Part shown: piece after piece, positions 1 through 64,000 of the stretch | Numbering within the stretch: position 1 is the first letter of the stretch | Layout: each line of letters begins with the position of its first letter | From: Flectonema sp. DT1601 | Taxonomy: Eukaryota | Assembly (NCBI GenBank): GCA_964019425.1 | Contig: OZ025781.1 | Coordinates: 1,736,001 to 1,800,000, forward strand | Reading direction: 5' to 3' | Length of the DNA stretch: 64,000 bases | Notes under the pieces: model-generated | Told to the model about the DNA's origin: nothing | Databases searched by the model: none | Seen by the model: the letters and a program-made list of their open reading frames with translations, nothing else | Position numbers and translations under genes: made by a program

Positions 1-3000
1 ATTGTTATAAAATGGAAATTCCTTTTCCAAAATAATAATAAAGTTTGCACTGCCGACTCGGCAACGATTACTTTCTTTTTGATTGAATTATCTTTCGGAA
101 GCTTTTGTTTATTCGTATTGCAGCCAAAATAGAAATACGCAAATCAAGTTTTTCGCTTTCGTGCTGCCGACTTCCAAGTGTAATTATTTTTTTTTGGTTT
201 TTTTTTTTTTTTTTTTTTTTTCCTCATCCCATATTTTGCTCCGTGTTCAGAATTATTGTTCAACGGAGTGGTTTTTAAACTTCGCTTGTGGGACGATGGA
301 TTGGCTAAGTATTGGAGACGTTATTATACGCGAACTGTTATAATGTCCCGCCTTTTTTTTTTTTGGAAAACGAGAGCAGGTTGCTTGTTTCATTATTTTG
401 CAACTCTTTCGATGACCACACTACGGCAGGAACCGTTTTAGAGTAGCTTTAGCAAAGATAACTAACTGAATCCTACAGTGTGGTGCGAGTATGCTTCTGC
501 AGTAGCAACATGCATGATGAAGATTCTGGAGAAATTATGTTTGAATAAAATTACAACTAAAAAAATCAATTTTATAAAAGATTAACGGGTCAATTCATAT
601 TTTATAAGAGAATTGAAAATGTGAGTTCGTTTTCAGAGAGAAAAATATTCTTTTGTTGTATCTTTTGGTATTCTTGGAAAGCTCTCGGGGAGGGGGCTTT
701 TTTTTTTCTTTTTCTCTTTTCTCTTTTGCAATTTCAGATAGGTAGTTTCTTTTATTCAACACGACTGTTGTTTTATCTTTTGTTTCGTATTTTGTCTCTT
801 CTCTTGAAACAGAATCGAACGACATTTCAACAAAACTAATAAGTGAAGTGTTTGAGTGACTCTACGATCAATTGACTTCTCAACATTACTGGCTGACGAT
901 GAGGAATAGAATGGTAAATATCACAGATGTTGTTGTAAAGCATACTTATCACTGTTCTGGTTCGCGCTCAGCAAGTTTTGTTGTTGTCAAAAGAGTCACT
1001 CACAGTTCTCTGGTCTGTCGGTAGTTTTGTCATTTTAGTCTTGTTATTATTATTATTTTTCCCCCCGAATTTTTATTTTTTATTTTTAGTTTTTTTTTTT
1101 TTTTGTTGAGAAAATTTTAGCGACCGAATTGACTTACGACAGCTTATTTGAAAATAATGGAATGTAACATTTCATAATATTTTGATTACGGAAGCGTTGG
1201 AAGCTAAAAAGACAAAGAAAAGTGCAACTCCTGCTGTCCACCGATTCTAATAAAGTTGTTGTTGTGAACTCATTTGAGACATCTCCTTTACATTCAAGAG
1301 AAGGTACGATATTACACACAAGACAACATGTTGTGAATAGAAGTCATTCAGGTCTTTATTAGGACGCAGTGAACGTCTTCAAAAAAAAAAAAAGAAAAAA
1401 GAAGTGATTCGCCTCCCAGCATAAAAATAAAGTAGTTGTTTCCTTTTATTCTCTCTTATTTATTTGGTTTTTTTTTTATTTTTATTAGGCTAAGCTACTG
1501 TGCTGCCACTGGCAGCCTAACTAACATTGTTGTGGTTGAGAGGGGGGGAAAAAAGGGAAAATAGAAAAAAAGAGTAATAATCACCAAAAACCCCCAAGAA
1601 TGTGATTAAGACAACTACCCACTCCACTACTTTTAACAAAAAAGTTACTTACGTCTGTTGTTCTTTTGCACTTTGGTTTTTTGTTTTTTGTTGTTGTTGC
1701 GATTAAATAAAGGAAAGCATCATTCTTTTGGTCGCTTCTACGGTTTGTGTTTGTGATTCGTGACACCTTTTTAAGACGTTTTTTTTTTTTTTTTTTTCAA
1801 TTCTATTGAAATGTTTTATCCAAAATATCGTCCTCGAAGTAGACTTATTACTTTGGTGAGGATACCTCTCGTTGTCGTCACAAAGTAGTAAATTACTATT
1901 TCTTGGTCCCAAAATTAAGAAGAGAACTTGCCTTCTCTCGGGGGAAGGTTTTCTGTTGGACAATATCACCTCTGATACCACACAGTGTTTTTACTAATTA
2001 TAAATAAATAATGAAAAGCTAAGTTGGTGTGTTCTGGTTGTGTAATTGCTTTTGCTGGATATATGAAAGCTGCTTTAAATTGTTCACATGCGTTGACTCA
2101 CCACTCGCATTTTTCTATTCTCTACCTTGTGTTTTTCTGTCCACTATTTTTTTTTGAAGCGAAAACTAACATTTTTCTTAGACCGTTTCTATGTTCTATT
2201 TCTAGCGAAAAGAAGTAAAGCCGCCTTTTTTTTTTCTTTTTTTTCCTTTTTTTTTTTTCTTGTTGCAATTAGTCAAAAACGATGGTTGTCTCGTACTGCA
2301 GCGGCTGTCTGTTGTTTCTTCTGTTTCGTTCTTGCCCAAACCTGCACCGTTTTTAATAAATATTTTGTTATTGCGATATGCACACTTACTGTTTTCATAC
2401 AAAGTAGAAGGGACTACATAAATATCCCATACAACTCTACAGTTGTTGTATGATAACATCTGTGAAAGGCAATCCTTTACATTGCTGCCCAATTGGAACG
2501 AAAGTATAAAACAACAACAAGAGTGAGTACTGGTCTGAGGAGCGTCATCTGAACCCATCCGCCCGCATTCTATTTGATTCTCTCACTCTACCCTTCCCTT
2601 TGATTTCTTTTCGTCTTTCCAAAAGAAACGAATTCTAGGGCAAGTTACTTACTGGTTCAGAATTTTTTTTTTTTTTTTTTACTTTTTGTGCGTTTTTTTC
2701 ATGTGTTGAAGCGAGTGAGCTGTTGCTTTCAGTCGCTATAATAGCACTTTTGATGGTCAAACAACTGAAGTTAGTCAGAACTCAGTTTGCTGATGTAGCG
2801 TCACTCATTAATGTTATAAGAAAGAGTGTGATGATTTTTTTTGTTAAAGTTTCGGCTCAACGCCAATAAACACAAGGATTGAGTAGTTTTAGATATTTCT
2901 GAATCTCTTTGTCTCTGCGCAAACTTAATATACATTTGTCAGATTTTGTAATTTTATAGAAATTCGTTGTTTGCTTTCTTCAGACTCGAATCCTTGCAAA

Positions 3001-3024
3001 CAAATCTATCAATACTCGTTAGAC

Positions 3025-3067
<43 letters not shown>

Positions 3068-3839
3068 GGTAGGTTTAAGGAACCCGGGTTCAAGGGTGAC
3101 GTATTTTTAATAAATTAAAGTTACCCTGTTATGGTTTTCAAAAGAAAAAGAACTTGCGAATGAAAAGTTGTTTTTTTTTTTGTTTATTTTAATACTACCT
3201 GGTAGGTCTGATAATGTTGTATCGAATCGGTTGAGTAGTCAATTCTCGTTTTTTTTTTTTTTTTTCCCCGGTTCTTTTATTTATTGTTTTTAACCCCCTT
3301 TCCTTTCCTTTCCTTTCCTCTATTGCAAAGTTAACTTCATTTTTCAATTGTTGGATGTCATCGCAACGACTGTTCTTTTTTGAGAAGTGTTTTATTTTTT
3401 TATATTTTTTTTTTTTTCTTTCACCCCATCCTTACTTTTTTTTTGTTAGTTCGTATTTCTTCTTTATCTTTTATGTGCATTACTTTACTTGTGTTGTGTT
3501 TGTTTAGGTTCACTAGGAAGGTAGTGGATGTTGCGTTTCAATTCTCTGTGTAGTCACACGCGAAAGAAGCAAATCAACAAAAGAAATACCCTATCCGATC
3601 TTTTTTTCCCTTCCCGTCCTTTTGCACCATTCACACCCTCCTCTACTTAGTTGTGCATAAGTTGATTAGTTGTCTGTAGTAAGTAATTAATTAGTTTTTA
3701 ATGTACTTTCTGCTTTAATCAAATCATCTCTGCAGAAGTTGCAATAATTTTATGGAAATCGAATTAAAATAGAAATTCTAAACGACCTGCAGAAAGTGTT
3801 AATTAGTTTATATTTTTTCAGGGAGGGTATATTATTATA

Positions 3840-5007
3840 ATGACCAGTGAAGAAAAGGAGGTTCAGAACCCGAAGGTCTTTCTCGGAGCTTTGGGTCAGT
3901 TTTGCTTCTCATCTGTTGGTATGATGATTGGAAATAAGATGGGAATGGAATTCCTGAAGGATACTGAAACAGGTGCCGCCCTACCATCGACATTCGTCGC
4001 CCTGCAAGTGATAGGAACGCTGTTTTTGTTGGCGCATTTCCAACACAAAATTGATAAGGACAAATGTAACATGAAATGTGCAAAGAGTTGGGCTCCCGTA
4101 TTTACATTATTTGCTGGGATGCTTTATACCTCTGCTAAGACTTTTCAATACGTCCATGTTTCATTTGTTATTATCATTCGGAATGTGGGAGCGATAATTA
4201 CGACCTGTATGTGATTTCTTAATCGACTTTTAGATGTTTGTTATTTATATTTAATAACACAGTTGTCGAGTACTTTGTCAGAGGCACCACCGTCAATCCA
4301 CAAATTGTACTGTCGGAGATTGTGATTGGTATGTTTTACCTCTCTTTTGTTTACACTGTTCAACTACTTTTTATCAAACTAATAAAATAACAGTCCTCGG
4401 AACCATAATGTACGGTCACGAAGGTATCAAGCATTTCAAAGACTTCTGGGTTGGAATGCAGTGGTGTTTATTAAACGTTCTCTGTCAAACACTTTACGGA
4501 GTGACCTTAAAATATAAAATGGAGAACGATGAAGATATTAAAGAAATGTCGAAGTACACGATGTCTCTGTTTAATAATTTACTTTGCCTACCATACCTAA
4601 TTGTGGTTGCTATTGGAGCTGGTGAGCCATCACATTATGGAGAAATCTTAGTGAGAGTTCCAGCACATGGTTGGCTATTGATTCTTATTACGTGTGCAAT
4701 TGGGTTCATGATCAGCACGTCTGGGTTTGGACTTCAGAAACTGGTTTCGGCGACATCTTTCTTAGTAATCAATAACATGACGAAGATCTTAAATATCATC
4801 CTCGGTGTTATTTTCTTAGATGATCACCTGCCTGGATTCTTTGCAGTTCTCGGCTGCTTTGTCAGTCTGGGAGGTGGATTCTGGTATTCCTTTGAAGTGA
4901 TGGCTCTCAACGAAAAGAAGAAACGCGAGCGCATCGAAGCAGAAGTTCGCGATGTTGAAGCCTCCGTTGCTGAGCCTGAGCAGCTCATCGAGCGCAGGGC
5001 TGGTTAG
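3840..5007 (+). CDS. Nucleotide-sugar transporter (GDP-mannose transporter/SLC35-like); 3 exons: 3840-4206, 4263-4328, 4394-5007
   Basis: Multi-TM ORFs 3840-4214 and 4408-5007 join in frame through GTATG...AG introns 4207-4262 and 4329-4393 (IITTFVEYFVRG...SEIVIVLGTIMYG). NST-family motifs include MSLFNNLLCLP and SATSFLVINNMTK. Confidence 0.85.
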
Positions 5008-6781
5008 GAACGTGTTGCCCTGCTTTTTACTTTTACTGAGATTCTGAGCACCCGATCTGATGTTTTATTCGGGCTGGTCACCAGGTCACATCATTATTTA
5101 GTTGTGGTGACGTACTTCTTCGACATCAACAACATTGTGACTACACAACAACAGCGCGGCTACTTAACTTTCGGGCTGAAGTTTATCTCATCGATACTAC
5201 TAAAAGTTTATTATAAGAGCATCCTGAAAAGGAGACGTCAACTTTATCAACTCAACGTGTGCTGTCCGTGTAGTGCTGTCTTTAAACTTACTCCGCGCAA
5301 TGCGTTAATGAGTGTGGCGAAGTCTTTCGCATTCCTGGTACAGACTTCGTTTTGTATGTCAAGTTGTGGCTTCTTTACTACGGAGCTACCTACAACCTCT
5401 CCTCGTGTTTTTCGAACCTGGAAAGCTGATGGCGGGGTTGGCTCGTATTTCGTAGAGTCGAAATTCTTATTATTCGAAGCTATAGTACAAAAGCATCCTC
5501 CTCCAATTCCTTCGAGTTGTTAATTATCAACAACGACTCTTGTCTTTGAATGATTAGTTCAGTGCGTGATCTCCCTTTTCTTAATATTTTTAAGGACGGG
5601 ATCGTCTTCCTACGTGAATTGAGTAAGTAAAATCTGGCAAGCGGGTGTCCTGTTGCAAGACTGTGGCTGCTCTTACCAGCTTGCTCACAAAATTGAAGCT
5701 CAGAGACTGATTTATTTTTTTTCCCCTCTTTTTTCAGTTGAATACGAACAAACAGGTTGTCATCCGTGGGACAAATTCGTCTTTACTCAACGATACCCAC
5801 TGATGCGACCGATGTCACAAAGTGCAATAATTTTTCCCAAAATTCCATTCTCACCAACCCCGTCATGAATTAAATGTTCTGATAACCTCTCATGAAAAGA
5901 AAAAACAGAAAAACAAAAAAAAATAGAAAATGGAGATTACGTCTTTATATTGTTTAAATATTTAAATTTTTTTTTTTTGAGAAGAAAAATGTAAATGAAC
6001 GAGTAGTATCCTTATTGTAGTGATTATATAATCGCTGTACTGGAGTATGTGGAGTACGGCCCCAAAAACTCTTTTCTTACATGAGTTTAAGTTTTAAATT
6101 TATTTTTGATTGTGAAGATTTCACTGAATAGCAGCTGTTCTATTCTATTTCTTCACAAGAGACGATAACAAGTAGCACTCACAGAAGTCAGTGGTGCAAA
6201 CAAAGCAGTCAGGGTGACTCCGGCACAGTGAGGATATACTAAATCACGGTCTGTCCTCCTTTTAGCTTTCTTTGGCAGGTCGTGAAAATTTTGCCTCCGC
6301 CGCAAAGAAAGTTTAATTATTTCCCCTGTTTTTTTTAATTTTTTTTTTTTTTTTGTTTTTCATTAATTCGTTTACTTTTTTATTTTTTTCTTAAAAACAA
6401 TAAAACATTCATAATAAAAGAAAACCACGAGATAGGATGAGTATTTCATAAATGCCCTGACGAGAGACTCGGTACTTCTCGGAGGGGACATTTAAATTAA
6501 AAAAAAAAAGGATAATAAAATCTGAATAAGTTAAATTTAATCGTAAAAAGAAAATGTCAAAAATTGAAGGCGAGTCATTCAGCCAATCAACGCATAGAAA
6601 GCCGACATCATTCCCTTCAAAGTAAGGGAAAGTACATTAGGAATCCTCAGCACCGAATTAAGGTTTCATTGCAATCTTCTTTTGCGGGGAGTGAGCAGAA
6701 ACTTTTTACATTTTTAGTAAGGTGTCAAGAGGAGGATAATTTCTTCTCTCACAGATCCCCCGAGGAAGGGTTTCCCATAAT

Positions 6782-7294
6782 ATGTTCCGCTCAGTACAAA
6801 CATTAGTTCTAACAAAGGAAAGTATTCTATTAGGAAGATGGAACAGCGGTGGTTACAAACACAGAATAACTGGAGTTGCAAAAGACACGAGTGCGGTGTG
6901 CGAAGAGCAACTAAAAAAGGAAGCAATCCAAAACGTTGCGGAAATGACGGGAGTAAACTTACTTCCGCACAATGTAGATAAAAGAGCTGTAATGTTGTTT
7001 ACGGAAACAGATCCTTTCTCTTTAACAATAGAACACGTCTTTCTCGTAACAATACCTGAGGAGTTACCTCTCGTTGGTCATCCTGAATTCTCACCTTTGT
7101 GGTCTCCACTGAGAACTATCCCATTCAATGAGATGCCTGAAGATGATGCTGTCTGGTACCCATCTGTTCTAAAACATAAATATATCCATGGGAAGTTTAC
7201 CTTTAATGGAAAAGACATGCAAGCTTCAAATATTTGGACTGTTCCAAATATAGAACTCGCAAACATAAATAACGAACATCTTTTATTTTGTTAA
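6782..7294 (+). CDS. Nudix-fold protein, NUDT1/MTH1-like, with a degenerate Nudix box
   Basis: N-terminal TLVL...ILLG and C-terminal IPFNEMPEDDAVWYP...GKFTF resemble MTH1. The Nudix box is poorly conserved. Confidence 0.7.
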   Translation: MFRSVQTLVLTKESILLGRWNSGGYKHRITGVAKDTSAVCEEQLKKEAIQNVAEMTGVNLLPHNVDKRAVMLFTETDPFSLTIEHVFLVTIPEELPLVGHPEFSPLWSPLRTIPFNEMPEDDAVWYPSVLKHKYIHGKFTFNGKDMQASNIWTVPNIELANINNEHLLFC

Positions 7295-7477
7295 ACTTTT
7301 CTGAATTCTTCCGTTAGATACTTTTGATTACTGACAACACAGATTTCAGTATTGTGAGAGTTCACTTTGGAAATGAGAGTAAATTATAATATTCTCCCAC
7401 AGACATATAAAAATTGAGAAGCTTTGTGTGTTCTTATCCATCCTCACTAAAGTTATACTCACAACAGTTCTCCACAA

Positions 7478-9931
7478 ATGACGACGAGAGAGAAGTCCCC
7501 GAAGTCAAAACACTCCAGGGGGGAGGTGGCAGCACTTCCCAGTACTGATGAAAAAGGAGCTATAAGATACAGACAGCTGGTGCAAGAATTGGAAACCGTC
7601 AGATCTGAAAAGACAGCGAAGAAGACGATATCAGTTTTAGAGGAATTGATTTGTATTGAAAGACATGTCGAAGGTGGAGTACTCAGCGTACTGACAGCGA
7701 TGATAAAGATTGAAAAGGTTGCCTTACAAGAGTTACTATCAGTATTGTTATGGAAGAGTTCAACTCACAATGATGGTCATTCTATAACAGCTACTCGATT
7801 CGATTCTTTATCTAAAGCAGCAATTGAGGGAGCAAAGTCAGGCAGCTCTCCAGAAGTTAGAAGAACAGCCTTCACAGTTATTCTAACACTTTACTTACTT
7901 CAAACTATCTCAACCAGACTTACGTTGTCTCTTCCTCCAGAATTCGTCTCCAGAACAGTACAAGTCCTTCAAAGTAATTTAGAACACAAACAAACAGAAA
8001 AACGAGGATTCGCTTCCAAGACTACGTGGCATGAGGGGAAAAAGATCAGACTTCAGTCTCATCTCTCTACCTTACAAGTGTTTAGTAAATTATTTATAAC
8101 ACAAATGTTTCCAGTCATGAGTTTGAGTAAGAATCCAAAACTGAGTACCGTTTCAGTAGCTTCGATAATAATCAGAACAGCGATTGAATATTCTTACAAA
8201 GAAAAGGACATCCCAGTCGTGAGAGAATCATTAGTGTGTTTGTGTCAAATGGCTGAAGTTGAACCAGAATGTGTTGGAGGAGTTGCACAGTATTTACCAA
8301 CAGAAATGAGACTAATTCTAAACAACTCACCAGTTAATAAAGACAAAGACAAAAGGAGTAAAGATATCGATGGGAAGGATGTCGTAATTCACTGCTGGGA
8401 TCCTTTTACTGCGTCAGCCTTAGCAAAGTTATGTCTGGCTGTCCTACACAAACAAGGACAGGAAGCTGCAGCAAGAAGTAAGTTTATGAGATGTTTGCTG
8501 CAGCTATTTCATTATCCAAAAGATTTAGTTTTCACTGATGTAGTAAATGGAATAGTAAGGAGGTCTGGTTTATTTTATATGTTCCTTCAAAAAGATGCAG
8601 TTTATGGAGGGAGTGAAACTCTACTAAACTACACCGTCAACAGGATTCAATCTCTTTTGAAAAGTGGTGAACAGCTTCGTTGTAATGTAGGAGCCAGACT
8701 GATATCAGCAATATGTGAACAGTGTTTAGCGAATAGACATTTACTTAGTGATCAAACAGCAGCAATGACGTCACTAACAAGTTGTATAGCTCCAATTAAA
8801 GATGAGTTAGAGAAAGCTTCCTTTGATCCATTACTTACGGTAAATCGATTGAAGGCATTAACTTGGTTAACAGCTGTTGTTATTTCAACTCACTCAGCTG
8901 AGCATACTCACACTCATCATAAAGTTGGTTTAGCTACTGATTTATTAACCACATTGTGTGTGACCATTCAAGGTTCTCCTTTACAATCTGATTTAGTGTT
9001 AGAGTTGCTAAAGTGTTTTATAAAGAGTTTGCGACTACTCGCACCAGGCCCACAGCAGGACAGAGAATTACTGGTCCCAGCCTTCACGGGTCTCATAATT
9101 TATTTGATAAAGAATTGCATTGCGAAGACGAGTATCCAGGGGATATATAATCTGCTGCAGGACTTTTTGATGAACGTCGACGTCTTAAGTGCGAAGAGAG
9201 TGAGTGGAGCACCAGCACTACTGGACATGGATACCATCGCTAATCAAAGAGCTCATGGCGGTGTAAATACTCTGCTGTTGATATTACAAGTTCTTGATGG
9301 TAACAATGCCGAGCAGTCTCTGTTGTCTTCCTCATCTGATTCTTCTGAACGCGACAAGTTGTATCGAACAGGAAGACTTCTAATTGAAGTCATTCGATTT
9401 ACGGGAGACTTCGGTAACGTTCTCGTCAACTCAGGTCCAGACTGTAATGGAAACATGCGATCACTTCTTTTGAGACTACGCTCCTTGTTGTACACACAAC
9501 AGAACCACATCGCGTGGGAAATTGGTCTCGCGCTACTAAAAATAGCGAGTCGGGCTGTTACACATGTCCGTGTCGCAGTTTATGAAATATTAACAAGTGT
9601 CTGTGAGGCGAGAATCGAACTGCAGTCGCTGCTTCAGCCGTTGGTCAGTATTGTTGATGAGTTGCTTTCGCTGTCGGAGTCTTTTGAATTCGCTCAAAAT
9701 GCAGCTTCTGACCCGCAAGCACTCGTTGACAGCGCTACCCTCGCTCATCGTTTCTTTCAGCAACACGAGGCGTTGAAAGAACGCCTCGCAGTTTATGTTC
9801 GCTTTGCTGAACTCAAACGATACAAATTACTCGGCGACGTATCTGAGGATATGCTCGCTCAGGCGTTTGACTACGAAAAGAGACTGACGAGTAAAGCAGA
9901 CGTGGAACCTGTTTTGATGTTTCAGACTTGA
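7478..9931 (+). CDS. ARM/alpha-solenoid protein, probable TPLATE-like (TSET complex large subunit)
   Basis: 817-aa Leu-rich helical ORF. The C-terminal part (LLRL...WEIGLALLKIASR...RVAVYEIL...LQPLVSIVDEL...HEALKE...RYKLLGDVS) parallels plant TPLATE as I remember it. Confidence 0.55.
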   Translation: MTTREKSPKSKHSRGEVAALPSTDEKGAIRYRQLVQELETVRSEKTAKKTISVLEELICIERHVEGGVLSVLTAMIKIEKVALQELLSVLLWKSSTHNDGHSITATRFDSLSKAAIEGAKSGSSPEVRRTAFTVILTLYLLQTISTRLTLSLPPEFVSRTVQVLQSNLEHKQTEKRGFASKTTWHEGKKIRLQSHLSTLQVFSKLFITQMFPVMSLSKNPKLSTVSVASIIIRTAIEYSYKEKDIPVVRESLVCLCQMAEVEPECVGGVAQYLPTEMRLILNNSPVNKDKDKRSKDIDGKDVVIHCWDPFTASALAKLCLAVLHKQGQEAAARSKFMRCLLQLFHYPKDLVFTDVVNGIVRRSGLFYMFLQKDAVYGGSETLLNYTVNRIQSLLKSGEQLRCNVGARLISAICEQCLANRHLLSDQTAAMTSLTSCIAPIKDELEKASFDPLLTVNRLKALTWLTAVVISTHSAEHTHTHHKVGLATDLLTTLCVTIQGSPLQSDLVLELLKCFIKSLRLLAPGPQQDRELLVPAFTGLIIYLIKNCIAKTSIQGIYNLLQDFLMNVDVLSAKRVSGAPALLDMDTIANQRAHGGVNTLLLILQVLDGNNAEQSLLSSSSDSSERDKLYRTGRLLIEVIRFTGDFGNVLVNSGPDCNGNMRSLLLRLRSLLYTQQNHIAWEIGLALLKIASRAVTHVRVAVYEILTSVCEARIELQSLLQPLVSIVDELLSLSESFEFAQNAASDPQALVDSATLAHRFFQQHEALKERLAVYVRFAELKRYKLLGDVSEDMLAQAFDYEKRLTSKADVEPVLMFQT

Positions 9932-10258
9932 GAGCGGTTTCGCTTACCTGTCGATGCCGCTGATAGTTTCAAGTTGACACTTCACTGTAGTCACTTGATC
10001 TTTATATAAATTGTACCACACTACTGACCACCTGTTTGGTTTGAACTACTTTACTGACGAATACATTCCGTTAATGTAGTGAGAAAGTAGCCTTCGGAAG
10101 AACCACATTGTGGCACGAGGTACTCTGAATGGGGAATTCCCTGTCGGGTTCGGGGAGTTTTTAGTGAAGATGTAAACCTGAATGAAAATATTTCACTCTT
10201 TACGACCAATTACTTATTTCATTTTAGTTACTTATCTTACTTTCCCTTCCCAATCAGT

Positions 10259-11089
10259 ATGATGGCAAAGTCTGAGAACAATCAAATGGAACAGACGACT
10301 GAAGCAACAACCCCACCAGCTGCAACAGATAGTGGCGAGGATGGGGAATCACAAAAGATGAAACCAGTTTATGAAAATCATGAATTGGGAACTCTACCAA
10401 ATGAAAGTCAGAGGCCGTGTGAACACAATGACTGGGATGATGTTCGAACGAGGAAAGGTTTTAAAATATTACGATGCAGGCAGTGCCAAAAGACTTGGAA
10501 ACTAACGAGCTCTGCTCCCCGCTGTATGGACTTTCTTCACGACAGCTGTGAGGCCGGAGAGAATTGCACCCGTCTTCACGTCAGTAGGAAGAAGAAATCA
10601 GTATCTGATCGATACAAAGAGTTCGGAGAAGTTATTTATGAAAAGCAACGTGAGAAGGAAGCCCGCGATCGAGAAGTCAGTTTAGCTAAAATAACAACAA
10701 TAGAATCTGTGTCACTTGAAACTGACAGCTCTCCAATGGAGACTTTAGAGGTAAAAAGATTAATAGCAGCAGCAGTAAATACTGTAGCTGAGTCAGAAGG
10801 TAGTATTGGTCCTCAGTGTGTGTCTACTGGAGAGTCGAGAGTAAATAGCGAAAAGAAGATGTTGGATCTCGTTGATGATATTTGTCAGGACGCGCAATCG
10901 AAGTCTCTTCCGAGTTGTCGAGACACGAACTGGCATGAGGCCTATTCAAATGTTGTTACAGCTCCAGCAGGCTCTGTCTTTGCTACATACTCAAAGAACG
11001 ACTTCGACGGGTTTGAGGCCGAAGCTCCTGAAGTTCTTCCTGCTCCTTCGTACACTTCATTTTTGTGGGGAAACTTCTTTTCTGATTAG
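10259..11089 (+). CDS. Hypothetical protein with a zinc-ribbon-like motif and a CCCH zinc finger
   Basis: 276-aa ORF. CEHNDWD...LRCRQCQKTW is followed by CMDFLHDSCEAGENCTRLH. An AG acceptor lies just before the ATG. Confidence 0.75.
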   Translation: MMAKSENNQMEQTTEATTPPAATDSGEDGESQKMKPVYENHELGTLPNESQRPCEHNDWDDVRTRKGFKILRCRQCQKTWKLTSSAPRCMDFLHDSCEAGENCTRLHVSRKKKSVSDRYKEFGEVIYEKQREKEARDREVSLAKITTIESVSLETDSSPMETLEVKRLIAAAVNTVAESEGSIGPQCVSTGESRVNSEKKMLDLVDDICQDAQSKSLPSCRDTNWHEAYSNVVTAPAGSVFATYSKNDFDGFEAEAPEVLPAPSYTSFLWGNFFSD

Positions 11090-11671
11090 AAGGTCGAAAC
11101 TAACACATCTCGAAAGTTGTTTTCTATCAAATTAAAAGATTACTGTGTGAAGGAATTGTTTAATAAATAACTGAGCTTCGTTACAATGAGAATGAAGAAC
11201 CTGTTCGACCATCTGTTGGAATATTTTTGAACCACAACTTGTGAACACTTTTTGTATTCTTAGATACTGACAGCTGGGTTACTAATATTTAATTCCCAAA
11301 AACAATTTACTTTTACTGACAAGACTCTGAGCAGTAGTAACTTAGAAGTGTCTTTTTTAATCGACACAGTCTGGCAGCGACATAATTATAAATTTCAGAT
11401 GCATCGATATGCTTGTTGCGATCAACACTTCTCTGGTTGTGAATAGATTTTTGAGGGTTTTCCAGTATTTAAATTAGTCGTTCTGACAAACCCCCCGCTC
11501 AATCTTCCCAAACAGAAAAGTTACCCTTTGCATATGGTCTTCTTTTAAATTTCTGTTTTTTCTCTCTTTTTTTTTTTTTTGTTTTTTTTTCTGTATTTTT
11601 TGTTTTCCCGAAGTTTTCCCAACCGGCAGTCTCATTACCACAATATAATAGAATTCTGGTCTATACGAACA

Positions 11672-11705
<34 letters not shown>

Positions 11706-14700
11706 AAGGGAAAGGAAATTAAAGGGAAGAATAGAATGAGCGACATATCGAACTCTTCTTTCTTGACCTTTAGGAACATGAGGTGAGTTGATCAATTTTT
11801 GTTCTTGCAATTGCATCAAACTAATATGATGCGAAACCAAACATTCTGTGAAGACGTTGACAAGTTAGTTAAGAGGTCAGTGACAGTGGCAGGATTTTTG
11901 CAAAAAAAAAAAAAAAAAAAAAAATCCTTTTTCCCTCCTGTATTGTTCCCCCTTTTTTTTTTTTTTTTAATTGTGGCCTAAGAATTGTTTCCTAGGCGAG
12001 AAATACTTGCGAAGGGTACTTTATCTTTTTATTTTTAAAAAAAAAAAAAAAAAAGTAAAAAAAAAGAAATCGCTTTTACTGGAATGTGTATTTCTGAGAT
12101 AAAGAAAATTAGTATTTATCACGTAGCCGCTCATATAATGTTGCACATATTTATTTTTGTCTCCAATTCTTGATATTTTTCTTTTCTTTCCGGTTTTCGA
12201 CGTCTTTCCCTCGTTCTTGTGCGTCTTTTGTTTACTTTTTTATTCCTTTTCTTCAATTCTTTTTTTTTTCTTTTTTTGACTTTATTTATGGGGGGCCGTC
12301 AACCCTTTTTTCGGGACAAAAAATTATTTACTAGCGTCTAATCAAAAAAAATCAGTGCGGGTTCTATTTCGAGTGAAGTCCCGATGTTGTGCTGGTTATG
12401 TTTATTAGACGTTGGAAGAAGGGGGGGAAAAAAGTAAAGAAAGAAGAATAAAAAAACAGCGGGTTATTATCATTAGCCTCTCACGAGCAAGATTTTTTTT
12501 TTTTTTTTTTTTTGCGAAGATGTATCAAGAAAGAAACGAGAAAAGTTTTTCAGCTCTTGGCAGGCTCCTGATCATCCGTTCTTGTGTGGTTTTTTTTTTT
12601 TTTAAATTGTTTTTTTTTTGAATTTTGAAAAAATACTAATTTTCAGCCGCTATGACAAGTTATCAAAAATTTAAGTTGTTTCTATTCTATTTTTTTTTTT
12701 GTTGACCACATCCCTCAAGTCTCTAACCGTAGTAATGATCTGCAGTAGAACGGGATGAGTGTGGCAGGCTACAGATCATCTGCTTTCCTTCTAAAGTCAT
12801 TTTATATAAAAAAAAAAACTACTGCAGCATCAAGTTAGTAGCTAATCTTTCGTTCTTTTTTTTAATACCGAACAATAAATTAAAACACTAGACACAGATT
12901 CCTGTCGTTATGTAGAATGAGACTCTGATTAGAGCAGTTCAAAACTATAGAAGTGGATAGAAGGACCGCAGTAATAATGGTAACCCAATCTCCTTCATCG
13001 CAACTCGTTTTTGTTGTAAACTAGAATCAGAGTAGTCATCAGTTTGAGACGGTTAACCTCCCAGTTATCCCTTTATACAGATTTACTAACAAATAAAATG
13101 CTCTCTTTGATTTCCTTTTTTCTTGTTTCTTTTTTTTTTATTATGATGAGTGTTGCTTTTTGTGGGGCGGTAGGGTGAAACGAAATTCTTTTTTTATGAG
13201 ATATTATCAAATATTATCCTTTTTTTTTTTGTATATTTGGTTAACTTCGTTTTACTTTGTGTTAACGTTGTGAGGTGCAATTCATTTGTGTGATGTGTTA
13301 TCCCTGTCTTGATGTCTGTTTACTTAAACAAGTAGAAATTAGTATTCTCGAAGCACTGTCATCGCCTATGTAGTTTTGGTTTTTTTTTTTTTTTTTTTTT
13401 GGTTGCAGTCGCTGCCTAAACTCGTTTTTTAATTTTTTTTTTATTTTATTCATTATTCTCCATTATTTTCGAGTTGTTTTATTACAGACAGTCAAAAAAA
13501 AAAAAAAAAAAAAAAACGCTGAAGCATGAGGAGGGAAACAAAGCGGTATTCACAGCATTAGAGGGTGATGCTAGTAGAAGATATTCCATATTCTCTCTTT
13601 TTAGTTTCGGCGGAGCAGCAAGGAGATATTTTTGTTGAAAGATAGTGGGGTGGGGGGGGGGGGGTGGACTTAGCTCGCAAAATCAGATAATTATAATTAC
13701 TACTTCAGAAGTTTATTCCTCCTTCCGTTAGTAATACGAATTGAGTTTAAATATGGCTGTTGTCAACCTCTTCGTTCGGTACACTTTTGCGAGAACCATT
13801 TTTTTTGTCGATGGGTACCTGACGAAGTTTTTTTTCTTTTTCCTTTTCTGTTTTTATTGAAAACAACTACTACGATGATATGCACGTGACTCGTCCCTGA
13901 AAGTCAACGTTGTATCTTTTTTGTATTTTATGCCACTTGTGAAGTAGACACGGGATAGGAATCAAATTCCTGCGAATGTACAAAAAGGACCCGAGAAAAT
14001 CATCAGCAGCGTTCTCAACGAATTATCACAACGTTGCTTTGCTTTGTTGAAGTTGTTTTTAAAAAAAACAGAACCTTAAAACGAGAGGAGGTCATTAAAG
14101 AAGTAACGCTTGTGTTTTTTTTTTTTTTTTTTTTTTTTTTTGCGGAAAAAAAAACCTATGTCACTTTTTTTTTTTAAATGTGAAACAAAAAAACCCGCTT
14201 CTTAATATTTTAATCAAAACTGTAATTGAGTCCGTCCGCTTGTCTCGTCGACGGAACTGTTGTTTCACTTTCCCATTGTAACCGTTAATAACGGTCGTTA
14301 ATATATGAATCAGTTTTAGTGTTGTTAGTTTCTTTCCTTTTTGAAAAAAAAAAAAAAAAAAGTAAAAAGGCAAAAGTATTATAAACTTTTGTCTGCGTTC
14401 GTATATGGATCGTCTGGGAGCAAAAAAGACCACTTGTGTAGCATCTAATTATAAGTTAGTGGTATTAATCATTCGAAGGGGATGCAAGCATGTCATCTCG
14501 ACATGGTCGCATGGTCGTGTCAATCATTCGGTAAACTAACCCCTCGACACCAAAGAATCAAAAAGAGCAATTTATAAATGCTCTTTTTTTTTTTTTTTTT
14601 TTTTTTTTTATATATTCTGAATTCATTTATTTTTTGTGTTTGTTTTTTTTTTTAAAAAAAAAAAAGAAATCAACCTTTCCCCTCTTCCCCCCCTTTTTTT

Positions 14701-15912
14701 TCTCTATTTTTCTATCTCAGAAAACTTCACATGCCACCTTGTGCTTTCTTAAGTAAGCAATCAATAAAGGTTGAAGGTTCTGAACCGGAGATTGTGGAAA
14801 CTACCCCGCTTTGTTTTTGAGATCAGTTTATTTTTATTTGATGCAATATATTTTGTCATTTTTTTTCTTTTATTTGTTCATTTTTTTCCTGTTTTTGACT
14901 TGCACTCAACAAGCAGAGAACTCTCTTTATGTTTAAGTCAAAAGTCGGAGGTAAAAAAACGAGAGAGAGCTCTCTATTTGTCCTCCCTTGCACTGTCCTC
15001 TCGAGGTGCCCTACTTGCGAAGTTGGTGCTACTGGTTTTTTATATACTTGTGTTTGACACTGAAGTTGCTAAAAAGCGAAACCTCAGTTATTTGCTAACT
15101 TGTCAGATACCTGAAATGAACAACTTTCAAGTAAAGAGTGTAATACTACAGTAGTTCCTTTCGTTAAAGTGAAACCATCACAGTTGTTATGTTCCGTTCT
15201 TTCCGCAGTTAAATTCTGTTCTTTCCTATCGCATACAATGAATTTAGTTTTTTCAGTCACCTGTTTCTGAGTCTGTGATTGTAATTCTTTTTAATACGAT
15301 GGATGACCAAAGTCAAGAGGAGTACCTCTCACACTGTTCGTGTGTACACTCTTCATTAGTTTCCATGAGAAGCTCTTATTGGAAAGTACTGACTTGTTGT
15401 CAGAAAGGAACCTTATTGTTGATTTTGCCCGCATGACACGGTGGGTTCACAAGCTGTCAGAAAAAAGTTCACAGCGATCAGTTATGAGAAAATACTTCGC
15501 AGACTAAAAGGCTGAATGCCTCGTAGCAGAAAAGGTGAGGAAAAATATATTTTTTGAATCTGGTAAGCCGCTGTTCCTGTTCTTCTATTTTGGTTTGTTG
15601 TTGTCGGTGTTTTGAATCGACACTGCACCTGATCGAAAATATAGACCTCGTCTTGGGGAGCTGATGTTTTTGTGCATCCTGTTGTATCAGAGAGGCACGT
15701 CAGCTTCCCAAGGAATGTGTACTTAATAATACATACAAGTGATATATTATTCAATTTATATTAAGTCTTTGGTGTTTGTTTTATTTATTTACAATCGACT
15801 TACAGCGAAATATATTCGTGAAGGATGTGCAAACGACTCTTTAACACAAATGAGAGCACTATGTGAGTTAGTCTGCATTCAACATCATTTTAATTAAAAC
15901 AGTAGACACACG

Positions 15913-16659
15913 ATGAGTGATAAATATTTAAATGTTATCACGAGGGATAATTTAATGGTAATAACTATGAAGGGTACGGGAGAAGAATCGTGGGGCACCA
16001 GTAGGATGGAGCACCGACTAAGTCCAGGAATGGTTGAAGAACTCCACCACAGCTTTGATGAAGCAATAAAGAGAGAAGACATCAAAGGTGTTGTACTGAC
16101 TGGAGATGGTAGATTTTGGAGCAACGGTTTTGACTTAAAATGGGCAGCAAAAGTTGGAACACCTGAGACAATACAACAACTTCAATTTCGATTGGAGTCT
16201 CTCCTTGCTAAGATTCTTGTGTTCCCTTTGCCAACAGTTGCGATACTAAACGGACACACAACAGCAGCTGGTTCAATGATGGCCTTAGCATTTGACACTC
16301 GCGTTATGAACAAAGATAAGGGATGGTTCTTCGTACCGGGAATAAACATCGGGTTGGTTTACACTCCGGGAATGACCCAACTGATGATGCAAAAGACACC
16401 TCAGCAAATGCACAATCACTTTATTGCACAGGGAAGTCGTTTTTCTGGGAAAGACCTCTACTCTCTCGGAGTAGTGGAAGCGATCTGCTCACCGTCAACT
16501 CTTTTCGAAGACGGTTTCTCTGTTGCTCTCAATCTCTCTAAGAAAGTAAAATATCCAAACTTCAAAGACACGATGCATCGCATTAAAATAAACATGTACG
16601 AACCTACGTACAAACTTCTAAAGGACAGCACAGCTGACCTTGGCATGAGCAAGCTTTGA
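15913..16659 (+). CDS. Peroxisomal enoyl-CoA hydratase/isomerase family protein (delta3,delta2-enoyl-CoA isomerase-like)
   Basis: Crotonase motifs VLTGDGRFWSNGFDL and PLPTVAILNGHTTAAG; C-terminal PTS1 signal SKL. Confidence 0.9.
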   Translation: MSDKYLNVITRDNLMVITMKGTGEESWGTSRMEHRLSPGMVEELHHSFDEAIKREDIKGVVLTGDGRFWSNGFDLKWAAKVGTPETIQQLQFRLESLLAKILVFPLPTVAILNGHTTAAGSMMALAFDTRVMNKDKGWFFVPGINIGLVYTPGMTQLMMQKTPQQMHNHFIAQGSRFSGKDLYSLGVVEAICSPSTLFEDGFSVALNLSKKVKYPNFKDTMHRIKINMYEPTYKLLKDSTADLGMSKL

Positions 16660-16898
16660 GTTCTTATTTTAGATGTGTGCGAACGTTGCCTCTATTGAGG
16701 GGTTACTATGTACTGCGATACCAGCAGTAGTTTGGCAGCATTTTATGTTTTATGTTGTTTATTTTCTTATCTTTCTGTTAGTCACATAAAATAATGATGT
16801 CAGTCTCTTATTTAGAGAGATGGTGCTCACAAGTAGTGTCTTTCAGTTGTCCAATGCGAAGTCATATTTATTATAACAGGAAGGCGGAAGGCAATAAC

Positions 16899-18145
16899 AT
16901 GCATAAAGGTACCGTTAAGAAATGGTACAACGACAGAGGTTTCGGGTTCATTGCAGGGTCTGACGGCCAAGATGTATTTGTACACCACACTGACTTGGGA
17001 GGGATGGAACTGATAGTTGGAGGTGAGGTGTGTTGTGTTCTTATTATAATTTGATGATATAAAATCTCATCATCACAAACAACTAAAACCAGGTGACCTA
17101 TAACATCAGAGAAGAAGAAGAGGGCCGTCCTAACAACGGTAAACTGAAAGCTACAGATATAACAGGAGCGATACAAAGAAGACGGCAACATGGAAAAGTA
17201 GGAAACTGCACCAGTATCTCTTCCATATTAGGAGGAGGAGGGCGGATAGCTGGAAGTGGTGGATCGCGTCAACGGGAACCGATTACGGACCCGCTGGCTG
17301 CTTCATTAGCTGAAGTTATTCCACACGATCAGAACTCTCATAATATTTTAGTTTCGACAATAAAGACTCGACAGAGAGAGAATATTATATTCAAACATCA
17401 CTGGCAGGAATTTTGTAAAAAGTACGGCGGAGGTTCTCTTGATCCCCTTCGCTATGACACAGCCTGCCTTGTGTATGCTCTACAACATTGTGAAAAACTC
17501 ACCAAAGAGTGTGCTGCTGTCCCTCATGCAGCAACTGCAGCTACCCTGGTAGACGCAATTAAAAGAGCGCAGCGAGACTGTCCAAAGTTCAGAGAACGAT
17601 GGTCAGAATATTGCGCAATTCATGGTGACGGTATTCATGATCCGAGTTCTCATGATTTGATGTTCTTAAAAGATGCAATTGAGACGTTAGGTGAGTTAAA
17701 TGGTGAAGTGACAGAACAACCTCAGTCGTTATCTCAACGGGAACAAGTTATTCAACAAATTAAACAAATGCAGCAGCAGCAACAACAGCAACACCAACAG
17801 GAGCAGGTGTTGCAGCAAATTCAACAACTGCAGCAGAGTCAAGAGCCTCGGCAGCCGTCGCTCCAACAGCAAGTCTTGCAGCACCTTCAACAGGTGCAGC
17901 AACAGCAACAACCACTTCAAGGAGTTGAAGTCCTTCAGCAGCAACAACAACAACAACAACAACAAGAACAACAACAGGGAATAGAAATCCTTCAGCAGCA
18001 ACTCATTCAACAACTCCAACAAGTGCAGCAGCCACAACCACACGAACAGCAGCTACCACCACCTCAGGCTCCTCGTCTTCCACCTCAGGACCCTACCTTG
18101 GGTACCATCGCTTCATTACTTTCTCAGAGGTATTCACCATACTGA
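16899..18145 (+). CDS. Cold-shock-domain protein with two helical repeats and a poly-Q tail; exons 16899-17027 and 17093-18145
   Basis: CSD motif KGTVKKWYNDRGFGFI...DVFVHH. A phase-0 GT-AG intron at 17028-17092 joins it to the downstream 350-aa ORF. Confidence 0.85.
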
Positions 18146-18952
18146 GATAATTGTTTAATCGTTAGCTACTATCTGTGTCACCATCTCTTAGTTCAAATAC
18201 TGATGATGATTTATTCACCCGATATCATCTCACCTCAGATGTGCATTACTTCTGCAACACAGCAGCCTGTTGATGAGTCGGATACACTACCGCATCACAT
18301 CATGAGCCTGATGAGTAGGTTGAAAGCATTTCCACGGCTTTTGAACTGGCTGTGATGTTGTGGTGCAAGAGAGCCTTCGCGTGAGATGTGTCGGAGTGGT
18401 AATGAATAATTGATACCTTTATTTTCGCCTTTCCTTGTGGTTCTGTACAAGGATTAATCCATGCAAGACACGACCTGTCGGCTCAACAGAGCGGACAGCG
18501 CGACCAGATTGAAGTAGACCAGCTGTGTTCCGTACACTACTAATTATTCTCAATTATTTTAAAAATGTTTTCTTCCCTTGAGAAGGTATTTGTTCGATGC
18601 TGAACCAGAAGATTCTCTTCAACTTAAAGTGCGCAGCAATACGATGTTCAGATGGAAACAACTGCTGTGGAAGTAGAAGAGGACTTCCTTTCAGATTTCC
18701 CTCTTTTGGAGAGTAATAACCTGCGGATATTAGTGACACAAGCCGCGTGCTGTATCTTCGCTTTATTGCGCGATGACTGTGAGGGGATGTCTCTAAATCT
18801 CTTCGCACCTTTTTTTTTTGGCTACTTTTTGTTTTCTCTTTCTAATAAACGAGTAGTTCATTTTTAACAAGTGAACAATCGATGCCTCGCTTGAGGTTCG
18901 CTAGTGGGAACTCACGTCACGTAATTTTAGAAATTATTACACTCAACAGGTG

Positions 18953-20977
18953 ATGAGAATATCTGAGAGTCTGCGTGGAATTGTTTTTACTGTTTTCGAT
19001 TATTTACTCACGTTATTTCCAACAAAGGAAGGCAGCAGGGGAGGTAACATGGCTACTCTCAGTAAGCTGGCTCAGGATAAGACATGGCTGGGACTCATTA
19101 AAGTGTTCGCAGGCATCATTACTTCAGAAAAGAAGGGAAAGGGACTCATCACGGTTTGGGGAACTTTTATCTTCACATCATTAGTGATACTACCGATATT
19201 TAATATTCGCAAGAGAGCACAACGCAAAGCAGAATTAGCTGCTGATGGAAAGAAGAGATCGATTCCAATTAACAAGGAAGCTTTATCAAAGTTACTAGTC
19301 GTATTGAAAAAACACATTCTCACAAGACACGGATTATATTTAGCGACTTACATCCTGACATTGTGTACCAGAATATTGATTACTGTGAAGCTAGCTGACC
19401 AGGGAGGTATATTGGGTTCTTACATGGGTTCTAAGAATTGGAAACAAATGTTTTTGGGACAAGTTGATCTCGGGCTTTGGTTCATGGCTGGAGCAGTAGC
19501 GACAGCGAGCATGAAGTTCCTCGAGAAACGAGTAGTGCTCTCAACCAGAGGGATACTTTACAAAGAGTTGTTGAGTCATTACTTAAATGAAAACAATCTT
19601 TACTATCACAGCGCTAGGAAGGTCGATGATGCCCCTTCCCGACTCACCGCTGATTTGGAAGAATTCACTTCATCAGCTGTGAGAACTCTGGGACACATAT
19701 TAAAGCCATCGATTGATATCATTCATCTTTCTATTGTTATCGCTGGGAGAATTGGTTTCGCTGGTCTAGCTGGATTTTTATCATTCTTCGTTATATCCCA
19801 AAAGATGCTTCAAGGTGTGTTGAATGCTCTTCCAAGAAGCTTGAAACAGATTTCAATCAGAAAGCAGGAGCTTGAGGCAGAGCTACGCTCCCATCACTCG
19901 CAGCTCCACAACTACAGGGAGCAGATAGCACTGCAGGATGGAACTGATACCGAGCGTGAGACACTTGAAAAGCGTTTCAAGAAACTTCACAACCACCAAC
20001 TATTAACAGCTTGCACCTACTTCGTAGTAGATGTTCTAAACACATACGTACTTAAGTACGGTGGTGCTATGTGTGGATTCTCTGTTCTCATTCCGGCAGT
20101 CTACTTTTCGGATGACAAAACGCCACCTCACAAACTTACTGCCGGGTACTTATCAAACAGTGCGTTGTTACAGACTCTAGCTACAGAGATTAAAGATTTA
20201 GTTGAGGCCTTAACAGAAATACCTCGCGTCAAGGGTCTAGCAACCAGAGTATCGGATTTGACTGATGCGATGTCTGCCGCCAAGAAGGAAGTGTTGGCAT
20301 CTAAATTTGTGAAGTACTCAAAAGACGCGGAAGATGGAATTGAAGTCGGGAAGCTGACTATAATCCCTCCTGGGAATCCTGAAAACCCCAACCCGGAACC
20401 GTTAGTTAGCGATCTCGACATTTCTATTAAACGTGGAGAACACACCGTCATCAGAGGTGCTAATGGAATCGGAAAGAGTTCCTTCTTTCGGACCCTCTGC
20501 GGTCTGTGGAACCCGCACTCAGTTGAAACTCTGGTAATGCCCCCAAAGGATTCCTTCTTCGTAGTCTCACAGGATTGTTACTTCCCGGCAGACTTTTCTC
20601 TCGCGGAACAGATTTGTTATCCGTCGAAGACTTCACTTGTCGGAGAGGAGGGAACAGAACTCGGTGAGAAGCTTTTGAAGAGCGTTGGGCTCGAAGATTT
20701 TACTTCAAAACTTCACAGCGTTGGGGATTGGAGGAATAGACTTTCAGGAGGTCAGAAGCAGAGACTGTCGTGGGCACGCATGTTGTTCCATAAACCAGTT
20801 TACGCTCTAATCGATGAGGGAACTTCAGCTGTTGATGCTGCTGGGTGTCAGTTACTTCACACACAAGCACTCGAATCAAACATTACTTTGGTGTCGATCT
20901 CCCACCACGAGAATGTTGATCGTAACCACCTCCGTACTCTCGACTTCTATGCAGGAGGACACAAAATTTCTGAATAA
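18953..20977 (+). CDS. ABC transporter subfamily D half-transporter (peroxisomal fatty-acyl import type)
   Basis: TM domain with a DAPSRLTADL loop, Walker A GANGIGKSS, signature LSGGQKQR, Walker B LIDEGTSAVD, and SISH. Confidence 0.9.
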   Translation: MRISESLRGIVFTVFDYLLTLFPTKEGSRGGNMATLSKLAQDKTWLGLIKVFAGIITSEKKGKGLITVWGTFIFTSLVILPIFNIRKRAQRKAELAADGKKRSIPINKEALSKLLVVLKKHILTRHGLYLATYILTLCTRILITVKLADQGGILGSYMGSKNWKQMFLGQVDLGLWFMAGAVATASMKFLEKRVVLSTRGILYKELLSHYLNENNLYYHSARKVDDAPSRLTADLEEFTSSAVRTLGHILKPSIDIIHLSIVIAGRIGFAGLAGFLSFFVISQKMLQGVLNALPRSLKQISIRKQELEAELRSHHSQLHNYREQIALQDGTDTERETLEKRFKKLHNHQLLTACTYFVVDVLNTYVLKYGGAMCGFSVLIPAVYFSDDKTPPHKLTAGYLSNSALLQTLATEIKDLVEALTEIPRVKGLATRVSDLTDAMSAAKKEVLASKFVKYSKDAEDGIEVGKLTIIPPGNPENPNPEPLVSDLDISIKRGEHTVIRGANGIGKSSFFRTLCGLWNPHSVETLVMPPKDSFFVVSQDCYFPADFSLAEQICYPSKTSLVGEEGTELGEKLLKSVGLEDFTSKLHSVGDWRNRLSGGQKQRLSWARMLFHKPVYALIDEGTSAVDAAGCQLLHTQALESNITLVSISHHENVDRNHLRTLDFYAGGHKISE

Positions 20978-22558
20978 AAGTATTTTATTGCATCTTTTGA
21001 TCACATTTTCTTTTTCTGTAATATTTCCTTGACATCTCTATCACTGACCTTTTCTTCTCTCCTTCGAGCAATAGAACCTCTTTGGAAGAAGCTACCGGTC
21101 TGTTAGTTGGTATCGGGTTCCCGTAGTAATTGGTGTTAATGTTGTCAGGTATATGTAATGCAAACTATTACTAATCAGGTATCAGCGGCACCAACCTGAC
21201 CGTTGAATATGCAAGGCCGTGAGGCTTTTGCGAGTGTTTTTAATTAAAAAAGATTGTCGATTTCTTAATTCTAACTGAGAAGGATTACGAGCAACAATGT
21301 CCACCTTTGTGCTACCACATTGTCTCTTTTGATTCCTTTTAGTTTTTTATTTCTAATTCACTTGTAATCTTTTCAGTCAAAGTAAATTTCCGTGTCACAG
21401 CGGTTCGATCTATTGCTTTTTGTGTTTCACATAAAATGTGAAACCAGGTGGCAAACGCTGCTCTGCCTGTTTTCTTATTTTCTGACGGAATAGAATGATT
21501 GCTTTGTGAGTACACCTGAAGAGTCGCTAAAAAGGTGATTAAATCACCTTTTTATTATAAGGACAGCCATCGCATGGTCTGAATGTTGATTTTTGATTCC
21601 AGCAACCCTACTGGAGCAACAACACGGTAGGAATGCAGCAAACAAAATAGAAAAGCGAGGCAATCTCATCTACTTTTGTGCACAAAATAAAATCTGTTTT
21701 TTTTTTTGAAACCCTCCAAAAAAAAATAAATATAAAAAATGTAAACTTCTGTTCTTCTACTTTCCCTTTTTTCTCATTGTTATTTATTGCGTGTGTTAGT
21801 CGTTGTTATGATGTGAAAATTAAATTGCCTCATTAAATCTAAATCTCTCAAACAATCCACCTCTGGTAGACTTACAAAAGAAATTGAAAAACGCACACTT
21901 ATTGTGATGCGACCTTACAATATATTTAACGCACCGAGTAAGAAGAGAAAAGTGTTGGGTGGGGACGACCTGACGCATGCAACAACGACAGCTGGCTAAC
22001 AAATAATTAATAAAATGTCTCCGAGGGAAAAACATGAAAGTGTCAGCTGGTCAATTACATGACAAAGACATACCCCAGAGTGTTTTATTTTTATCTATTT
22101 TTGATTTCTTTAAGTGCACAAAAAACTGGATTATCTGAGAAACCACTCCTTTCTTTATTCCACCAAAGTGATGTTGTGAATTATTAAGATTTTAGTCTTT
22201 TAAAAAAGAAACCCCCGAAATTGGCTTCAAGGCCTCTCTTCGTCTCTATAAACAGGTACATTGCGATACCACTTTCGTATATAAGTCTTATTAAGATATA
22301 AAAAATAAAAAAACCGATCTGCTATAAACTAACTGTTGGCCTTTTTATTAGTGAAATCCGAAAACCAACGGAGTTTTCACTGGTAAACCTTGATGTGTTG
22401 CTCCTTAACTACTCTTTCTGTCCTCGGCTCGGTGGGTGAGAGTGAGCGCTTTATTTCTTTCGTATCATTTTCCTCTATTTAATAATAATCCTTGAAGCTC
22501 TCTGTTGCTTTTCAATTCTAAAGATTTGCAGCTCAATTAAAAATAATGAGTGCTGGTA

Positions 22559-22736
22559 ATCACATCACTGCTGAGATCACATCACTGCTGAGATCACATC
22601 ACTGCTGAGATCACATCACTGCTGAGATCACATCACTGCTGAGATCACATCACTGCTGAGATCACATCACTGCTGAGATCACATCACTGCTGAGATCACA
22701 TCACTGCTGAGATCACATCACTGCTGAGATCACATC
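22559..22736. repeat. Perfect 17-bp minisatellite (CACATCACTGCTGAGAT), about 10.5 copies
   Basis: Read directly: period 17 bp, no spacers. Confidence 0.97.
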
Positions 22737-22882
22737 TCATTATAAACTTTTTTTTTAGTTTTTGAGAATTGTAACACAGAAAGTCATCATATTCTCTTTG
22801 AGTAGAAATATTAAGAAAAACATGTCGTGAGAATGTTGTTAGTTTTAATCTCCTCTCAGAGTTGTTTATCATCACACAGATA

Positions 22883-23320
22883 ATGAACATAAGAATATGG
22901 AAAGCTTACAGACGATCATTAAGTCTCGCTAGAAACAACCTTTCAGGATCTGACAGAGCGATTAGTATGTTGAAATATAGAAATGCTATTCGTTTGGAAT
23001 ACCTCCGCTACGCGAACACTTCCAACGCCGATGACATTGAACAGCTGATTGAGTGCCATGAGAAGATAAACACTTTTCTAGAATGGTGGTGGGCTTCTTG
23101 GGAAGATCCCATCGAGAAGCCTTCTTTTAAAACAGATTGGAAGAATGAGACTCGATTTATGGGAGAGGAGGAAGCTAAGAAACATTACGCGTCGTTACTA
23201 AAGAAACGAGTGGAAGGACTTCGAGAATTTAATCAACAAGTTGATCAGTTGCTGCAATCTCGGCCAGCTGTTCCTACGAGTGAGTGGCAGAACCCGGAAC
23301 CTGAATGGAAAGTTCCTTAA
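22883..23320 (+). CDS. LYR-motif family protein (possible mitochondrial complex accessory subunit)
   Basis: KAYRRSL...IRLEYLRYAN...DIEQLI matches the LYR pattern. An AG acceptor lies 3 nt before the ATG at 22883. Confidence 0.6.
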   Translation: MNIRIWKAYRRSLSLARNNLSGSDRAISMLKYRNAIRLEYLRYANTSNADDIEQLIECHEKINTFLEWWWASWEDPIEKPSFKTDWKNETRFMGEEEAKKHYASLLKKRVEGLREFNQQVDQLLQSRPAVPTSEWQNPEPEWKVP

Positions 23321-23757
23321 AGAGATACAGATGTAGTAGGTACTCATATTGTGGGCAAATATCTGCCATCTGAAGCTGTGACTTCGATAGCCAGTCTTCA
23401 TGAGGAGGTCAACTTGTTATCATCACGACGACTATTAAGATTGCGTGACTTGGGGTAATGTTTCTGTTATTTATAAAAAAATGATGACTTCTCAGAATAG
23501 TCGAAAAGCTATTCCGTAACGTGCTTCTTAATTTGCAGACTGGCTACCAAAGTTCGTAAAAATATAACCCCCCGGAACTAATATTGGTATCGCGTACTTT
23601 ATCAAGAGTATTAAGCAACGCCTGTCTAAGTGAAGTCCTTATTGCTGCTACTGAGTCAATCAGTAGTAATTACTTTCACAAGATATCAGTCGGTTTATTT
23701 AGTTGAGAAGTCGAGTAGTTATTTTATTTTTTAACAGTTGGATTTCACAACTAAATA

Positions 23758-24210
23758 ATGCAGCCTTCAGACTCCGACTCTGAGAGAGATGTTGAGAGAG
23801 TAGAGAAGGTTAATTGCAGCTGTTCGTTGAATACGTCAAATGACGGAACCGTTTCAGTTTCTGAAGAGAAGGCTGATGAAGTCAGAACACCGAAAGCATA
23901 TCGCGAAGGGTTTGAAGACATTCGAAAGACACCTTCTGCTAGACCGTTGTGTAAGTTGAGTCCATGTCCTTTTGGTGATAGTTGTTTCTTCAGACATCAA
24001 GCAACACCAACTTCGACGACACAATTCTCACCAGATGAGGCAGTCACTCCTGAGCAAGTGACTCCTCCAAAGTTCAACGAACAATCAGAAGATCGAATGA
24101 TTGAAGATCCGGAATCGATGTTTCAGCCGGAGAACAGTTGGCGAGAGCCACTACGTTGGCGTCACGATCCTTACGGATACCAACCTTACGTAATGGCAAA
24201 CGAACCTTAG
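23758..24210 (+). CDS. Small low-complexity protein with a CCCH-like finger and a C-terminal WRHDPY motif
   Basis: 150-aa ORF with CKLSPCPFGDSCFFRH; upstream AG acceptor. Confidence 0.7.
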   Translation: MQPSDSDSERDVERVEKVNCSCSLNTSNDGTVSVSEEKADEVRTPKAYREGFEDIRKTPSARPLCKLSPCPFGDSCFFRHQATPTSTTQFSPDEAVTPEQVTPPKFNEQSEDRMIEDPESMFQPENSWREPLRWRHDPYGYQPYVMANEP

Positions 24211-24924
24211 TAAGTTTGGTAAAACAAGTATCGATTTATCTTTTAGTCTTCATTAAAGTCCTAAATGTTGAATTGTTGAATGCATTCCAGCGCACCTCGT
24301 TGCGTTACATTTCATCTCTGCGATCTGTAGTCGTTTGTACGAATCACATTAATAATACTCAAAAGTGATTTACTCCACTCGTATTCTTATGGCGTGAGTT
24401 AATAGATCGCCACAATGTAGTTATTCTTTTTGTTTATTTTATTTTCTATATCTAATAAGCAAAGCCATCGCTTGCTTTCCTAATCGCAGGGTCGTTTCCC
24501 TGCTTTACAGAGATCTTGAAGACCACACGAAGTACAAAGTGACCTGTTCACTAGTGGTTGATCAGCAGTTTGTTGATTATGACCAGCTGCGGGTTAACTG
24601 TGCAAGAAGAAGGAGTGGTAGACTCTGGTTTAATTATAGTTCCTACTTACACATTTTATTTATTCAAATTACTTTTAGATTCTCAATGAGCTTAAACCCC
24701 CGTTTTGTAAAACAATCTCAGTGACTATGACCACTGGCGGGGGGATTTCGGGCTGCGCGAGATGATTTATTCCTACATTGCTTCCTCTCTATTAGTAGTT
24801 CTATTTACGCTCGTTTTGCGTTTTCTTTTAAATATTTTCGTGTAGAAACATGAAATATATTTGAGTCTACTGTCTTACGAGTATCAATTATGATCAACTT
24901 GTAACAGGTACCTCAGAACAAAAC

Positions 24925-27408
24925 ATGGAAATAGATTTTGAACCTCCTCGACCCCCGAAGGTACTGTTCCCAGTGAAGGTGGCAATTTTCATTACAACGA
25001 TTTTATCATCAGCTGTTTCGTTAGTTGCTGGGATCTTATTGTACGAAGAGTCTGTAGTCGCACTTGAGGATGCGGTTCGTGTTTCCAGCAACGCGACGAT
25101 GAGTGTAGTCGGTAAACAAGTTGCCCATTCATTTGCACAGTCCGAACAGGCTGCTGATGCAGCAAATAGGGCAGTGCTGAGGATGATTCCCAAAGATAAC
25201 AATCCTTATGAAGAATTACTTAATCGATGGACTGATTTTGCCTTTGCTAATGTTAAATCACAAAACGAGCGCGTGATGGGTGTTGGAATGAGATGCGTGA
25301 GGCGCATTGATGAGCCGTGGAATAATCAATATGGGTACTTTAGGGGATCTGTTTGGTGGGATCCGATGACTGGACAAGACGGCAGCTATTGGAAACTCTA
25401 TGCAAAATCAATTAGCTTCCCCGGAATGATTAATCCTTTCACAAATGCCAGCGTTTGGAACATAAGTGAGCCCAGACCTTATCGAGCTATCGTTTCTGAG
25501 TTGGATTCATTCACAGGTGAGACGCTTGAAGCATACGATTCATTGGGGGACTCAGTAAGGAAGTGGGTCAAATTTTTAAACACTCAAGGGTCTGTGGGAC
25601 GTTGGGTTGGTCCATATTTCTGGCACTCACCTGATCACACAATATATCAATATTTAGAATATCGGGTAAAGGGAATTCAATTGCAATCTTTCCCAGATTT
25701 CGACATCGTTCAAATCGCGTTCTTCACATTCGATTCCTGGGTTGAGCTTCTTCAAAACTACGATGACGGAACTCAACAAATGGTTTTACTGAATCACAAG
25801 ACTGGCGTTGTTTTCGCGCACACGTTCTTCAGTGCGCGAACTATTAAAAACGGATGTGGTAGGTGTACCAGTCAAACTTGTATTTCCTTCGATTCCTGCG
25901 CTGTTTTACTGTCTTCACTCGGACCAACTATTACTGAAGCAGGAGCTAAGGCATCACGAAAGTCAAATGGACAGTTCTTTACAGCAAGTTTACCAACCAC
26001 AGACTTACAATTCAGGGTAGAGATTGGTAAGCGTTTCGAGCCTAACGACACAGAAGAACTAAACCCTCTACCGAAGGTGATCCGAATGGAATTTATTAAT
26101 TTGCCTTCTGGTGAATATTATATTCGTATGGAAAGAGTTGTTCAGTATTCCGAAGAGCAGATACAACTTCTTTGGATTAAGTCAACGTCGTCAGTGACGG
26201 ACAAAGTTAACGCCGCATTAATTCAACTGATTATATTATGCGGATTGATATTCGTAATGGATGGTTTCATTGCTGTGTTTGAAGTTATTTTTATTGCAGT
26301 GCCGCTGTCAAAATTACAAAAGTGCGTTCAATTTCTCGAAGTTATGGAACTGAAGGAGTGCAAAGATATTTTAGGTGAAGTGTACGCTTGTATTGGAATT
26401 GCTGAAGTCTGGGAAGTGATATTGGGATTGTCATTCGCTGTTATTTCGTTAGACAACTACAGGACATTTCTTCCAAAAGCTCTTCTTGTGTCCCGCAACT
26501 CAGACGACAAGAATAAGGAAGATGATGTTTCCGTCAATTCCAAGAGAAGTAAAGTACCATCTGTGCGATCCCACAGTACTCACTCTTCAGAATCCATTAC
26601 ACACAACAAGTCTACGAGGTTCAATAAAACTGTGTCGGACATCTCTTGTGGTTCGCTGTTAGTTATTACTGTCAGCCCATTAATCAAATCGACCTTCAAC
26701 ACGGGACTATTCGCTGATTTGGTTTCTTTAATTGACATGTGCGGCACGAAATCGAAAGGCGTGTGTTACGGATTCTATCCTGGCTCACCCAATACATTTC
26801 TTATCGGATGGGGTATGTCTATGAAATGTGATAATGTTGCAGTCAGGGCTGCAACAGCAGCTACAGAAATCAGGAAAGCAACTCCTGCAAGACACACGGT
26901 AGCAGCAGCAATAGCTGCCGGATCTTGTCGATATGGAAATGTTGGTTCGCGATCACTGAGAGGGTTTGGAATGTTCGGCGGTCTTGTTGATCACTTGCAC
27001 CAAATTCATGAATACACTGGAGTACAGGTATCAGGTTGTGGTGAATCAATGATTTGTATTTCTGATGTTCAAAGGATAAAAGGATCATTTGAAACTTGTG
27101 CCGTTGGAATACTTCAATCATCTCAATCAGTGATGCACATTATTAATGAAATCATCTCACAGATTGACGCGACTAACAATGAATGGATGTACCAACTTGC
27201 AGACGCTGCGAGCTCTACGGACGAGTTGATTCACTCGTTGCTTTCTGCAGTTATTTCGGAACAACCAATTTCAGAAGACCACGACGCTTTTAAATGTGAA
27301 AATCTCAAACCCTCACAGTCATCGTTGCTCGCGTTATTGTCAGACAGAAAACATGATCCCTCCTCCATAGTATTTCATTCCCACTTCCACCCTGTCGGTT
27401 GCTACTAA
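24925..27408 (+). CDS. Receptor-type membrane protein with a degenerate adenylate/guanylate cyclase-like domain
   Basis: Two TM segments flank a roughly 390-aa extracellular region. These are followed by a HAMP-like segment ending YRTFLPKAL, a cyclase-like AAG..RYGNVGS..RGF segment, and NEWMYQL. Confidence 0.7.
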   Translation: MEIDFEPPRPPKVLFPVKVAIFITTILSSAVSLVAGILLYEESVVALEDAVRVSSNATMSVVGKQVAHSFAQSEQAADAANRAVLRMIPKDNNPYEELLNRWTDFAFANVKSQNERVMGVGMRCVRRIDEPWNNQYGYFRGSVWWDPMTGQDGSYWKLYAKSISFPGMINPFTNASVWNISEPRPYRAIVSELDSFTGETLEAYDSLGDSVRKWVKFLNTQGSVGRWVGPYFWHSPDHTIYQYLEYRVKGIQLQSFPDFDIVQIAFFTFDSWVELLQNYDDGTQQMVLLNHKTGVVFAHTFFSARTIKNGCGRCTSQTCISFDSCAVLLSSLGPTITEAGAKASRKSNGQFFTASLPTTDLQFRVEIGKRFEPNDTEELNPLPKVIRMEFINLPSGEYYIRMERVVQYSEEQIQLLWIKSTSSVTDKVNAALIQLIILCGLIFVMDGFIAVFEVIFIAVPLSKLQKCVQFLEVMELKECKDILGEVYACIGIAEVWEVILGLSFAVISLDNYRTFLPKALLVSRNSDDKNKEDDVSVNSKRSKVPSVRSHSTHSSESITHNKSTRFNKTVSDISCGSLLVITVSPLIKSTFNTGLFADLVSLIDMCGTKSKGVCYGFYPGSPNTFLIGWGMSMKCDNVAVRAATAATEIRKATPARHTVAAAIAAGSCRYGNVGSRSLRGFGMFGGLVDHLHQIHEYTGVQVSGCGESMICISDVQRIKGSFETCAVGILQSSQSVMHIINEIISQIDATNNEWMYQLADAASSTDELIHSLLSAVISEQPISEDHDAFKCENLKPSQSSLLALLSDRKHDPSSIVFHSHFHPVGCY

Positions 27409-28039
27409 TCGGGAAGCTCGGTGTTAGTTAGATTATTATTTTAACTCCAAAGTAATTAATTATCGTTTTTATTATTTATTATGACCCCAGACTTCTGTTT
27501 AAATGTTCTCTTTTTTTAATGAAAGCTTTTGCAGTATATAGACACCGCAATTTCGGTAATGTGACAAGTTCTTTTTTTATTTTATTTTTAATATTATGCT
27601 TAGCCCTTTTTTTTTTGTGAATGTAATTTGACTGTGAGCTCTTTTAAGACGAAGTTGATTCCTTGTGACTTTAAAGTTTGTAAGTAATTCAACAAAAAAA
27701 AACTCAAATGTTAGATTTGTGGAGCTGAACTATTTTCATAGCTCAACCATCGAGTTTTGAAAGTCTTTTATTCACAGTACTTGTAAACTCACATGTGTGT
27801 GTTAATTGCACAGATTTGCCCTGCGTTTACCGCTGTGGTTTCTTCTTCTGAGATGCCATGTAAGCAGCAGAAGTAATTTTCAGCCTTTTCAATTTATAAA
27901 TTTACACAAGCAGCATTTCCTATCTCAGACTGTTGTCTAACAAGCATTTACAAGCATTACGCTGTGCATTATTTATTAATTAACGAGATAACACGTACTA
28001 GTTGAACATAATAATACTTTCTCAGATGGATATGAAAAA

Positions 28040-31000
28040 ATGGAATGCGATGCTCGTCAGGCAGTCGACTGCGTGCTGTCAGAAGACCAAGTTGCAGTAC
28101 TGCAGGATGTGTTTTCAGACAACGAAGACGGATTAGAAGAGAAAGAGTTTACAAATATAATGTTAGAGATGTTCCCTGGCGGCTATTCAAAAACAGACTT
28201 TCAAATTTTATTCATGAGAATAGACACCCAAAGTATCGGAAGAATCCATTGGCATGACGTGGAATCGTTTTTGTTATTCAACAGGGCACGACAGAGTGAC
28301 ACGCACCTCAACAGGGAAAGTGCGAATGAAATGACGGAGTACAGCGCCAGGAATACAAAATGGGAAACCCACCAACAAACCATTTCTCAAATAGTTTGCC
28401 ATCCAAGGCTTCCAAAATATTACACAGCAGGGGAAGACGGGGTAGTAAAAATGTGGAATGGAACAACGCTCAGCTTAGAAGCGACAGTTCACAGCGGAAA
28501 TGCAAACACCTGGATCACTTCAATGCTTGTTGTTCCGACAACACCAGAATTACTTATTGTATCAACTATCGATCGCTGTATTTCTCTCTACGATGCAACA
28601 ACAGGTGATATGGTTCGTGTCTATCGCGGTCGAAAACAAAAAGGAAAGAAAATATGGAAGCGCGAGGTTTTGTACCGAGACCCACCTCCCAAGTCCCAAT
28701 TGACATCTGCTGGATTTGAGAACCTTCAAAGTACTCATCAATATTCCTCAACTCTTATGTCTCATTTGAGATCAAAGCAACTGATAGATGTCATAGCACT
28801 GGAACACCTTAATAAAGTACCGACTGCTTTGGGTATGATTCTTTCTGTTTTAATGATTCTCGCGAGGTGCGGGTAGTTAATAAATAATTTACCTTTGAAT
28901 TCAAACAATCAGCTGTTTACGGAGAATGTGAAGGACTACTCGTGGGATCAGATGACGGGCAGCTGTTGTTGTACGACGTACTGAGAGAGACGTCGAGTGA
29001 GTTCAGCGTTCCGTGTTTGAGCCACTCGGAGGTAGACGGGGATCGCATTGCCGGTTGGCAAACAGGTCACAACTCAGCTATTACTTCAATGAAAACTGCT
29101 TCAACAATTGAAAGTATTCTAACTGGTGGGATGGATGGAACAATCAGAGTCATGTCTGTTGAAAGAGGATGTCTGTTGCGAGTACTGGGCGGATCAACAA
29201 ACGAGTTAGCTACGCATGAAGTTGGTCATCGAAAGTCAGTTTATAACATCACTTGGTCTGCGGACCATCGAATTATCGCCTCTTGTGGTGCCGAGCGCGA
29301 TGTGTTGCTGTGGAATCCTTTCATTACCAAACCGTTAACCCGCTTGGCAGGTTCTCGCTCTCCCCTCGTAGACATCGTTTTCAACGATGCTGAGTCGCAG
29401 CTTTTGAGTCTCTCTGCTGACAGCACTGTCCGTATTTGGGACATCAGAATGTGGCAATGTCTTCACATCTTTCGCAATAAGGAAGTTGATCGCCTCGGAG
29501 CACTTGCATTCGATTCAAAGAGGGGTCGCATCCTAACGGGGTCAACACGTCTCCATACTAAGGCGCTGACTAAGAGAGCTGATAATTTTTCGGAAGGGTA
29601 TTTTGGGCATAGACAAGGAACCAATGCGGGATTGGTATACTCCCAGCAGTTTGGAATTGTTATTTCTGCAGACGAGCGTCGAGTGATTGTCTGGAATGCA
29701 GCAACAGCAACAATAGTGACAGAATGGCAGATCCCTGAGGGAGTGACTTCCTTATCATTTGATGTCTCAGAAAGAAGACTTATTACTGGAACAACAAGCG
29801 GCGATCTTCTTGTTTGGAATTACGCAAATGCCACTCTCATCAAAATGTATCGCGGAGGAGTGCGGAAGGCAACGAATGGTAATCAAAAACCCAAAGTTAA
29901 TGAGGCTCAGCCAATCATCGTTGCAGCAGTTGATAAACCTCATCGCGTTGATGTTGTTGTTTCAATTCAAGATCAGAAACGTATTCTGCTACACGAAGAT
30001 AACGCGTCGCATTCCCAAATACAAAATTCCAGATCTGTTGACGTCCGAGAGTATCTCGGTGCCTACAGTATATTCTTTGTTCCACCTTGTACGCTTCTTA
30101 TTGGTACTGGTGTATCTTTGGGGGTACTGTTTATGAGTCAAGTTTGCAAACCTATTTTACTTCCAATGTTATCCATTCGAATAAAAGAGAACGAGGCAGG
30201 CAGGTGGACTACTTCAAATGCGGAGAGTGTTGGTTCCAAAAAGCTGACTTTTTCGTACAAACACATGAAATCTGACAACGATGCTAAAGGAGGAAATGTT
30301 GATTCAGATGTTCAATCGAAGACTTACTTTCAAGAGCAAGAACGGATAGGAGATGGAACCACAGCAATGCTCAAACAGGATGTAGATGCCGCCACCACTG
30401 CTGCGAGCAACAGTGAGCGACAGTCGCAAGCAGCTGATGTTCACAAGAGACTCGAATTTTCACAATCAACCACAGACAAGAAAGCAATACTTTGGTATGG
30501 CATCTTATTGGGACCGTTGCATGCAGGCCTCCCTAGTTCAATGCAAAAAGTGAATGCGAACTTTCAAAAAGAATGGCTGACTGTCGACACTTACATAGAA
30601 AGCATAACCGTAATAACTAGACTACAACATACAGCAGTGACGTGTAGGGGTGATGGGACGATAAGTTTTTGGTCTTATCCAAGTGCTCAAATGACTGAAG
30701 AAGAGTTCGGGGAGTTATTAAGATTTCAAGCATCTTACAAACGTGGCAATGCTGTGCATGTCCTATGTCTCGACCAGTCTGAAGACACACTTTTCACTGG
30801 TGATGTCTGTGGCTACTTCAGTAGCTATTCTCTTAATAATCTTGTGTATCAGACTGACTTACTGCAATCACCCGAGTTGGTTGAAAAGTCTGTCGGGTTT
30901 CGGGTATTTGATGTCGGCATCACAGCAATAGTGCACCTCCCGAAAACGAAAACGCTCCTCGTTGGATCAGCCAAATGTGAAATAACTTTACTAAAGGGTA

Positions 31001-32853
31001 ACGAAATTCATAAAAACACGGCAGTCATCTGGCTCTACGGGACCCCGAACCCGATGATGAAAAACATTACAACAAATACGGAGCCAACTCACCGATTGCC
31101 AGTTGACTCTGCCACTGCTACATATTGTCTGGACCTTTATAGAAAGCAAAGTATCGTAACAGCTGTTGGGGGAGGTGTCGATTCCGTTGCTGGAATCAAG
31201 CAACTCTTCAGCGGTGGCAGTTGTTCTTCCTCAGAGTACAACTATCACTATAATGACACCAATTACGATACCGACAACTGCTTTCATTGGTCCAAAACAG
31301 CGACCTACTACCTCTTTGAAGACGTCAACAGCTTGCACTTTGATAAGTTGATTAAGGAAATGCTAACCTCTGAAGAACCGATGCTTGTTCAAAACGAAGG
31401 AGAAAAGTTATTCTTGTCAGATGTGAACTTGATTGACAACGCCGATACAGCTGCTGATGAAGCGCCGTCGATGAAGCTGCCGCTAGCCCGCCTTGGGAGT
31501 ACTGCTACTGTGAATACCCCCAGAGAACACCATCTGGAGAAGCAGCCAACAAGCTTTCGTTATATTCCAACTAGACCTCTGACACACCTGTCAAGTAGTG
31601 ATACGAGAAAAGGGGTAGACTTTAATACGAGGAGGCCGATGGCCTGTCGCCAGAAGTCCGATTGCAAAATGGTGCGCAATAACAATTCACTAAACATGTC
31701 AATCAACAAAGCGGCTTACCAGGGTTCTGTTTTAACTGGTTTGGTAGAAAGTCTCCCAACTTGTGTGACACAACCACCTCAAGAGATTATAGACCTTCAG
31801 AGAAAGCTTCTCGGCTTCGACGACAAGGACGGTGACTTATCTAAGAAGACTAGACAGCAGGTAGAAAGCTGCCCCAATGCTAAAGAAGCAACAGCAATGT
31901 CAGCAGTAAGGTACTCATATCCGCTGCAGTTGCAGCAACCACCGCAAATTAAGAGATATGCTGTTCGTAGAGGAGGGAGGTATTCGAATAAGGAAGATTA
32001 CGATTTTCAATCCAACAACGACACAGAGAATACTCGAATGACATTTAGGAAACGGATCTACAAAAAGCCTTCAATCGCACTCACAACAATTAACGGACCA
32101 AATTGGGAATTCAGTGATCTGGTCTCTGATGCCATCGAAGAAGATTACTCCTCGGGCTCTGACGATCCCGAAGTACATTATTGGCAATGTGATGATAGTG
32201 TCTCTGCTGTTCGAAGACCCCAGGCTCCAAAACTTGCTTTAGACAAACAATCATATTCCCGGACTCATGGTCTTATCCGACTCACACAATCACCAACACC
32301 AGATGCTAATGAAATCGATGTGCCAACTGTTGAAGAGTCAACTGAACTGAGTGACGGTGATGAAACGTTGTTCACTTCAATTCGTAAAGAAACTTCATTA
32401 CTATTATCTGAGGTGGGAAATACCTCTGCAATTGGACTCAGCACTCATGTGAGCAATCGATCAACTTCGAGTGAGGAAGGCAGTGACGATGAAAAAAAGA
32501 TTTCGAAGACCCTTCCCCGTCAGGACAACAAACCACAAGACGGTTTCGCTGCCGCTGCTCAAGAGCGGCTTTGGTTCAAACGCGCCCAGCAAGAGTGTCC
32601 CCCAACAAAGCGGCGCAACCGTAAGTACGACGTTGGCACCATTCCAATTAGAGCTTTAATGAATTTACAAATTCTGAAACCTGCACATGTTCAGGACCCG
32701 AGAAGGTATCATCACTTCAAAAAACATGAAATCAGAGCAGCTGAATCCAGAGACGGGGAGCAGATGTACCGCGTGCAGCTCCCAACTTGGGCTTTTGGGA
32801 AGGCGCAGATGATCCGATCACACCAATACCAATCATCATCATCACCATCATGA
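28040..32853 (+). CDS. EF-hand plus WD40-repeat protein (WDR49/EFCAB8-like); exons 28040-28832 and 28913-32853
   Basis: EF-hand-like FMRIDTQSIGRIHW and many WD repeats (TAGEDGVVKMWN, SLSADSTVRIWD). An 80-bp GTATG-AG intron at 28833-28912 joins the two ORFs in frame. Confidence 0.85.
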
Positions 32854-33040
32854 AGTGATTCATGGTGAGGGTTTGACTTCTCGTTGGTAGTGATCATCAA
32901 ACATTCTTACACTGAGTTGTTCCTCAGCATTCTATATTCGTCTTTTGTTTCTAATTCCAATTACATTTACCCAACCTCGAAATACTTACATTGTTTCTTA
33001 GTATCGCACTCTTAGTTCTTCAACAGTTGTTTTTCACAAT

Positions 33041-34227
33041 ATGACGAAATCTAAAATGTATCGCAAGAAGGAAAAGAAAGAAGTAGAAGCCGACCCCGTG
33101 ATTAGGGCTCTAAAAGCCAGCCAACGGGGTGATGTAATCCGCGTGAAGGCTCACCTTTTAAATGAAGAAAATCAAAATAAAATTAAAGACTACGTAGAGA
33201 AGCAAGATGAGATATCAGTTTTTGAAGTTCAAGGTAGCATAGGGATGGCAGGTTTGAGAAGGTACTCTCCGATACTGTGTAACCACTTGGACACTTTGAG
33301 GAGATTGAGTTTGCCAGCAAACAATTTAACAGTCCCGTGTGTGTTGGATCTGGTGTGTGCCTTAAAACTTCCAGAAAATAAAACCTTGGAGCTGTTGGAC
33401 TTATCAAGTAACCCAATCCAGTCTGAAGGATTTAAAGTTCTGATGTCGAATGTTCTCATGAATACAACTTTAAAAGCGTTACTGCTATCGAAATGTAGTA
33501 TCGGCGATCAGGGTGTTGTCGCTTCGCGTCAGTACTTTATTGGGAAACGCCGTACCGCAAACAACGATTTTTACATCAACTTGTCTCAAAACCAGATTGG
33601 ACCTACTGGTTACATGGTCATAATGAAATCACTCCCGTCTTGGATGTCTATCACATTGACGAGACAGAAGCCTCCAGTCGTAATGTCGTCCCCATTACAC
33701 ACGCCAGTAAAGGGAATCGAAGACGTAGTTAATTTGCCGTCAATAGAAACACAGCCAAAGGAAGTAACAGAATCTGAAGTTGATAGCGAGTCCGAGTCCG
33801 AGTCCGAGGAAGAAGTTGAGGAAGATAATGAAGAGGAAGACATTGAAGAAGTAAATATTGAAGAGGAGGGAGAGGAGGAATTGGAAGAACGGAATTCACA
33901 ATCTGGTGAGTCGGGTGATGTCGATGCGGCTTCCTGTGAACCCGATTCTGAAACAGACGATTCTCGACCATCAGATATCATTCATCAAACGAAGCGTCCC
34001 AAACTCGTGTCTACTGCTGAGACCTCTGCCCCCATCAAACCTCGCGGTATACCTGTCCGCCCTCGATGTAGTTTAGCGATAGTGTCTTTGGTATGTTTGT
34101 TTGTTTACTAAAGAACATAAAGCAAGTTTTGGAACAAAATAAATAACTGAAACAGAAAAACGGAGGAGAGCGTGTTGCGGTGTACCGCCCTACGATGTAT
34201 CACAGGAGGCTTTACGTACCGAAGTAA
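33041..34227 (+). CDS. RNI-like leucine-rich-repeat protein with an acidic tract; exons 33041-34090 and 34156-34227
   Basis: LRR units LELLDLSSNPI, LKALLLSKCSIGDQG and INLSQNQIGPTG. A predicted phase-0 intron at 34091-34155 (GTATGT...AACAG) gives the C-terminus KNGGERVAVYRPTMYHRRLYVPK. Confidence 0.75.
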
Positions 34228-34462
34228 GTTGCTGGGTGCGACTTTCGGTTCTACGCTTCAACTGCCTAAAAATCGAGTTCGAATTAATAAAATTATGAAC
34301 TTGTTGGTAGTTGACCGTTCCATGTGTGAATGATTTCATTAAATTACTTTTCAGGAACCCCAACACGAATATTAGATACACTTCACAATAAGAGCAGAGG
34401 AGTGTTTTGTTTTCCTGTTTGGAACTTTCAGTCCATTTCCTAAACTCAGAATAAGGAATAAG

Positions 34463-35755
34463 ATGCCGCAAAAGCTATGGGAAGGCAAATGGTCCCCCCT
34501 CCGACTCGACACCGTGTCGTTAGTCGTCAGCGAAGTTCGTTCGTTTGTCGAAATATTTACCGCCCTGAAGGCAGAGATGGATAGCAATCTAGTATCTCAT
34601 GAAGGGTTAGGGCCAATGGAACGGAGAAAGTATCAAATGTTAAGAAGTGCACAATTGCGATTAGATATTTTAACACATTTCTACGATACTCATAAGAAAG
34701 ATAAAAGATCAGAAAGAATAAAGATTGCTGTTCGAACACTAAGAGGACTTCTAACTGAACAAGGTGTCGAAGAAGATCAATTCGTTCCAGAGGTCAGTCA
34801 CGGACCCATGTCAATGAGAGATCCCAGCCGGTCACCTTCAGGATCTCCTGGTAAGAGTAAAAACCTTCCTTCAGCTATCAGTCCTTCGGCAAGATCAGGA
34901 GATTCTCCTCAATCAGAACGAAAAGATGAGCCCACCGCCCTGCAACTGCTGCAGCAAAAGAATAAAGAAGACGGTTTGCGTTCACGGCTGAAATTCAGCA
35001 CTGAAAGAGAAACAGAATTGACGGGTAAGATAAGTACTTTAGAACAGGAGAATTTGAAATTGGAAAGAGCGATGCTCGAGATGTCTGAAGGACGTGAGCG
35101 AATGAAGAGTATTGTTGAAGAACAAGTGTACACGGTTTCTTTAATGACAAAAGTGACAGGGCTGCTTCATTTTGAATTGAAACGCACACTGTTCAAAACA
35201 GTTTCGCAAGGAATTATCTTCTGGTGTTTATCAACATGTTTTATAGTACACACAATTGTAACTGCTGGTGTTCATTTAATGAATTCCTATTTGTTTCTAC
35301 GAGGTCACTTTGATGATTCCCTTGGTGTTTGGAGCATGTTGTTTATTGATTGTGTAGCTGTCTCAATAATATTGGGTTTATCACATGAGTGGGTTTCGTT
35401 TGCTGATCACGATATCAATCACGGATCAATTCATTGGTTTATTGAGTCTGTTGTTATGCGTCGTGACGATGCCGTGGAGGCCGCTCGAAAATATGCATCT
35501 CGCTACACAGAACATATTGTAAAAGCGTCTCAAATCGATTTGTCAGCATATCAGCGAACTCAAAACCAGCGAAATGAAGCGGCTGCTGCTGCAGCAGCAG
35601 CTGCAGTAATCAATCCAAATTCTACGACGGGATCGCTTTCGGTTCCTCCTTCTCCACCAATTCGGGGAAAGACTGGTTCCCTTCCCAGAGCTTCTTCTTT
35701 CTCGTCACAGAGAAGAGCGTCCAACAGTATGCACAGTACGCTCCCACCACAATAA
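34463..35755 (+). CDS. Hypothetical coiled-coil membrane protein
   Basis: 430-aa ORF with a coiled coil, two hydrophobic segments and Ser/Pro-rich tracts. Confidence 0.7.
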   Translation: MPQKLWEGKWSPLRLDTVSLVVSEVRSFVEIFTALKAEMDSNLVSHEGLGPMERRKYQMLRSAQLRLDILTHFYDTHKKDKRSERIKIAVRTLRGLLTEQGVEEDQFVPEVSHGPMSMRDPSRSPSGSPGKSKNLPSAISPSARSGDSPQSERKDEPTALQLLQQKNKEDGLRSRLKFSTERETELTGKISTLEQENLKLERAMLEMSEGRERMKSIVEEQVYTVSLMTKVTGLLHFELKRTLFKTVSQGIIFWCLSTCFIVHTIVTAGVHLMNSYLFLRGHFDDSLGVWSMLFIDCVAVSIILGLSHEWVSFADHDINHGSIHWFIESVVMRRDDAVEAARKYASRYTEHIVKASQIDLSAYQRTQNQRNEAAAAAAAAAVINPNSTTGSLSVPPSPPIRGKTGSLPRASSFSSQRRASNSMHSTLPPQ

Positions 35756-36033
35756 GGTAACGTCTGCAACCATTCTTTATCTCATTTAGTGAGTACTTTA
35801 TTAGATTATTCCTCAGTTATGTTCAGTTCGTTGCTTTGTAGATTTGGAAGAGCAGTCTGAAGGAGGAGGAAATATTATTTTGAAGTTACTTCATCATAAC
35901 AGACAGTGTAAACATGGCAATGGAGAATAGCTTTGAGTGGTACTGGAGACAGATGGTATACTTGTTGTAAGAAATCTAGTCTTAAAGGTAATTCACTGCG
36001 TCGTTATTTAAATATGATTTACTAGTGTCACCA

Positions 36034-39000
36034 ATGAATAAAAATGGAAACGGAAGATGGAATTGGATGACCATGTGGTATAGTACAAAGGCACAAGACT
36101 ACATTAAGATACTGCATGACGTAAGAGAGCAACCGATGATTAAGTTACTGATTCAGTCGAGAGAGGTTGAAAGTGGGCTGACTACATCCCAATCAGCTAC
36201 TGTTACGAGTAGCTTAGTGTTAGCAGCGAGAGAATGCGCCATGCTGCAGCCAGCTAACAAGCGATGGAACAACTGGATACCAGCTGTGTGGAGAAATAAA
36301 CGCAGCAACCAACAAAACAAGGAATGCGAATCTAAGAAAGTAAGTTATGTTCGCCTCTTGGAAAGCGATAATTTCAAAATGCTAGCAATCTTACAACAGA
36401 TTGCTATCAACGATACGACGTACGCTGTTAAAGAATGGCATCAGTGGATTCCTGTTCCCTGGCATTACCATCTTCCAACTGCATCAACTGATTGTATTAA
36501 TTATTTATTTCTTCTGCAAACTTGTAAAGGTGACCTTAAATATCTGATGTGGTTGAGGGAAGTCACAACAGATGCCTTTCGAGAAGCGCATGAAGCGGCC
36601 ATAGCAGCATCATTTGTGTGCGTTGTTTCGATTAGTGAGGTTTTACGGAAGCACGAAAGTGGCGTAAGGAGCAAGCCATGGAAGTGGATTACATCGATTT
36701 GGAGTGGCACATCAAAGAAATGTCTCGCAACCGGACCACGCACTAGGAGATATCTGCATATGATGGAACATGATCGGTGTAGAAATCCAGCAATCGCTAA
36801 GTTGATCGAACTGTCTGACGAGTTGCAAAGTGCCACACAGACGGCAGCAGTTGTTGCTGTCGTTGGTTGCTTATCAGCAGCCTCTGATGTTTCAACTTTC
36901 AGTGACATCGCAACGGCTTCGGCATTGTGCATCGTTACAACAGTTGGATTTGCTGTAGACACAGCTTTCTGGATGTCGTACACCCCAAATGTTGATATGA
37001 ATGACAATTGGATGACTGGCGTTCTTAGCATTCCCTGTTACGAACATTTTACTTATGTAGAACGTTGTGGGTGCTTGAAACACGGAGTAGAATTAACCGA
37101 TACGAGAATAAATAACTTCCTTCAGGGGAATGTTGAGCCGTATCAGTACCCGGAAGATACCTCCACGGACATGGCGATGAGAGTTGCTGACGGAGCTGCA
37201 CTTATTGCTTCTGCTGTGGCACCACATTTCCAGCGCTGGAATACTGCTCTGCGCATAATTGGTCAGATTTCTCTGTTTAAGCAACTTGCTCCCTACATGC
37301 TTGGCTACATCGCACTTTCTTCAGATGTTGGAGAAGCTCTAGCAGACTTGGCATCACTAATGTCTGTGAGCCAGTCAGGGCCACAGAGCAACACCCAGCT
37401 TATCATCGGACTTTATTATTTACTAGTTTACCGACGTGGCGAACGCGGAAACCACCCGACATGTGCCTTGTCAGAACATTCTGAAAGCAGTCCCGGGGTT
37501 GTAAAAGAAAATGCTTCCGAAAGTGATCTGTTTCCAATTAGAAAGTATGCTTGTCTAGTAAAATTCGTGTACCAAGAAACTGCGGCAGATGTTCAGCGTC
37601 TCGCTGCTCAGCAAGGATTTACCCTTTTAGCGTATGAACCATTAGTCAACGCACGTCACCCGCCTTATTGCCTCTTTCAAGATGACACCTCGAAGGAAAT
37701 AATTATCGCAGTCAGGGGAACCAAACACCTTTCTGACATCCTTATCGACATCTGCGCCAAACCAGCCGTTCTGAAAACACCGAATAATAGTTATAAAGTC
37801 CACAGAGGAATGCTCCGCTCTGCTCTTTGGATTGCAGTGAAGATTTGGCATCCGCTGTTGGTTCTGGCGAGTAAGGGATACGAATTTAAAATAGTCGGCC
37901 ACTCGCTTGGTGCGGGGATAGGAGCACTTTTAGCAACGATATTGAGAGAGTTTGAAATCATTCCGAGACTTGAATGTGTTGGATTTGCGATGCCCAGTTG
38001 CTGTGAGCGATCTTTAGCAGAGAAAGCTGAGGCGTATTGTATTAGTGCTGTGAATGGAGATGATCTGGTACCTCGAGTAAGATCAACTTCCCTTCACAAC
38101 TTAATGACAGCAGTAGCTGATCCGGTTCTACAAGACAGAAGTGAAAAAGATCTCTCTGGAGATACTTCAGCTGTCTTGGGTCGTCTTGCAACTATTTGGG
38201 CACCTCGCGTAAGAAAGCAATCGGCAAAACCGAAAAAAAATGCACCCGCCTCAACTAAAGAAAATTTAAAAGACAACTACCTGAGATCCTTAGGGGGATC
38301 AACTGAGGATACTTTTGTTAATGTCGTAGTAGTTTTCGAGCGTCAGGATTATGGTCTTGAGGAGCTGTCTATCGAAGTGAGGCCGACGGCACCGCTGTCC
38401 ATAGTTCGGGCGCAGGCAGCCGCAGCAGCCAGCATGGCGGCTGCGTCCAATGCTAATATTTTCATTGACAACCACTTGATCACCGAGTCAGATGTAACAA
38501 GGCGAATTGATGAATTCTTTCCGCGGTACATGACGACACGGAATTGCAGTGTTTATATGACTCGAAAGATTGAGGAGTGTAGCGCGAGCGAGTTGCTAGT
38601 TCTGCAATTTGCAAATCCTGGTGAGAGTCCAGAGAGCATCGGACTGCTGCAACTTGACTTCAATGTGTCAACAGTGAAGGCAATTGTCGCCGCTTTAGCG
38701 GCGAAATCAGGGCGTATCAACCCGACTGCAATTGAGGTTTGGAGTGTTTCACCTGATGGTGTCCAAAATCGCATTCCCGTTGGTGTTTCTGGGGAAGGTT
38801 GGAATCAAACTCTCCGCTCTCTTAATCTTAAAAGCGGTGACATTCTACTTGGCAGAGATTCTTGGGGTGCTCGACTGCTAAACAAGCAAACAAGCGATGC
38901 GCCCCTCGGCAACATCTTATCAAACTGTGGCTCCAACACAAGTCTGAGGGACACCACCACTGACTCCACTGGAGAGTTGGCAGCGGGAGATGATTTGATT

Positions 39001-39420
39001 GAATTCTGGCCTCCTGGTAAGATTATCCATTTGTATTTTGTATGTGGTGTGGTAAAAGCAGCCTTACTCCGACCGTGGGCACGAGTATTGGAAAGAATAG
39101 AACTCAGTTCAAAAATGGGAGATGACCATCGAATGGATTCATTGATGCGGTCCTTGCGTTCATTAACACGTTGTCGGGAACGAAACCACCCAATTCCGGA
39201 ATGGGAGCCATTTGGTGCGGCCATGCAGTGTCGATGCTGTCGAACAAATTTCGCTTGGGAATCCACCAGTTCCACAGCAGCATCTCAGCTGCGATCTCGA
39301 GCCCACTGTCACCACTGTGGTAAGATAGTGTGCACTGAGTGCAGACAAAATAAACTTTCTTCTGATGCTTCTCCATCTCCTGCGCCGATATGTGATACTT
39401 GTTTCTTCAATGTGACATAA
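36034..39420 (+). CDS. Class-3 (DAG-lipase-like) lipase with a C-terminal FYVE-type zinc finger
   Basis: IAVRGT, VHRGM, GHSLGAG (catalytic Ser), DDLVPR and DDHRM; C-terminal CRCC...HCHHCGKIVCTEC...ICDTC. The start codon is uncertain. Confidence 0.85.
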   Translation: MNKNGNGRWNWMTMWYSTKAQDYIKILHDVREQPMIKLLIQSREVESGLTTSQSATVTSSLVLAARECAMLQPANKRWNNWIPAVWRNKRSNQQNKECESKKVSYVRLLESDNFKMLAILQQIAINDTTYAVKEWHQWIPVPWHYHLPTASTDCINYLFLLQTCKGDLKYLMWLREVTTDAFREAHEAAIAASFVCVVSISEVLRKHESGVRSKPWKWITSIWSGTSKKCLATGPRTRRYLHMMEHDRCRNPAIAKLIELSDELQSATQTAAVVAVVGCLSAASDVSTFSDIATASALCIVTTVGFAVDTAFWMSYTPNVDMNDNWMTGVLSIPCYEHFTYVERCGCLKHGVELTDTRINNFLQGNVEPYQYPEDTSTDMAMRVADGAALIASAVAPHFQRWNTALRIIGQISLFKQLAPYMLGYIALSSDVGEALADLASLMSVSQSGPQSNTQLIIGLYYLLVYRRGERGNHPTCALSEHSESSPGVVKENASESDLFPIRKYACLVKFVYQETAADVQRLAAQQGFTLLAYEPLVNARHPPYCLFQDDTSKEIIIAVRGTKHLSDILIDICAKPAVLKTPNNSYKVHRGMLRSALWIAVKIWHPLLVLASKGYEFKIVGHSLGAGIGALLATILREFEIIPRLECVGFAMPSCCERSLAEKAEAYCISAVNGDDLVPRVRSTSLHNLMTAVADPVLQDRSEKDLSGDTSAVLGRLATIWAPRVRKQSAKPKKNAPASTKENLKDNYLRSLGGSTEDTFVNVVVVFERQDYGLEELSIEVRPTAPLSIVRAQAAAAASMAAASNANIFIDNHLITESDVTRRIDEFFPRYMTTRNCSVYMTRKIEECSASELLVLQFANPGESPESIGLLQLDFNVSTVKAIVAALAAKSGRINPTAIEVWSVSPDGVQNRIPVGVSGEGWNQTLRSLNLKSGDILLGRDSWGARLLNKQTSDAPLGNILSNCGSNTSLRDTTTDSTGELAAGDDLIEFWPPGKIIHLYFVCGVVKAALLRPWARVLERIELSSKMGDDHRMDSLMRSLRSLTRCRERNHPIPEWEPFGAAMQCRCCRTNFAWESTSSTAASQLRSRAHCHHCGKIVCTECRQNKLSSDASPSPAPICDTCFFNVT

Positions 39421-39786
39421 GATTGATTATTGAAATAATAACAATAGGAACTGGAATGATACATTTCATGTTGCCTGATTCGCTCAATGCCAGCGGTTTG
39501 TGAGAAACCAGCTGTGCTCCAGGTCTCTTGCTTGTAAAAGAAGGTTTGTTACATAGCAGAGCTTCTCTTCTCTTGCTACTCTTGATGCGGGTGGCGCTAT
39601 CTATCCTCCAATTCTTGAAATCTAACTTTAGTTAAACGAGCGTCTGCTGTCAGAAAGTTGATTTAATAGTTTTTATGTGACAGTATTTTTCCATTCCAGA
39701 CCCAGCGCTTCGAGTTGAGATAAAGCAGTTCCTATTTTCTTAGTTTATCCATTATTTCCTCAGTTTAGAATATCGTAAGTTGCGAA

Positions 39787-42153
39787 ATGGAAGATCGCAA
39801 AGCAAGAGAAGAGGCCCATGCAGCAGCATTTCGAGCATTTGATCTTGATGGCAGTGGAGAGATTTGCTCTGTCGATATCCCTTTTGCAGTGGCTGCATGT
39901 GACGATTTAGAGAATATTGAAATCACTGAACAAGATTTGACATGGGCAATGAGACGTCACGGAGTTAAAAAGGGGGGCATAGCAACAAAGGCGCAGTTCG
40001 GTGGAGTTGCAGAGGCGCTTTGGAAAAGAAGGATTGAACCAAGAATTAAATTAGAAATGCAGCACCAGGAAGAGAGGCAGGAGCGGGAACGGCGCGAATT
40101 AGCAGCAGCGATGCCAGTGAAAAACCCGAACAAGCGATTGTTCGACTCTACCCAGGACAAGGTAGGGCGAGCTTTCTACGCATTTGATACTGACAATTCG
40201 GGTGAAGTAAGCGGAGTTGATCTCAATCGGATGTTGCAAATGACGGGAATTAAACAGTTTGATCAAAATAAACTTTCCGAAGTGTTGTTTAAGATTGGCA
40301 AGGCGCGTTCGGGTTTATTCCAACTCGCTGAATTTCGTACCATTTATTGCATGATGTTAGACCTACCATTACCCAGCACCGGACAAGATTCACAACTGAC
40401 TCAATCCACCCAGCAACAGCAGCAACCGTTACCAGCAGGGCTTCCGCCTCCGATCGATGCATCACAACTTGCCAGTACCTGTAGAAGTGACATTTCTAAT
40501 TTGGATCAGCCGCTGACTTGTCCAACCAGACAACCTGACGCGCATGTAAATGCAATCTTACAAGCTGCTCACGCAAACAGTTCGAATACCGCAACCAGCC
40601 TACCAATTCATTTGTCTCAGGCAACAACAAACCCGGAATTTACTAATCCGCTCATGAATGAATTACAGAATGAATTACAGACAGATCATATGCTTCAACA
40701 AAAGCAAGCTGAAAGAGATAGAGTTCTGATGGAAGAGCTCGCACGGCATGAACGTGAGGAGGAGGAGGCGATGATGATGTACGCACAACAACAGCGGGGC
40801 TTACAAAACCTCTCGGCAACTACAGAGAGTCATGCGGGGCTACCCAACCACAATTCTCTAGCTTCAAGTCCCATTTTTAGCAATCAGAATAGTTGTGCAG
40901 AGGTTCCTGAATTCCAACAGTTCTTTGAGCCACTACAACCCCTCCGAAAAGTTCACATTGTTGGTGACAAGGAGCAGGTTCGAATGTTGGTCGAAGCGCA
41001 TCCTGCTATTCAAGGTTGGAACGACGTTTATGAGACACATGTTGGAGCCACAGCAGCTGTACTCAGGGATATGCCGTCAAAGGGAGCAGTTGGGGTTAGG
41101 TTTGGTGATGGCACTGTAGCTTGGTATCCAAGGGCATGTGTTTGCGTTGATAATACTGTTGCTCAGACATCTATCCATTCGAAAAGTAAGATTCCCTCTC
41201 AAGAGATCCAAAGAACAGTTGGAGTTACTGACTTGCCGTTAGGGAGACTCATAAACAAAATCAACTTCGGCGGGCTTGAATCTGATGTGTCGAGTGTCGA
41301 TTCTTCCGTTCCTCCAGGGCGGTTTGATATGGCGAATATGGAGCTATCACACCACTTCGTTCACAATCAAGAGCAACACGTTGTCATCCAGCCTGATGAG
41401 CATGGAAATGATCTTCCGTTAGCATCAAGTTTTGATCCGGAGCGCATTGATGCTGACACAGATGATACATCGTTACCACCCCAAATGTCGCACACTCGGT
41501 ACTGCCCTCCACAAAGAGGTGAGTACAAAATGCCAGATGTTCCGAAGTATGACATTACAGAACTTGACGCAATTTATCCACTGGGGAAAAAGAAATCAGA
41601 AGTAAAGGACCCAGAACTAGAACTTATTTTCACCCTCTTTGACTGCAACAATGAGCGCGAAGTGCCACGCAGGGATTTGCACACGATGCTGAAGTCTCTG
41701 GGGTATGTTGTCCCCAGACTTGAACTTGAAGCACTGTTCTCAAATTTTGGAAAATCTGAATCTGGAAACATGATGCTGTCGGAATTCAAAATGTTGGTGA
41801 AAGACATCGGGAAACGTCACAAGCGGTCAAAGAAACTCTGCAGCATTAACCGCTTGAAGCCCATAAACTCCCTTGCAGTCAAATCCCATTCACAAGAAGA
41901 TCTCCGTTCCATGTATTTCTTATTTGCTGAAAACAGCGACTCTGAAATTACACGTAAGCAGCTCACGATCTGCCTCAACTCCCTCGGTCTCGATGATACT
42001 TTCGAAGTTGATGTTTTTCTTGAAGTTGACAATACACTGTCAAACCCAAATCAACTGCCCAAAGATATTACAATTCCCTTGGGTACATTCTTGAAACTTG
42101 TGAAGCAGCTACAGACAAGTCGGTTTGCAAAGCATCTCGAATTAATTGGTTAG
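39787..42153 (+). CDS. Multi-EF-hand protein with a Mind-bomb-type SH3-like repeat
   Basis: EF loops FDLDGSGEI, FDTDNSGEV and FDCNNEREV; segment QGWNDVYETHVG...GVRFGDGTVAWYPRAC. Confidence 0.8.
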   Translation: MEDRKAREEAHAAAFRAFDLDGSGEICSVDIPFAVAACDDLENIEITEQDLTWAMRRHGVKKGGIATKAQFGGVAEALWKRRIEPRIKLEMQHQEERQERERRELAAAMPVKNPNKRLFDSTQDKVGRAFYAFDTDNSGEVSGVDLNRMLQMTGIKQFDQNKLSEVLFKIGKARSGLFQLAEFRTIYCMMLDLPLPSTGQDSQLTQSTQQQQQPLPAGLPPPIDASQLASTCRSDISNLDQPLTCPTRQPDAHVNAILQAAHANSSNTATSLPIHLSQATTNPEFTNPLMNELQNELQTDHMLQQKQAERDRVLMEELARHEREEEEAMMMYAQQQRGLQNLSATTESHAGLPNHNSLASSPIFSNQNSCAEVPEFQQFFEPLQPLRKVHIVGDKEQVRMLVEAHPAIQGWNDVYETHVGATAAVLRDMPSKGAVGVRFGDGTVAWYPRACVCVDNTVAQTSIHSKSKIPSQEIQRTVGVTDLPLGRLINKINFGGLESDVSSVDSSVPPGRFDMANMELSHHFVHNQEQHVVIQPDEHGNDLPLASSFDPERIDADTDDTSLPPQMSHTRYCPPQRGEYKMPDVPKYDITELDAIYPLGKKKSEVKDPELELIFTLFDCNNEREVPRRDLHTMLKSLGYVVPRLELEALFSNFGKSESGNMMLSEFKMLVKDIGKRHKRSKKLCSINRLKPINSLAVKSHSQEDLRSMYFLFAENSDSEITRKQLTICLNSLGLDDTFEVDVFLEVDNTLSNPNQLPKDITIPLGTFLKLVKQLQTSRFAKHLELIG

Positions 42154-42709
42154 AAACGAATGTCTAGATTTTTACTGTACAATTTTAATGTTCTTGTATT
42201 CAAGTTTAGTTGTTTATTTTCAGTGCTTTCATTTAAACTGCTGTTTCCCCCATAAGGACGATTCCAACACGGCAAAGATGTATGCAGCTAAGTTAACATT
42301 TATTACTTCAGTGATTATAAAAACGTGGTCTTTCCCTTGTAATAGCTTGCATGGAGCATGTCCCCAGCCCACTATGCTGATGCAGAGAGCAGAATTGTCG
42401 CGCACATTGCAGAGATAAGTTTGACAGACCTGTTGTGAATGATTTATAAAATAATTTCAAATGCAACAGATAACCCAAGCCACATGCCCAATAACCCACT
42501 GTAACCTAGCCGCGGTTTTCATTCTTGCATATTTACAAAAAAAAAGAAAATTAACCCTTACCACCATAAGAACCCCTAAAACAACAGGTCCAATTATGTT
42601 TTTTCAAAAAGAGAAAAGGTACCCCCCCAGAAATAACGATACTGGATGAGGGCAAAACCCAAGAAAATTTCTCATAAGGAATTTAAAAAAAGGCAAGAAT
42701 GATAAAAAG

Positions 42710-43258
42710 ATGATTAAGATTACTGACACTTCTAAAACACAGAAACCGACAACAATAACTTGCACAGATCAAATAATCAATGCGATTAAAACTACTACGA
42801 AAAATGACACCTGCGCCAACACATCTGATAATGGCAATACGGATGAGACATCAAAGAAGAACAAGAACTCATGCATTCTGCCACCTATCACACCGCCACA
42901 AAGATCTATAGAACCGACATATGTAGACACAGATAATATCAAGAGAATATGTCGATACTGTGGGAAGACTAAAAAATCGATTATTCATCATTTAACCAAA
43001 TGCTAATTGTTCAAAGCTTCAAAGGACTATCCGACTTATATAGATGAAGATGATAAGACGAGATATGAAGTTACAAACGAAAAGATTAATGAGAATAATA
43101 AAGTTATCTCGGTAATCAAGGACAGAGAGACAACCAGTATGCGATCTATCAAGAAAAGCGGCAAGTTAATAACACAAACGATTCATGTCAAAAATCCGTC
43201 TACCATCTTTATTATATCCAAAGTTTTTTTAGTACAATTATTCACAAGAAACACTTAG
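42710..43258 (+). pseudogene. Decayed A-rich coding relic with a CxxC...H...C zinc-finger motif, possibly transposon-derived
   Basis: Two abutting in-frame ORFs split by one stop. The first ends CRYCGKTKKSIIHHLTKC. Composition differs from neighbouring genes. Confidence 0.3.
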
Positions 43259-43339
43259 CAAAATTCGGATTCCAGAAAAAAAAAATTTTTTTTTTTTGAC
43301 CTTTTTTTTTTTGACTTTCTGATACTAAATTATCGACGG

Positions 43340-43795
43340 TTAAAGTTCTACAGGCTGGTCTTGTGTACCAAGGCTGTTAAGATTAGTCTCGGTCCAGAAT
43401 CGAAACGATTGTTGCCTGTGCATTACCTCTGCATACCAACCTGGTGGGGGCTTGATAACTATGTCTTGAATGTTGAGGTTGCTTCCAGATACATAAGCGT
43501 GGTTCATATTTAGAGCCCAGAAAAGGACAACATATCCACAAATAACGTTGTTGGTAGCTGGTTGCACACCAGTCTTAATAAATGAGATGTCAAAATTACT
43601 AAAAGCAAAACGGAGTGCCGCTTTGGTAGTGCTGGTGATGCAGTCTAGACGAGGATCAACTACAACTAAGGAGTTCCCTTCCCCAATAGTTGTAACAGCC
43701 AGTAGCCAGTGTGAGGTTTCATACTTTTTTATAGTTTTTTTTCTGAGAATCCACCATCTTAAGTTCCAAGTGAGATTTGGACTGTTAGCTTTTGG
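43340..43795 (-). pseudogene. Ulp1/C48-like cysteine protease relic
   Basis: I extended the 43340-43567 frame by hand; it is open to 43795 and reads SHWLLAV...VVVDPR...GVQPATNNVICGYVV, the H-D-Q-C order of Ulp1 proteases. There is an in-frame TAG at 43796-43798 and no ATG ahead of the domain. Confidence 0.5.
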
Positions 43796-44108
43796 CTAAG
43801 TTGCCTGAAAGGCAAGAACAAAAAAACTACTCTCATCTGAAGAAAACATAATACACAAAGAACACACATACAAGTACATCGCATCGCTTGCTGAACCTCC
43901 TGAGCGAAAGCAAGTCGGGTATCTCTCGCAGGTTTGCGAACCTGTGTTTGTAACTGTAAAAAATGTCTCACAAATTACCCTCATCTGTTATATCTGTCAA
44001 TTATAAATAACAATTTTAAAATCATTTTTTACTTTGAAGAACAAGAAACAAACAATCAACTCACTACCTTCTTTATGACTATTCATGCAAGTGTTTGATT
44101 TAATGGTG

Positions 44109-44115
44109 AAAAAAA
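44109..44115 (-). terminator. Pol III T-run terminator of tRNA-Glu
   Basis: T7 on the minus strand, 1 nt after the discriminator base. Confidence 0.8.
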
Positions 44116-44116
44116 G

Positions 44117-44188
44117 TTCCTCCTCTGGGGTTCGAACCCAGGTCGCCTGGGTGAAAGCCAGGTATACTAACCACTGTACTAAAGAGGA
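44117..44188 (-). tRNA. tRNA-Glu: tRNA-Glu(TTC)
   Basis: TCCTCTTTAGTACAGTGGTTAGTATACCTGGCTTTCACCCAGGCGACCTGGGTTCGAACCCCAGAGGAGGAA folds as a cloverleaf, with anticodon arm CCTGG-CTTTCAC-CCAGG and T-loop TTCGAAC. Confidence 0.96.
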
Positions 44189-44439
44189 CATATTACTTTT
44201 CTTTTTTTTTTTTTTTTTTTTTTTTTTGGTTACACTCGTCTGTGCTTCCAGACTCTTTGTTTTTGTTCTTTTCACTTCTTTGTTTTGTCTTTCTTTTATA
44301 CTTTCTTTTGGTTTAAGTCTGACAAATTGGAAAACACGGGAAACATAGGTAGGCTCCGCCTGAGGACGTAAGAAGAGCGGCAACGGGAAAAAATAAATGG
44401 TCACGCGTCCTTGAAATTGGACACACGAAGCTAATTCGG

Positions 44440-44659
44440 TTACCATTCCTACCATCGATAAGGAAAAACAAAGAATCGAGCATATAACTAGAGCGGTGGT
44501 CAAAGACCACTTGAACAGCCCGAAGGCCTGCCCTCAAGAGAAATTTATAAGGAGAATAGGAGAAAAAGGAGACAGGAGTGTTGGAAGAGACACTGCGACA
44601 ACACCGAAGGTGATGTGCAGTTACCCAACCAGGAGATGATTGATAATGATGAAAATACT
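44440..44659. repeat. 220-bp non-terminal direct repeat, 3' UTR copy
   Basis: Identical by eye to 50180-50399 (offset 5740 bp). Confidence 0.97.
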
Positions 44660-44687
44660 AAATATTGATAAAACACTTAAATGGCGA

Positions 44688-47600
44688 CTACGTGTCACCT
44701 ACACAATTCCAAAGTCTCAGGTTGGATGCTTGTTCCATCCACCTGATCAACATCGCTACTGAAGGAAGCCAGCTGGTGGCAAAGATTGAGCCAAGACTGG
44801 CAGGAATGCCGTTGATGAGGATTAGATCACTTGATCGGTCCCATTTGCCTGTCAATGTAGAAAAGCCAAGGATTTCATATCTGGCTGCATCGAGTTTCTG
44901 TGATGGACAGCCTACGAGTAGGTGGAGTTGGTTGGATGGAGCGCTATGGCAGAATGGACATTTGATGGCTTTCCGCCAGTTTTGCATCAGTGGATGACAC
45001 CCCGTTCTAAAATTCGCAATTCTGATTTCATCGCTCCTTTTCATGTCGGGAGGATATTTTATCGCGGCACCTTTGACGGTGTTTTTATAGCAAGTGTAAC
45101 CAATTCTGTTCCAAATGTCCTTCGTGATCCCCCTCCTCACTCGGGATTTGTGATAGAAGAAGGATCCTCGGATTGGGATTTGAGGGAGGTATCTGTTGTG
45201 AGCCGATTTCTTAGCAAGTTCATCAACTTCGTCGTGTGCTTCTATCCCCATATGAGAAGGGATGAATTGAAGATGTACTTTCATACCGCAGTTCCGTAGG
45301 TTCTCGAGGATGCCGAGGGATCTGGTGTTTCTCTGTTTACACCTGCCACCCTTCAACTCGTCCAACAATGATTTTGAGTCGGTATAGATTCTGACTGACT
45401 TAGTTAGCCCGTCTTTCTGTACCTTCCAGTTTAAGTAGTTTGCCGCATTTTTCAAGGCATGTTGCTCAGTTCTGTAGCTGCAATCCGCACGCACTAATCT
45501 GGTCGCATGAGCACGTTTCTTTCCGTCTCGTGACCTAGCAATGAGAGCCGCGCCTGACGCATTCGAAGAGTATGAACCGTCACAGTTGATCACCATGTCC
45601 ACCGGAGGAAGTGTCGCGTTGTAGGTAAGGAATTTCTCCCTGTCCACTGCGGGATCAGGGGATTTTGTAAAACCGCAGCTGTTGCTGATTTGAACATTGT
45701 CCGAAGCAATCCAAGGTTTGATAGAGTCAGGTTGAACGATCCCCACACTTTCTAGTTGACCTTCAGAACGGGGAATGAGGCCACCCCAGAAGCTTCGAGG
45801 CGATGCGAGTGAGTTGGTGTCCGGCACCCAGGTCATGGCTTTGTACCTGAAATAGGCAATTTTAGTCTGCTTTTCGATTTGTCTTTTAAACGGTAAGATG
45901 TCGGCTTCCCAAAGGAGCAACTCCCTCGGAGTACATCTGCTGCATCCTGTTACGAGTCTCGCTATTTTTCTCATCTCGAAGTCGATAGCATCCGTTTTAT
46001 GCTGGTTGAGCAACCAACCAAAGCTGTCCAGTGCATAGGAAATCCTCGCTGTCACGTACAAGTTTTTAACCATCTTTAGGGTCTTGTAGTCCAATTCATA
46101 TGGCTGGAGGCACTGCAGAAGGGAGATCCCTTTCTTCAGTTCGTCGTGTATTTTCTCTAACTGTTTATCAAACCTGAGCCTGTTATCAATGTAAACACCC
46201 AGATATTTCACTGAGTCCGTGATCGGCAGTAGGAAGGCAATTTTAATTTTCGCTTTGACATTCATCTCGTCGTGGATGTTCAACATCAGTAAATCTTCTA
46301 ATTCTTGTTGAGTCCTGATGGGTTTCCCCTCTACTTCGAGGATCGTTTCACCACTCAGTAAAGTGGGCCTTGTCGTCGTCGTGTTGATCACGCTGTCTAG
46401 ATCAAAATAGTCAATATCTAACGAACGTACTTCCAGTGATTTTGAGAATAAGAGTTCGCGGTCGCTAGTATCAGTCAGGGTTACTTCTTTCGATTGAATA
46501 TCCATTTTCAGAGCGCAAGTCTTGGAGACTGAAAGTGCCATGTCATTATCACGGCACCACTTGTCAACGATGTCAAGTATTCGTTGAGCGTTTGAGATTG
46601 CTTCGTCCATGGTCGAGCCAAATACTGCACAAGCGGTGTCGTCTGCATACAGTGCGGTCAAAGTCGTTTCCTTCTCTTGTGAGAGAATCTTACACAGATC
46701 GTCAACATATATTAAATAGAGTAGTGGGCCTAAGATTGATCCTTGAGGCACTCCTTTTGACAGCGTACGAAACTTACTGAAATGTCCATTTGCATCAACT
46801 CTGACCTTCCTATTGGTTAGAAAGTCCGTTATCCATCGAACGATGAAGGTTGGGATGCCCATTCTTTGTAGTTTTGAAAGTAAAATTCGATGGTTAATCC
46901 TATCGAAGGCTGCTGTGAAATCGAATGACAAGAAGACTGACCTCCTCCCCTTCGTGTGGTTGTTTACCATGGCGTCCACCAGAATTGTGATTTGTTCGCA
47001 GGTATTTCTGCCCCGTCTGAAGCCAGCTTGAATCGGACTGAGTGCTGAGTTTTCGGTAAGCCAATGCATGAGCCTGTCGTACACCAACCTCTCAGCCAGT
47101 TTGCCAACAACCGAAGTGAGTGTGATTGGTCTGTAGCTTTTAATATCGTTCCGCGGTTTGCCCGACTTGAACATCGGTTTGATTAACCCCTGTTTCCAAA
47201 GATATGGAACATTGGAGGATCTCCACGAAGAATTGATCACCTTTAATAAACAGTCAACTGCCTTCTGAGATAAGTTCTTAAGCATTTCGTTGTGAATACC
47301 GTCAGGGCCTGCTGCTTTGCGAGGCTTCAGGTTTTTAATTGCTGCTGATATCTCGGTATCTGTGAAGTCACAACAGATGTCCAATTCCAAGTCTTCTTTC
47401 TTCAATGAAGGGGCTTCGAGTTTAGCAGCATCCCCATCGGCCACAGAGAGGTCCAGAAATGCTGCAGGTAAATCGTTCTCAGATATATTTGATACGCTGA
47501 TGTCCTTACCAGCGTCCTGTTGGAGTTCTTTAATCTTCTTGAAGGCGAAGTTAAAGTTGTTCCCCTTCCTCAGTTGGTCTTTCAGGTGACTACCTTTTGA

Positions 47601-48668
47601 TTTTATAGATTCAGGTGAAGAGGTCTTCCACTTACGTCGGCGCTTGCCCTTAAATAAGATTCTCCTCCGCACGTTCCTCGCAGCTACTTCATGTATTATG
47701 TTATTTAATAATCCAACATTACCAGTGGCATCATCCGAGAACTTAGCCCTATCAATTCTTCTATCAAGTTGCTGTCTGAAAGCACTCCAGTTTGTAGATT
47801 TGAAATCCCAGACAGTTCGTTTCCTTGCTCCAACTGTTGCTTGAGAGAGGTGAGCCATTGTGTCGAAGATAGCGAGTAGAGGTCGATGATCCGAGTTATG
47901 TTTACTGTCTTCATTTATGATTGAAAATTCTTCTAATACAATTGATCCTTTAAAGAATATAACGTCAGGTGAGGTACCACCGCCAGGAATGTCGTGTTTG
48001 GGCCGAGTTATTTGACCAGGTCTGTTTGCTACGAGAACGTCATTGCGATCCGCCCAATTAAATAATTCTTTACCAGATTTGGTTGTCCTGGTAGACCAGA
48101 CGAGGTTGTGTGCGTTGAAGTCGCCCGCAATAATAGACTTCGTTGTGATCGGAAGATCATCTTCTCTAATGATACACCCAGGGGGAGCGTAAACGTTAAT
48201 AACATTGACACCACCAACATTCAGCATCATAGCTTCGATACCGCTTGTTCTCGAAAACAATTCTTCATCACTGATTCCTTGTGAGAAGCATCTCTTTGCC
48301 ATTATTATAATGCCACCACCTTTTGTATTTCTGTCCTTCCTATATGTATAATAGCCAGGGTGCGAAATGTGTTCCTTCGACCAGGTTTCCTGTAAGCACA
48401 GTACATCCGGCGAGTAGTGAGAAAGGAGTCTTTGAATATAAGACCCCTTCTGACTTATCGATCTACAGTTCCAGCTCAACACTGAGAGTAACGAATTTTC
48501 AGGTCCAGGGTTGCGTTCAACGTCGCCTGCCAGCAGTAATAAACTTCGGGTCAGTTCTTTTTCAGTTTGAGAGATAGTCGGTGCTGTTACAGTAGTCGGC
48601 TTCACCAGAACTTTACTATGATGTGAGTCATTTTTAGAATTTGAAGTTGACGGTGTTCGTTTGTCAAG
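44688..48668 (-). CDS. Retrotransposon ORF2: 2A peptide, AP endonuclease, reverse transcriptase, RNase H, CCHC knuckle
   Basis: 2A: LLLLAGDVERNPGP. APE: SWNCRS, LCLQET, AGDFNAH, SDHRP. RT: KAAGPDGI, YRPITLTS, GVPQGSILGP, YADD, KYLGV. RNase H: NCDGS, YRTE, YTDSKS, PSHMG...DELAK. Knuckle: CPFC...HLLVGC. The frame is open back to the ORF1 stop, with no ATG before the endonuclease. Confidence 0.95.
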   Translation of the reverse strand, partial: LDKRTPSTSNSKNDSHHSKVLVKPTTVTAPTISQTEKELTRSLLLLAGDVERNPGPENSLLSVLSWNCRSISQKGSYIQRLLSHYSPDVLCLQETWSKEHISHPGYYTYRKDRNTKGGGIIIMAKRCFSQGISDEELFSRTSGIEAMMLNVGGVNVINVYAPPGCIIREDDLPITTKSIIAGDFNAHNLVWSTRTTKSGKELFNWADRNDVLVANRPGQITRPKHDIPGGGTSPDVIFFKGSIVLEEFSIINEDSKHNSDHRPLLAIFDTMAHLSQATVGARKRTVWDFKSTNWSAFRQQLDRRIDRAKFSDDATGNVGLLNNIIHEVAARNVRRRILFKGKRRRKWKTSSPESIKSKGSHLKDQLRKGNNFNFAFKKIKELQQDAGKDISVSNISENDLPAAFLDLSVADGDAAKLEAPSLKKEDLELDICCDFTDTEISAAIKNLKPRKAAGPDGIHNEMLKNLSQKAVDCLLKVINSSWRSSNVPYLWKQGLIKPMFKSGKPRNDIKSYRPITLTSVVGKLAERLVYDRLMHWLTENSALSPIQAGFRRGRNTCEQITILVDAMVNNHTKGRRSVFLSFDFTAAFDRINHRILLSKLQRMGIPTFIVRWITDFLTNRKVRVDANGHFSKFRTLSKGVPQGSILGPLLYLIYVDDLCKILSQEKETTLTALYADDTACAVFGSTMDEAISNAQRILDIVDKWCRDNDMALSVSKTCALKMDIQSKEVTLTDTSDRELLFSKSLEVRSLDIDYFDLDSVINTTTTRPTLLSGETILEVEGKPIRTQQELEDLLMLNIHDEMNVKAKIKIAFLLPITDSVKYLGVYIDNRLRFDKQLEKIHDELKKGISLLQCLQPYELDYKTLKMVKNLYVTARISYALDSFGWLLNQHKTDAIDFEMRKIARLVTGCSRCTPRELLLWEADILPFKRQIEKQTKIAYFRYKAMTWVPDTNSLASPRSFWGGLIPRSEGQLESVGIVQPDSIKPWIASDNVQISNSCGFTKSPDPAVDREKFLTYNATLPPVDMVINCDGSYSSNASGAALIARSRDGKKRAHATRLVRADCSYRTEQHALKNAANYLNWKVQKDGLTKSVRIYTDSKSLLDELKGGRCKQRNTRSLGILENLRNCGMKVHLQFIPSHMGIEAHDEVDELAKKSAHNRYLPQIPIRGSFFYHKSRVRRGITKDIWNRIGYTCYKNTVKGAAIKYPPDMKRSDEIRIANFRTGCHPLMQNWRKAIKCPFCHSAPSNQLHLLVGCPSQKLDAARYEILGFSTLTGKWDRSSDLILINGIPASLGSIFATSWLPSVAMLIRWMEQASNLRLWNCVGDT

Positions 48669-50093
48669 TCAGTTTGAATTATCCATTTCCACATCAGTCG
48701 TTTCAGTAGTATCGGTTGGTTCTTCAGCACAGTGTCGCTTCAGATCACCAGATATAACTGGACCCTTGCCCGGGTTGAAGGTCGGCCCCAATTTGACCGG
48801 CTTTTCTCTTTTAGTTTCCATGTTGATTACAAGGTACGCATCTTTACCCATGTCGACGAAGCTTGGTGATGGAACCGATTCAGAGATTGCAATTAACGTT
48901 TTGTTGCCTCCCTTATGAAAACTAGCCACAATTGTGTGACTCCACTTGTATGCGTGCAACAGGTGATCGCTGATCTGTTGCGTCGTGAACTTCTTAATAG
49001 CCAGTGATTTAATTATAAAACGCTGACCAGTCGGCAGTGCGGGTTTCAGAGAATCCCCGAGTGATTCTCTCACTTTTTGAGTAAACCCGGGTTGAACTTT
49101 CAGCCCAAAGCACTCTCGGAACTTCGTGATGTAGAAGCTACCTTTGATTGCTGAAAGAACTGAAAGTTTGCCCAGCACCGCTTTGAAGCCCAAGTCCTTA
49201 ACGAACTGAACTGTGTTCCAAGAGTCTTGGCCATTAGACCAAGATGGGTTTCTGATGAATAGATCTCTCTTCTCACTGGAGGTGTCGCTGTTGTTGTATT
49301 CCAGAATTTCAGAAATTCTGAAGTTTGGCACACGGATCGCCATAGATGTGTGCATATCGCATTTTTTAAATCCGAAGGGCGATGTCTTCAGCTCCCACTT
49401 TTTAATTAATTCTTTCACCTTAGTGGTGAGAGTGCTCTCTGCTGATTTACTCCAGTCTTGTATGAATAGAACTGGGTCCGGCTGTGGTGGCTCGATGGCG
49501 TCTTCTCTTGCGGCAGTGAAATCTTTGCCACAAATCGGGGTGACAAATACCCTACGAATGACGCAGGTTCCGCACTTCTTTACGACTGGAAGTGCGACTG
49601 GGACTGTTGTTTTAAACAGTTTAGACTTTGAGATGGCAGTCCAGTCGCCCTTCGTTCGTGTTTGCTTCAGTGCTTCATAATCAGCCTTTGAGCTGATGAG
49701 CACGAGTCCGTCCGCGTTGTTTTTGGAGGCATCGATTGCTTCTGAGAATTTAAGCGTAGGTGTTGCTTTAGCCCACGCTGCGTGAATGTACCACTCTGGC
49801 AGAGTGGGTTTCTTGTTGTTGGTAGTTGGCGTCGGGCCTCCATCATTTCCATCCCTCACCGTGCTCGCCGCTTCCTGTCGTTGTCCCCCGGACTCCTTCC
49901 CCTTCCTCTCTTGCTCTGTCGTCTTTCTCTTTGACGACTCTCCTTGTTTCTCTCCGGAGTCCTCCGTCAGCTGCTCCAGCACTCTCATCGTGAGAGTCAA
50001 AACCCTCCTTCTCTTTTCTTCTCCTGCTAGTCCTTTCTCCACTTCTTGTACTAACCGCATCACATCCAAAAGCAGCTCCTTACAACTGCTCAT
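48669..50093 (-). CDS. Retrotransposon ORF1 (474 aa from the first ATG; function unknown, putative RNA-binding/chaperone)
   Basis: Long basic ORF directly upstream of and in frame with ORF2, with a helical N-terminus. An AG (ctgacag) lies shortly upstream of the ATG at 50093. Confidence 0.8.
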   Translation of the reverse strand: MSSCKELLLDVMRLVQEVEKGLAGEEKRRRVLTLTMRVLEQLTEDSGEKQGESSKRKTTEQERKGKESGGQRQEAASTVRDGNDGGPTPTTNNKKPTLPEWYIHAAWAKATPTLKFSEAIDASKNNADGLVLISSKADYEALKQTRTKGDWTAISKSKLFKTTVPVALPVVKKCGTCVIRRVFVTPICGKDFTAAREDAIEPPQPDPVLFIQDWSKSAESTLTTKVKELIKKWELKTSPFGFKKCDMHTSMAIRVPNFRISEILEYNNSDTSSEKRDLFIRNPSWSNGQDSWNTVQFVKDLGFKAVLGKLSVLSAIKGSFYITKFRECFGLKVQPGFTQKVRESLGDSLKPALPTGQRFIIKSLAIKKFTTQQISDHLLHAYKWSHTIVASFHKGGNKTLIAISESVPSPSFVDMGKDAYLVINMETKREKPVKLGPTFNPGKGPVISGDLKRHCAEEPTDTTETTDVEMDNSN

Positions 50094-50179
50094 TATAGTT
50101 TTATGTCTGTCAGAAAACCCGCACAAAATCGACTCTCACCAGGTAATGGTAGGAAATCAATAAAGTACAGAAGAATTTT

Positions 50180-50399
50180 TTACCATTCCTACCATCGATA
50201 AGGAAAAACAAAGAATCGAGCATATAACTAGAGCGGTGGTCAAAGACCACTTGAACAGCCCGAAGGCCTGCCCTCAAGAGAAATTTATAAGGAGAATAGG
50301 AGAAAAAGGAGACAGGAGTGTTGGAAGAGACACTGCGACAACACCGAAGGTGATGTGCAGTTACCCAACCAGGAGATGATTGATAATGATGAAAATACT
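50180..50399. repeat. 220-bp non-terminal direct repeat, 5' UTR copy
   Basis: Identical by eye to 44440-44659. Confidence 0.97.
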
Positions 50400-51027
50400 G
50401 GAAAGGAGATACCGCAAGCAGCGATCAAGAATCCGGTGAAACACCCGACGAAGGGATGGTGTGATAGGTGTGGAGAGCGGATCGCGAAGGGAACGCGGGT
50501 AGTCATGTGCGTGAAGTGTGACTACGCTGAATGCTGCGGATTGTTGGAGAGATCGCGGCGTGGGAAAGAGAAGAGGAAAAGGAAATCACGGGGATCGCGA
50601 TCGAAAAACGATGCCATGTGAGAAGCATGAAACGGAAAGTGAATGAACGGAAAAAATTAAATGTAAAGAAGTGAACTTGTAAAAAATGTAAAGAAGCAAA
50701 CATGTTAAAAGAAAAATGAAAAAAAAAAAAAAAAGAAGAGTGAAAAGGAAGACAGAGTTGTATGTAAACTGTATGTAAATGTAAGAAGAAAGAAAAAACA
50801 CGCTGGAAGTGGGAGTGCAACCATCAGCGCAAACACAACCACAAATATTGTTTTTTTTTTCCTTTTTCTTTTCTTCGCTTCGGCGACAGATATGGTAGGA
50901 CCTAGAAAACCGGCCCAAAACTTGTGTTGCAGTTTATCTTTTTAGCGCACACTCATGTAACATAAGGATCGCTGGTTCCGAGGGTTTGCTCTCCTGCCAT
51001 ACTTGCCTCTCACCTCCCTCAAAAAAA

Positions 51028-51066
51028 AACCAACGATTCTAAAGCTACAGTTTCTGTACTTTATTG
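51028..51066 (+). other. Complete 39-nt spliced-leader exon in processed (trans-spliced) form
   Basis: AACCAACGATTCTAAAGCTACAGTTTCTGTACTTTATTG has the kinetoplastid/diplonemid SL length and the conserved ACAGTTTCTGTACTWTATTG 3' half. It is not followed by an SL-intron GT donor. Confidence 0.93.
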
Positions 51067-54000
51067 TTTTTTCCCTCCCTCGCCCCATCCCCGTCAGCGA
51101 GTAGGAAAGCGCAGCTAGGAATTTTTCCACGCAAGCGGATCCCACAACCCGACCACCCTTCCCCACGCTCACCCCATCCACCCTCCCCCACCCCAACAAA
51201 AGAAGAAAACGGCGGCAGCCACGTGACACACTCGTGTTCGTGTAGCGAAGCGTTTCGGCGACTTCGAAGACGACGACGACGACGACGACGTAGAAGAGAC
51301 GGTGTATGTGACTGACCTTCTTCTTCCTTATTTATCTATTTACTTTTGTTAATTACTTCCTCTTAATTTCATTCCTCTCTTAGATTGTTGTTTATTTGCT
51401 TATTTATTTGTTTGTTTATTTGTCTGTTTATCTGTCTGTATATTCTGTTACTATCTGTTATCTTGTTACATTTATCTGTATATTAGAGTACATTTTTGTT
51501 ATTGTTAAATTAAAACATCTTCTTCACAGTTTTTTCCCTCCCTCGCCCCATCCCCGTCAGCGAGTAGGAAAGCGCAGCTAGGAATTTTTCCACGCAAGCG
51601 GATCCCACAACCCGACCACCCTTCCCCACGCTCACCCCATCCACCCTCCCCCACCCCAACAAAAGAAGAAAACGGCGGCAGCCACGTGACACACTCGTGT
51701 TCGTGTAGCGAAGCGTTTCGGCGACTTCGAAGACGACGACGACGACGACGACGTAGAAGAGACGGTGTATGTGACTGACCTTCTTCTTCCTTATTTATCT
51801 ATTTACTTTTGTTAATTACTTCCTCTTAATTTCATTCCTCTCTTAGATTGTTGTTTATTTGCTTATTTATTTGTTTGTTTATTTGTCTGTTTATCTGTCT
51901 GTATATTCTGTTACTATCTGTTATCTTGTTACATTTATCTGTATATTAGAGTACATTTTTGTTATTGTTAAATTAAAACATCTTCTTCACAGTTTTTTCC
52001 CTCCCTCGCCCCATCCCCGTCAGCGAGTAGGAAAGCGCAGCTAGGAATTTTTCCACGCAAGCGGATCCCACAACCCGACCACCCTTCCCCACGCTCACCC
52101 CATCCACCCTCCCCCACCCCAACAAAAGAAGAAAACGGCGGCAGCCACGTGACACACTCGTGTTCGTGTAGCGAAGCGTTTCGGCGACTTCGAAGACGAC
52201 GACGACGACGACGACGTAGAAGAGACGGTGTATGTGACTGACCTTCTTCTTCCTTATTTATCTATTTACTTTTGTTAATTACTTCCTCTTAATTTCATTC
52301 CTCTCTTAGATTGTTGTTTATTTGCTTATTTATTTGTTTGTTTATTTGTCTGTTTATCTGTCTGTATATTCTGTTACTATCTGTTATCTTGTTACATTTA
52401 TCTGTATATTAGAGTACATTTTTGTTATTGTTAAATTAAAACATCTTCTTCACAGTTTTTTCCCTCCCTCGCCCCATCCCCGTCAGCGAGTAGGAAAGCG
52501 CAGCTAGGAATTTTTCCACGCAAGCGGATCCCACAACCCGACCACCCTTCCCCACGCTCACCCCATCCACCCTCCCCCACCCCAACAAAAGAAGAAAACG
52601 GCGGCAGCCACGTGACACACTCGTGTTCGTGTAGCGAAGCGTTTCGGCGACTTCGAAGACGACGACGACGACGACGACGTAGAAGAGACGGTGTATGTGA
52701 CTGACCTTCTTCTTCCTTATTTATCTATTTACTTTTGTTAATTACTTCCTCTTAATTTCATTCCTCTCTTAGATTGTTGTTTATTTGCTTATTTATTTGT
52801 TTGTTTATTTGTCTGTTTATCTGTCTGTATATTCTGTTACTATCTGTTATCTTGTTACATTTATCTGTATATTAGAGTACATTTTTGTTATTGTTAAATT
52901 AAAACATCTTCTTCACAGTTTTTTCCCTCCCTCGCCCCATCCCCGTCAGCGAGTAGGAAAGCGCAGCTAGGAATTTTTCCACGCAAGCGGATCCCACAAC
53001 CCGACCACCCTTCCCCACGCTCACCCCATCCACCCTCCCCCACCCCAACAAAAGAAGAAAACGGCGGCAGCCACGTGACACACTCGTGTTCGTGTAGCGA
53101 AGCGTTTCGGCGACTTCGAAGACGACGACGACGACGACGACGTAGAAGAGACGGTGTATGTGACTGACCTTCTTCTTCCTTATTTATCTATTTACTTTTG
53201 TTAATTACTTCCTCTTAATTTCATTCCTCTCTTAGATTGTTGTTTATTTGCTTATTTATTTGTTTGTTTATTTGTCTGTTTATCTGTCTGTATATTCTGT
53301 TACTATCTGTTATCTTGTTACATTTATCTGTATATTAGAGTACATTTTTGTTATTGTTAAATTAAAACATCTTCTTCACAGTTTTTTCCCTCCCTCGCCC
53401 CATCCCCGTCAGCGAGTAGGAAAGCGCAGCTAGGAATTTTTCCACGCAAGCGGATCCCACAACCCGACCACCCTTCCCCACGCTCACCCCATCCACCCTC
53501 CCCCACCCCAACAAAAGAAGAAAACGGCGGCAGCCACGTGACACACTCGTGTTCGTGTAGCGAAGCGTTTCGGCGACTTCGAAGACGACGACGACGACGA
53601 CGACGTAGAAGAGACGGTGTATGTGACTGACCTTCTTCTTCCTTATTTATCTATTTACTTTTGTTAATTACTTCCTCTTAATTTCATTCCTCTCTTAGAT
53701 TGTTGTTTATTTGCTTATTTATTTGTTTGTTTATTTGTCTGTTTATCTGTCTGTATATTCTGTTACTATCTGTTATCTTGTTACATTTATCTGTATATTA
53801 GAGTACATTTTTGTTATTGTTAAATTAAAACATCTTCTTCACAGTTTTTTCCCTCCCTCGCCCCATCCCCGTCAGCGAGTAGGAAAGCGCAGCTAGGAAT
53901 TTTTCCACGCAAGCGGATCCCACAACCCGACCACCCTTCCCCACGCTCACCCCATCCACCCTCCCCCACCCCAACAAAAGAAGAAAACGGCGGCAGCCAC

Positions 54001-57000
54001 GTGACACACTCGTGTTCGTGTAGCGAAGCGTTTCGGCGACTTCGAAGACGACGACGACGACGACGACGTAGAAGAGACGGTGTATGTGACTGACCTTCTT
54101 CTTCCTTATTTATCTATTTACTTTTGTTAATTACTTCCTCTTAATTTCATTCCTCTCTTAGATTGTTGTTTATTTGCTTATTTATTTGTTTGTTTATTTG
54201 TCTGTTTATCTGTCTGTATATTCTGTTACTATCTGTTATCTTGTTACATTTATCTGTATATTAGAGTACATTTTTGTTATTGTTAAATTAAAACATCTTC
54301 TTCACAGTTTTTTCCCTCCCTCGCCCCATCCCCGTCAGCGAGTAGGAAAGCGCAGCTAGGAATTTTTCCACGCAAGCGGATCCCACAACCCGACCACCCT
54401 TCCCCACGCTCACCCCATCCACCCTCCCCCACCCCAACAAAAGAAGAAAACGGCGGCAGCCACGTGACACACTCGTGTTCGTGTAGCGAAGCGTTTCGGC
54501 GACTTCGAAGACGACGACGACGACGACGACGTAGAAGAGACGGTGTATGTGACTGACCTTCTTCTTCCTTATTTATCTATTTACTTTTGTTAATTACTTC
54601 CTCTTAATTTCATTCCTCTCTTAGATTGTTGTTTATTTGCTTATTTATTTGTTTGTTTATTTGTCTGTTTATCTGTCTGTATATTCTGTTACTATCTGTT
54701 ATCTTGTTACATTTATCTGTATATTAGAGTACATTTTTGTTATTGTTAAATTAAAACATCTTCTTCACAGTTTTTTCCCTCCCTCGCCCCATCCCCGTCA
54801 GCGAGTAGGAAAGCGCAGCTAGGAATTTTTCCACGCAAGCGGATCCCACAACCCGACCACCCTTCCCCACGCTCACCCCATCCACCCTCCCCCACCCCAA
54901 CAAAAGAAGAAAACGGCGGCAGCCACGTGACACACTCGTGTTCGTGTAGCGAAGCGTTTCGGCGACTTCGAAGACGACGACGACGACGACGACGTAGAAG
55001 AGACGGTGTATGTGACTGACCTTCTTCTTCCTTATTTATCTATTTACTTTTGTTAATTACTTCCTCTTAATTTCATTCCTCTCTTAGATTGTTGTTTATT
55101 TGCTTATTTATTTGTTTGTTTATTTGTCTGTTTATCTGTCTGTATATTCTGTTACTATCTGTTATCTTGTTACATTTATCTGTATATTAGAGTACATTTT
55201 TGTTATTGTTAAATTAAAACATCTTCTTCACAGTTTTTTCCCTCCCTCGCCCCATCCCCGTCAGCGAGTAGGAAAGCGCAGCTAGGAATTTTTCCACGCA
55301 AGCGGATCCCACAACCCGACCACCCTTCCCCACGCTCACCCCATCCACCCTCCCCCACCCCAACAAAAGAAGAAAACGGCGGCAGCCACGTGACACACTC
55401 GTGTTCGTGTAGCGAAGCGTTTCGGCGACTTCGAAGACGACGACGACGACGACGACGTAGAAGAGACGGTGTATGTGACTGACCTTCTTCTTCCTTATTT
55501 ATCTATTTACTTTTGTTAATTACTTCCTCTTAATTTCATTCCTCTCTTAGATTGTTGTTTATTTGCTTATTTATTTGTTTGTTTATTTGTCTGTTTATCT
55601 GTCTGTATATTCTGTTACTATCTGTTATCTTGTTACATTTATCTGTATATTAGAGTACATTTTTGTTATTGTTAAATTAAAACATCTTCTTCACAGTTTT
55701 TTCCCTCCCTCGCCCCATCCCCGTCAGCGAGTAGGAAAGCGCAGCTAGGAATTTTTCCACGCAAGCGGATCCCACAACCCGACCACCCTTCCCCACGCTC
55801 ACCCCATCCACCCTCCCCCACCCCAACAAAAGAAGAAAACGGCGGCAGCCACGTGACACACTCGTGTTCGTGTAGCGAAGCGTTTCGGCGACTTCGAAGA
55901 CGACGACGACGACGACGACGTAGAAGAGACGGTGTATGTGACTGACCTTCTTCTTCCTTATTTATCTATTTACTTTTGTTAATTACTTCCTCTTAATTTC
56001 ATTCCTCTCTTAGATTGTTGTTTATTTGCTTATTTATTTGTTTGTTTATTTGTCTGTTTATCTGTCTGTATATTCTGTTACTATCTGTTATCTTGTTACA
56101 TTTATCTGTATATTAGAGTACATTTTTGTTATTGTTAAATTAAAACATCTTCTTCACAGTTTTTTCCCTCCCTCGCCCCATCCCCGTCAGCGAGTAGGAA
56201 AGCGCAGCTAGGAATTTTTCCACGCAAGCGGATCCCACAACCCGACCACCCTTCCCCACGCTCACCCCATCCACCCTCCCCCACCCCAACAAAAGAAGAA
56301 AACGGCGGCAGCCACGTGACACACTCGTGTTCGTGTAGCGAAGCGTTTCGGCGACTTCGAAGACGACGACGACGACGACGACGTAGAAGAGACGGTGTAT
56401 GTGACTGACCTTCTTCTTCCTTATTTATCTATTTACTTTTGTTAATTACTTCCTCTTAATTTCATTCCTCTCTTAGATTGTTGTTTATTTGCTTATTTAT
56501 TTGTTTGTTTATTTGTCTGTTTATCTGTCTGTATATTCTGTTACTATCTGTTATCTTGTTACATTTATCTGTATATTAGAGTACATTTTTGTTATTGTTA
56601 AATTAAAACATCTTCTTCACAGTTTTTTCCCTCCCTCGCCCCATCCCCGTCAGCGAGTAGGAAAGCGCAGCTAGGAATTTTTCCACGCAAGCGGATCCCA
56701 CAACCCGACCACCCTTCCCCACGCTCACCCCATCCACCCTCCCCCACCCCAACAAAAGAAGAAAACGGCGGCAGCCACGTGACACACTCGTGTTCGTGTA
56801 GCGAAGCGTTTCGGCGACTTCGAAGACGACGACGACGACGACGACGTAGAAGAGACGGTGTATGTGACTGACCTTCTTCTTCCTTATTTATCTATTTACT
56901 TTTGTTAATTACTTCCTCTTAATTTCATTCCTCTCTTAGATTGTTGTTTATTTGCTTATTTATTTGTTTGTTTATTTGTCTGTTTATCTGTCTGTATATT

Positions 57001-60000
57001 CTGTTACTATCTGTTATCTTGTTACATTTATCTGTATATTAGAGTACATTTTTGTTATTGTTAAATTAAAACATCTTCTTCACAGTTTTTTCCCTCCCTC
57101 GCCCCATCCCCGTCAGCGAGTAGGAAAGCGCAGCTAGGAATTTTTCCACGCAAGCGGATCCCACAACCCGACCACCCTTCCCCACGCTCACCCCATCCAC
57201 CCTCCCCCACCCCAACAAAAGAAGAAAACGGCGGCAGCCACGTGACACACTCGTGTTCGTGTAGCGAAGCGTTTCGGCGACTTCGAAGACGACGACGACG
57301 ACGACGACGTAGAAGAGACGGTGTATGTGACTGACCTTCTTCTTCCTTATTTATCTATTTACTTTTGTTAATTACTTCCTCTTAATTTCATTCCTCTCTT
57401 AGATTGTTGTTTATTTGCTTATTTATTTGTTTGTTTATTTGTCTGTTTATCTGTCTGTATATTCTGTTACTATCTGTTATCTTGTTACATTTATCTGTAT
57501 ATTAGAGTACATTTTTGTTATTGTTAAATTAAAACATCTTCTTCACAGTTTTTTCCCTCCCTCGCCCCATCCCCGTCAGCGAGTAGGAAAGCGCAGCTAG
57601 GAATTTTTCCACGCAAGCGGATCCCACAACCCGACCACCCTTCCCCACGCTCACCCCATCCACCCTCCCCCACCCCAACAAAAGAAGAAAACGGCGGCAG
57701 CCACGTGACACACTCGTGTTCGTGTAGCGAAGCGTTTCGGCGACTTCGAAGACGACGACGACGACGACGACGTAGAAGAGACGGTGTATGTGACTGACCT
57801 TCTTCTTCCTTATTTATCTATTTACTTTTGTTAATTACTTCCTCTTAATTTCATTCCTCTCTTAGATTGTTGTTTATTTGCTTATTTATTTGTTTGTTTA
57901 TTTGTCTGTTTATCTGTCTGTATATTCTGTTACTATCTGTTATCTTGTTACATTTATCTGTATATTAGAGTACATTTTTGTTATTGTTAAATTAAAACAT
58001 CTTCTTCACAGTTTTTTCCCTCCCTCGCCCCATCCCCGTCAGCGAGTAGGAAAGCGCAGCTAGGAATTTTTCCACGCAAGCGGATCCCACAACCCGACCA
58101 CCCTTCCCCACGCTCACCCCATCCACCCTCCCCCACCCCAACAAAAGAAGAAAACGGCGGCAGCCACGTGACACACTCGTGTTCGTGTAGCGAAGCGTTT
58201 CGGCGACTTCGAAGACGACGACGACGACGACGACGTAGAAGAGACGGTGTATGTGACTGACCTTCTTCTTCCTTATTTATCTATTTACTTTTGTTAATTA
58301 CTTCCTCTTAATTTCATTCCTCTCTTAGATTGTTGTTTATTTGCTTATTTATTTGTTTGTTTATTTGTCTGTTTATCTGTCTGTATATTCTGTTACTATC
58401 TGTTATCTTGTTACATTTATCTGTATATTAGAGTACATTTTTGTTATTGTTAAATTAAAACATCTTCTTCACAGTTTTTTCCCTCCCTCGCCCCATCCCC
58501 GTCAGCGAGTAGGAAAGCGCAGCTAGGAATTTTTCCACGCAAGCGGATCCCACAACCCGACCACCCTTCCCCACGCTCACCCCATCCACCCTCCCCCACC
58601 CCAACAAAAGAAGAAAACGGCGGCAGCCACGTGACACACTCGTGTTCGTGTAGCGAAGCGTTTCGGCGACTTCGAAGACGACGACGACGACGACGACGTA
58701 GAAGAGACGGTGTATGTGACTGACCTTCTTCTTCCTTATTTATCTATTTACTTTTGTTAATTACTTCCTCTTAATTTCATTCCTCTCTTAGATTGTTGTT
58801 TATTTGCTTATTTATTTGTTTGTTTATTTGTCTGTTTATCTGTCTGTATATTCTGTTACTATCTGTTATCTTGTTACATTTATCTGTATATTAGAGTACA
58901 TTTTTGTTATTGTTAAATTAAAACATCTTCTTCACAGTTTTTTCCCTCCCTCGCCCCATCCCCGTCAGCGAGTAGGAAAGCGCAGCTAGGAATTTTTCCA
59001 CGCAAGCGGATCCCACAACCCGACCACCCTTCCCCACGCTCACCCCATCCACCCTCCCCCACCCCAACAAAAGAAGAAAACGGCGGCAGCCACGTGACAC
59101 ACTCGTGTTCGTGTAGCGAAGCGTTTCGGCGACTTCGAAGACGACGACGACGACGACGACGTAGAAGAGACGGTGTATGTGACTGACCTTCTTCTTCCTT
59201 ATTTATCTATTTACTTTTGTTAATTACTTCCTCTTAATTTCATTCCTCTCTTAGATTGTTGTTTATTTGCTTATTTATTTGTTTGTTTATTTGTCTGTTT
59301 ATCTGTCTGTATATTCTGTTACTATCTGTTATCTTGTTACATTTATCTGTATATTAGAGTACATTTTTGTTATTGTTAAATTAAAACATCTTCTTCACAG
59401 TTTTTTCCCTCCCTCGCCCCATCCCCGTCAGCGAGTAGGAAAGCGCAGCTAGGAATTTTTCCACGCAAGCGGATCCCACAACCCGACCACCCTTCCCCAC
59501 GCTCACCCCATCCACCCTCCCCCACCCCAACAAAAGAAGAAAACGGCGGCAGCCACGTGACACACTCGTGTTCGTGTAGCGAAGCGTTTCGGCGACTTCG
59601 AAGACGACGACGACGACGACGACGTAGAAGAGACGGTGTATGTGACTGACCTTCTTCTTCCTTATTTATCTATTTACTTTTGTTAATTACTTCCTCTTAA
59701 TTTCATTCCTCTCTTAGATTGTTGTTTATTTGCTTATTTATTTGTTTGTTTATTTGTCTGTTTATCTGTCTGTATATTCTGTTACTATCTGTTATCTTGT
59801 TACATTTATCTGTATATTAGAGTACATTTTTGTTATTGTTAAATTAAAACATCTTCTTCACAGTTTTTTCCCTCCCTCGCCCCATCCCCGTCAGCGAGTA
59901 GGAAAGCGCAGCTAGGAATTTTTCCACGCAAGCGGATCCCACAACCCGACCACCCTTCCCCACGCTCACCCCATCCACCCTCCCCCACCCCAACAAAAGA

Positions 60001-63000
60001 AGAAAACGGCGGCAGCCACGTGACACACTCGTGTTCGTGTAGCGAAGCGTTTCGGCGACTTCGAAGACGACGACGACGACGACGACGTAGAAGAGACGGT
60101 GTATGTGACTGACCTTCTTCTTCCTTATTTATCTATTTACTTTTGTTAATTACTTCCTCTTAATTTCATTCCTCTCTTAGATTGTTGTTTATTTGCTTAT
60201 TTATTTGTTTGTTTATTTGTCTGTTTATCTGTCTGTATATTCTGTTACTATCTGTTATCTTGTTACATTTATCTGTATATTAGAGTACATTTTTGTTATT
60301 GTTAAATTAAAACATCTTCTTCACAGTTTTTTCCCTCCCTCGCCCCATCCCCGTCAGCGAGTAGGAAAGCGCAGCTAGGAATTTTTCCACGCAAGCGGAT
60401 CCCACAACCCGACCACCCTTCCCCACGCTCACCCCATCCACCCTCCCCCACCCCAACAAAAGAAGAAAACGGCGGCAGCCACGTGACACACTCGTGTTCG
60501 TGTAGCGAAGCGTTTCGGCGACTTCGAAGACGACGACGACGACGACGACGTAGAAGAGACGGTGTATGTGACTGACCTTCTTCTTCCTTATTTATCTATT
60601 TACTTTTGTTAATTACTTCCTCTTAATTTCATTCCTCTCTTAGATTGTTGTTTATTTGCTTATTTATTTGTTTGTTTATTTGTCTGTTTATCTGTCTGTA
60701 TATTCTGTTACTATCTGTTATCTTGTTACATTTATCTGTATATTAGAGTACATTTTTGTTATTGTTAAATTAAAACATCTTCTTCACAGTTTTTTCCCTC
60801 CCTCGCCCCATCCCCGTCAGCGAGTAGGAAAGCGCAGCTAGGAATTTTTCCACGCAAGCGGATCCCACAACCCGACCACCCTTCCCCACGCTCACCCCAT
60901 CCACCCTCCCCCACCCCAACAAAAGAAGAAAACGGCGGCAGCCACGTGACACACTCGTGTTCGTGTAGCGAAGCGTTTCGGCGACTTCGAAGACGACGAC
61001 GACGACGACGACGTAGAAGAGACGGTGTATGTGACTGACCTTCTTCTTCCTTATTTATCTATTTACTTTTGTTAATTACTTCCTCTTAATTTCATTCCTC
61101 TCTTAGATTGTTGTTTATTTGCTTATTTATTTGTTTGTTTATTTGTCTGTTTATCTGTCTGTATATTCTGTTACTATCTGTTATCTTGTTACATTTATCT
61201 GTATATTAGAGTACATTTTTGTTATTGTTAAATTAAAACATCTTCTTCACAGTTTTTTCCCTCCCTCGCCCCATCCCCGTCAGCGAGTAGGAAAGCGCAG
61301 CTAGGAATTTTTCCACGCAAGCGGATCCCACAACCCGACCACCCTTCCCCACGCTCACCCCATCCACCCTCCCCCACCCCAACAAAAGAAGAAAACGGCG
61401 GCAGCCACGTGACACACTCGTGTTCGTGTAGCGAAGCGTTTCGGCGACTTCGAAGACGACGACGACGACGACGACGTAGAAGAGACGGTGTATGTGACTG
61501 ACCTTCTTCTTCCTTATTTATCTATTTACTTTTGTTAATTACTTCCTCTTAATTTCATTCCTCTCTTAGATTGTTGTTTATTTGCTTATTTATTTGTTTG
61601 TTTATTTGTCTGTTTATCTGTCTGTATATTCTGTTACTATCTGTTATCTTGTTACATTTATCTGTATATTAGAGTACATTTTTGTTATTGTTAAATTAAA
61701 ACATCTTCTTCACAGTTTTTTCCCTCCCTCGCCCCATCCCCGTCAGCGAGTAGGAAAGCGCAGCTAGGAATTTTTCCACGCAAGCGGATCCCACAACCCG
61801 ACCACCCTTCCCCACGCTCACCCCATCCACCCTCCCCCACCCCAACAAAAGAAGAAAACGGCGGCAGCCACGTGACACACTCGTGTTCGTGTAGCGAAGC
61901 GTTTCGGCGACTTCGAAGACGACGACGACGACGACGACGTAGAAGAGACGGTGTATGTGACTGACCTTCTTCTTCCTTATTTATCTATTTACTTTTGTTA
62001 ATTACTTCCTCTTAATTTCATTCCTCTCTTAGATTGTTGTTTATTTGCTTATTTATTTGTTTGTTTATTTGTCTGTTTATCTGTCTGTATATTCTGTTAC
62101 TATCTGTTATCTTGTTACATTTATCTGTATATTAGAGTACATTTTTGTTATTGTTAAATTAAAACATCTTCTTCACAGTTTTTTCCCTCCCTCGCCCCAT
62201 CCCCGTCAGCGAGTAGGAAAGCGCAGCTAGGAATTTTTCCACGCAAGCGGATCCCACAACCCGACCACCCTTCCCCACGCTCACCCCATCCACCCTCCCC
62301 CACCCCAACAAAAGAAGAAAACGGCGGCAGCCACGTGACACACTCGTGTTCGTGTAGCGAAGCGTTTCGGCGACTTCGAAGACGACGACGACGACGACGA
62401 CGTAGAAGAGACGGTGTATGTGACTGACCTTCTTCTTCCTTATTTATCTATTTACTTTTGTTAATTACTTCCTCTTAATTTCATTCCTCTCTTAGATTGT
62501 TGTTTATTTGCTTATTTATTTGTTTGTTTATTTGTCTGTTTATCTGTCTGTATATTCTGTTACTATCTGTTATCTTGTTATATTTATCTGTATATTAGAG
62601 TACATTTTTGTTATTGTTAAATTAAAACATCTTCTTCACAGTTTTTTCCCTCCCTCGCCCCATCCCCGTCAGCGAGTAGGAAAGCGCAGCTAGGAATTTT
62701 TCCACGCAAGCGGATCCCACAACCCGACCACCCTTCCCCACGCTCACCCCATCCACCCTCCCCCACCCCAACAAAAGAAGAAAACGGCGGCAGCCACGTG
62801 ACACACTCGTGTTCGTGTAGCGAAGCGTTTCGGCGACTTCGAAGACGACGACGACGACGACGACGTAGAAGAGACGGTGTATGTGACTGACCTTCTTCTT
62901 CCTTATTTATCTATTTACTTTTGTTAATTACTTCCTCTTAATTTCATTCCTCTCTTAGATTGTTGTTTATTTGCTTATTTATTTGTTTGTTTATTTGTCT

Positions 63001-64000
63001 GTTTATCTGTCTGTATATTCTGTTACTATCTGTTATCTTGTTACATTTATCTGTATATTAGAGTACATTTTTGTTATTGTTAAATTAAAACATCTTCTTC
63101 ACAGTTTTTTCCCTCCCTCGCCCCATCCCCGTCAGCGAGTAGGAAAGCGCAGCTAGGAATTTTTCCACGCAAGCGGATCCCACAACCCGACCACCCTTCC
63201 CCACGCTCACCCCATCCACCCTCCCCCACCCCAACAAAAGAAGAAAACGGCGGCAGCCACGTGACACACTCGTGTTCGTGTAGCGAAGCGTTTCGGCGAC
63301 TTCGAAGACGACGACGACGACGACGACGTAGAAGAGACGGTGTATGTGACTGACCTTCTTCTTCCTTATTTATCTATTTACTTTTGTTAATTACTTCCTC
63401 TTAATTTCATTCCTCTCTTAGATTGTTGTTTATTTGCTTATTTATTTGTTTGTTTATTTGTCTGTTTATCTGTCTGTATATTCTGTTACTATCTGTTATC
63501 TTGTTACATTTATCTGTATATTAGAGTACATTTTTGTTATTGTTAAATTAAAACATCTTCTTCACAGTTTTTTCCCTCCCTCGCCCCATCCCCGTCAGCG
63601 AGTAGGAAAGCGCAGCTAGGAATTTTTCCACGCAAGCGGATCCCACAACCCGACCACCCTTCCCCACGCTCACCCCATCCACCCTCCCCCACCCCAACAA
63701 AAGAAGAAAACGGCGGCAGCCACGTGACACACTCGTGTTCGTGTAGCGAAGCGTTTCGGCGACTTCGAAGACGACGACGACGACGACGACGTAGAAGAGA
63801 CGGTGTATGTGACTGACCTTCTTCTTCCTTATTTATCTATTTACTTTTGTTAATTACTTCCTCTTAATTTCATTCCTCTCTTAGATTGTTGTTTATTTGC
63901 TTATTTATTTGTTTGTTTATTTGTCTGTTTATCTGTCTGTATATTCTGTTACTATCTGTTATCTTGTTACATTTATCTGTATATTAGAGTACATTTTTGT
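51067..64000. repeat. Tandem array of a 463-bp unit: 27 full copies plus one partial, running off the window
   Basis: The ORF track recurs every 463 bp. Units start at 51067+463k, after cacAG. The only variant I noticed is C>T at 62581. Confidence 0.98.

Follow-up and report, generated by a model that had tools for sequence, protein, structure and literature searches.

A multicopy LINE with a spliced-leader piece at its likely 5′ end and probable positional insertion upstream of tRNA genes

We found an intact two-ORF non-LTR retrotransposon beside a tRNA gene in the 64,000-nucleotide stretch of DNA analyzed here (the window), in the order ORF1, UGA, 2A-APE-RT-RNase H, poly(A), 13 bp, tRNA-Glu. 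We consider it quite probable that this copy belongs to a multicopy LINE that inserts positionally, 13 to 19 nt upstream of tRNA genes and with its poly(A) facing the tRNA, from an RNA template whose 5′ end is the host spliced leader (SL). All of the features listed in the original prediction for this DNA were found where it had placed them.

The anatomy of this copy was read directly from the DNA. The element and its target gene point in the same direction, on the minus strand. The target, tRNA-Glu(TTC) (44116 to 44188; ARAGORN and Rfam RF00005, 65 bits), is the 1 tRNA gene within the whole 64-kb window. Beyond its +1 lie a 13-nt spacer (44189 to 44201), a 26-nt poly(A) tail (44202 to 44227), and a 432-nt 3′ module (44228 to 44659) made up of a 220-bp block (44440 to 44659) and a terminal segment, all on the minus strand. 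The spacer is 9 nt long if a G-interrupted A run is counted as part of the poly(A) tail. The 3′ module is ~99% common to a second subfamily from an identical boundary, which starts at YAG, and it folds better than shuffled sequences (z = −2.6). APE and RT lie in one ORF, the element ends in poly(A), and it has multiple copies, some truncated at the 5′ end (P0091, P0113, and P0151), as in APE-type non-LTR elements. The candidates for a target-site duplication were A runs or a possible 4-nt match only; the outer 5′ junction is perhaps beyond the window. An Rfam search of positions 43000 to 52500 (E ≤ 1) returned the tRNA and one chance-level match only, with no match to a Pr77/HDV-like ribozyme, and a scan of metagenome_contigs with the 3′-end DNA gave no match. 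The four runs used consist of low-depth contigs that span neither the tRNA junction nor the SL-leader junction.

ORF1 (474 aa; 48672 to 50093, minus strand) is conserved, with 41 to 44% identity to its subfamily 2 and Flectonema homologues, and it has no match in Pfam or Atlas. An ORF1 profile search of genome_contigs gave no match, and a lone metagenome match of 38 aa (L001) was taken as chance. A structure model with two putative RRM-like domains (best Z, 7.4) is a lead only, because the model is of low confidence (pLDDT 50). ORF1 ends at a UGA (48669 to 48671, minus strand) preceded by an Asn codon, and Asn is the last ORF1 residue in 7 of the 9 homologues that reach the tail. We rejected both a reassignment of TGA (3 of 11 host ORFs terminate at TGA) and a chance nonsense mutation (long ORF1 members stop at the same residue within each subfamily). 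No stable stem-loop was found 3′ of the UGA (−10.3 versus −11.2 ± 2.6 kcal/mol), and none of 11 relative matches had a long fused ORF1-ORF2 reading frame. One decayed relative suggests an ORF2 in another frame. Translation of ORF2 by reinitiation is as likely as translation by UGA readthrough.

ORF2 extends for 1,326 codons past the ORF1 stop, in the same frame as ORF1 (44688 to 48668, minus strand), and has no in-frame AUG ahead of the APE domain. Its order is linker, 2A, APE, RT, RNase H, and a C-terminal Cys/His motif. APE and RT were identified by Pfam. The acidic and His residues of RNase H are conserved in the alignment; Pfam assigned RNase H in a relative (P0005) and gave no RNase H match in the window copy, and a PDB search with the ORF2 C terminus gave weak RNase H matches only (E = 0.05). 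The 2A (StopGo) peptide (48501 to 48560, minus strand) ends in GDVERNPG-P, with GDVERNPGP as ORF2 residues 48 to 56, and is found in subfamily 2 too. The predicted 2A is a canonical motif, directly before APE.

The element is multicopy, with two subfamilies and a relative in Flectonema neradi, where both ORFs occur in one transcript group. The ORF2 clusters have 37 and 101 members and the ORF1 clusters 18, 13, and 20; subfamily 2 is present on 9 of the 21 listed subfamily 1 contigs. In an RT tree of 33 rows, the family had support of 100/99 and joined P0006, which carries 2A, PHD, and RNase H, at 92/82. The family and P0006 lay apart from the rows named as plant and fungal proteins, in a tree with no named ingi sequence among its rows.

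Other copies were read as gene-caller peptides, not DNA (26 representatives of 45 member sequences). Their targets come from stray gene calls that run through the poly(A), and the offsets carry an error of about 3 nt. In 11 of 22 testable tails, a strict A-box placed the tRNA +1 13 to 19 nt downstream on the same strand (allowed offset, 9 to 24 nt), compared to 1.7 tails expected (binomial P = 2e-7); three further tails were too short. A full cloverleaf was fitted in six tails, beating all 300 shuffles and all 300 background peptides, and the anticodons differ. As a positive control, the fit recovered the window's tRNA at the correct offset. The B-box lies 49 to 52 nt from +1 in 9 of 9 tails with a B-box and a fitted start. 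P0135 and P0137 have A- and B-boxes and a cloverleaf that is not significant, and P0120 and P0132 are individually weak (9 to 20 of 300). P0151, from a separate ORF1-profile search, has poly(A), 15 nt, a tRNA-like sequence, and then a 5′-truncated ORF1. The junction set covers 23 distinct contigs. Six of the 22 tails were scored as neither tRNA nor SL (P0119, P0128, P0131, P0133, P0138, and P0139). An A-box lies 13 and 10 nt past a second A-rich run in P0131 and P0138; this observation is post hoc and was not counted.

The spacers of the other copies share no common peptide motif, and no 5-mer match was found between the tails and the tRNA part of the query. At the peptide level, the distance to many tRNA isotypes is nearly fixed, with no common target sequence. 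The 11 A-box tails and the six differing cloverleaves point to targeting that is likely positional. We concluded that other copies likely lie 13 to 19 bases upstream of many different tRNA genes, stacked head to tail. The predicted tRNA association recurs, on these peptide readings, in half of the testable tails.

The last 15 of the 39 nt of the SL were read directly, in sense, at 50158 to 50172 (minus strand), separated from ORF1 by a 64-nt leader (50094 to 50157, minus strand). This piece was absent from the feature list of the original prediction. Four tails of other copies continue into an SL piece, and three of them continue into the next element's leader; P0099, P0123, and P0127 have poly(A), SL piece, and leader, with the same junction as in the window. 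In P0130, 62 nt are compatible with a perfect 8-nt SL repeat. Judging from these peptides, copies appear to stack in tandem, and the SL pieces at their junctions bear out the proposed link to trans-splicing. We concluded that the sense SL piece is likely the true 5′ end of the element. It stands in the same place in both subfamilies and could be an inherited relic that is not added in each cycle, since the genomic SL junction lacks an AG.

Upstream of the SL piece is an exact copy of the 220-bp block (50180 to 50399, minus strand, identical to 44440 to 44659), with A6 at its end (50176 to 50181). A scan of genome_contigs with the block gave no match. A 628-nt segment (50400 to 51027) follows, whose plus strand ends in A7, and a Cys-rich ORF remnant lies on the plus strand at 50232 to 50621. 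Ten ORFs of the window, drawn from the 628-nt segment and the junctions, had no exact-sequence counterpart in the protein collection. Next, on the plus strand, a complete 39-nt SL exon (51028 to 51066) takes the place of the acceptor, ...CACAG, of the first unit of a noncoding 463-bp tandem array (51067 to 64000), which runs beyond the window edge. The array has 27.9 units, each with one polypyrimidine-AG acceptor, and 26 of the 27 complete units are identical. Runs X1, X3, and X4 contain the array as circular tandem unitigs. They also contain an exon identical to that at 51028 to 51066 with a GT donor behind it, which marks an SL RNA gene. One 151-nt contig of run X3 covers 50905 to 51054, reaching 27 nt into the SL, below the 31-letter bar for bridging. 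Rfam gave no match for the unit, whose fold is unremarkable (z = +1.3), and a scan of viral_contigs with the array gave no match. We rejected an SL RNA gene array, as the SL is present once only, and a circularized intron or exon, as the AG is kept and a separate GT is absent. We concluded that the SL-capped array is real and probably a neighbor of the element and that the upstream 220-bp block is likely a neighboring or second-template RNA end.

The head-to-head join may quite possibly have arisen when twin priming inverted a single long SL-capped co-transcript made up of SL, array, 628-nt segment, block, and element, or when a second priming event took place on SL-capped RNA of a preexisting flanking array. 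Only the array is at issue in this reading, which can stand beside the explanation that we favor. It accounts for the position of the complete SL, precisely where the inversion occurs and fused to the unit at its acceptor, and the join is flanked by an 8-nt direct repeat. However, the RNA would have to stay unprocessed over 13 kb despite an acceptor in each unit, or a deletion invisible here would be required, and an independent retrocopy directed at a divergent tRNA past position 64000 explains the join just as well.

An improbable account of the 5′ end is HeT-A-like terminal redundancy, in which the SL piece would be a long-standing relic inside the element, transcription would begin in the 3′ module of the copy upstream, and part of that module would accompany each new copy as a pseudo-LTR. 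This account fits an SL piece that occupies one position in the two subfamilies, at a junction lacking AG, and it fits the several pyrimidine-rich acceptors in the module, one of them 17 nt ahead of the SL piece here. The leader also pairs with the block end (−25.7 kcal/mol, equalled by 2 of 300 shuffles), and the HeT-A 3′ UTR drives a downstream element according to the available part of that report (PMC5537684). In contrast, the sequence before the SL piece varies by copy, in tail length and in reiterated 8- to 9-nt SL units, as for a template end, and the pairing is not evidently conserved because the subfamily 2 leader differs.

In the original prediction, the array, antisense SL, 220-bp block, and 3′ segment were intrinsic modules like A, B, and C of TRE5-A, with replication through sense and antisense RNA. 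The exact 220-bp repeat favors this idea, as does the TRE5-A layout, AB-ORF1/ORF2-BC in the available part of its description (PMC3159450), and the contig from an independent run touches the 628-nt/SL junction. We nevertheless regard it as very improbable. The sense SL piece marking the element's 5′ end sits between the block and ORF1, leaving the block outside. Six 5′ junctions of other copies (P0099, P0123, P0127, P0113, P0091, and P0151) are a neighbor's poly(A) tail, a truncated neighbor, or tRNA. The array has the opposite strand orientation and recurs as a tandem repeat in X1, X3, and X4, and nothing in the peptides read links it to other copies. That the tRNA neighborhood reflects chance or survival bias, or that the junctions are assembly artifacts, is scarcely credible: no long read spans the junctions and consensus polishing may account for the identity of 26 of 27 units, but about half of the testable 3′ ends fall in a 7-nt window on one strand with one tRNA per 64 kb, and array, SL exon, module, and ORF2 pieces recur in four other studies.

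For the positionally inserting, SL-ended LINE, we infer all steps of insertion as follows. The element, with no promoter of its own in view, would be co-transcribed and then trans-spliced and polyadenylated. An RNP of ORF1p (RRM-like) and ORF2p would be tethered to the Pol III initiation complex, by analogy through a tethering factor there, and would nick near the transcription start. Target-primed reverse transcription would halt about 15 nt into the SL, and occasional RT slippage on the SL would generate 8-nt SL repeats. A later insertion at the same tRNA would separate the tRNA from the tail of the older copy, giving tandems; in these, processing signals for each next copy may come from the 3′ module of the copy upstream. 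ORF2 would be expressed via a signal at the Asn-stop, by reinitiation or, with much the same probability, by readthrough, and far less probably from a separate mRNA; 2A would then set the N terminus of ORF2p. The 5′ block, 628-nt segment, and SL-capped array would be neighbors or second templates that were taken up at this single 5′ junction. A more specific joint scheme is doubtful. There, a promoterless, ribozyme-free element would have its 5′ end renewed in each generation by SL trans-splicing, with the TG of the genomic SL piece as the acceptor; RT stutter would yield telomerase-like 8-nt repeats, UGA readthrough and 2A would produce ORF2p, the element would home to Pol III start sites, and the 5′ junction would be closed by priming on SL-capped RNAs, such as a 463-nt array transcript.

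Dictyostelium purpureum NLTR-A (two-ORF) and Polysphondylium pallidum NLTR-B are likewise APE-RT-RNase H non-LTR elements found upstream of tRNA genes; they insert 2 to 6 bp and 39 to 64 bp upstream, in amoebozoan hosts, and, compared by description, the available parts of the reports describe no 2A or SL (PMC5006619, PMC5911963). From similarly partial accounts, Dictyostelium TRE5-A shares position-specific insertion upstream of many tRNA genes (PMC3159450, PMC5911963) and an internal 3′ UTR stretch that is repeated upstream, as in this copy (PMC3159450). In those accounts, it belongs to the L1 clade, lacks RNase H, and has a −1 frameshift (PMC3159450, PMC5911963), whereas here RNase H residues are present and ORF2 is in frame behind a UGA. 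TRE5 lies about 40 to 54 bp upstream, TRE5-A at about 50 bp, with its 5′ end toward the tRNA, as excerpted (PMC5911963), whereas here the distance is 13 to 19 nt and the poly(A) faces the tRNA. Trypanosome ingi and L1Tc share 2A immediately before APE and a euglenozoan host (PMC3708506, PMC3894237), as well as the APE-RT-RNase H order, their RNase H being given in the part of PMC5006619 available. In contrast, the Ingi clade is reported without ORF1 (PMC3708506), and in the present family ORF1 is conserved, the 5′ end likely derives from the SL, and insertion is probably directed to tRNA genes. L1Tc has unspliced transcripts from Pr77 and an HDV-like ribozyme in the available portions of its descriptions (PMC3708506, PMC3894237).

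Drosophila HeT-A and TART also form head-to-tail arrays with nonterminal repeats, and a copy may make use of the 3′ UTR of the one upstream; they are telomeric, with no SL and no tRNA targeting in the part of the source at hand (PMC5537684). In dinoflagellate relict-SL retrogenes, a genomic 15-nt 3′ SL piece similarly marks passage through RNA, and TG has been proposed as a noncanonical acceptor; those are passive host retrogenes, however, and the unit reiterated in their tandem relics is the entire piece instead of 8 nt (PMC12014239). Ty3 and DGLT-A use the same insertion window, with DGLT-A at 13 to 33 bp (mean, 15) and Ty3 directed by TFIIIB to the start site of Pol III, in the excerpts available (PMC5006619, PMC5911963). 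They are LTR elements with integrase, whereas this family is a poly(A)-tailed APE element. In TRE5-A as partially described, the B- and A-modules are within the 5′ UTR, whereas the repeat here is outside the SL-marked 5′ end. The proposal of an independently evolved, tRNA-targeting, RNase H-bearing element oriented opposite to TRE5-A is supported.

Position-specific targeting of tRNA genes is documented in yeasts (LTR elements) and in dictyostelid amoebae. The family described here would be a new, independent origin of such targeting, likely in a diplonemid. This Discoba case, in which a poly(A) element uses the Ty3/DGLT-A window with a different enzyme and in the orientation opposite to TRE5, would add a further independent origin, and the family would test TFIIIB tethering as a general route. 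From the 5′ SL piece, one can examine directly how a LINE persists without Pr77 in a genome with polycistronic transcription and trans-splicing, and how RT completes the first strand. Translation of a non-LTR ORF2 can be tested compactly on the conserved Asn-stop with 2A behind it. Being intact and recently active, and having a narrow insertion window at tRNA genes, the family is also a candidate safe-harbor insertion tool for diplonemids.

Every feature named in the original prediction was present in the window: tRNA, poly(A), 220-bp repeat, ORF1-TGA-ORF2, 2A, APE/RT/RNase H, array, and spliced-leader (SL) exon. tRNA prediction placed tRNA-Glu(TTC) at 44116-44188 on the minus strand, 13 nt beyond the element's 26-nt poly(A), and the 220-bp repeat is exact (44440-44659 and 50180-50399). 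ORF1 (474 aa) is closed by a single TGA; ORF2 continues without a change of frame, and a canonical 2A motif stands directly ahead of APE. Pfam matched APE and RT in ORF2, and the RNase H catalytic positions and C-terminal Cys/His motif are kept in a four-sequence alignment. A structural model of ORF1, of low confidence, contains a pair of RRM-like domains (Z about 7). Within window positions 1-44000, each of the 11 host ORFs of at least 200 aa lies on the plus strand, and tRNA-Glu therefore closes a gene cluster. The host is likely a diplonemid, because its closest named relative is Flectonema neradi and its SL resembles that of diplonemids. A perfect 17-bp tandem repeat (10.5 copies, 22559-22736) lies between host genes. 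The stretch 43315-43714 recurs with small indels in sequencing runs X1 and X4, and a 151-codon minus-strand open frame (43340-43795) overlaps it.

Other copies were probed by protein search with a stray ORF spanning the 3′ end and poly(A), yielding 26 clusters (45 members), of which the representatives alone were read. Removal of P0142, which ends before the tail (the peptide stretch past the poly(A)), and of P0143, the window's own, and addition of P0099 gave 25 tails; 3 were too short for testing, and 22 were tested. Flanks were read from peptides, with an error of about 3 nt. The A-box and B-box consensus motifs were applied to the tails. A strict A-box was codon compatible in 11 of the 22 tails, with tRNA +1 at 13 to 19 nt past the last Lys codon (peptide level), versus 1.7 expected from background peptides (allowed window, 9 to 24; P = 2e-7). 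The predicted tRNA association likely extends, at the peptide level, to other copies. Cloverleaf scores of six tails with different anticodons (P0122, P0126, P0134, P0136, P0140, and P0141) exceeded every one of 300 shuffles and likewise of 300 background peptides. P0121 (1 and 3 of 300) and P0129 (2 and 1 of 300) were near-misses, P0120 and P0132 were weak, and P0135 and P0137 had both boxes without a significant cloverleaf. As a positive control, the score recovered the window's tRNA at the correct offset. Nine tails had both a B-box and a fitted start, and in every one the B-box spacing was 49 to 52 nt. None of the tails had a 5-mer in common with the query's tRNA portion. In P0151, from a separate ORF1-profile search, a spacer of 15 nt separates poly(A) from tRNA-like sequence, which has a relaxed A-box with a B-box 51 nt further and is followed by 5′-truncated ORF1. 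Six of the 22 tested tails were assigned to neither tRNA nor SL.

Some tails carried further features. P0135 and P0137 represent distinct insertions ahead of one shared tRNA-like gene, which may be a repeat derived from a tRNA or a different kind of Pol III gene. P0139 and P0151 contain 5′-truncated copies about 20 to 50 nt downstream of a tRNA, a placement consistent with insertions within tRNA clusters. Poly(A) tails, as in P0127, P0131, and P0138, are often G-interrupted or apparently duplicated.

The predicted antisense SL exon was upheld. This 39-nt exon (51028-51066) takes the place of the array unit 1 acceptor, and we identify it as the SL because three of the four runs contain an identical exon with GT directly after it. 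Overlooked was a second place in the window with the last 12 nt of the SL: a sense 15-nt piece (50172-50158) that comes after the 5′ block plus a run of six A's and abuts the ORF1 leader (50094-50157). Four tails also enter the SL piece; in P0099, P0123, and P0127, a leader follows, and P0130 carries 62 nt that would fit perfect reiteration of SL nt 25 to 32, with unassigned sequence beyond. Since the SL marks the RNA 5′ end, the block upstream of the sense piece, proposed earlier as 5′ UTR, is probably not part of the element RNA's 5′ UTR. AG is absent at the genomic SL-leader junction, and the piece could therefore be an inherited relic. Dinoflagellate data suggest that TG can serve as acceptor (PMC12014239).

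A short A run closes the upstream block, whose most plausible reading is as the terminus of an RNA, either a neighbour or a second template, sharing the 3′ module. Over 44427-44659, an X4 contig of subfamily 2 (the window copy belonging to subfamily 1) differs from the window copy by 2 substitutions and 1 gap, with many differences from 44663 on; the common module therefore begins at the 220-bp block start. That start lies at a YAG in all three contexts, the subfamily-2 context being rebuilt by hand from the X4 comparison. A 129-codon plus-strand open frame (50232-50621), antisense through the block, crosses the block boundary unbroken into a Cys-rich motif (CxxC...CxxC..C); it has no Pfam match and may be decayed coding sequence that supplied the captured 3′ module. 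The leader's first 30 nt (50128-50157) are complementary to the block end (44440-44480) on the minus strand (-25.7 kcal/mol; 2/300 shuffles), a possible 5′-3′ pairing that shows no clear conservation in subfamily 2.

The array comprises 27.9 units, 26 of the 27 complete ones identical. It is present, with small differences from the window, as tandem circular contigs in X1, X3, and X4, and is therefore a genuine repeat; a 151-nt X3 contig (50905-51054) touches the SL join without formally bridging it. Three origins can be considered for it: SL-capped RNA from a flanking array already in place may have served for priming, a twin-priming inversion may have occurred, or the array may be a retrocopy of its own, directed at a divergent tRNA. 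Under no such origin would the array be an A-module. Modular ends plus array as one system, although all its parts are present, is unlikely.

ORF2 clusters on long ENA contigs have 37 members (99% identity) and 101 members (67%), and ORF1 clusters have 18, 13, and 20; up to 15 members of each were listed individually. Among those listed, subfamily 2 also occurs on 9 of 21 subfamily-1 contigs. An F. neradi transcript protein is an ORF2 relative (48% identity), with an ORF1 partner from the same transcript group. An X3 contig over 44237-44309 fuses the terminal segment directly to sequence resembling the ORF2 C terminus, which suggests an internally deleted, non-autonomous copy. P0146 and P0152 are distant ORF1 homologues that lack the terminal Asn, which suggests that similar ORF1 proteins form a wider family.

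Of the double recoding proposed, the 2A half stood, the motif being found in both subfamilies. In F. neradi, the ORF2 call begins with a Met where APE starts, near the point at which 2A would release ORF2p; of the seven long ORF2s in subfamily 2, five have calls beginning within APE. Between UGA and APE there is no in-frame AUG; CUG and GUG occupy codons 21 and 22. Asn is the final residue in 7 of 9 ORF1 homologues extending to the ORF1 tail and makes up 4% of those tails, an enrichment that points to a signal at the ORF1 stop. Two results count against conserved UGA readthrough: none of 11 ORF1-profile matches was a long ORF1-ORF2 fusion, and decayed P0153 connects the ORF1 tail to 2A-APE. 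That join is most simply explained by one indel, with ORF2 in another frame there, a weak argument since Asn-stop triples that would fit are not uncommon. No stem-loop follows the UGA. Among known elements, SART1 uses termination-reinitiation, which has also been proposed for LINE-1 (PMC5972666); for Tj1, an LTR element, the proposal is stop suppression (PMC5911963).

We propose that the element would be co-transcribed, receive the SL, and be polyadenylated; its RNP would be anchored to the Pol III initiation complex, where TPRT would copy element RNA at the tRNA target. Reverse transcription would halt about 15 nt into the SL, slipping now and then, and repeated insertions between old tail and tRNA would give tandems.

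Among known elements, TRE5-A inserts about 50 bp upstream of tRNAs with its 5′ end facing the tRNA (PMC3159450), whereas here poly(A) faces the tRNA at 13 nt; Ingi-clade elements share the 2A but are reported to lack ORF1 (PMC3708506, PMC3894237). A 33-row RT tree, which has no named Ingi row, groups the family with a 2A-PHD-RNase H element with moderate support. Tandem promotion is described for HeT-A (PMC5537684), and Dewa lies in tRNA-Leu spacers (PMC3706591). No tRNA-targeting or SL-ended diplonemid element was found in the literature searched, which excluded Repbase and subscription journals. The available part of the D. papillatum genome paper names LINE, SLACS, and Tbingi-like proteins but gives no target sites for them, and its repeat supplement may bear on this; that of a trypanosomatid mobilome survey (PMC12278014) does not mention tRNA targeting. 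Targeting of sites upstream of tRNAs is already known from other elements; here it likely arose independently, together with a 5′ end derived from the SL and stacking of copies in tandem.

Follow-up and report, generated by a model that had tools for sequence, protein, structure and literature searches.

The poly(A) tail of a young and intact LINE was found to end 13 bp upstream of a tRNA-Glu gene in Flectonema sp. DT1601, and the family to which this element belongs probably inserts 13-16 bp upstream of many different tRNA genes, which it would select by position through a tether to the complex that initiates Pol III transcription. The window considered, i.e., the whole 64,000-nucleotide stretch of DNA analyzed (contig OZ025781.1, positions 1,736,001 to 1,800,000), presents on its minus strand an A26 run (44227-44202), a 13-bp spacer (44201-44189), the target tRNA-Glu(TTC) gene (44188-44117) and a T7 Pol III terminator (44115-44109), in that order. 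The tRNA gene was delineated by both ARAGORN (44116-44188) and Rfam (RF00005, 44117-44188; 65 bits), with all pairs of the model being standard. An earlier note on this DNA was hence exact in its coordinates when placing the A26 run 13 bp 5' of the first base of the mature tRNA-Glu (44188) and in the same orientation, and its description of the gene and terminator as intact holds. With genome size and tRNA number being assumed inputs, the chance that a sense-oriented tail would fall upstream of a tRNA gene at a distance of 20 bp or less was put at about 1e-4 per copy.

Because long homopolymers are common in the window, independent proof that the A26 run is a tail was needed. Indeed, the caution expressed earlier as to the frequency of long T runs was warranted, with 19 A/T runs of at least 15 nt being counted within positions 1-51066 of the window. 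The flanks of other copies were read from spurious gene calls in which the frame remains open through the end of the 3' module of the element and the tail. When the frame of the module end was compared with 1.84 billion representatives, 13 matches were obtained, 12 of which read through the tail; with two cluster members that likewise do so (P0236 and P0173), this provided a total of 14 loci. At all 14, the same 3' end is followed by lysines and then by differing sequence. In this manner, the assignment of the A-run as a retroelement poly(A) tail was confirmed, and the reading of T26 as a host pyrimidine tract was ruled out. The sample is biased, consisting only of copies whose frame is open and called and which stand for a 50% cluster, and frames may be kept open by the tRNA sequence itself. 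The flanks, moreover, are back-translated peptides and not DNA, and AAG codons inside the lysine run can shorten the apparent spacer. The origin of P0261-P0273 in the same organism was assumed from identity to the module, with the tails belonging to the family of the window (family A) or to its sister, family B.

In four of the 14, the tail gives way to a further element or to leader-like repeats (P0236, P0173, P0267 and P0269, the continuation of the last being our own reading of FCT repeats) and two flanks were too short (P0261 and P0271), leaving eight that were testable. A permissive, upper-bound tRNA fit, which was blind to short flanks and separated only long ones (P0262, P0273, the window control and, marginally, P0266b), was replaced by a codon-exact A-box test. 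A strict A-box together with base 8 was found 20-25 nt after the lysine run in five of the eight (P0262, P0263, P0266, P0268 and P0273). Relaxing the A-box added P0264, with a non-canonical base 8, to give six of eight, while no A-box was found within 20-25 nt in P0265 and P0272. The null frequency was 2-4% (64/3000 and 71/2000 for 20-25 nt, and 108/3000 for 15-25 nt), and the binomial p value was 2.7e-6; the interval tested had been set in part by P0262 and P0273, and p was 7.9e-4 without these two. Back-translation of P0262 and P0273 gave complete cloverleaves, scoring 42.5 and 45, respectively, vs. a null maximum of 35, and both were called as tRNAs by ARAGORN, as were 0/40 null peptides. 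P0266 received no ARAGORN call and scored 33.5, inside the null range. The target seen in P0266, and also in P0233, is a tRNA-like gene that has both an A and a B box and yields no standard cloverleaf by back-translation, and could be an intron-bearing tRNA gene or another Pol III gene.

Counted from the first non-A base, the spacers at these six loci measure 16, 16, 16, 16, 16 and 13 nt, with the spacer in the window measuring 13 nt. The tight distance distribution across different tRNAs that the earlier note had named as support for position-specific targeting was thus seen, within the reach of peptide read-throughs. In PMC5006619, tRNA targeting is recognized by several copies lying at a similar distance from tRNA genes; here, tails were found at 13-16 nt from the gene at seven loci, six of them read from peptides. 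These loci involve different isotypes and no shared target sequence. Indeed, spacer sequences are unrelated across loci, whereas all tails lie in the tRNA sense. Anticodons were read as AAC, TYG (by back-translation) and TRA (by hand) vs. TTC in the window, although isotypes are ambiguous at wobble positions, with the window control back-translating as Lys-TTT and the true gene being Glu-TTC. Because the spacers differ and the anticodons differ from that of Glu, targeting appears to proceed by position and not by sequence; as one spacer begins with TT, pairing with the tail is not needed. That the distance to an internal promoter is fixed although no sequence is shared suggests that the Pol III complex serves as the ruler, while the long T-runs of the window do not explain the tail-tRNA geometry.

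Other collections were also searched. For DNA flanks of other copies, an exact 24-mer was looked for in metagenome, viral and prokaryote contigs, with no match. Profile scans returned 80 distant loci at 25-35% identity, none with an ARAGORN tRNA, and zero loci in the other two collections. In an exact look-up of 10 ORFs, six were absent from the collection, namely, five junction-spanning or flank ORFs and one more. Three sequencing runs were listed as containing the sequence, each at a low share, with no RNA run among those listed. Contigs from sequencing runs end at the T-run, such that no 3' flank is visible in these.

The element bearing the A26 tail is a young, intact, two-ORF LINE of 5.9 kb on the minus strand. 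ORF2 (44688..48668; 1326 codons from stop to stop) comprises an APE endonuclease, an RT, an RNase H-type region and a C-terminal CxxC..H..C motif. As in APE-type LINEs, the endonuclease and RT are found within one ORF, both above the Pfam cut-off (Exo_endo_phos and RVT_1), and the best PDB sequence matches of ORF2 are to L1 ORF2p. An RNase_H Pfam match was obtained on the homologue P0003 only, with the acidic residues being aligned in the ORF2 of the window. The translation also contains a putative 2A-like motif, GDVERNPGP (48501..48527), directly N-terminal to the APE domain, the 2A signature being GD(V/I)ExNPGP (PMC3708506). ORF1 (48669..50093; 474 aa) lies in the same frame as ORF2, divided from it by a single TGA (48666-48671, minus strand), with no ATG ahead of the 2A-like motif. 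Given this junction and that motif, translation may involve read-through or re-initiation, with ribosome skipping thereafter. ORF1 matched no Pfam family and no entry in the Atlas; its low-confidence model (mean pLDDT of 49) yielded weak tandem ACT/ferredoxin-like Foldseek rows and no Foldseek match at E≤0.001. As is typical of LINEs, the poly(A) tail is accompanied by dispersed 5'-truncated copies, with the ORF2 cluster comprising 37 members. No target-site duplication was found at the tRNA-Glu locus; a duplicate of the spacer is absent 5' of the LINE, where the best match to the right of ORF1 consists of 6-9 low-complexity bases. Such duplications are also described as being absent from about half of L1Tc copies (PMC5814959).

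The 3' UTR between ORF2 and the tail spans 460 nt, most of which corresponds to a 432-nt 3' module (44228..44659, minus strand) that is multi-copy and common to sister family B. The folding of this module is unremarkable (z -1.9), and its being a tRNA-derived SINE head was ruled out, as it contains neither an A nor a B box. At its other end, the LINE begins with the 3'-terminal 15 nt of the spliced leader (50158..50172, minus strand), identical to the 3' end of the leader found at 51028-51066, which suggests the copying of a trans-spliced RNA. The same 15-nt remnant is common to the 5' ends of family A and family B (P0236) copies, and P0269, when read by eye, resembles reiterated pieces of this remnant (FCT repeats). 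A reproducible RT stop inside the spliced leader is possible. It was also noted, post hoc, that 10 nt at the 5' end of the LINE (50146-50155) perfectly complement 10 nt of the 3' UTR (44446-44455). This complement adjoins the point at which the upstream module piece considered next comes to an end, and 66/2000 shuffles hold such a complement anywhere.

A 220-bp second copy of the 5' half of the 3' module (50180..50399, minus strand), 100% identical to 44440-44659, lies next to the leader remnant, with 7 extra bases linking the two. This piece may be either an older stacked copy or the product of a template jump, the latter being an activity described for R2 proteins (PMC11371274). The far flank of the stack (50400..50621, plus strand) is a 5'-cut piece of an unrelated repeat containing a small Cys-rich ORF. 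On two other contigs (P0255 and P0256), the match starts exactly at 50400 and is preceded by other sequence, ruling out the 220-bp repeat as a long target-site duplication. As read from the sequence, the locus would be a two-member head-to-tail stack from which upstream DNA was lost or a single insertion that involved a template jump.

The 5' junctions of other copies were considered in 118 listed cluster members (at most 15 per cluster) of the 331 in those clusters. Among the 118, a tally by hand counted 12 foreign N-terminal junctions, including one uncertain case of 7 residues. Four end in a lysine run and three are module-derived, for a combined five; as background, 0.6% of host non-coding positions follow at least 11 A. 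Together with the four tails that lead into another element or a leader remnant, these lysine-run junctions support the stacking of copies. The remaining seven are neither, one being P0233, where the junction is with the 3' part of the tRNA-like gene of P0266. In P0266 itself, spacer and gene appear twice (33 residues) around a truncated module, while in P0271, the 3' part of a tRNA and a T-run precede a truncated module. These arrangements could be accounted for by a long duplication of the target, by a tandem duplication or by an insertion between tRNA genes that are clustered.

Such junctions bear on the possibility that the LINE prefers long A/T tracts, as does Zorro3, and survives in repeat-rich gaps between gene clusters, with nearness to tRNA genes being incidental. 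The abundance of A/T runs in positions 1-51066, the four foreign junctions following a lysine run and the several unrelated repeat pieces in the same gap all agree with this scenario, as do accounts of Zorro3 integrating at poly-A without target-site duplications (PMC3956500) and of repeats filling the gaps between gene clusters in Diplonema papillatum (PMC10161547). Nonetheless, it is very improbable, since the 13-16 nt spacing ahead of an A-box at six further loci would go unexplained, and since eight of the 12 foreign junctions among the listed members have no preceding lysine run. Moreover, two of the four junctions that do are element tails, although host tracts should far outnumber tails. 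It also seems unlikely that the endonuclease simply cuts DNA exposed beside the TFIIIC footprint, with the shape of the DNA or the openness of the chromatin at the Pol III start sufficing without tethering. The same distances are predicted in this case, and ORF1 presents no known domain, yet a single strict orientation and a 4-bp range would better fit an oriented dock, and the cases studied, namely, Ty3 and TRE5-A, are described as using TFIIIB contacts (PMC5911963). Finally, amplification of one ancestral unit of 3' module, tail and tRNA by segmental duplication or 3' transduction, which would render the loci non-independent, could draw on the 33-residue duplication of spacer and tRNA-like gene in P0266. 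This is scarcely credible, however, given how anticodons, spacers and genes differ by locus and how none of the six flanks fits that of the window, with 16-19 of 30 letters being shared.

Were insertion to rely on tethering to the Pol III initiation complex, as favored here, it could proceed as follows. The LINE RNA would be trans-spliced, given that copies start with a leader remnant, and polyadenylated. A particle of ORF1 and ORF2 would dock on TFIIIC/TFIIIB bound at a tRNA gene, with TFIIIB being the likely dock, by analogy with Ty3 and TRE5-A, and ORF1, again by analogy, a candidate adaptor; in TRE5-A, ORF1 is described as binding TFIIIB (PMC5006619, PMC5911963). The APE domain would then nick the template strand of the tRNA gene near the transcription start, and the RT would copy the RNA from its tail, such target-primed reverse transcription (TPRT) fixing the tail-to-head orientation. 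In yeast, Pol III is described as starting ~12 bp before the mature tRNA +1 (PMC5006619); if the same were true here, priming would occur ~1-4 bp upstream of the start site. With its internal A and B boxes intact, the gene would stay active and could be hit again at the same distance, and reuse of the intact site would push older copies outward to form head-to-tail stacks. The 5' junction would be variable, being blunt with loss of upstream DNA, as at the tRNA-Glu locus, or at times involving duplication of the target gene.

The likeness to Ty3 and TRE5 drawn in the earlier note stands for the distance of Ty3 and only loosely for TRE5. Ty3 of S. cerevisiae and DGLT-A of Dictyostelium are reported ~15 bp and 13-33 bp upstream from mature tRNA, respectively, the same range as used by the Flectonema LINE (PMC5006619, PMC5911963), and Ty3 is said there to use TFIIIB (PMC5911963). 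Both, however, are LTR elements that employ an integrase and insert in either orientation, whereas the Flectonema LINE would employ TPRT and inserts in one orientation. TRE5-A of Dictyostelium discoideum is likewise a two-ORF APE/RT non-LTR element with an oligo(A) tail that assumes a fixed position and orientation upstream of tRNA genes, and it too has a module repeated at both ends (PMC5911963), although the 5' repeat of the Flectonema LINE would be a stacked piece and not built in. TRE5 elements are, moreover, described 40-54 bp upstream with their 5' end facing the tRNA (PMC5911963, PMC3159450), while in the Flectonema LINE it is the tail that faces the tRNA, at 13-16 bp upstream. To the APE-RT-ZF organization of TRE5-A ORF2, the latter adds the RNase H-type region, the 2A-like motif and the leader remnant. 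As such, the Flectonema LINE works like Ty3 and TRE5 yet is not a TRE5. Dp_NLTR-A and Pp_NLTR-B of dictyostelids are also RNase H-bearing non-LTR elements found upstream of tRNA genes, at 2-6 bp and 39-64 bp, respectively (PMC5006619), a comparison made by description, kinship aside.

With Ingi/L1Tc of trypanosomes, the Flectonema LINE shares a euglenozoan host, a 2A-like motif before the APE domain, an RT followed by RNase H, poly(A) and tandem copies (PMC5814959, PMC3708506). Ingi/L1Tc is, however, described in these sources as having a single ORF, a 5' Pr77 promoter/ribozyme, unspliced RNA and a weak sequence preference, unlike the Flectonema LINE with its leader remnant and its 474-aa ORF1, conserved in families A and B and in one Flectonema transcript. 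In the parts of the L1Tc review considered (PMC5814959), tRNA is mentioned nowhere. Zorro3 of Candida albicans likewise shows junctions at poly-A without target-site duplications, yet it belongs to the L1 clade and targets A-tracts, with no fixed tRNA distance reported in the portion of the source available (PMC3956500).

The closest named relatives of both ORF1 and ORF2 are from Flectonema neradi and then from Diplonema papillatum, and the host was accordingly read as a diplonemid. Because ORF1 differs by one residue from a variant present on 7 contigs and ORF2 by one residue from a variant on 6 contigs, the family is taken to be young. Four sister families (B-E), 42-68% identical in ORF2, occur on contigs of the same lengths as this one and are likely co-resident in the same assembly. 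A contig from sequencing run X3 pairs a family B-like ORF2 end with sequence that matches 44427-44660 but for 2 substitutions and 1 gap, showing the 3' module to be shared with that family. In an RT tree drawn without named clade references, nine close rows were joined (92/99), and D. papillatum formed a long branch next to these. The 26 pairs of families sharing a contig would be as expected of random placement were the genome to measure 60 Mb, and would amount to an excess only above ~100 Mb. The family E ORF2 of P0188 is fused at residue 1177 to 175 further residues that by eye resemble a DDE transposase, suggestive of a nested DNA transposon. It can be proposed, albeit tentatively and with considerable doubt, that the five co-resident families define a diplonemid LINE group in which the promoter was swapped for host trans-splicing, docking occurs in the sense orientation at the Pol III start site, and occasional duplication of a whole tRNA (a ~100-bp target duplication) multiplied landing sites and reshaped the tRNA set.

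Position-specific insertion at Pol III genes is listed for fungal and dictyostelid cases only in the parts of two reviews that were available (PMC5006619, PMC5911963), and no report of tRNA-upstream targeting in Euglenozoa was found among the literature matches listed, most subscription journals lying outside their scope. If true, the behavior described here would likely be an independent case of Pol III targeting in Discoba, involving a LINE that shares the distance of Ty3 and whose orientation is the reverse of that of TRE5. TFIIIB tethering would thereby be tested as a general solution, in a lineage that transcribes polycistronically and in which free landing space is scarce. The existence of young, intact copies would make the targeting determinant mappable, a matter of relevance to the use of retroelement proteins for site-directed gene insertion. 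As to annotation, LINE stacks likely conceal the tRNA loci of this genome.

Several other repeats were noted in the window. On the plus strand, a spliced leader of the full 39 nt is found at 51028-51066, with an A-run ahead of it. Over 51028-64000, this leader is joined, at the position of an AG acceptor, to a 463-bp tandem array at its first unit, the 28 copies of which are 99% identical and end in a pyrimidine tract and CAG. The arrangement resembles a trans-spliced RNA that was retrocopied and stands at the head of the array. On a contig of run X3, the same 39-nt leader is followed by GT, as expected of a leader RNA gene. Downstream of tRNA-Glu lie two repeat fragments (42662-43201, plus strand, and 43315-43714), one of which matches P0258 on another contig, while contigs from both run X1 and run X3 cover the other. 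The minus-strand ORF of the fragment so covered, for which no Pfam match was obtained, appears by eye to be Ulp1-protease-like. Elsewhere, at 22559-22736, a perfect 17-bp tandem repeat is present in 10.5 copies.

Follow-up and report, generated by a model that had tools for sequence, protein, structure and literature searches.

A complete spliced leader heading a non-coding tandem array in a diplonemid genome, very probably a retrocopy of trans-spliced RNA

How does a complete spliced leader (SL) exon come to stand in genomic DNA, at precisely the point where trans-splicing would have joined it to a transcript? The question is raised by a stretch of 64,000 nucleotides from Flectonema sp. DT1601 (contig OZ025781.1, hereafter the window), in which an SL heads a tandem array not far from a LINE retroelement. 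An SL in genomic DNA directly marks copying from RNA to DNA, and the locus is very probably an SL-relic retrocopy of the type known from dinoflagellates, now in a diplonemid and with a non-coding cargo.

The spliced leader and the array behind it

The junction is made up of the following features (positions are those of the window).

51021..51027 (+): run of seven A before the SL (eight in sequencing run X2), target-derived or non-templated
51028..51066 (+): full-length 39-nt SL exon in genomic DNA, with no GT donor after it
51067..64000 (+): array of 463-bp units in tandem, 27 of them complete and then 433 bp up to the window end, where the array is cut
51526..51529 (+): ACAG splice acceptor that closes each unit, its place at unit 1 being taken by the SL

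The original prediction placed a 39-nt SL at the splice acceptor of the array, with the upstream sequence swapped exactly, and this is borne out at 51028-51066 (+). Units 2 to 28 are each preceded by ...CTTCACAG (the native ACAG join), the sequence upstream of each reading ...TCTTCTTCACAG; upstream of unit 1 stands the SL instead, whose end (51066) is directly followed by unit 1 and its T-run. The replaced junction is the sole ACAG in each 463-bp period (counts: one ACAG, four CAG, 20 AG). Nine of 15 host + strand ORFs likewise have an ACAG no more than 40 nt ahead of their ATG, so the one in the unit has the look of an ordinary acceptor in this species. Compared by eye with the 'Euglenozoa 14' SL in an excerpt of PMC3795323, the 39-mer is identical at 37 of 39 positions and differs at two. 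Elsewhere on the + strand of the window the only SL match is an 11-mer at 33532, at chance level, and the 12-20 nt to the left of the A-run have no second occurrence anywhere in the 64 kb. An SL RNA gene at 51028-51066 was rejected, as GT donor and intron are absent there and real genes show the GT.

Seven sequencing runs outside the assembly contain part of 49900-51529 (each at most 0.29 of its words), none of them recorded as RNA; four (X1-X4) were examined and X5-X7 (shares 0.07-0.09) left out, and their DNA nature is judged from their content. Three of the four (X1-X3) hold contigs in which the identical 39-mer follows a different upstream flank and precedes a GT donor, i.e. the SL RNA gene, which we assign to the species of the window by its co-occurrence with the array. 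The reading of the 39-mer as the leader of this species stood up in the comparison with that true SL RNA gene, from which it differs nowhere in these three of four runs. The array unit forms a 463-bp circle in all four, with three to five substitutions plus indels relative to the window. The join of flank, A-run and SL recurs in one of the four (X2), where record 9 (151 nt, depth 2.8) matches 50905-51054 without substitutions, its one difference being an added A; it extends 34-35 letters to the right of 51020, 27 of them SL, and ends before the SL-to-unit joint, which is bridged in 0/4 runs and known from the assembly alone. Given its low depth and different array variants, X2 is not the source of the window. 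No empty allele of the SL-array site was seen in these runs.

The array unit begins with 262 GC-rich nt and closes with 201 T-rich nt ending in the ACAG. Twenty-seven of the 28 units are identical (the 28th being cut by the end of the window), with a single substitution in unit 25. The unit has no coding frame with a start codon, its sole ATG running straight into a stop, and Rfam gave no match over 50850-52000 at E<=10. Folding detected no structured-RNA signal, either when the SL was folded together with the opening 274 nt of the unit (z -0.14) or for the GC part on its two strands (z +0.9 and -0.95). All six variable sites of the unit fall within the T-rich last 201 nt, for which p ~0.007 on the assumption of uniformity, and low-complexity DNA also mutates faster. 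The array is oriented like the host + strand gene cluster (15 of 19 ORFs of at least 150 aa on +), so that its earlier description as antisense holds relative to the LINE and fails relative to the host genes.

The neighbouring LINE and its flanks

To the left of the array lies a self-contained retroelement on the opposite strand, with these parts and neighbours.

44440..44659: 220-bp direct repeat on the 3' side of the LINE
44688..48668 (-): LINE ORF2, with 2A-like motif, APE endonuclease, reverse transcriptase and RNase H
48669..50093 (-): LINE ORF1, 474 aa, no Pfam match, its TGA end in frame with ORF2
50158..50172 (-): second SL remnant (SL nt 25-39) at the LINE 5' end, absent from the original prediction
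50180..50399: 220-bp direct repeat on the 5' side, 100% identical to 44440-44659, likely a target-site duplication
50400..51020 (+): flank that would have received the SL-array insertion

The minus strand stays in one frame from 50093 to 44688, interrupted only by the TGA that ends ORF1. This TGA (48671-48669, -) is followed by CT and then by the motif ahead of the APE domain, which we take to be 2A-like by its consensus. In the other copies compared (5 of 18 sequences) ORF1 stops at this residue too, hence the stop is conserved, and its readthrough between ORF1 and ORF2 is possible as far as sequence can tell. The APE domain is recognized by both PF14529 and PF03372. The family is young and abundant: the ORF1 cluster has 18 members and the ORF2 cluster 37, with one sequence present on six contigs. 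A sister family, 67% identical, counts 101 members, and both families have intact ORF2s. The closest named relatives are Flectonema neradi proteins (48% and 42%), and the 97 LINE protein matches include no named ingi or L1Tc sequence. For a host enzyme in the window, the best named relatives come from Diplonema japonicum (51%) and D. papillatum (42%), which together with the euglenozoan match of the SL identifies the organism as a diplonemid.

Only seven A-rich bases (50179-50173) separate the 220-bp repeat from the SL remnant, and the chance of finding such a remnant within 30 nt of the end of the repeat is about 6e-8. At the other side, the 3' end of the sister LINE family abuts the 44659 boundary both in run X1 and in P0150, a protein from another contig, and identity across this boundary drops from ~99% in the repeat to ~85% in the aligned sister-LINE piece, as a target boundary predicts. 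Two LINE families at one boundary favour the repeat as target DNA at a fixed site, and the arrangement suggests that insertion takes place at a fixed site and leaves an unusually long duplication (44659/44660 and 50399/50400). Two proteins from other contigs, P0149 and P0151, show the sequence from 50400 onward with a different part upstream of the same boundary; 50400-50621 encodes a Cys-rich C-terminus common to both, a peptide with no Pfam match. Given this change at the boundary, the 220-bp repeat could also be LINE 3' UTR duplicated by a jump. Whichever way the repeat is read, the 5' end of the LINE is 50172 and not the A-run.

Several minor features surround the element. Ten nt at the start of the LINE 5' UTR (50155-50146, -) are complementary to those at the end of the 220-bp repeat (about 50194-50185); a control gave matches in 6/2548 windows, the matching sites themselves included, and a role for this pairing as guide for a second nick or a template switch is speculative. 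A T-run at 44202-44227 is not favoured as the LINE poly(A) tail, there being 10 T or A runs of at least 20 in the first 51 kb. A tRNA-Glu(TTC) gene (44117-44188, -) stands where the + strand gene cluster ends, ~250 bp from the 3' repeat, and tRNA is all that Rfam found over 40000-54000 at E<=1. Further away, 22559-22736 is a perfect 17-bp tandem repeat of 10.5 copies. The flank between LINE and array contains a pyrimidine tract plus ACAG at 50850-50889. In run X2 two junctions depart from the window: at 45379 a piece of LINE runs into other DNA, and at 50214 the 220-bp repeat continues into a different sequence. Both are probably truncated copies from other places; the 50214 end gave no match when three short motifs were compared with the fetched LINE proteins.

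Routes from RNA to DNA

Three boundaries, the SL start, the SL end and the acceptor, are exact, which argues for an RNA intermediate; taking all routes together, we regard one as nearly certain. The original prediction had proposed trans-splicing, reverse transcription to the cap end and integration, and this sequence of events agrees with the exact SL ends and acceptor, with an SL equal to the exon of the SL gene, and with the flank-SL join in a second sample. We consider it likely that a trans-spliced array RNA was copied by reverse transcriptase and inserted separately from the LINE, to be expanded and homogenised later. An array transcript would have been trans-spliced at the only ACAG of a unit, and would have run through at least one further acceptor, because the internal units keep the native ACAG join. 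Reverse transcriptase would then have copied this SL-capped RNA to its cap end, the enzyme probably being that of the abundant host LINE acting in trans; the SL remnant of the LINE itself indicates that this family of enzymes has likely copied into an SL. The cDNA would have entered the flank at 51020, presumably by target priming and likely apart from the LINE event. The identical units, at least 28, may have arisen afterwards by unequal crossing-over and homogenisation rather than from one 13-kb RNA. Homogenisation fits the observation that the array units of all four runs differ from those of the window while unit 1 of the window equals its neighbours. In Leishmania, according to passages of PMC12211216, SL-capped multi-gene RNAs amount to 0.18-0.44% of aligned reads and are mostly bicistronic, a rarity which argues against a single 13-kb template.

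Other origins have to be set against this scheme. Both the SL RNA genes and the array are multicopy and tandem, and might in principle have recombined at the DNA level, a proposal that we give practically no chance: it takes three exact breakpoints (SL start, donor and the single ACAG in 463 bp) between sequences that share one base (G), and no base of SL-gene flank or intron was found on either side of the SL. An assembly or library artefact, in which cDNA or an SL-primed fragment became joined into the contig, would account for a joint that none of the four runs bridges, and SL-primed-looking concatemers are known in public assemblies; we think it highly improbable in view of an SL complete to nt 1 on a 231-kb contig and of a flank, A-run and SL joined in the same way in the low-depth run with its different array variants. 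The original prediction went further and had the SL-array lying head to head with the retroelement through a short A-run, united with it by twin priming or by a template jump linking two RNAs, that of the LINE and an SL-capped antisense one from the array, possibly a regular replication intermediate. The opposite orientation and the spacing of less than 1 kb speak for such a union, and so would a 220-bp repeat that was jump-duplicated LINE 3' UTR, as P0149 and P0151 allow. The two are in fact kept apart by the 220-bp repeat and ~620 bp of other DNA, the SL start being 629 bp from the end of this repeat, 856 bp from the SL remnant of the LINE and 935 bp from the ATG of ORF1. In a twin-primed LINE insertion, part of the element's own RNA appears inverted right next to the rest, and a single target-site duplication encloses both; here the SL-array is outside the repeat and is not LINE sequence, which made us reject this mechanism, and self-BLAST gave no sequence common to array and LINE among the matches listed. 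With a self-contained LINE that has its own flanking repeat and SL-marked 5' end, and with the sister family likewise abutting position 44659 in X1 and P0150, the coupled model is largely refuted and retains hardly any probability; SL-array and LINE look like two separate insertions, and a coupled replication intermediate, the stronger claim, is not borne out.

Two further routes keep the RNA intermediate and change how it was joined to DNA. In one, reverse transcriptase would have jumped from the SL cap onto the poly(A) of a second + strand RNA, making the A-run a tail and 50400-51020 a retrocopy. The variable length of the A-run (seven against eight) is in line with this, as are the in vivo template jumps described for R2 in the available part of PMC3414825; that the supposed second retrocopy shows neither an SL nor any other 5' mark and has an unspliced-looking acceptor 130 nt upstream of the A-run leaves such a jump with little likelihood. 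The main rival to insertion followed by expansion starts from an SL-capped cDNA whose 3' end would have recombined with homologous units of a long array already in place and whose 5' end would have been sealed to a DNA break, in effect a rearrangement patched with cDNA. At least 28 seamless units with native acceptors would then call for neither a long RNA nor a later expansion, and the flank is also found in other contexts on other contigs. No direct evidence speaks for this patching, and X2 combines the flank-SL join with a different unit variant, so that later homogenisation is needed under either route; we hold the patched rearrangement to be improbable, if well ahead of the other alternatives.

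Insertion of a trans-spliced array RNA would make the locus comparable to known systems. In dinoflagellates, DinoSL relicts in genomic DNA are established retrocopy tags, and the enzyme responsible is stated as unknown in the portions available of PMC5585692 and PMC6050394. As with those relicts, a trans-spliced leader in genomic DNA stands at the start of a transcript body and marks an RNA-to-DNA copy. Here, unlike there, the lineage is diplonemid, the SL has 39 nt, the cargo is a non-coding tandem repeat as opposed to an ORF, the relic is complete and unmutated, and a candidate reverse transcriptase with an SL remnant of its own lies nearby. If such tags are common in diplonemids, retroposition could be counted genome-wide in these marine protists, which rank among the most abundant, as in dinoflagellates, and unlike in the latter with a candidate enzyme bearing its own SL tag in view. 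The locus would also show that a non-coding, satellite-like array can undergo trans-splicing and be seeded anew by way of RNA. In Leishmania, head-to-tail repeats reportedly give rise to trans-spliced non-coding RNAs, which resemble our array in their tandem non-coding units, each with a splice acceptor; to our knowledge no genomic SL copy has been described for them.

Among retroelements, SLACS, CZAR and CRE insert into SL RNA genes and use a restriction-like endonuclease rather than APE. Our locus is like them in having SL sequence beside a retroelement in a euglenozoan genome, and unlike them in that neither SL has SL-gene flank or intron and the element encodes an APE domain; a SLACS/CRE-type insertion was rejected on these grounds, and the distinction that had been drawn from this group stands. 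The LINE is closer in layout to L1Tc and ingi, with APE, reverse transcriptase and RNase H in one frame and the 2A-like motif ahead of APE, and unlike them it has a 474-aa ORF1 set off by one in-frame TGA, a 220-bp flanking repeat and, in this copy, an SL remnant at its start. By the excerpted account of PMC1874656, L1Tc/ingi RNAs start at the internal promoter Pr77 and have no SL, and the SL-tagged LINE thus differs from them; a euglenozoan LINE may use trans-splicing where trypanosome LINEs avoid it. With one SL-marked copy, routine trans-splicing, a one-off relic and a jump onto a free SL exon explain the mark equally well.

The genome of D. papillatum, in the sections available of PMC10161547, has many LINE and SLACS ORFs, abundant SLACS-type reverse transcriptases, and a repeat that combines SL genes with 5S and U2. 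Those sections make no mention of dispersed SL relics, and seven supplement files gave no match for SL terms; a long supplementary text on repeats and splicing, perhaps outside these files, may bear on novelty. We found no report of genomic SL retrocopies in diplonemids, kinetoplastids or other Euglenozoa in a literature search that covered subscription papers thinly.

A wider hypothesis is possible, if on balance doubtful: SL-capped RNA may be a routine template of LINE reverse transcriptase in diplonemids. The LINE would then have no ingi-type promoter and depend for its replication on host read-through together with trans-splicing. New non-coding tandem arrays would be seeded in this way as well (here from one retrocopy), and complete leaders would reach other genomes, including those of large viruses, where they would stand behind viral promoters.

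Spliced leaders in metagenomes and viral contigs

A metagenome scan with the last 33 nt of the SL as query returned 118 loci, namely 69 contig ends or concatemers (RNA-like), 28 SL genes, seven internal 5'-truncated SLs and 14 full SLs behind a motif. The array unit matched none of these SL-bearing loci, and 43900-51020 matched at the tRNA only. Among the seven internal truncated SLs, four (L023, L043, L064 and L094) have no GT after them and by their sequence resemble candidate retrocopy relics; the other three are ambiguous. A preceding A-run does not characterise such SLs in general: one of the seven truncated SLs has it, and none of the 14 behind the motif. The SL of L064 is closely followed by what may be another, degenerate piece of SL (11/17 bases), comparable to the nested relics of dinoflagellates.

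The 14 motif-class loci each carry the complete 39-nt SL with no GT, ~20-30 nt behind a conserved AAAA(A/T)TGA motif and shortly before an ORF.

L017, L018, L030, L032, L044, L046, L058: motif-class SL loci (metagenome)
L061, L069, L091, L100, L113, L116, L117: further motif-class SL loci (metagenome)

L018 and L061 share one common junction. Four SL copies of the same kind (L119-L122) lie on a viral contig of 237,777 bp, IMGVR_UViG_3300046534_001516. We take the motif to resemble the early promoter of giant viruses, and the whole suggests that large viruses may encode the host leader in their own DNA. No report of virus-encoded SLs was found in the literature searched, where subscription papers were thinly covered, and this virus-like class may merit more attention than the SL-array locus. 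L119 has a second SL piece similar to that of L064 (12/17), and in L032 and L046 the genes are densely packed, among them SMC-like, RING, DUF285 and nuclease genes.
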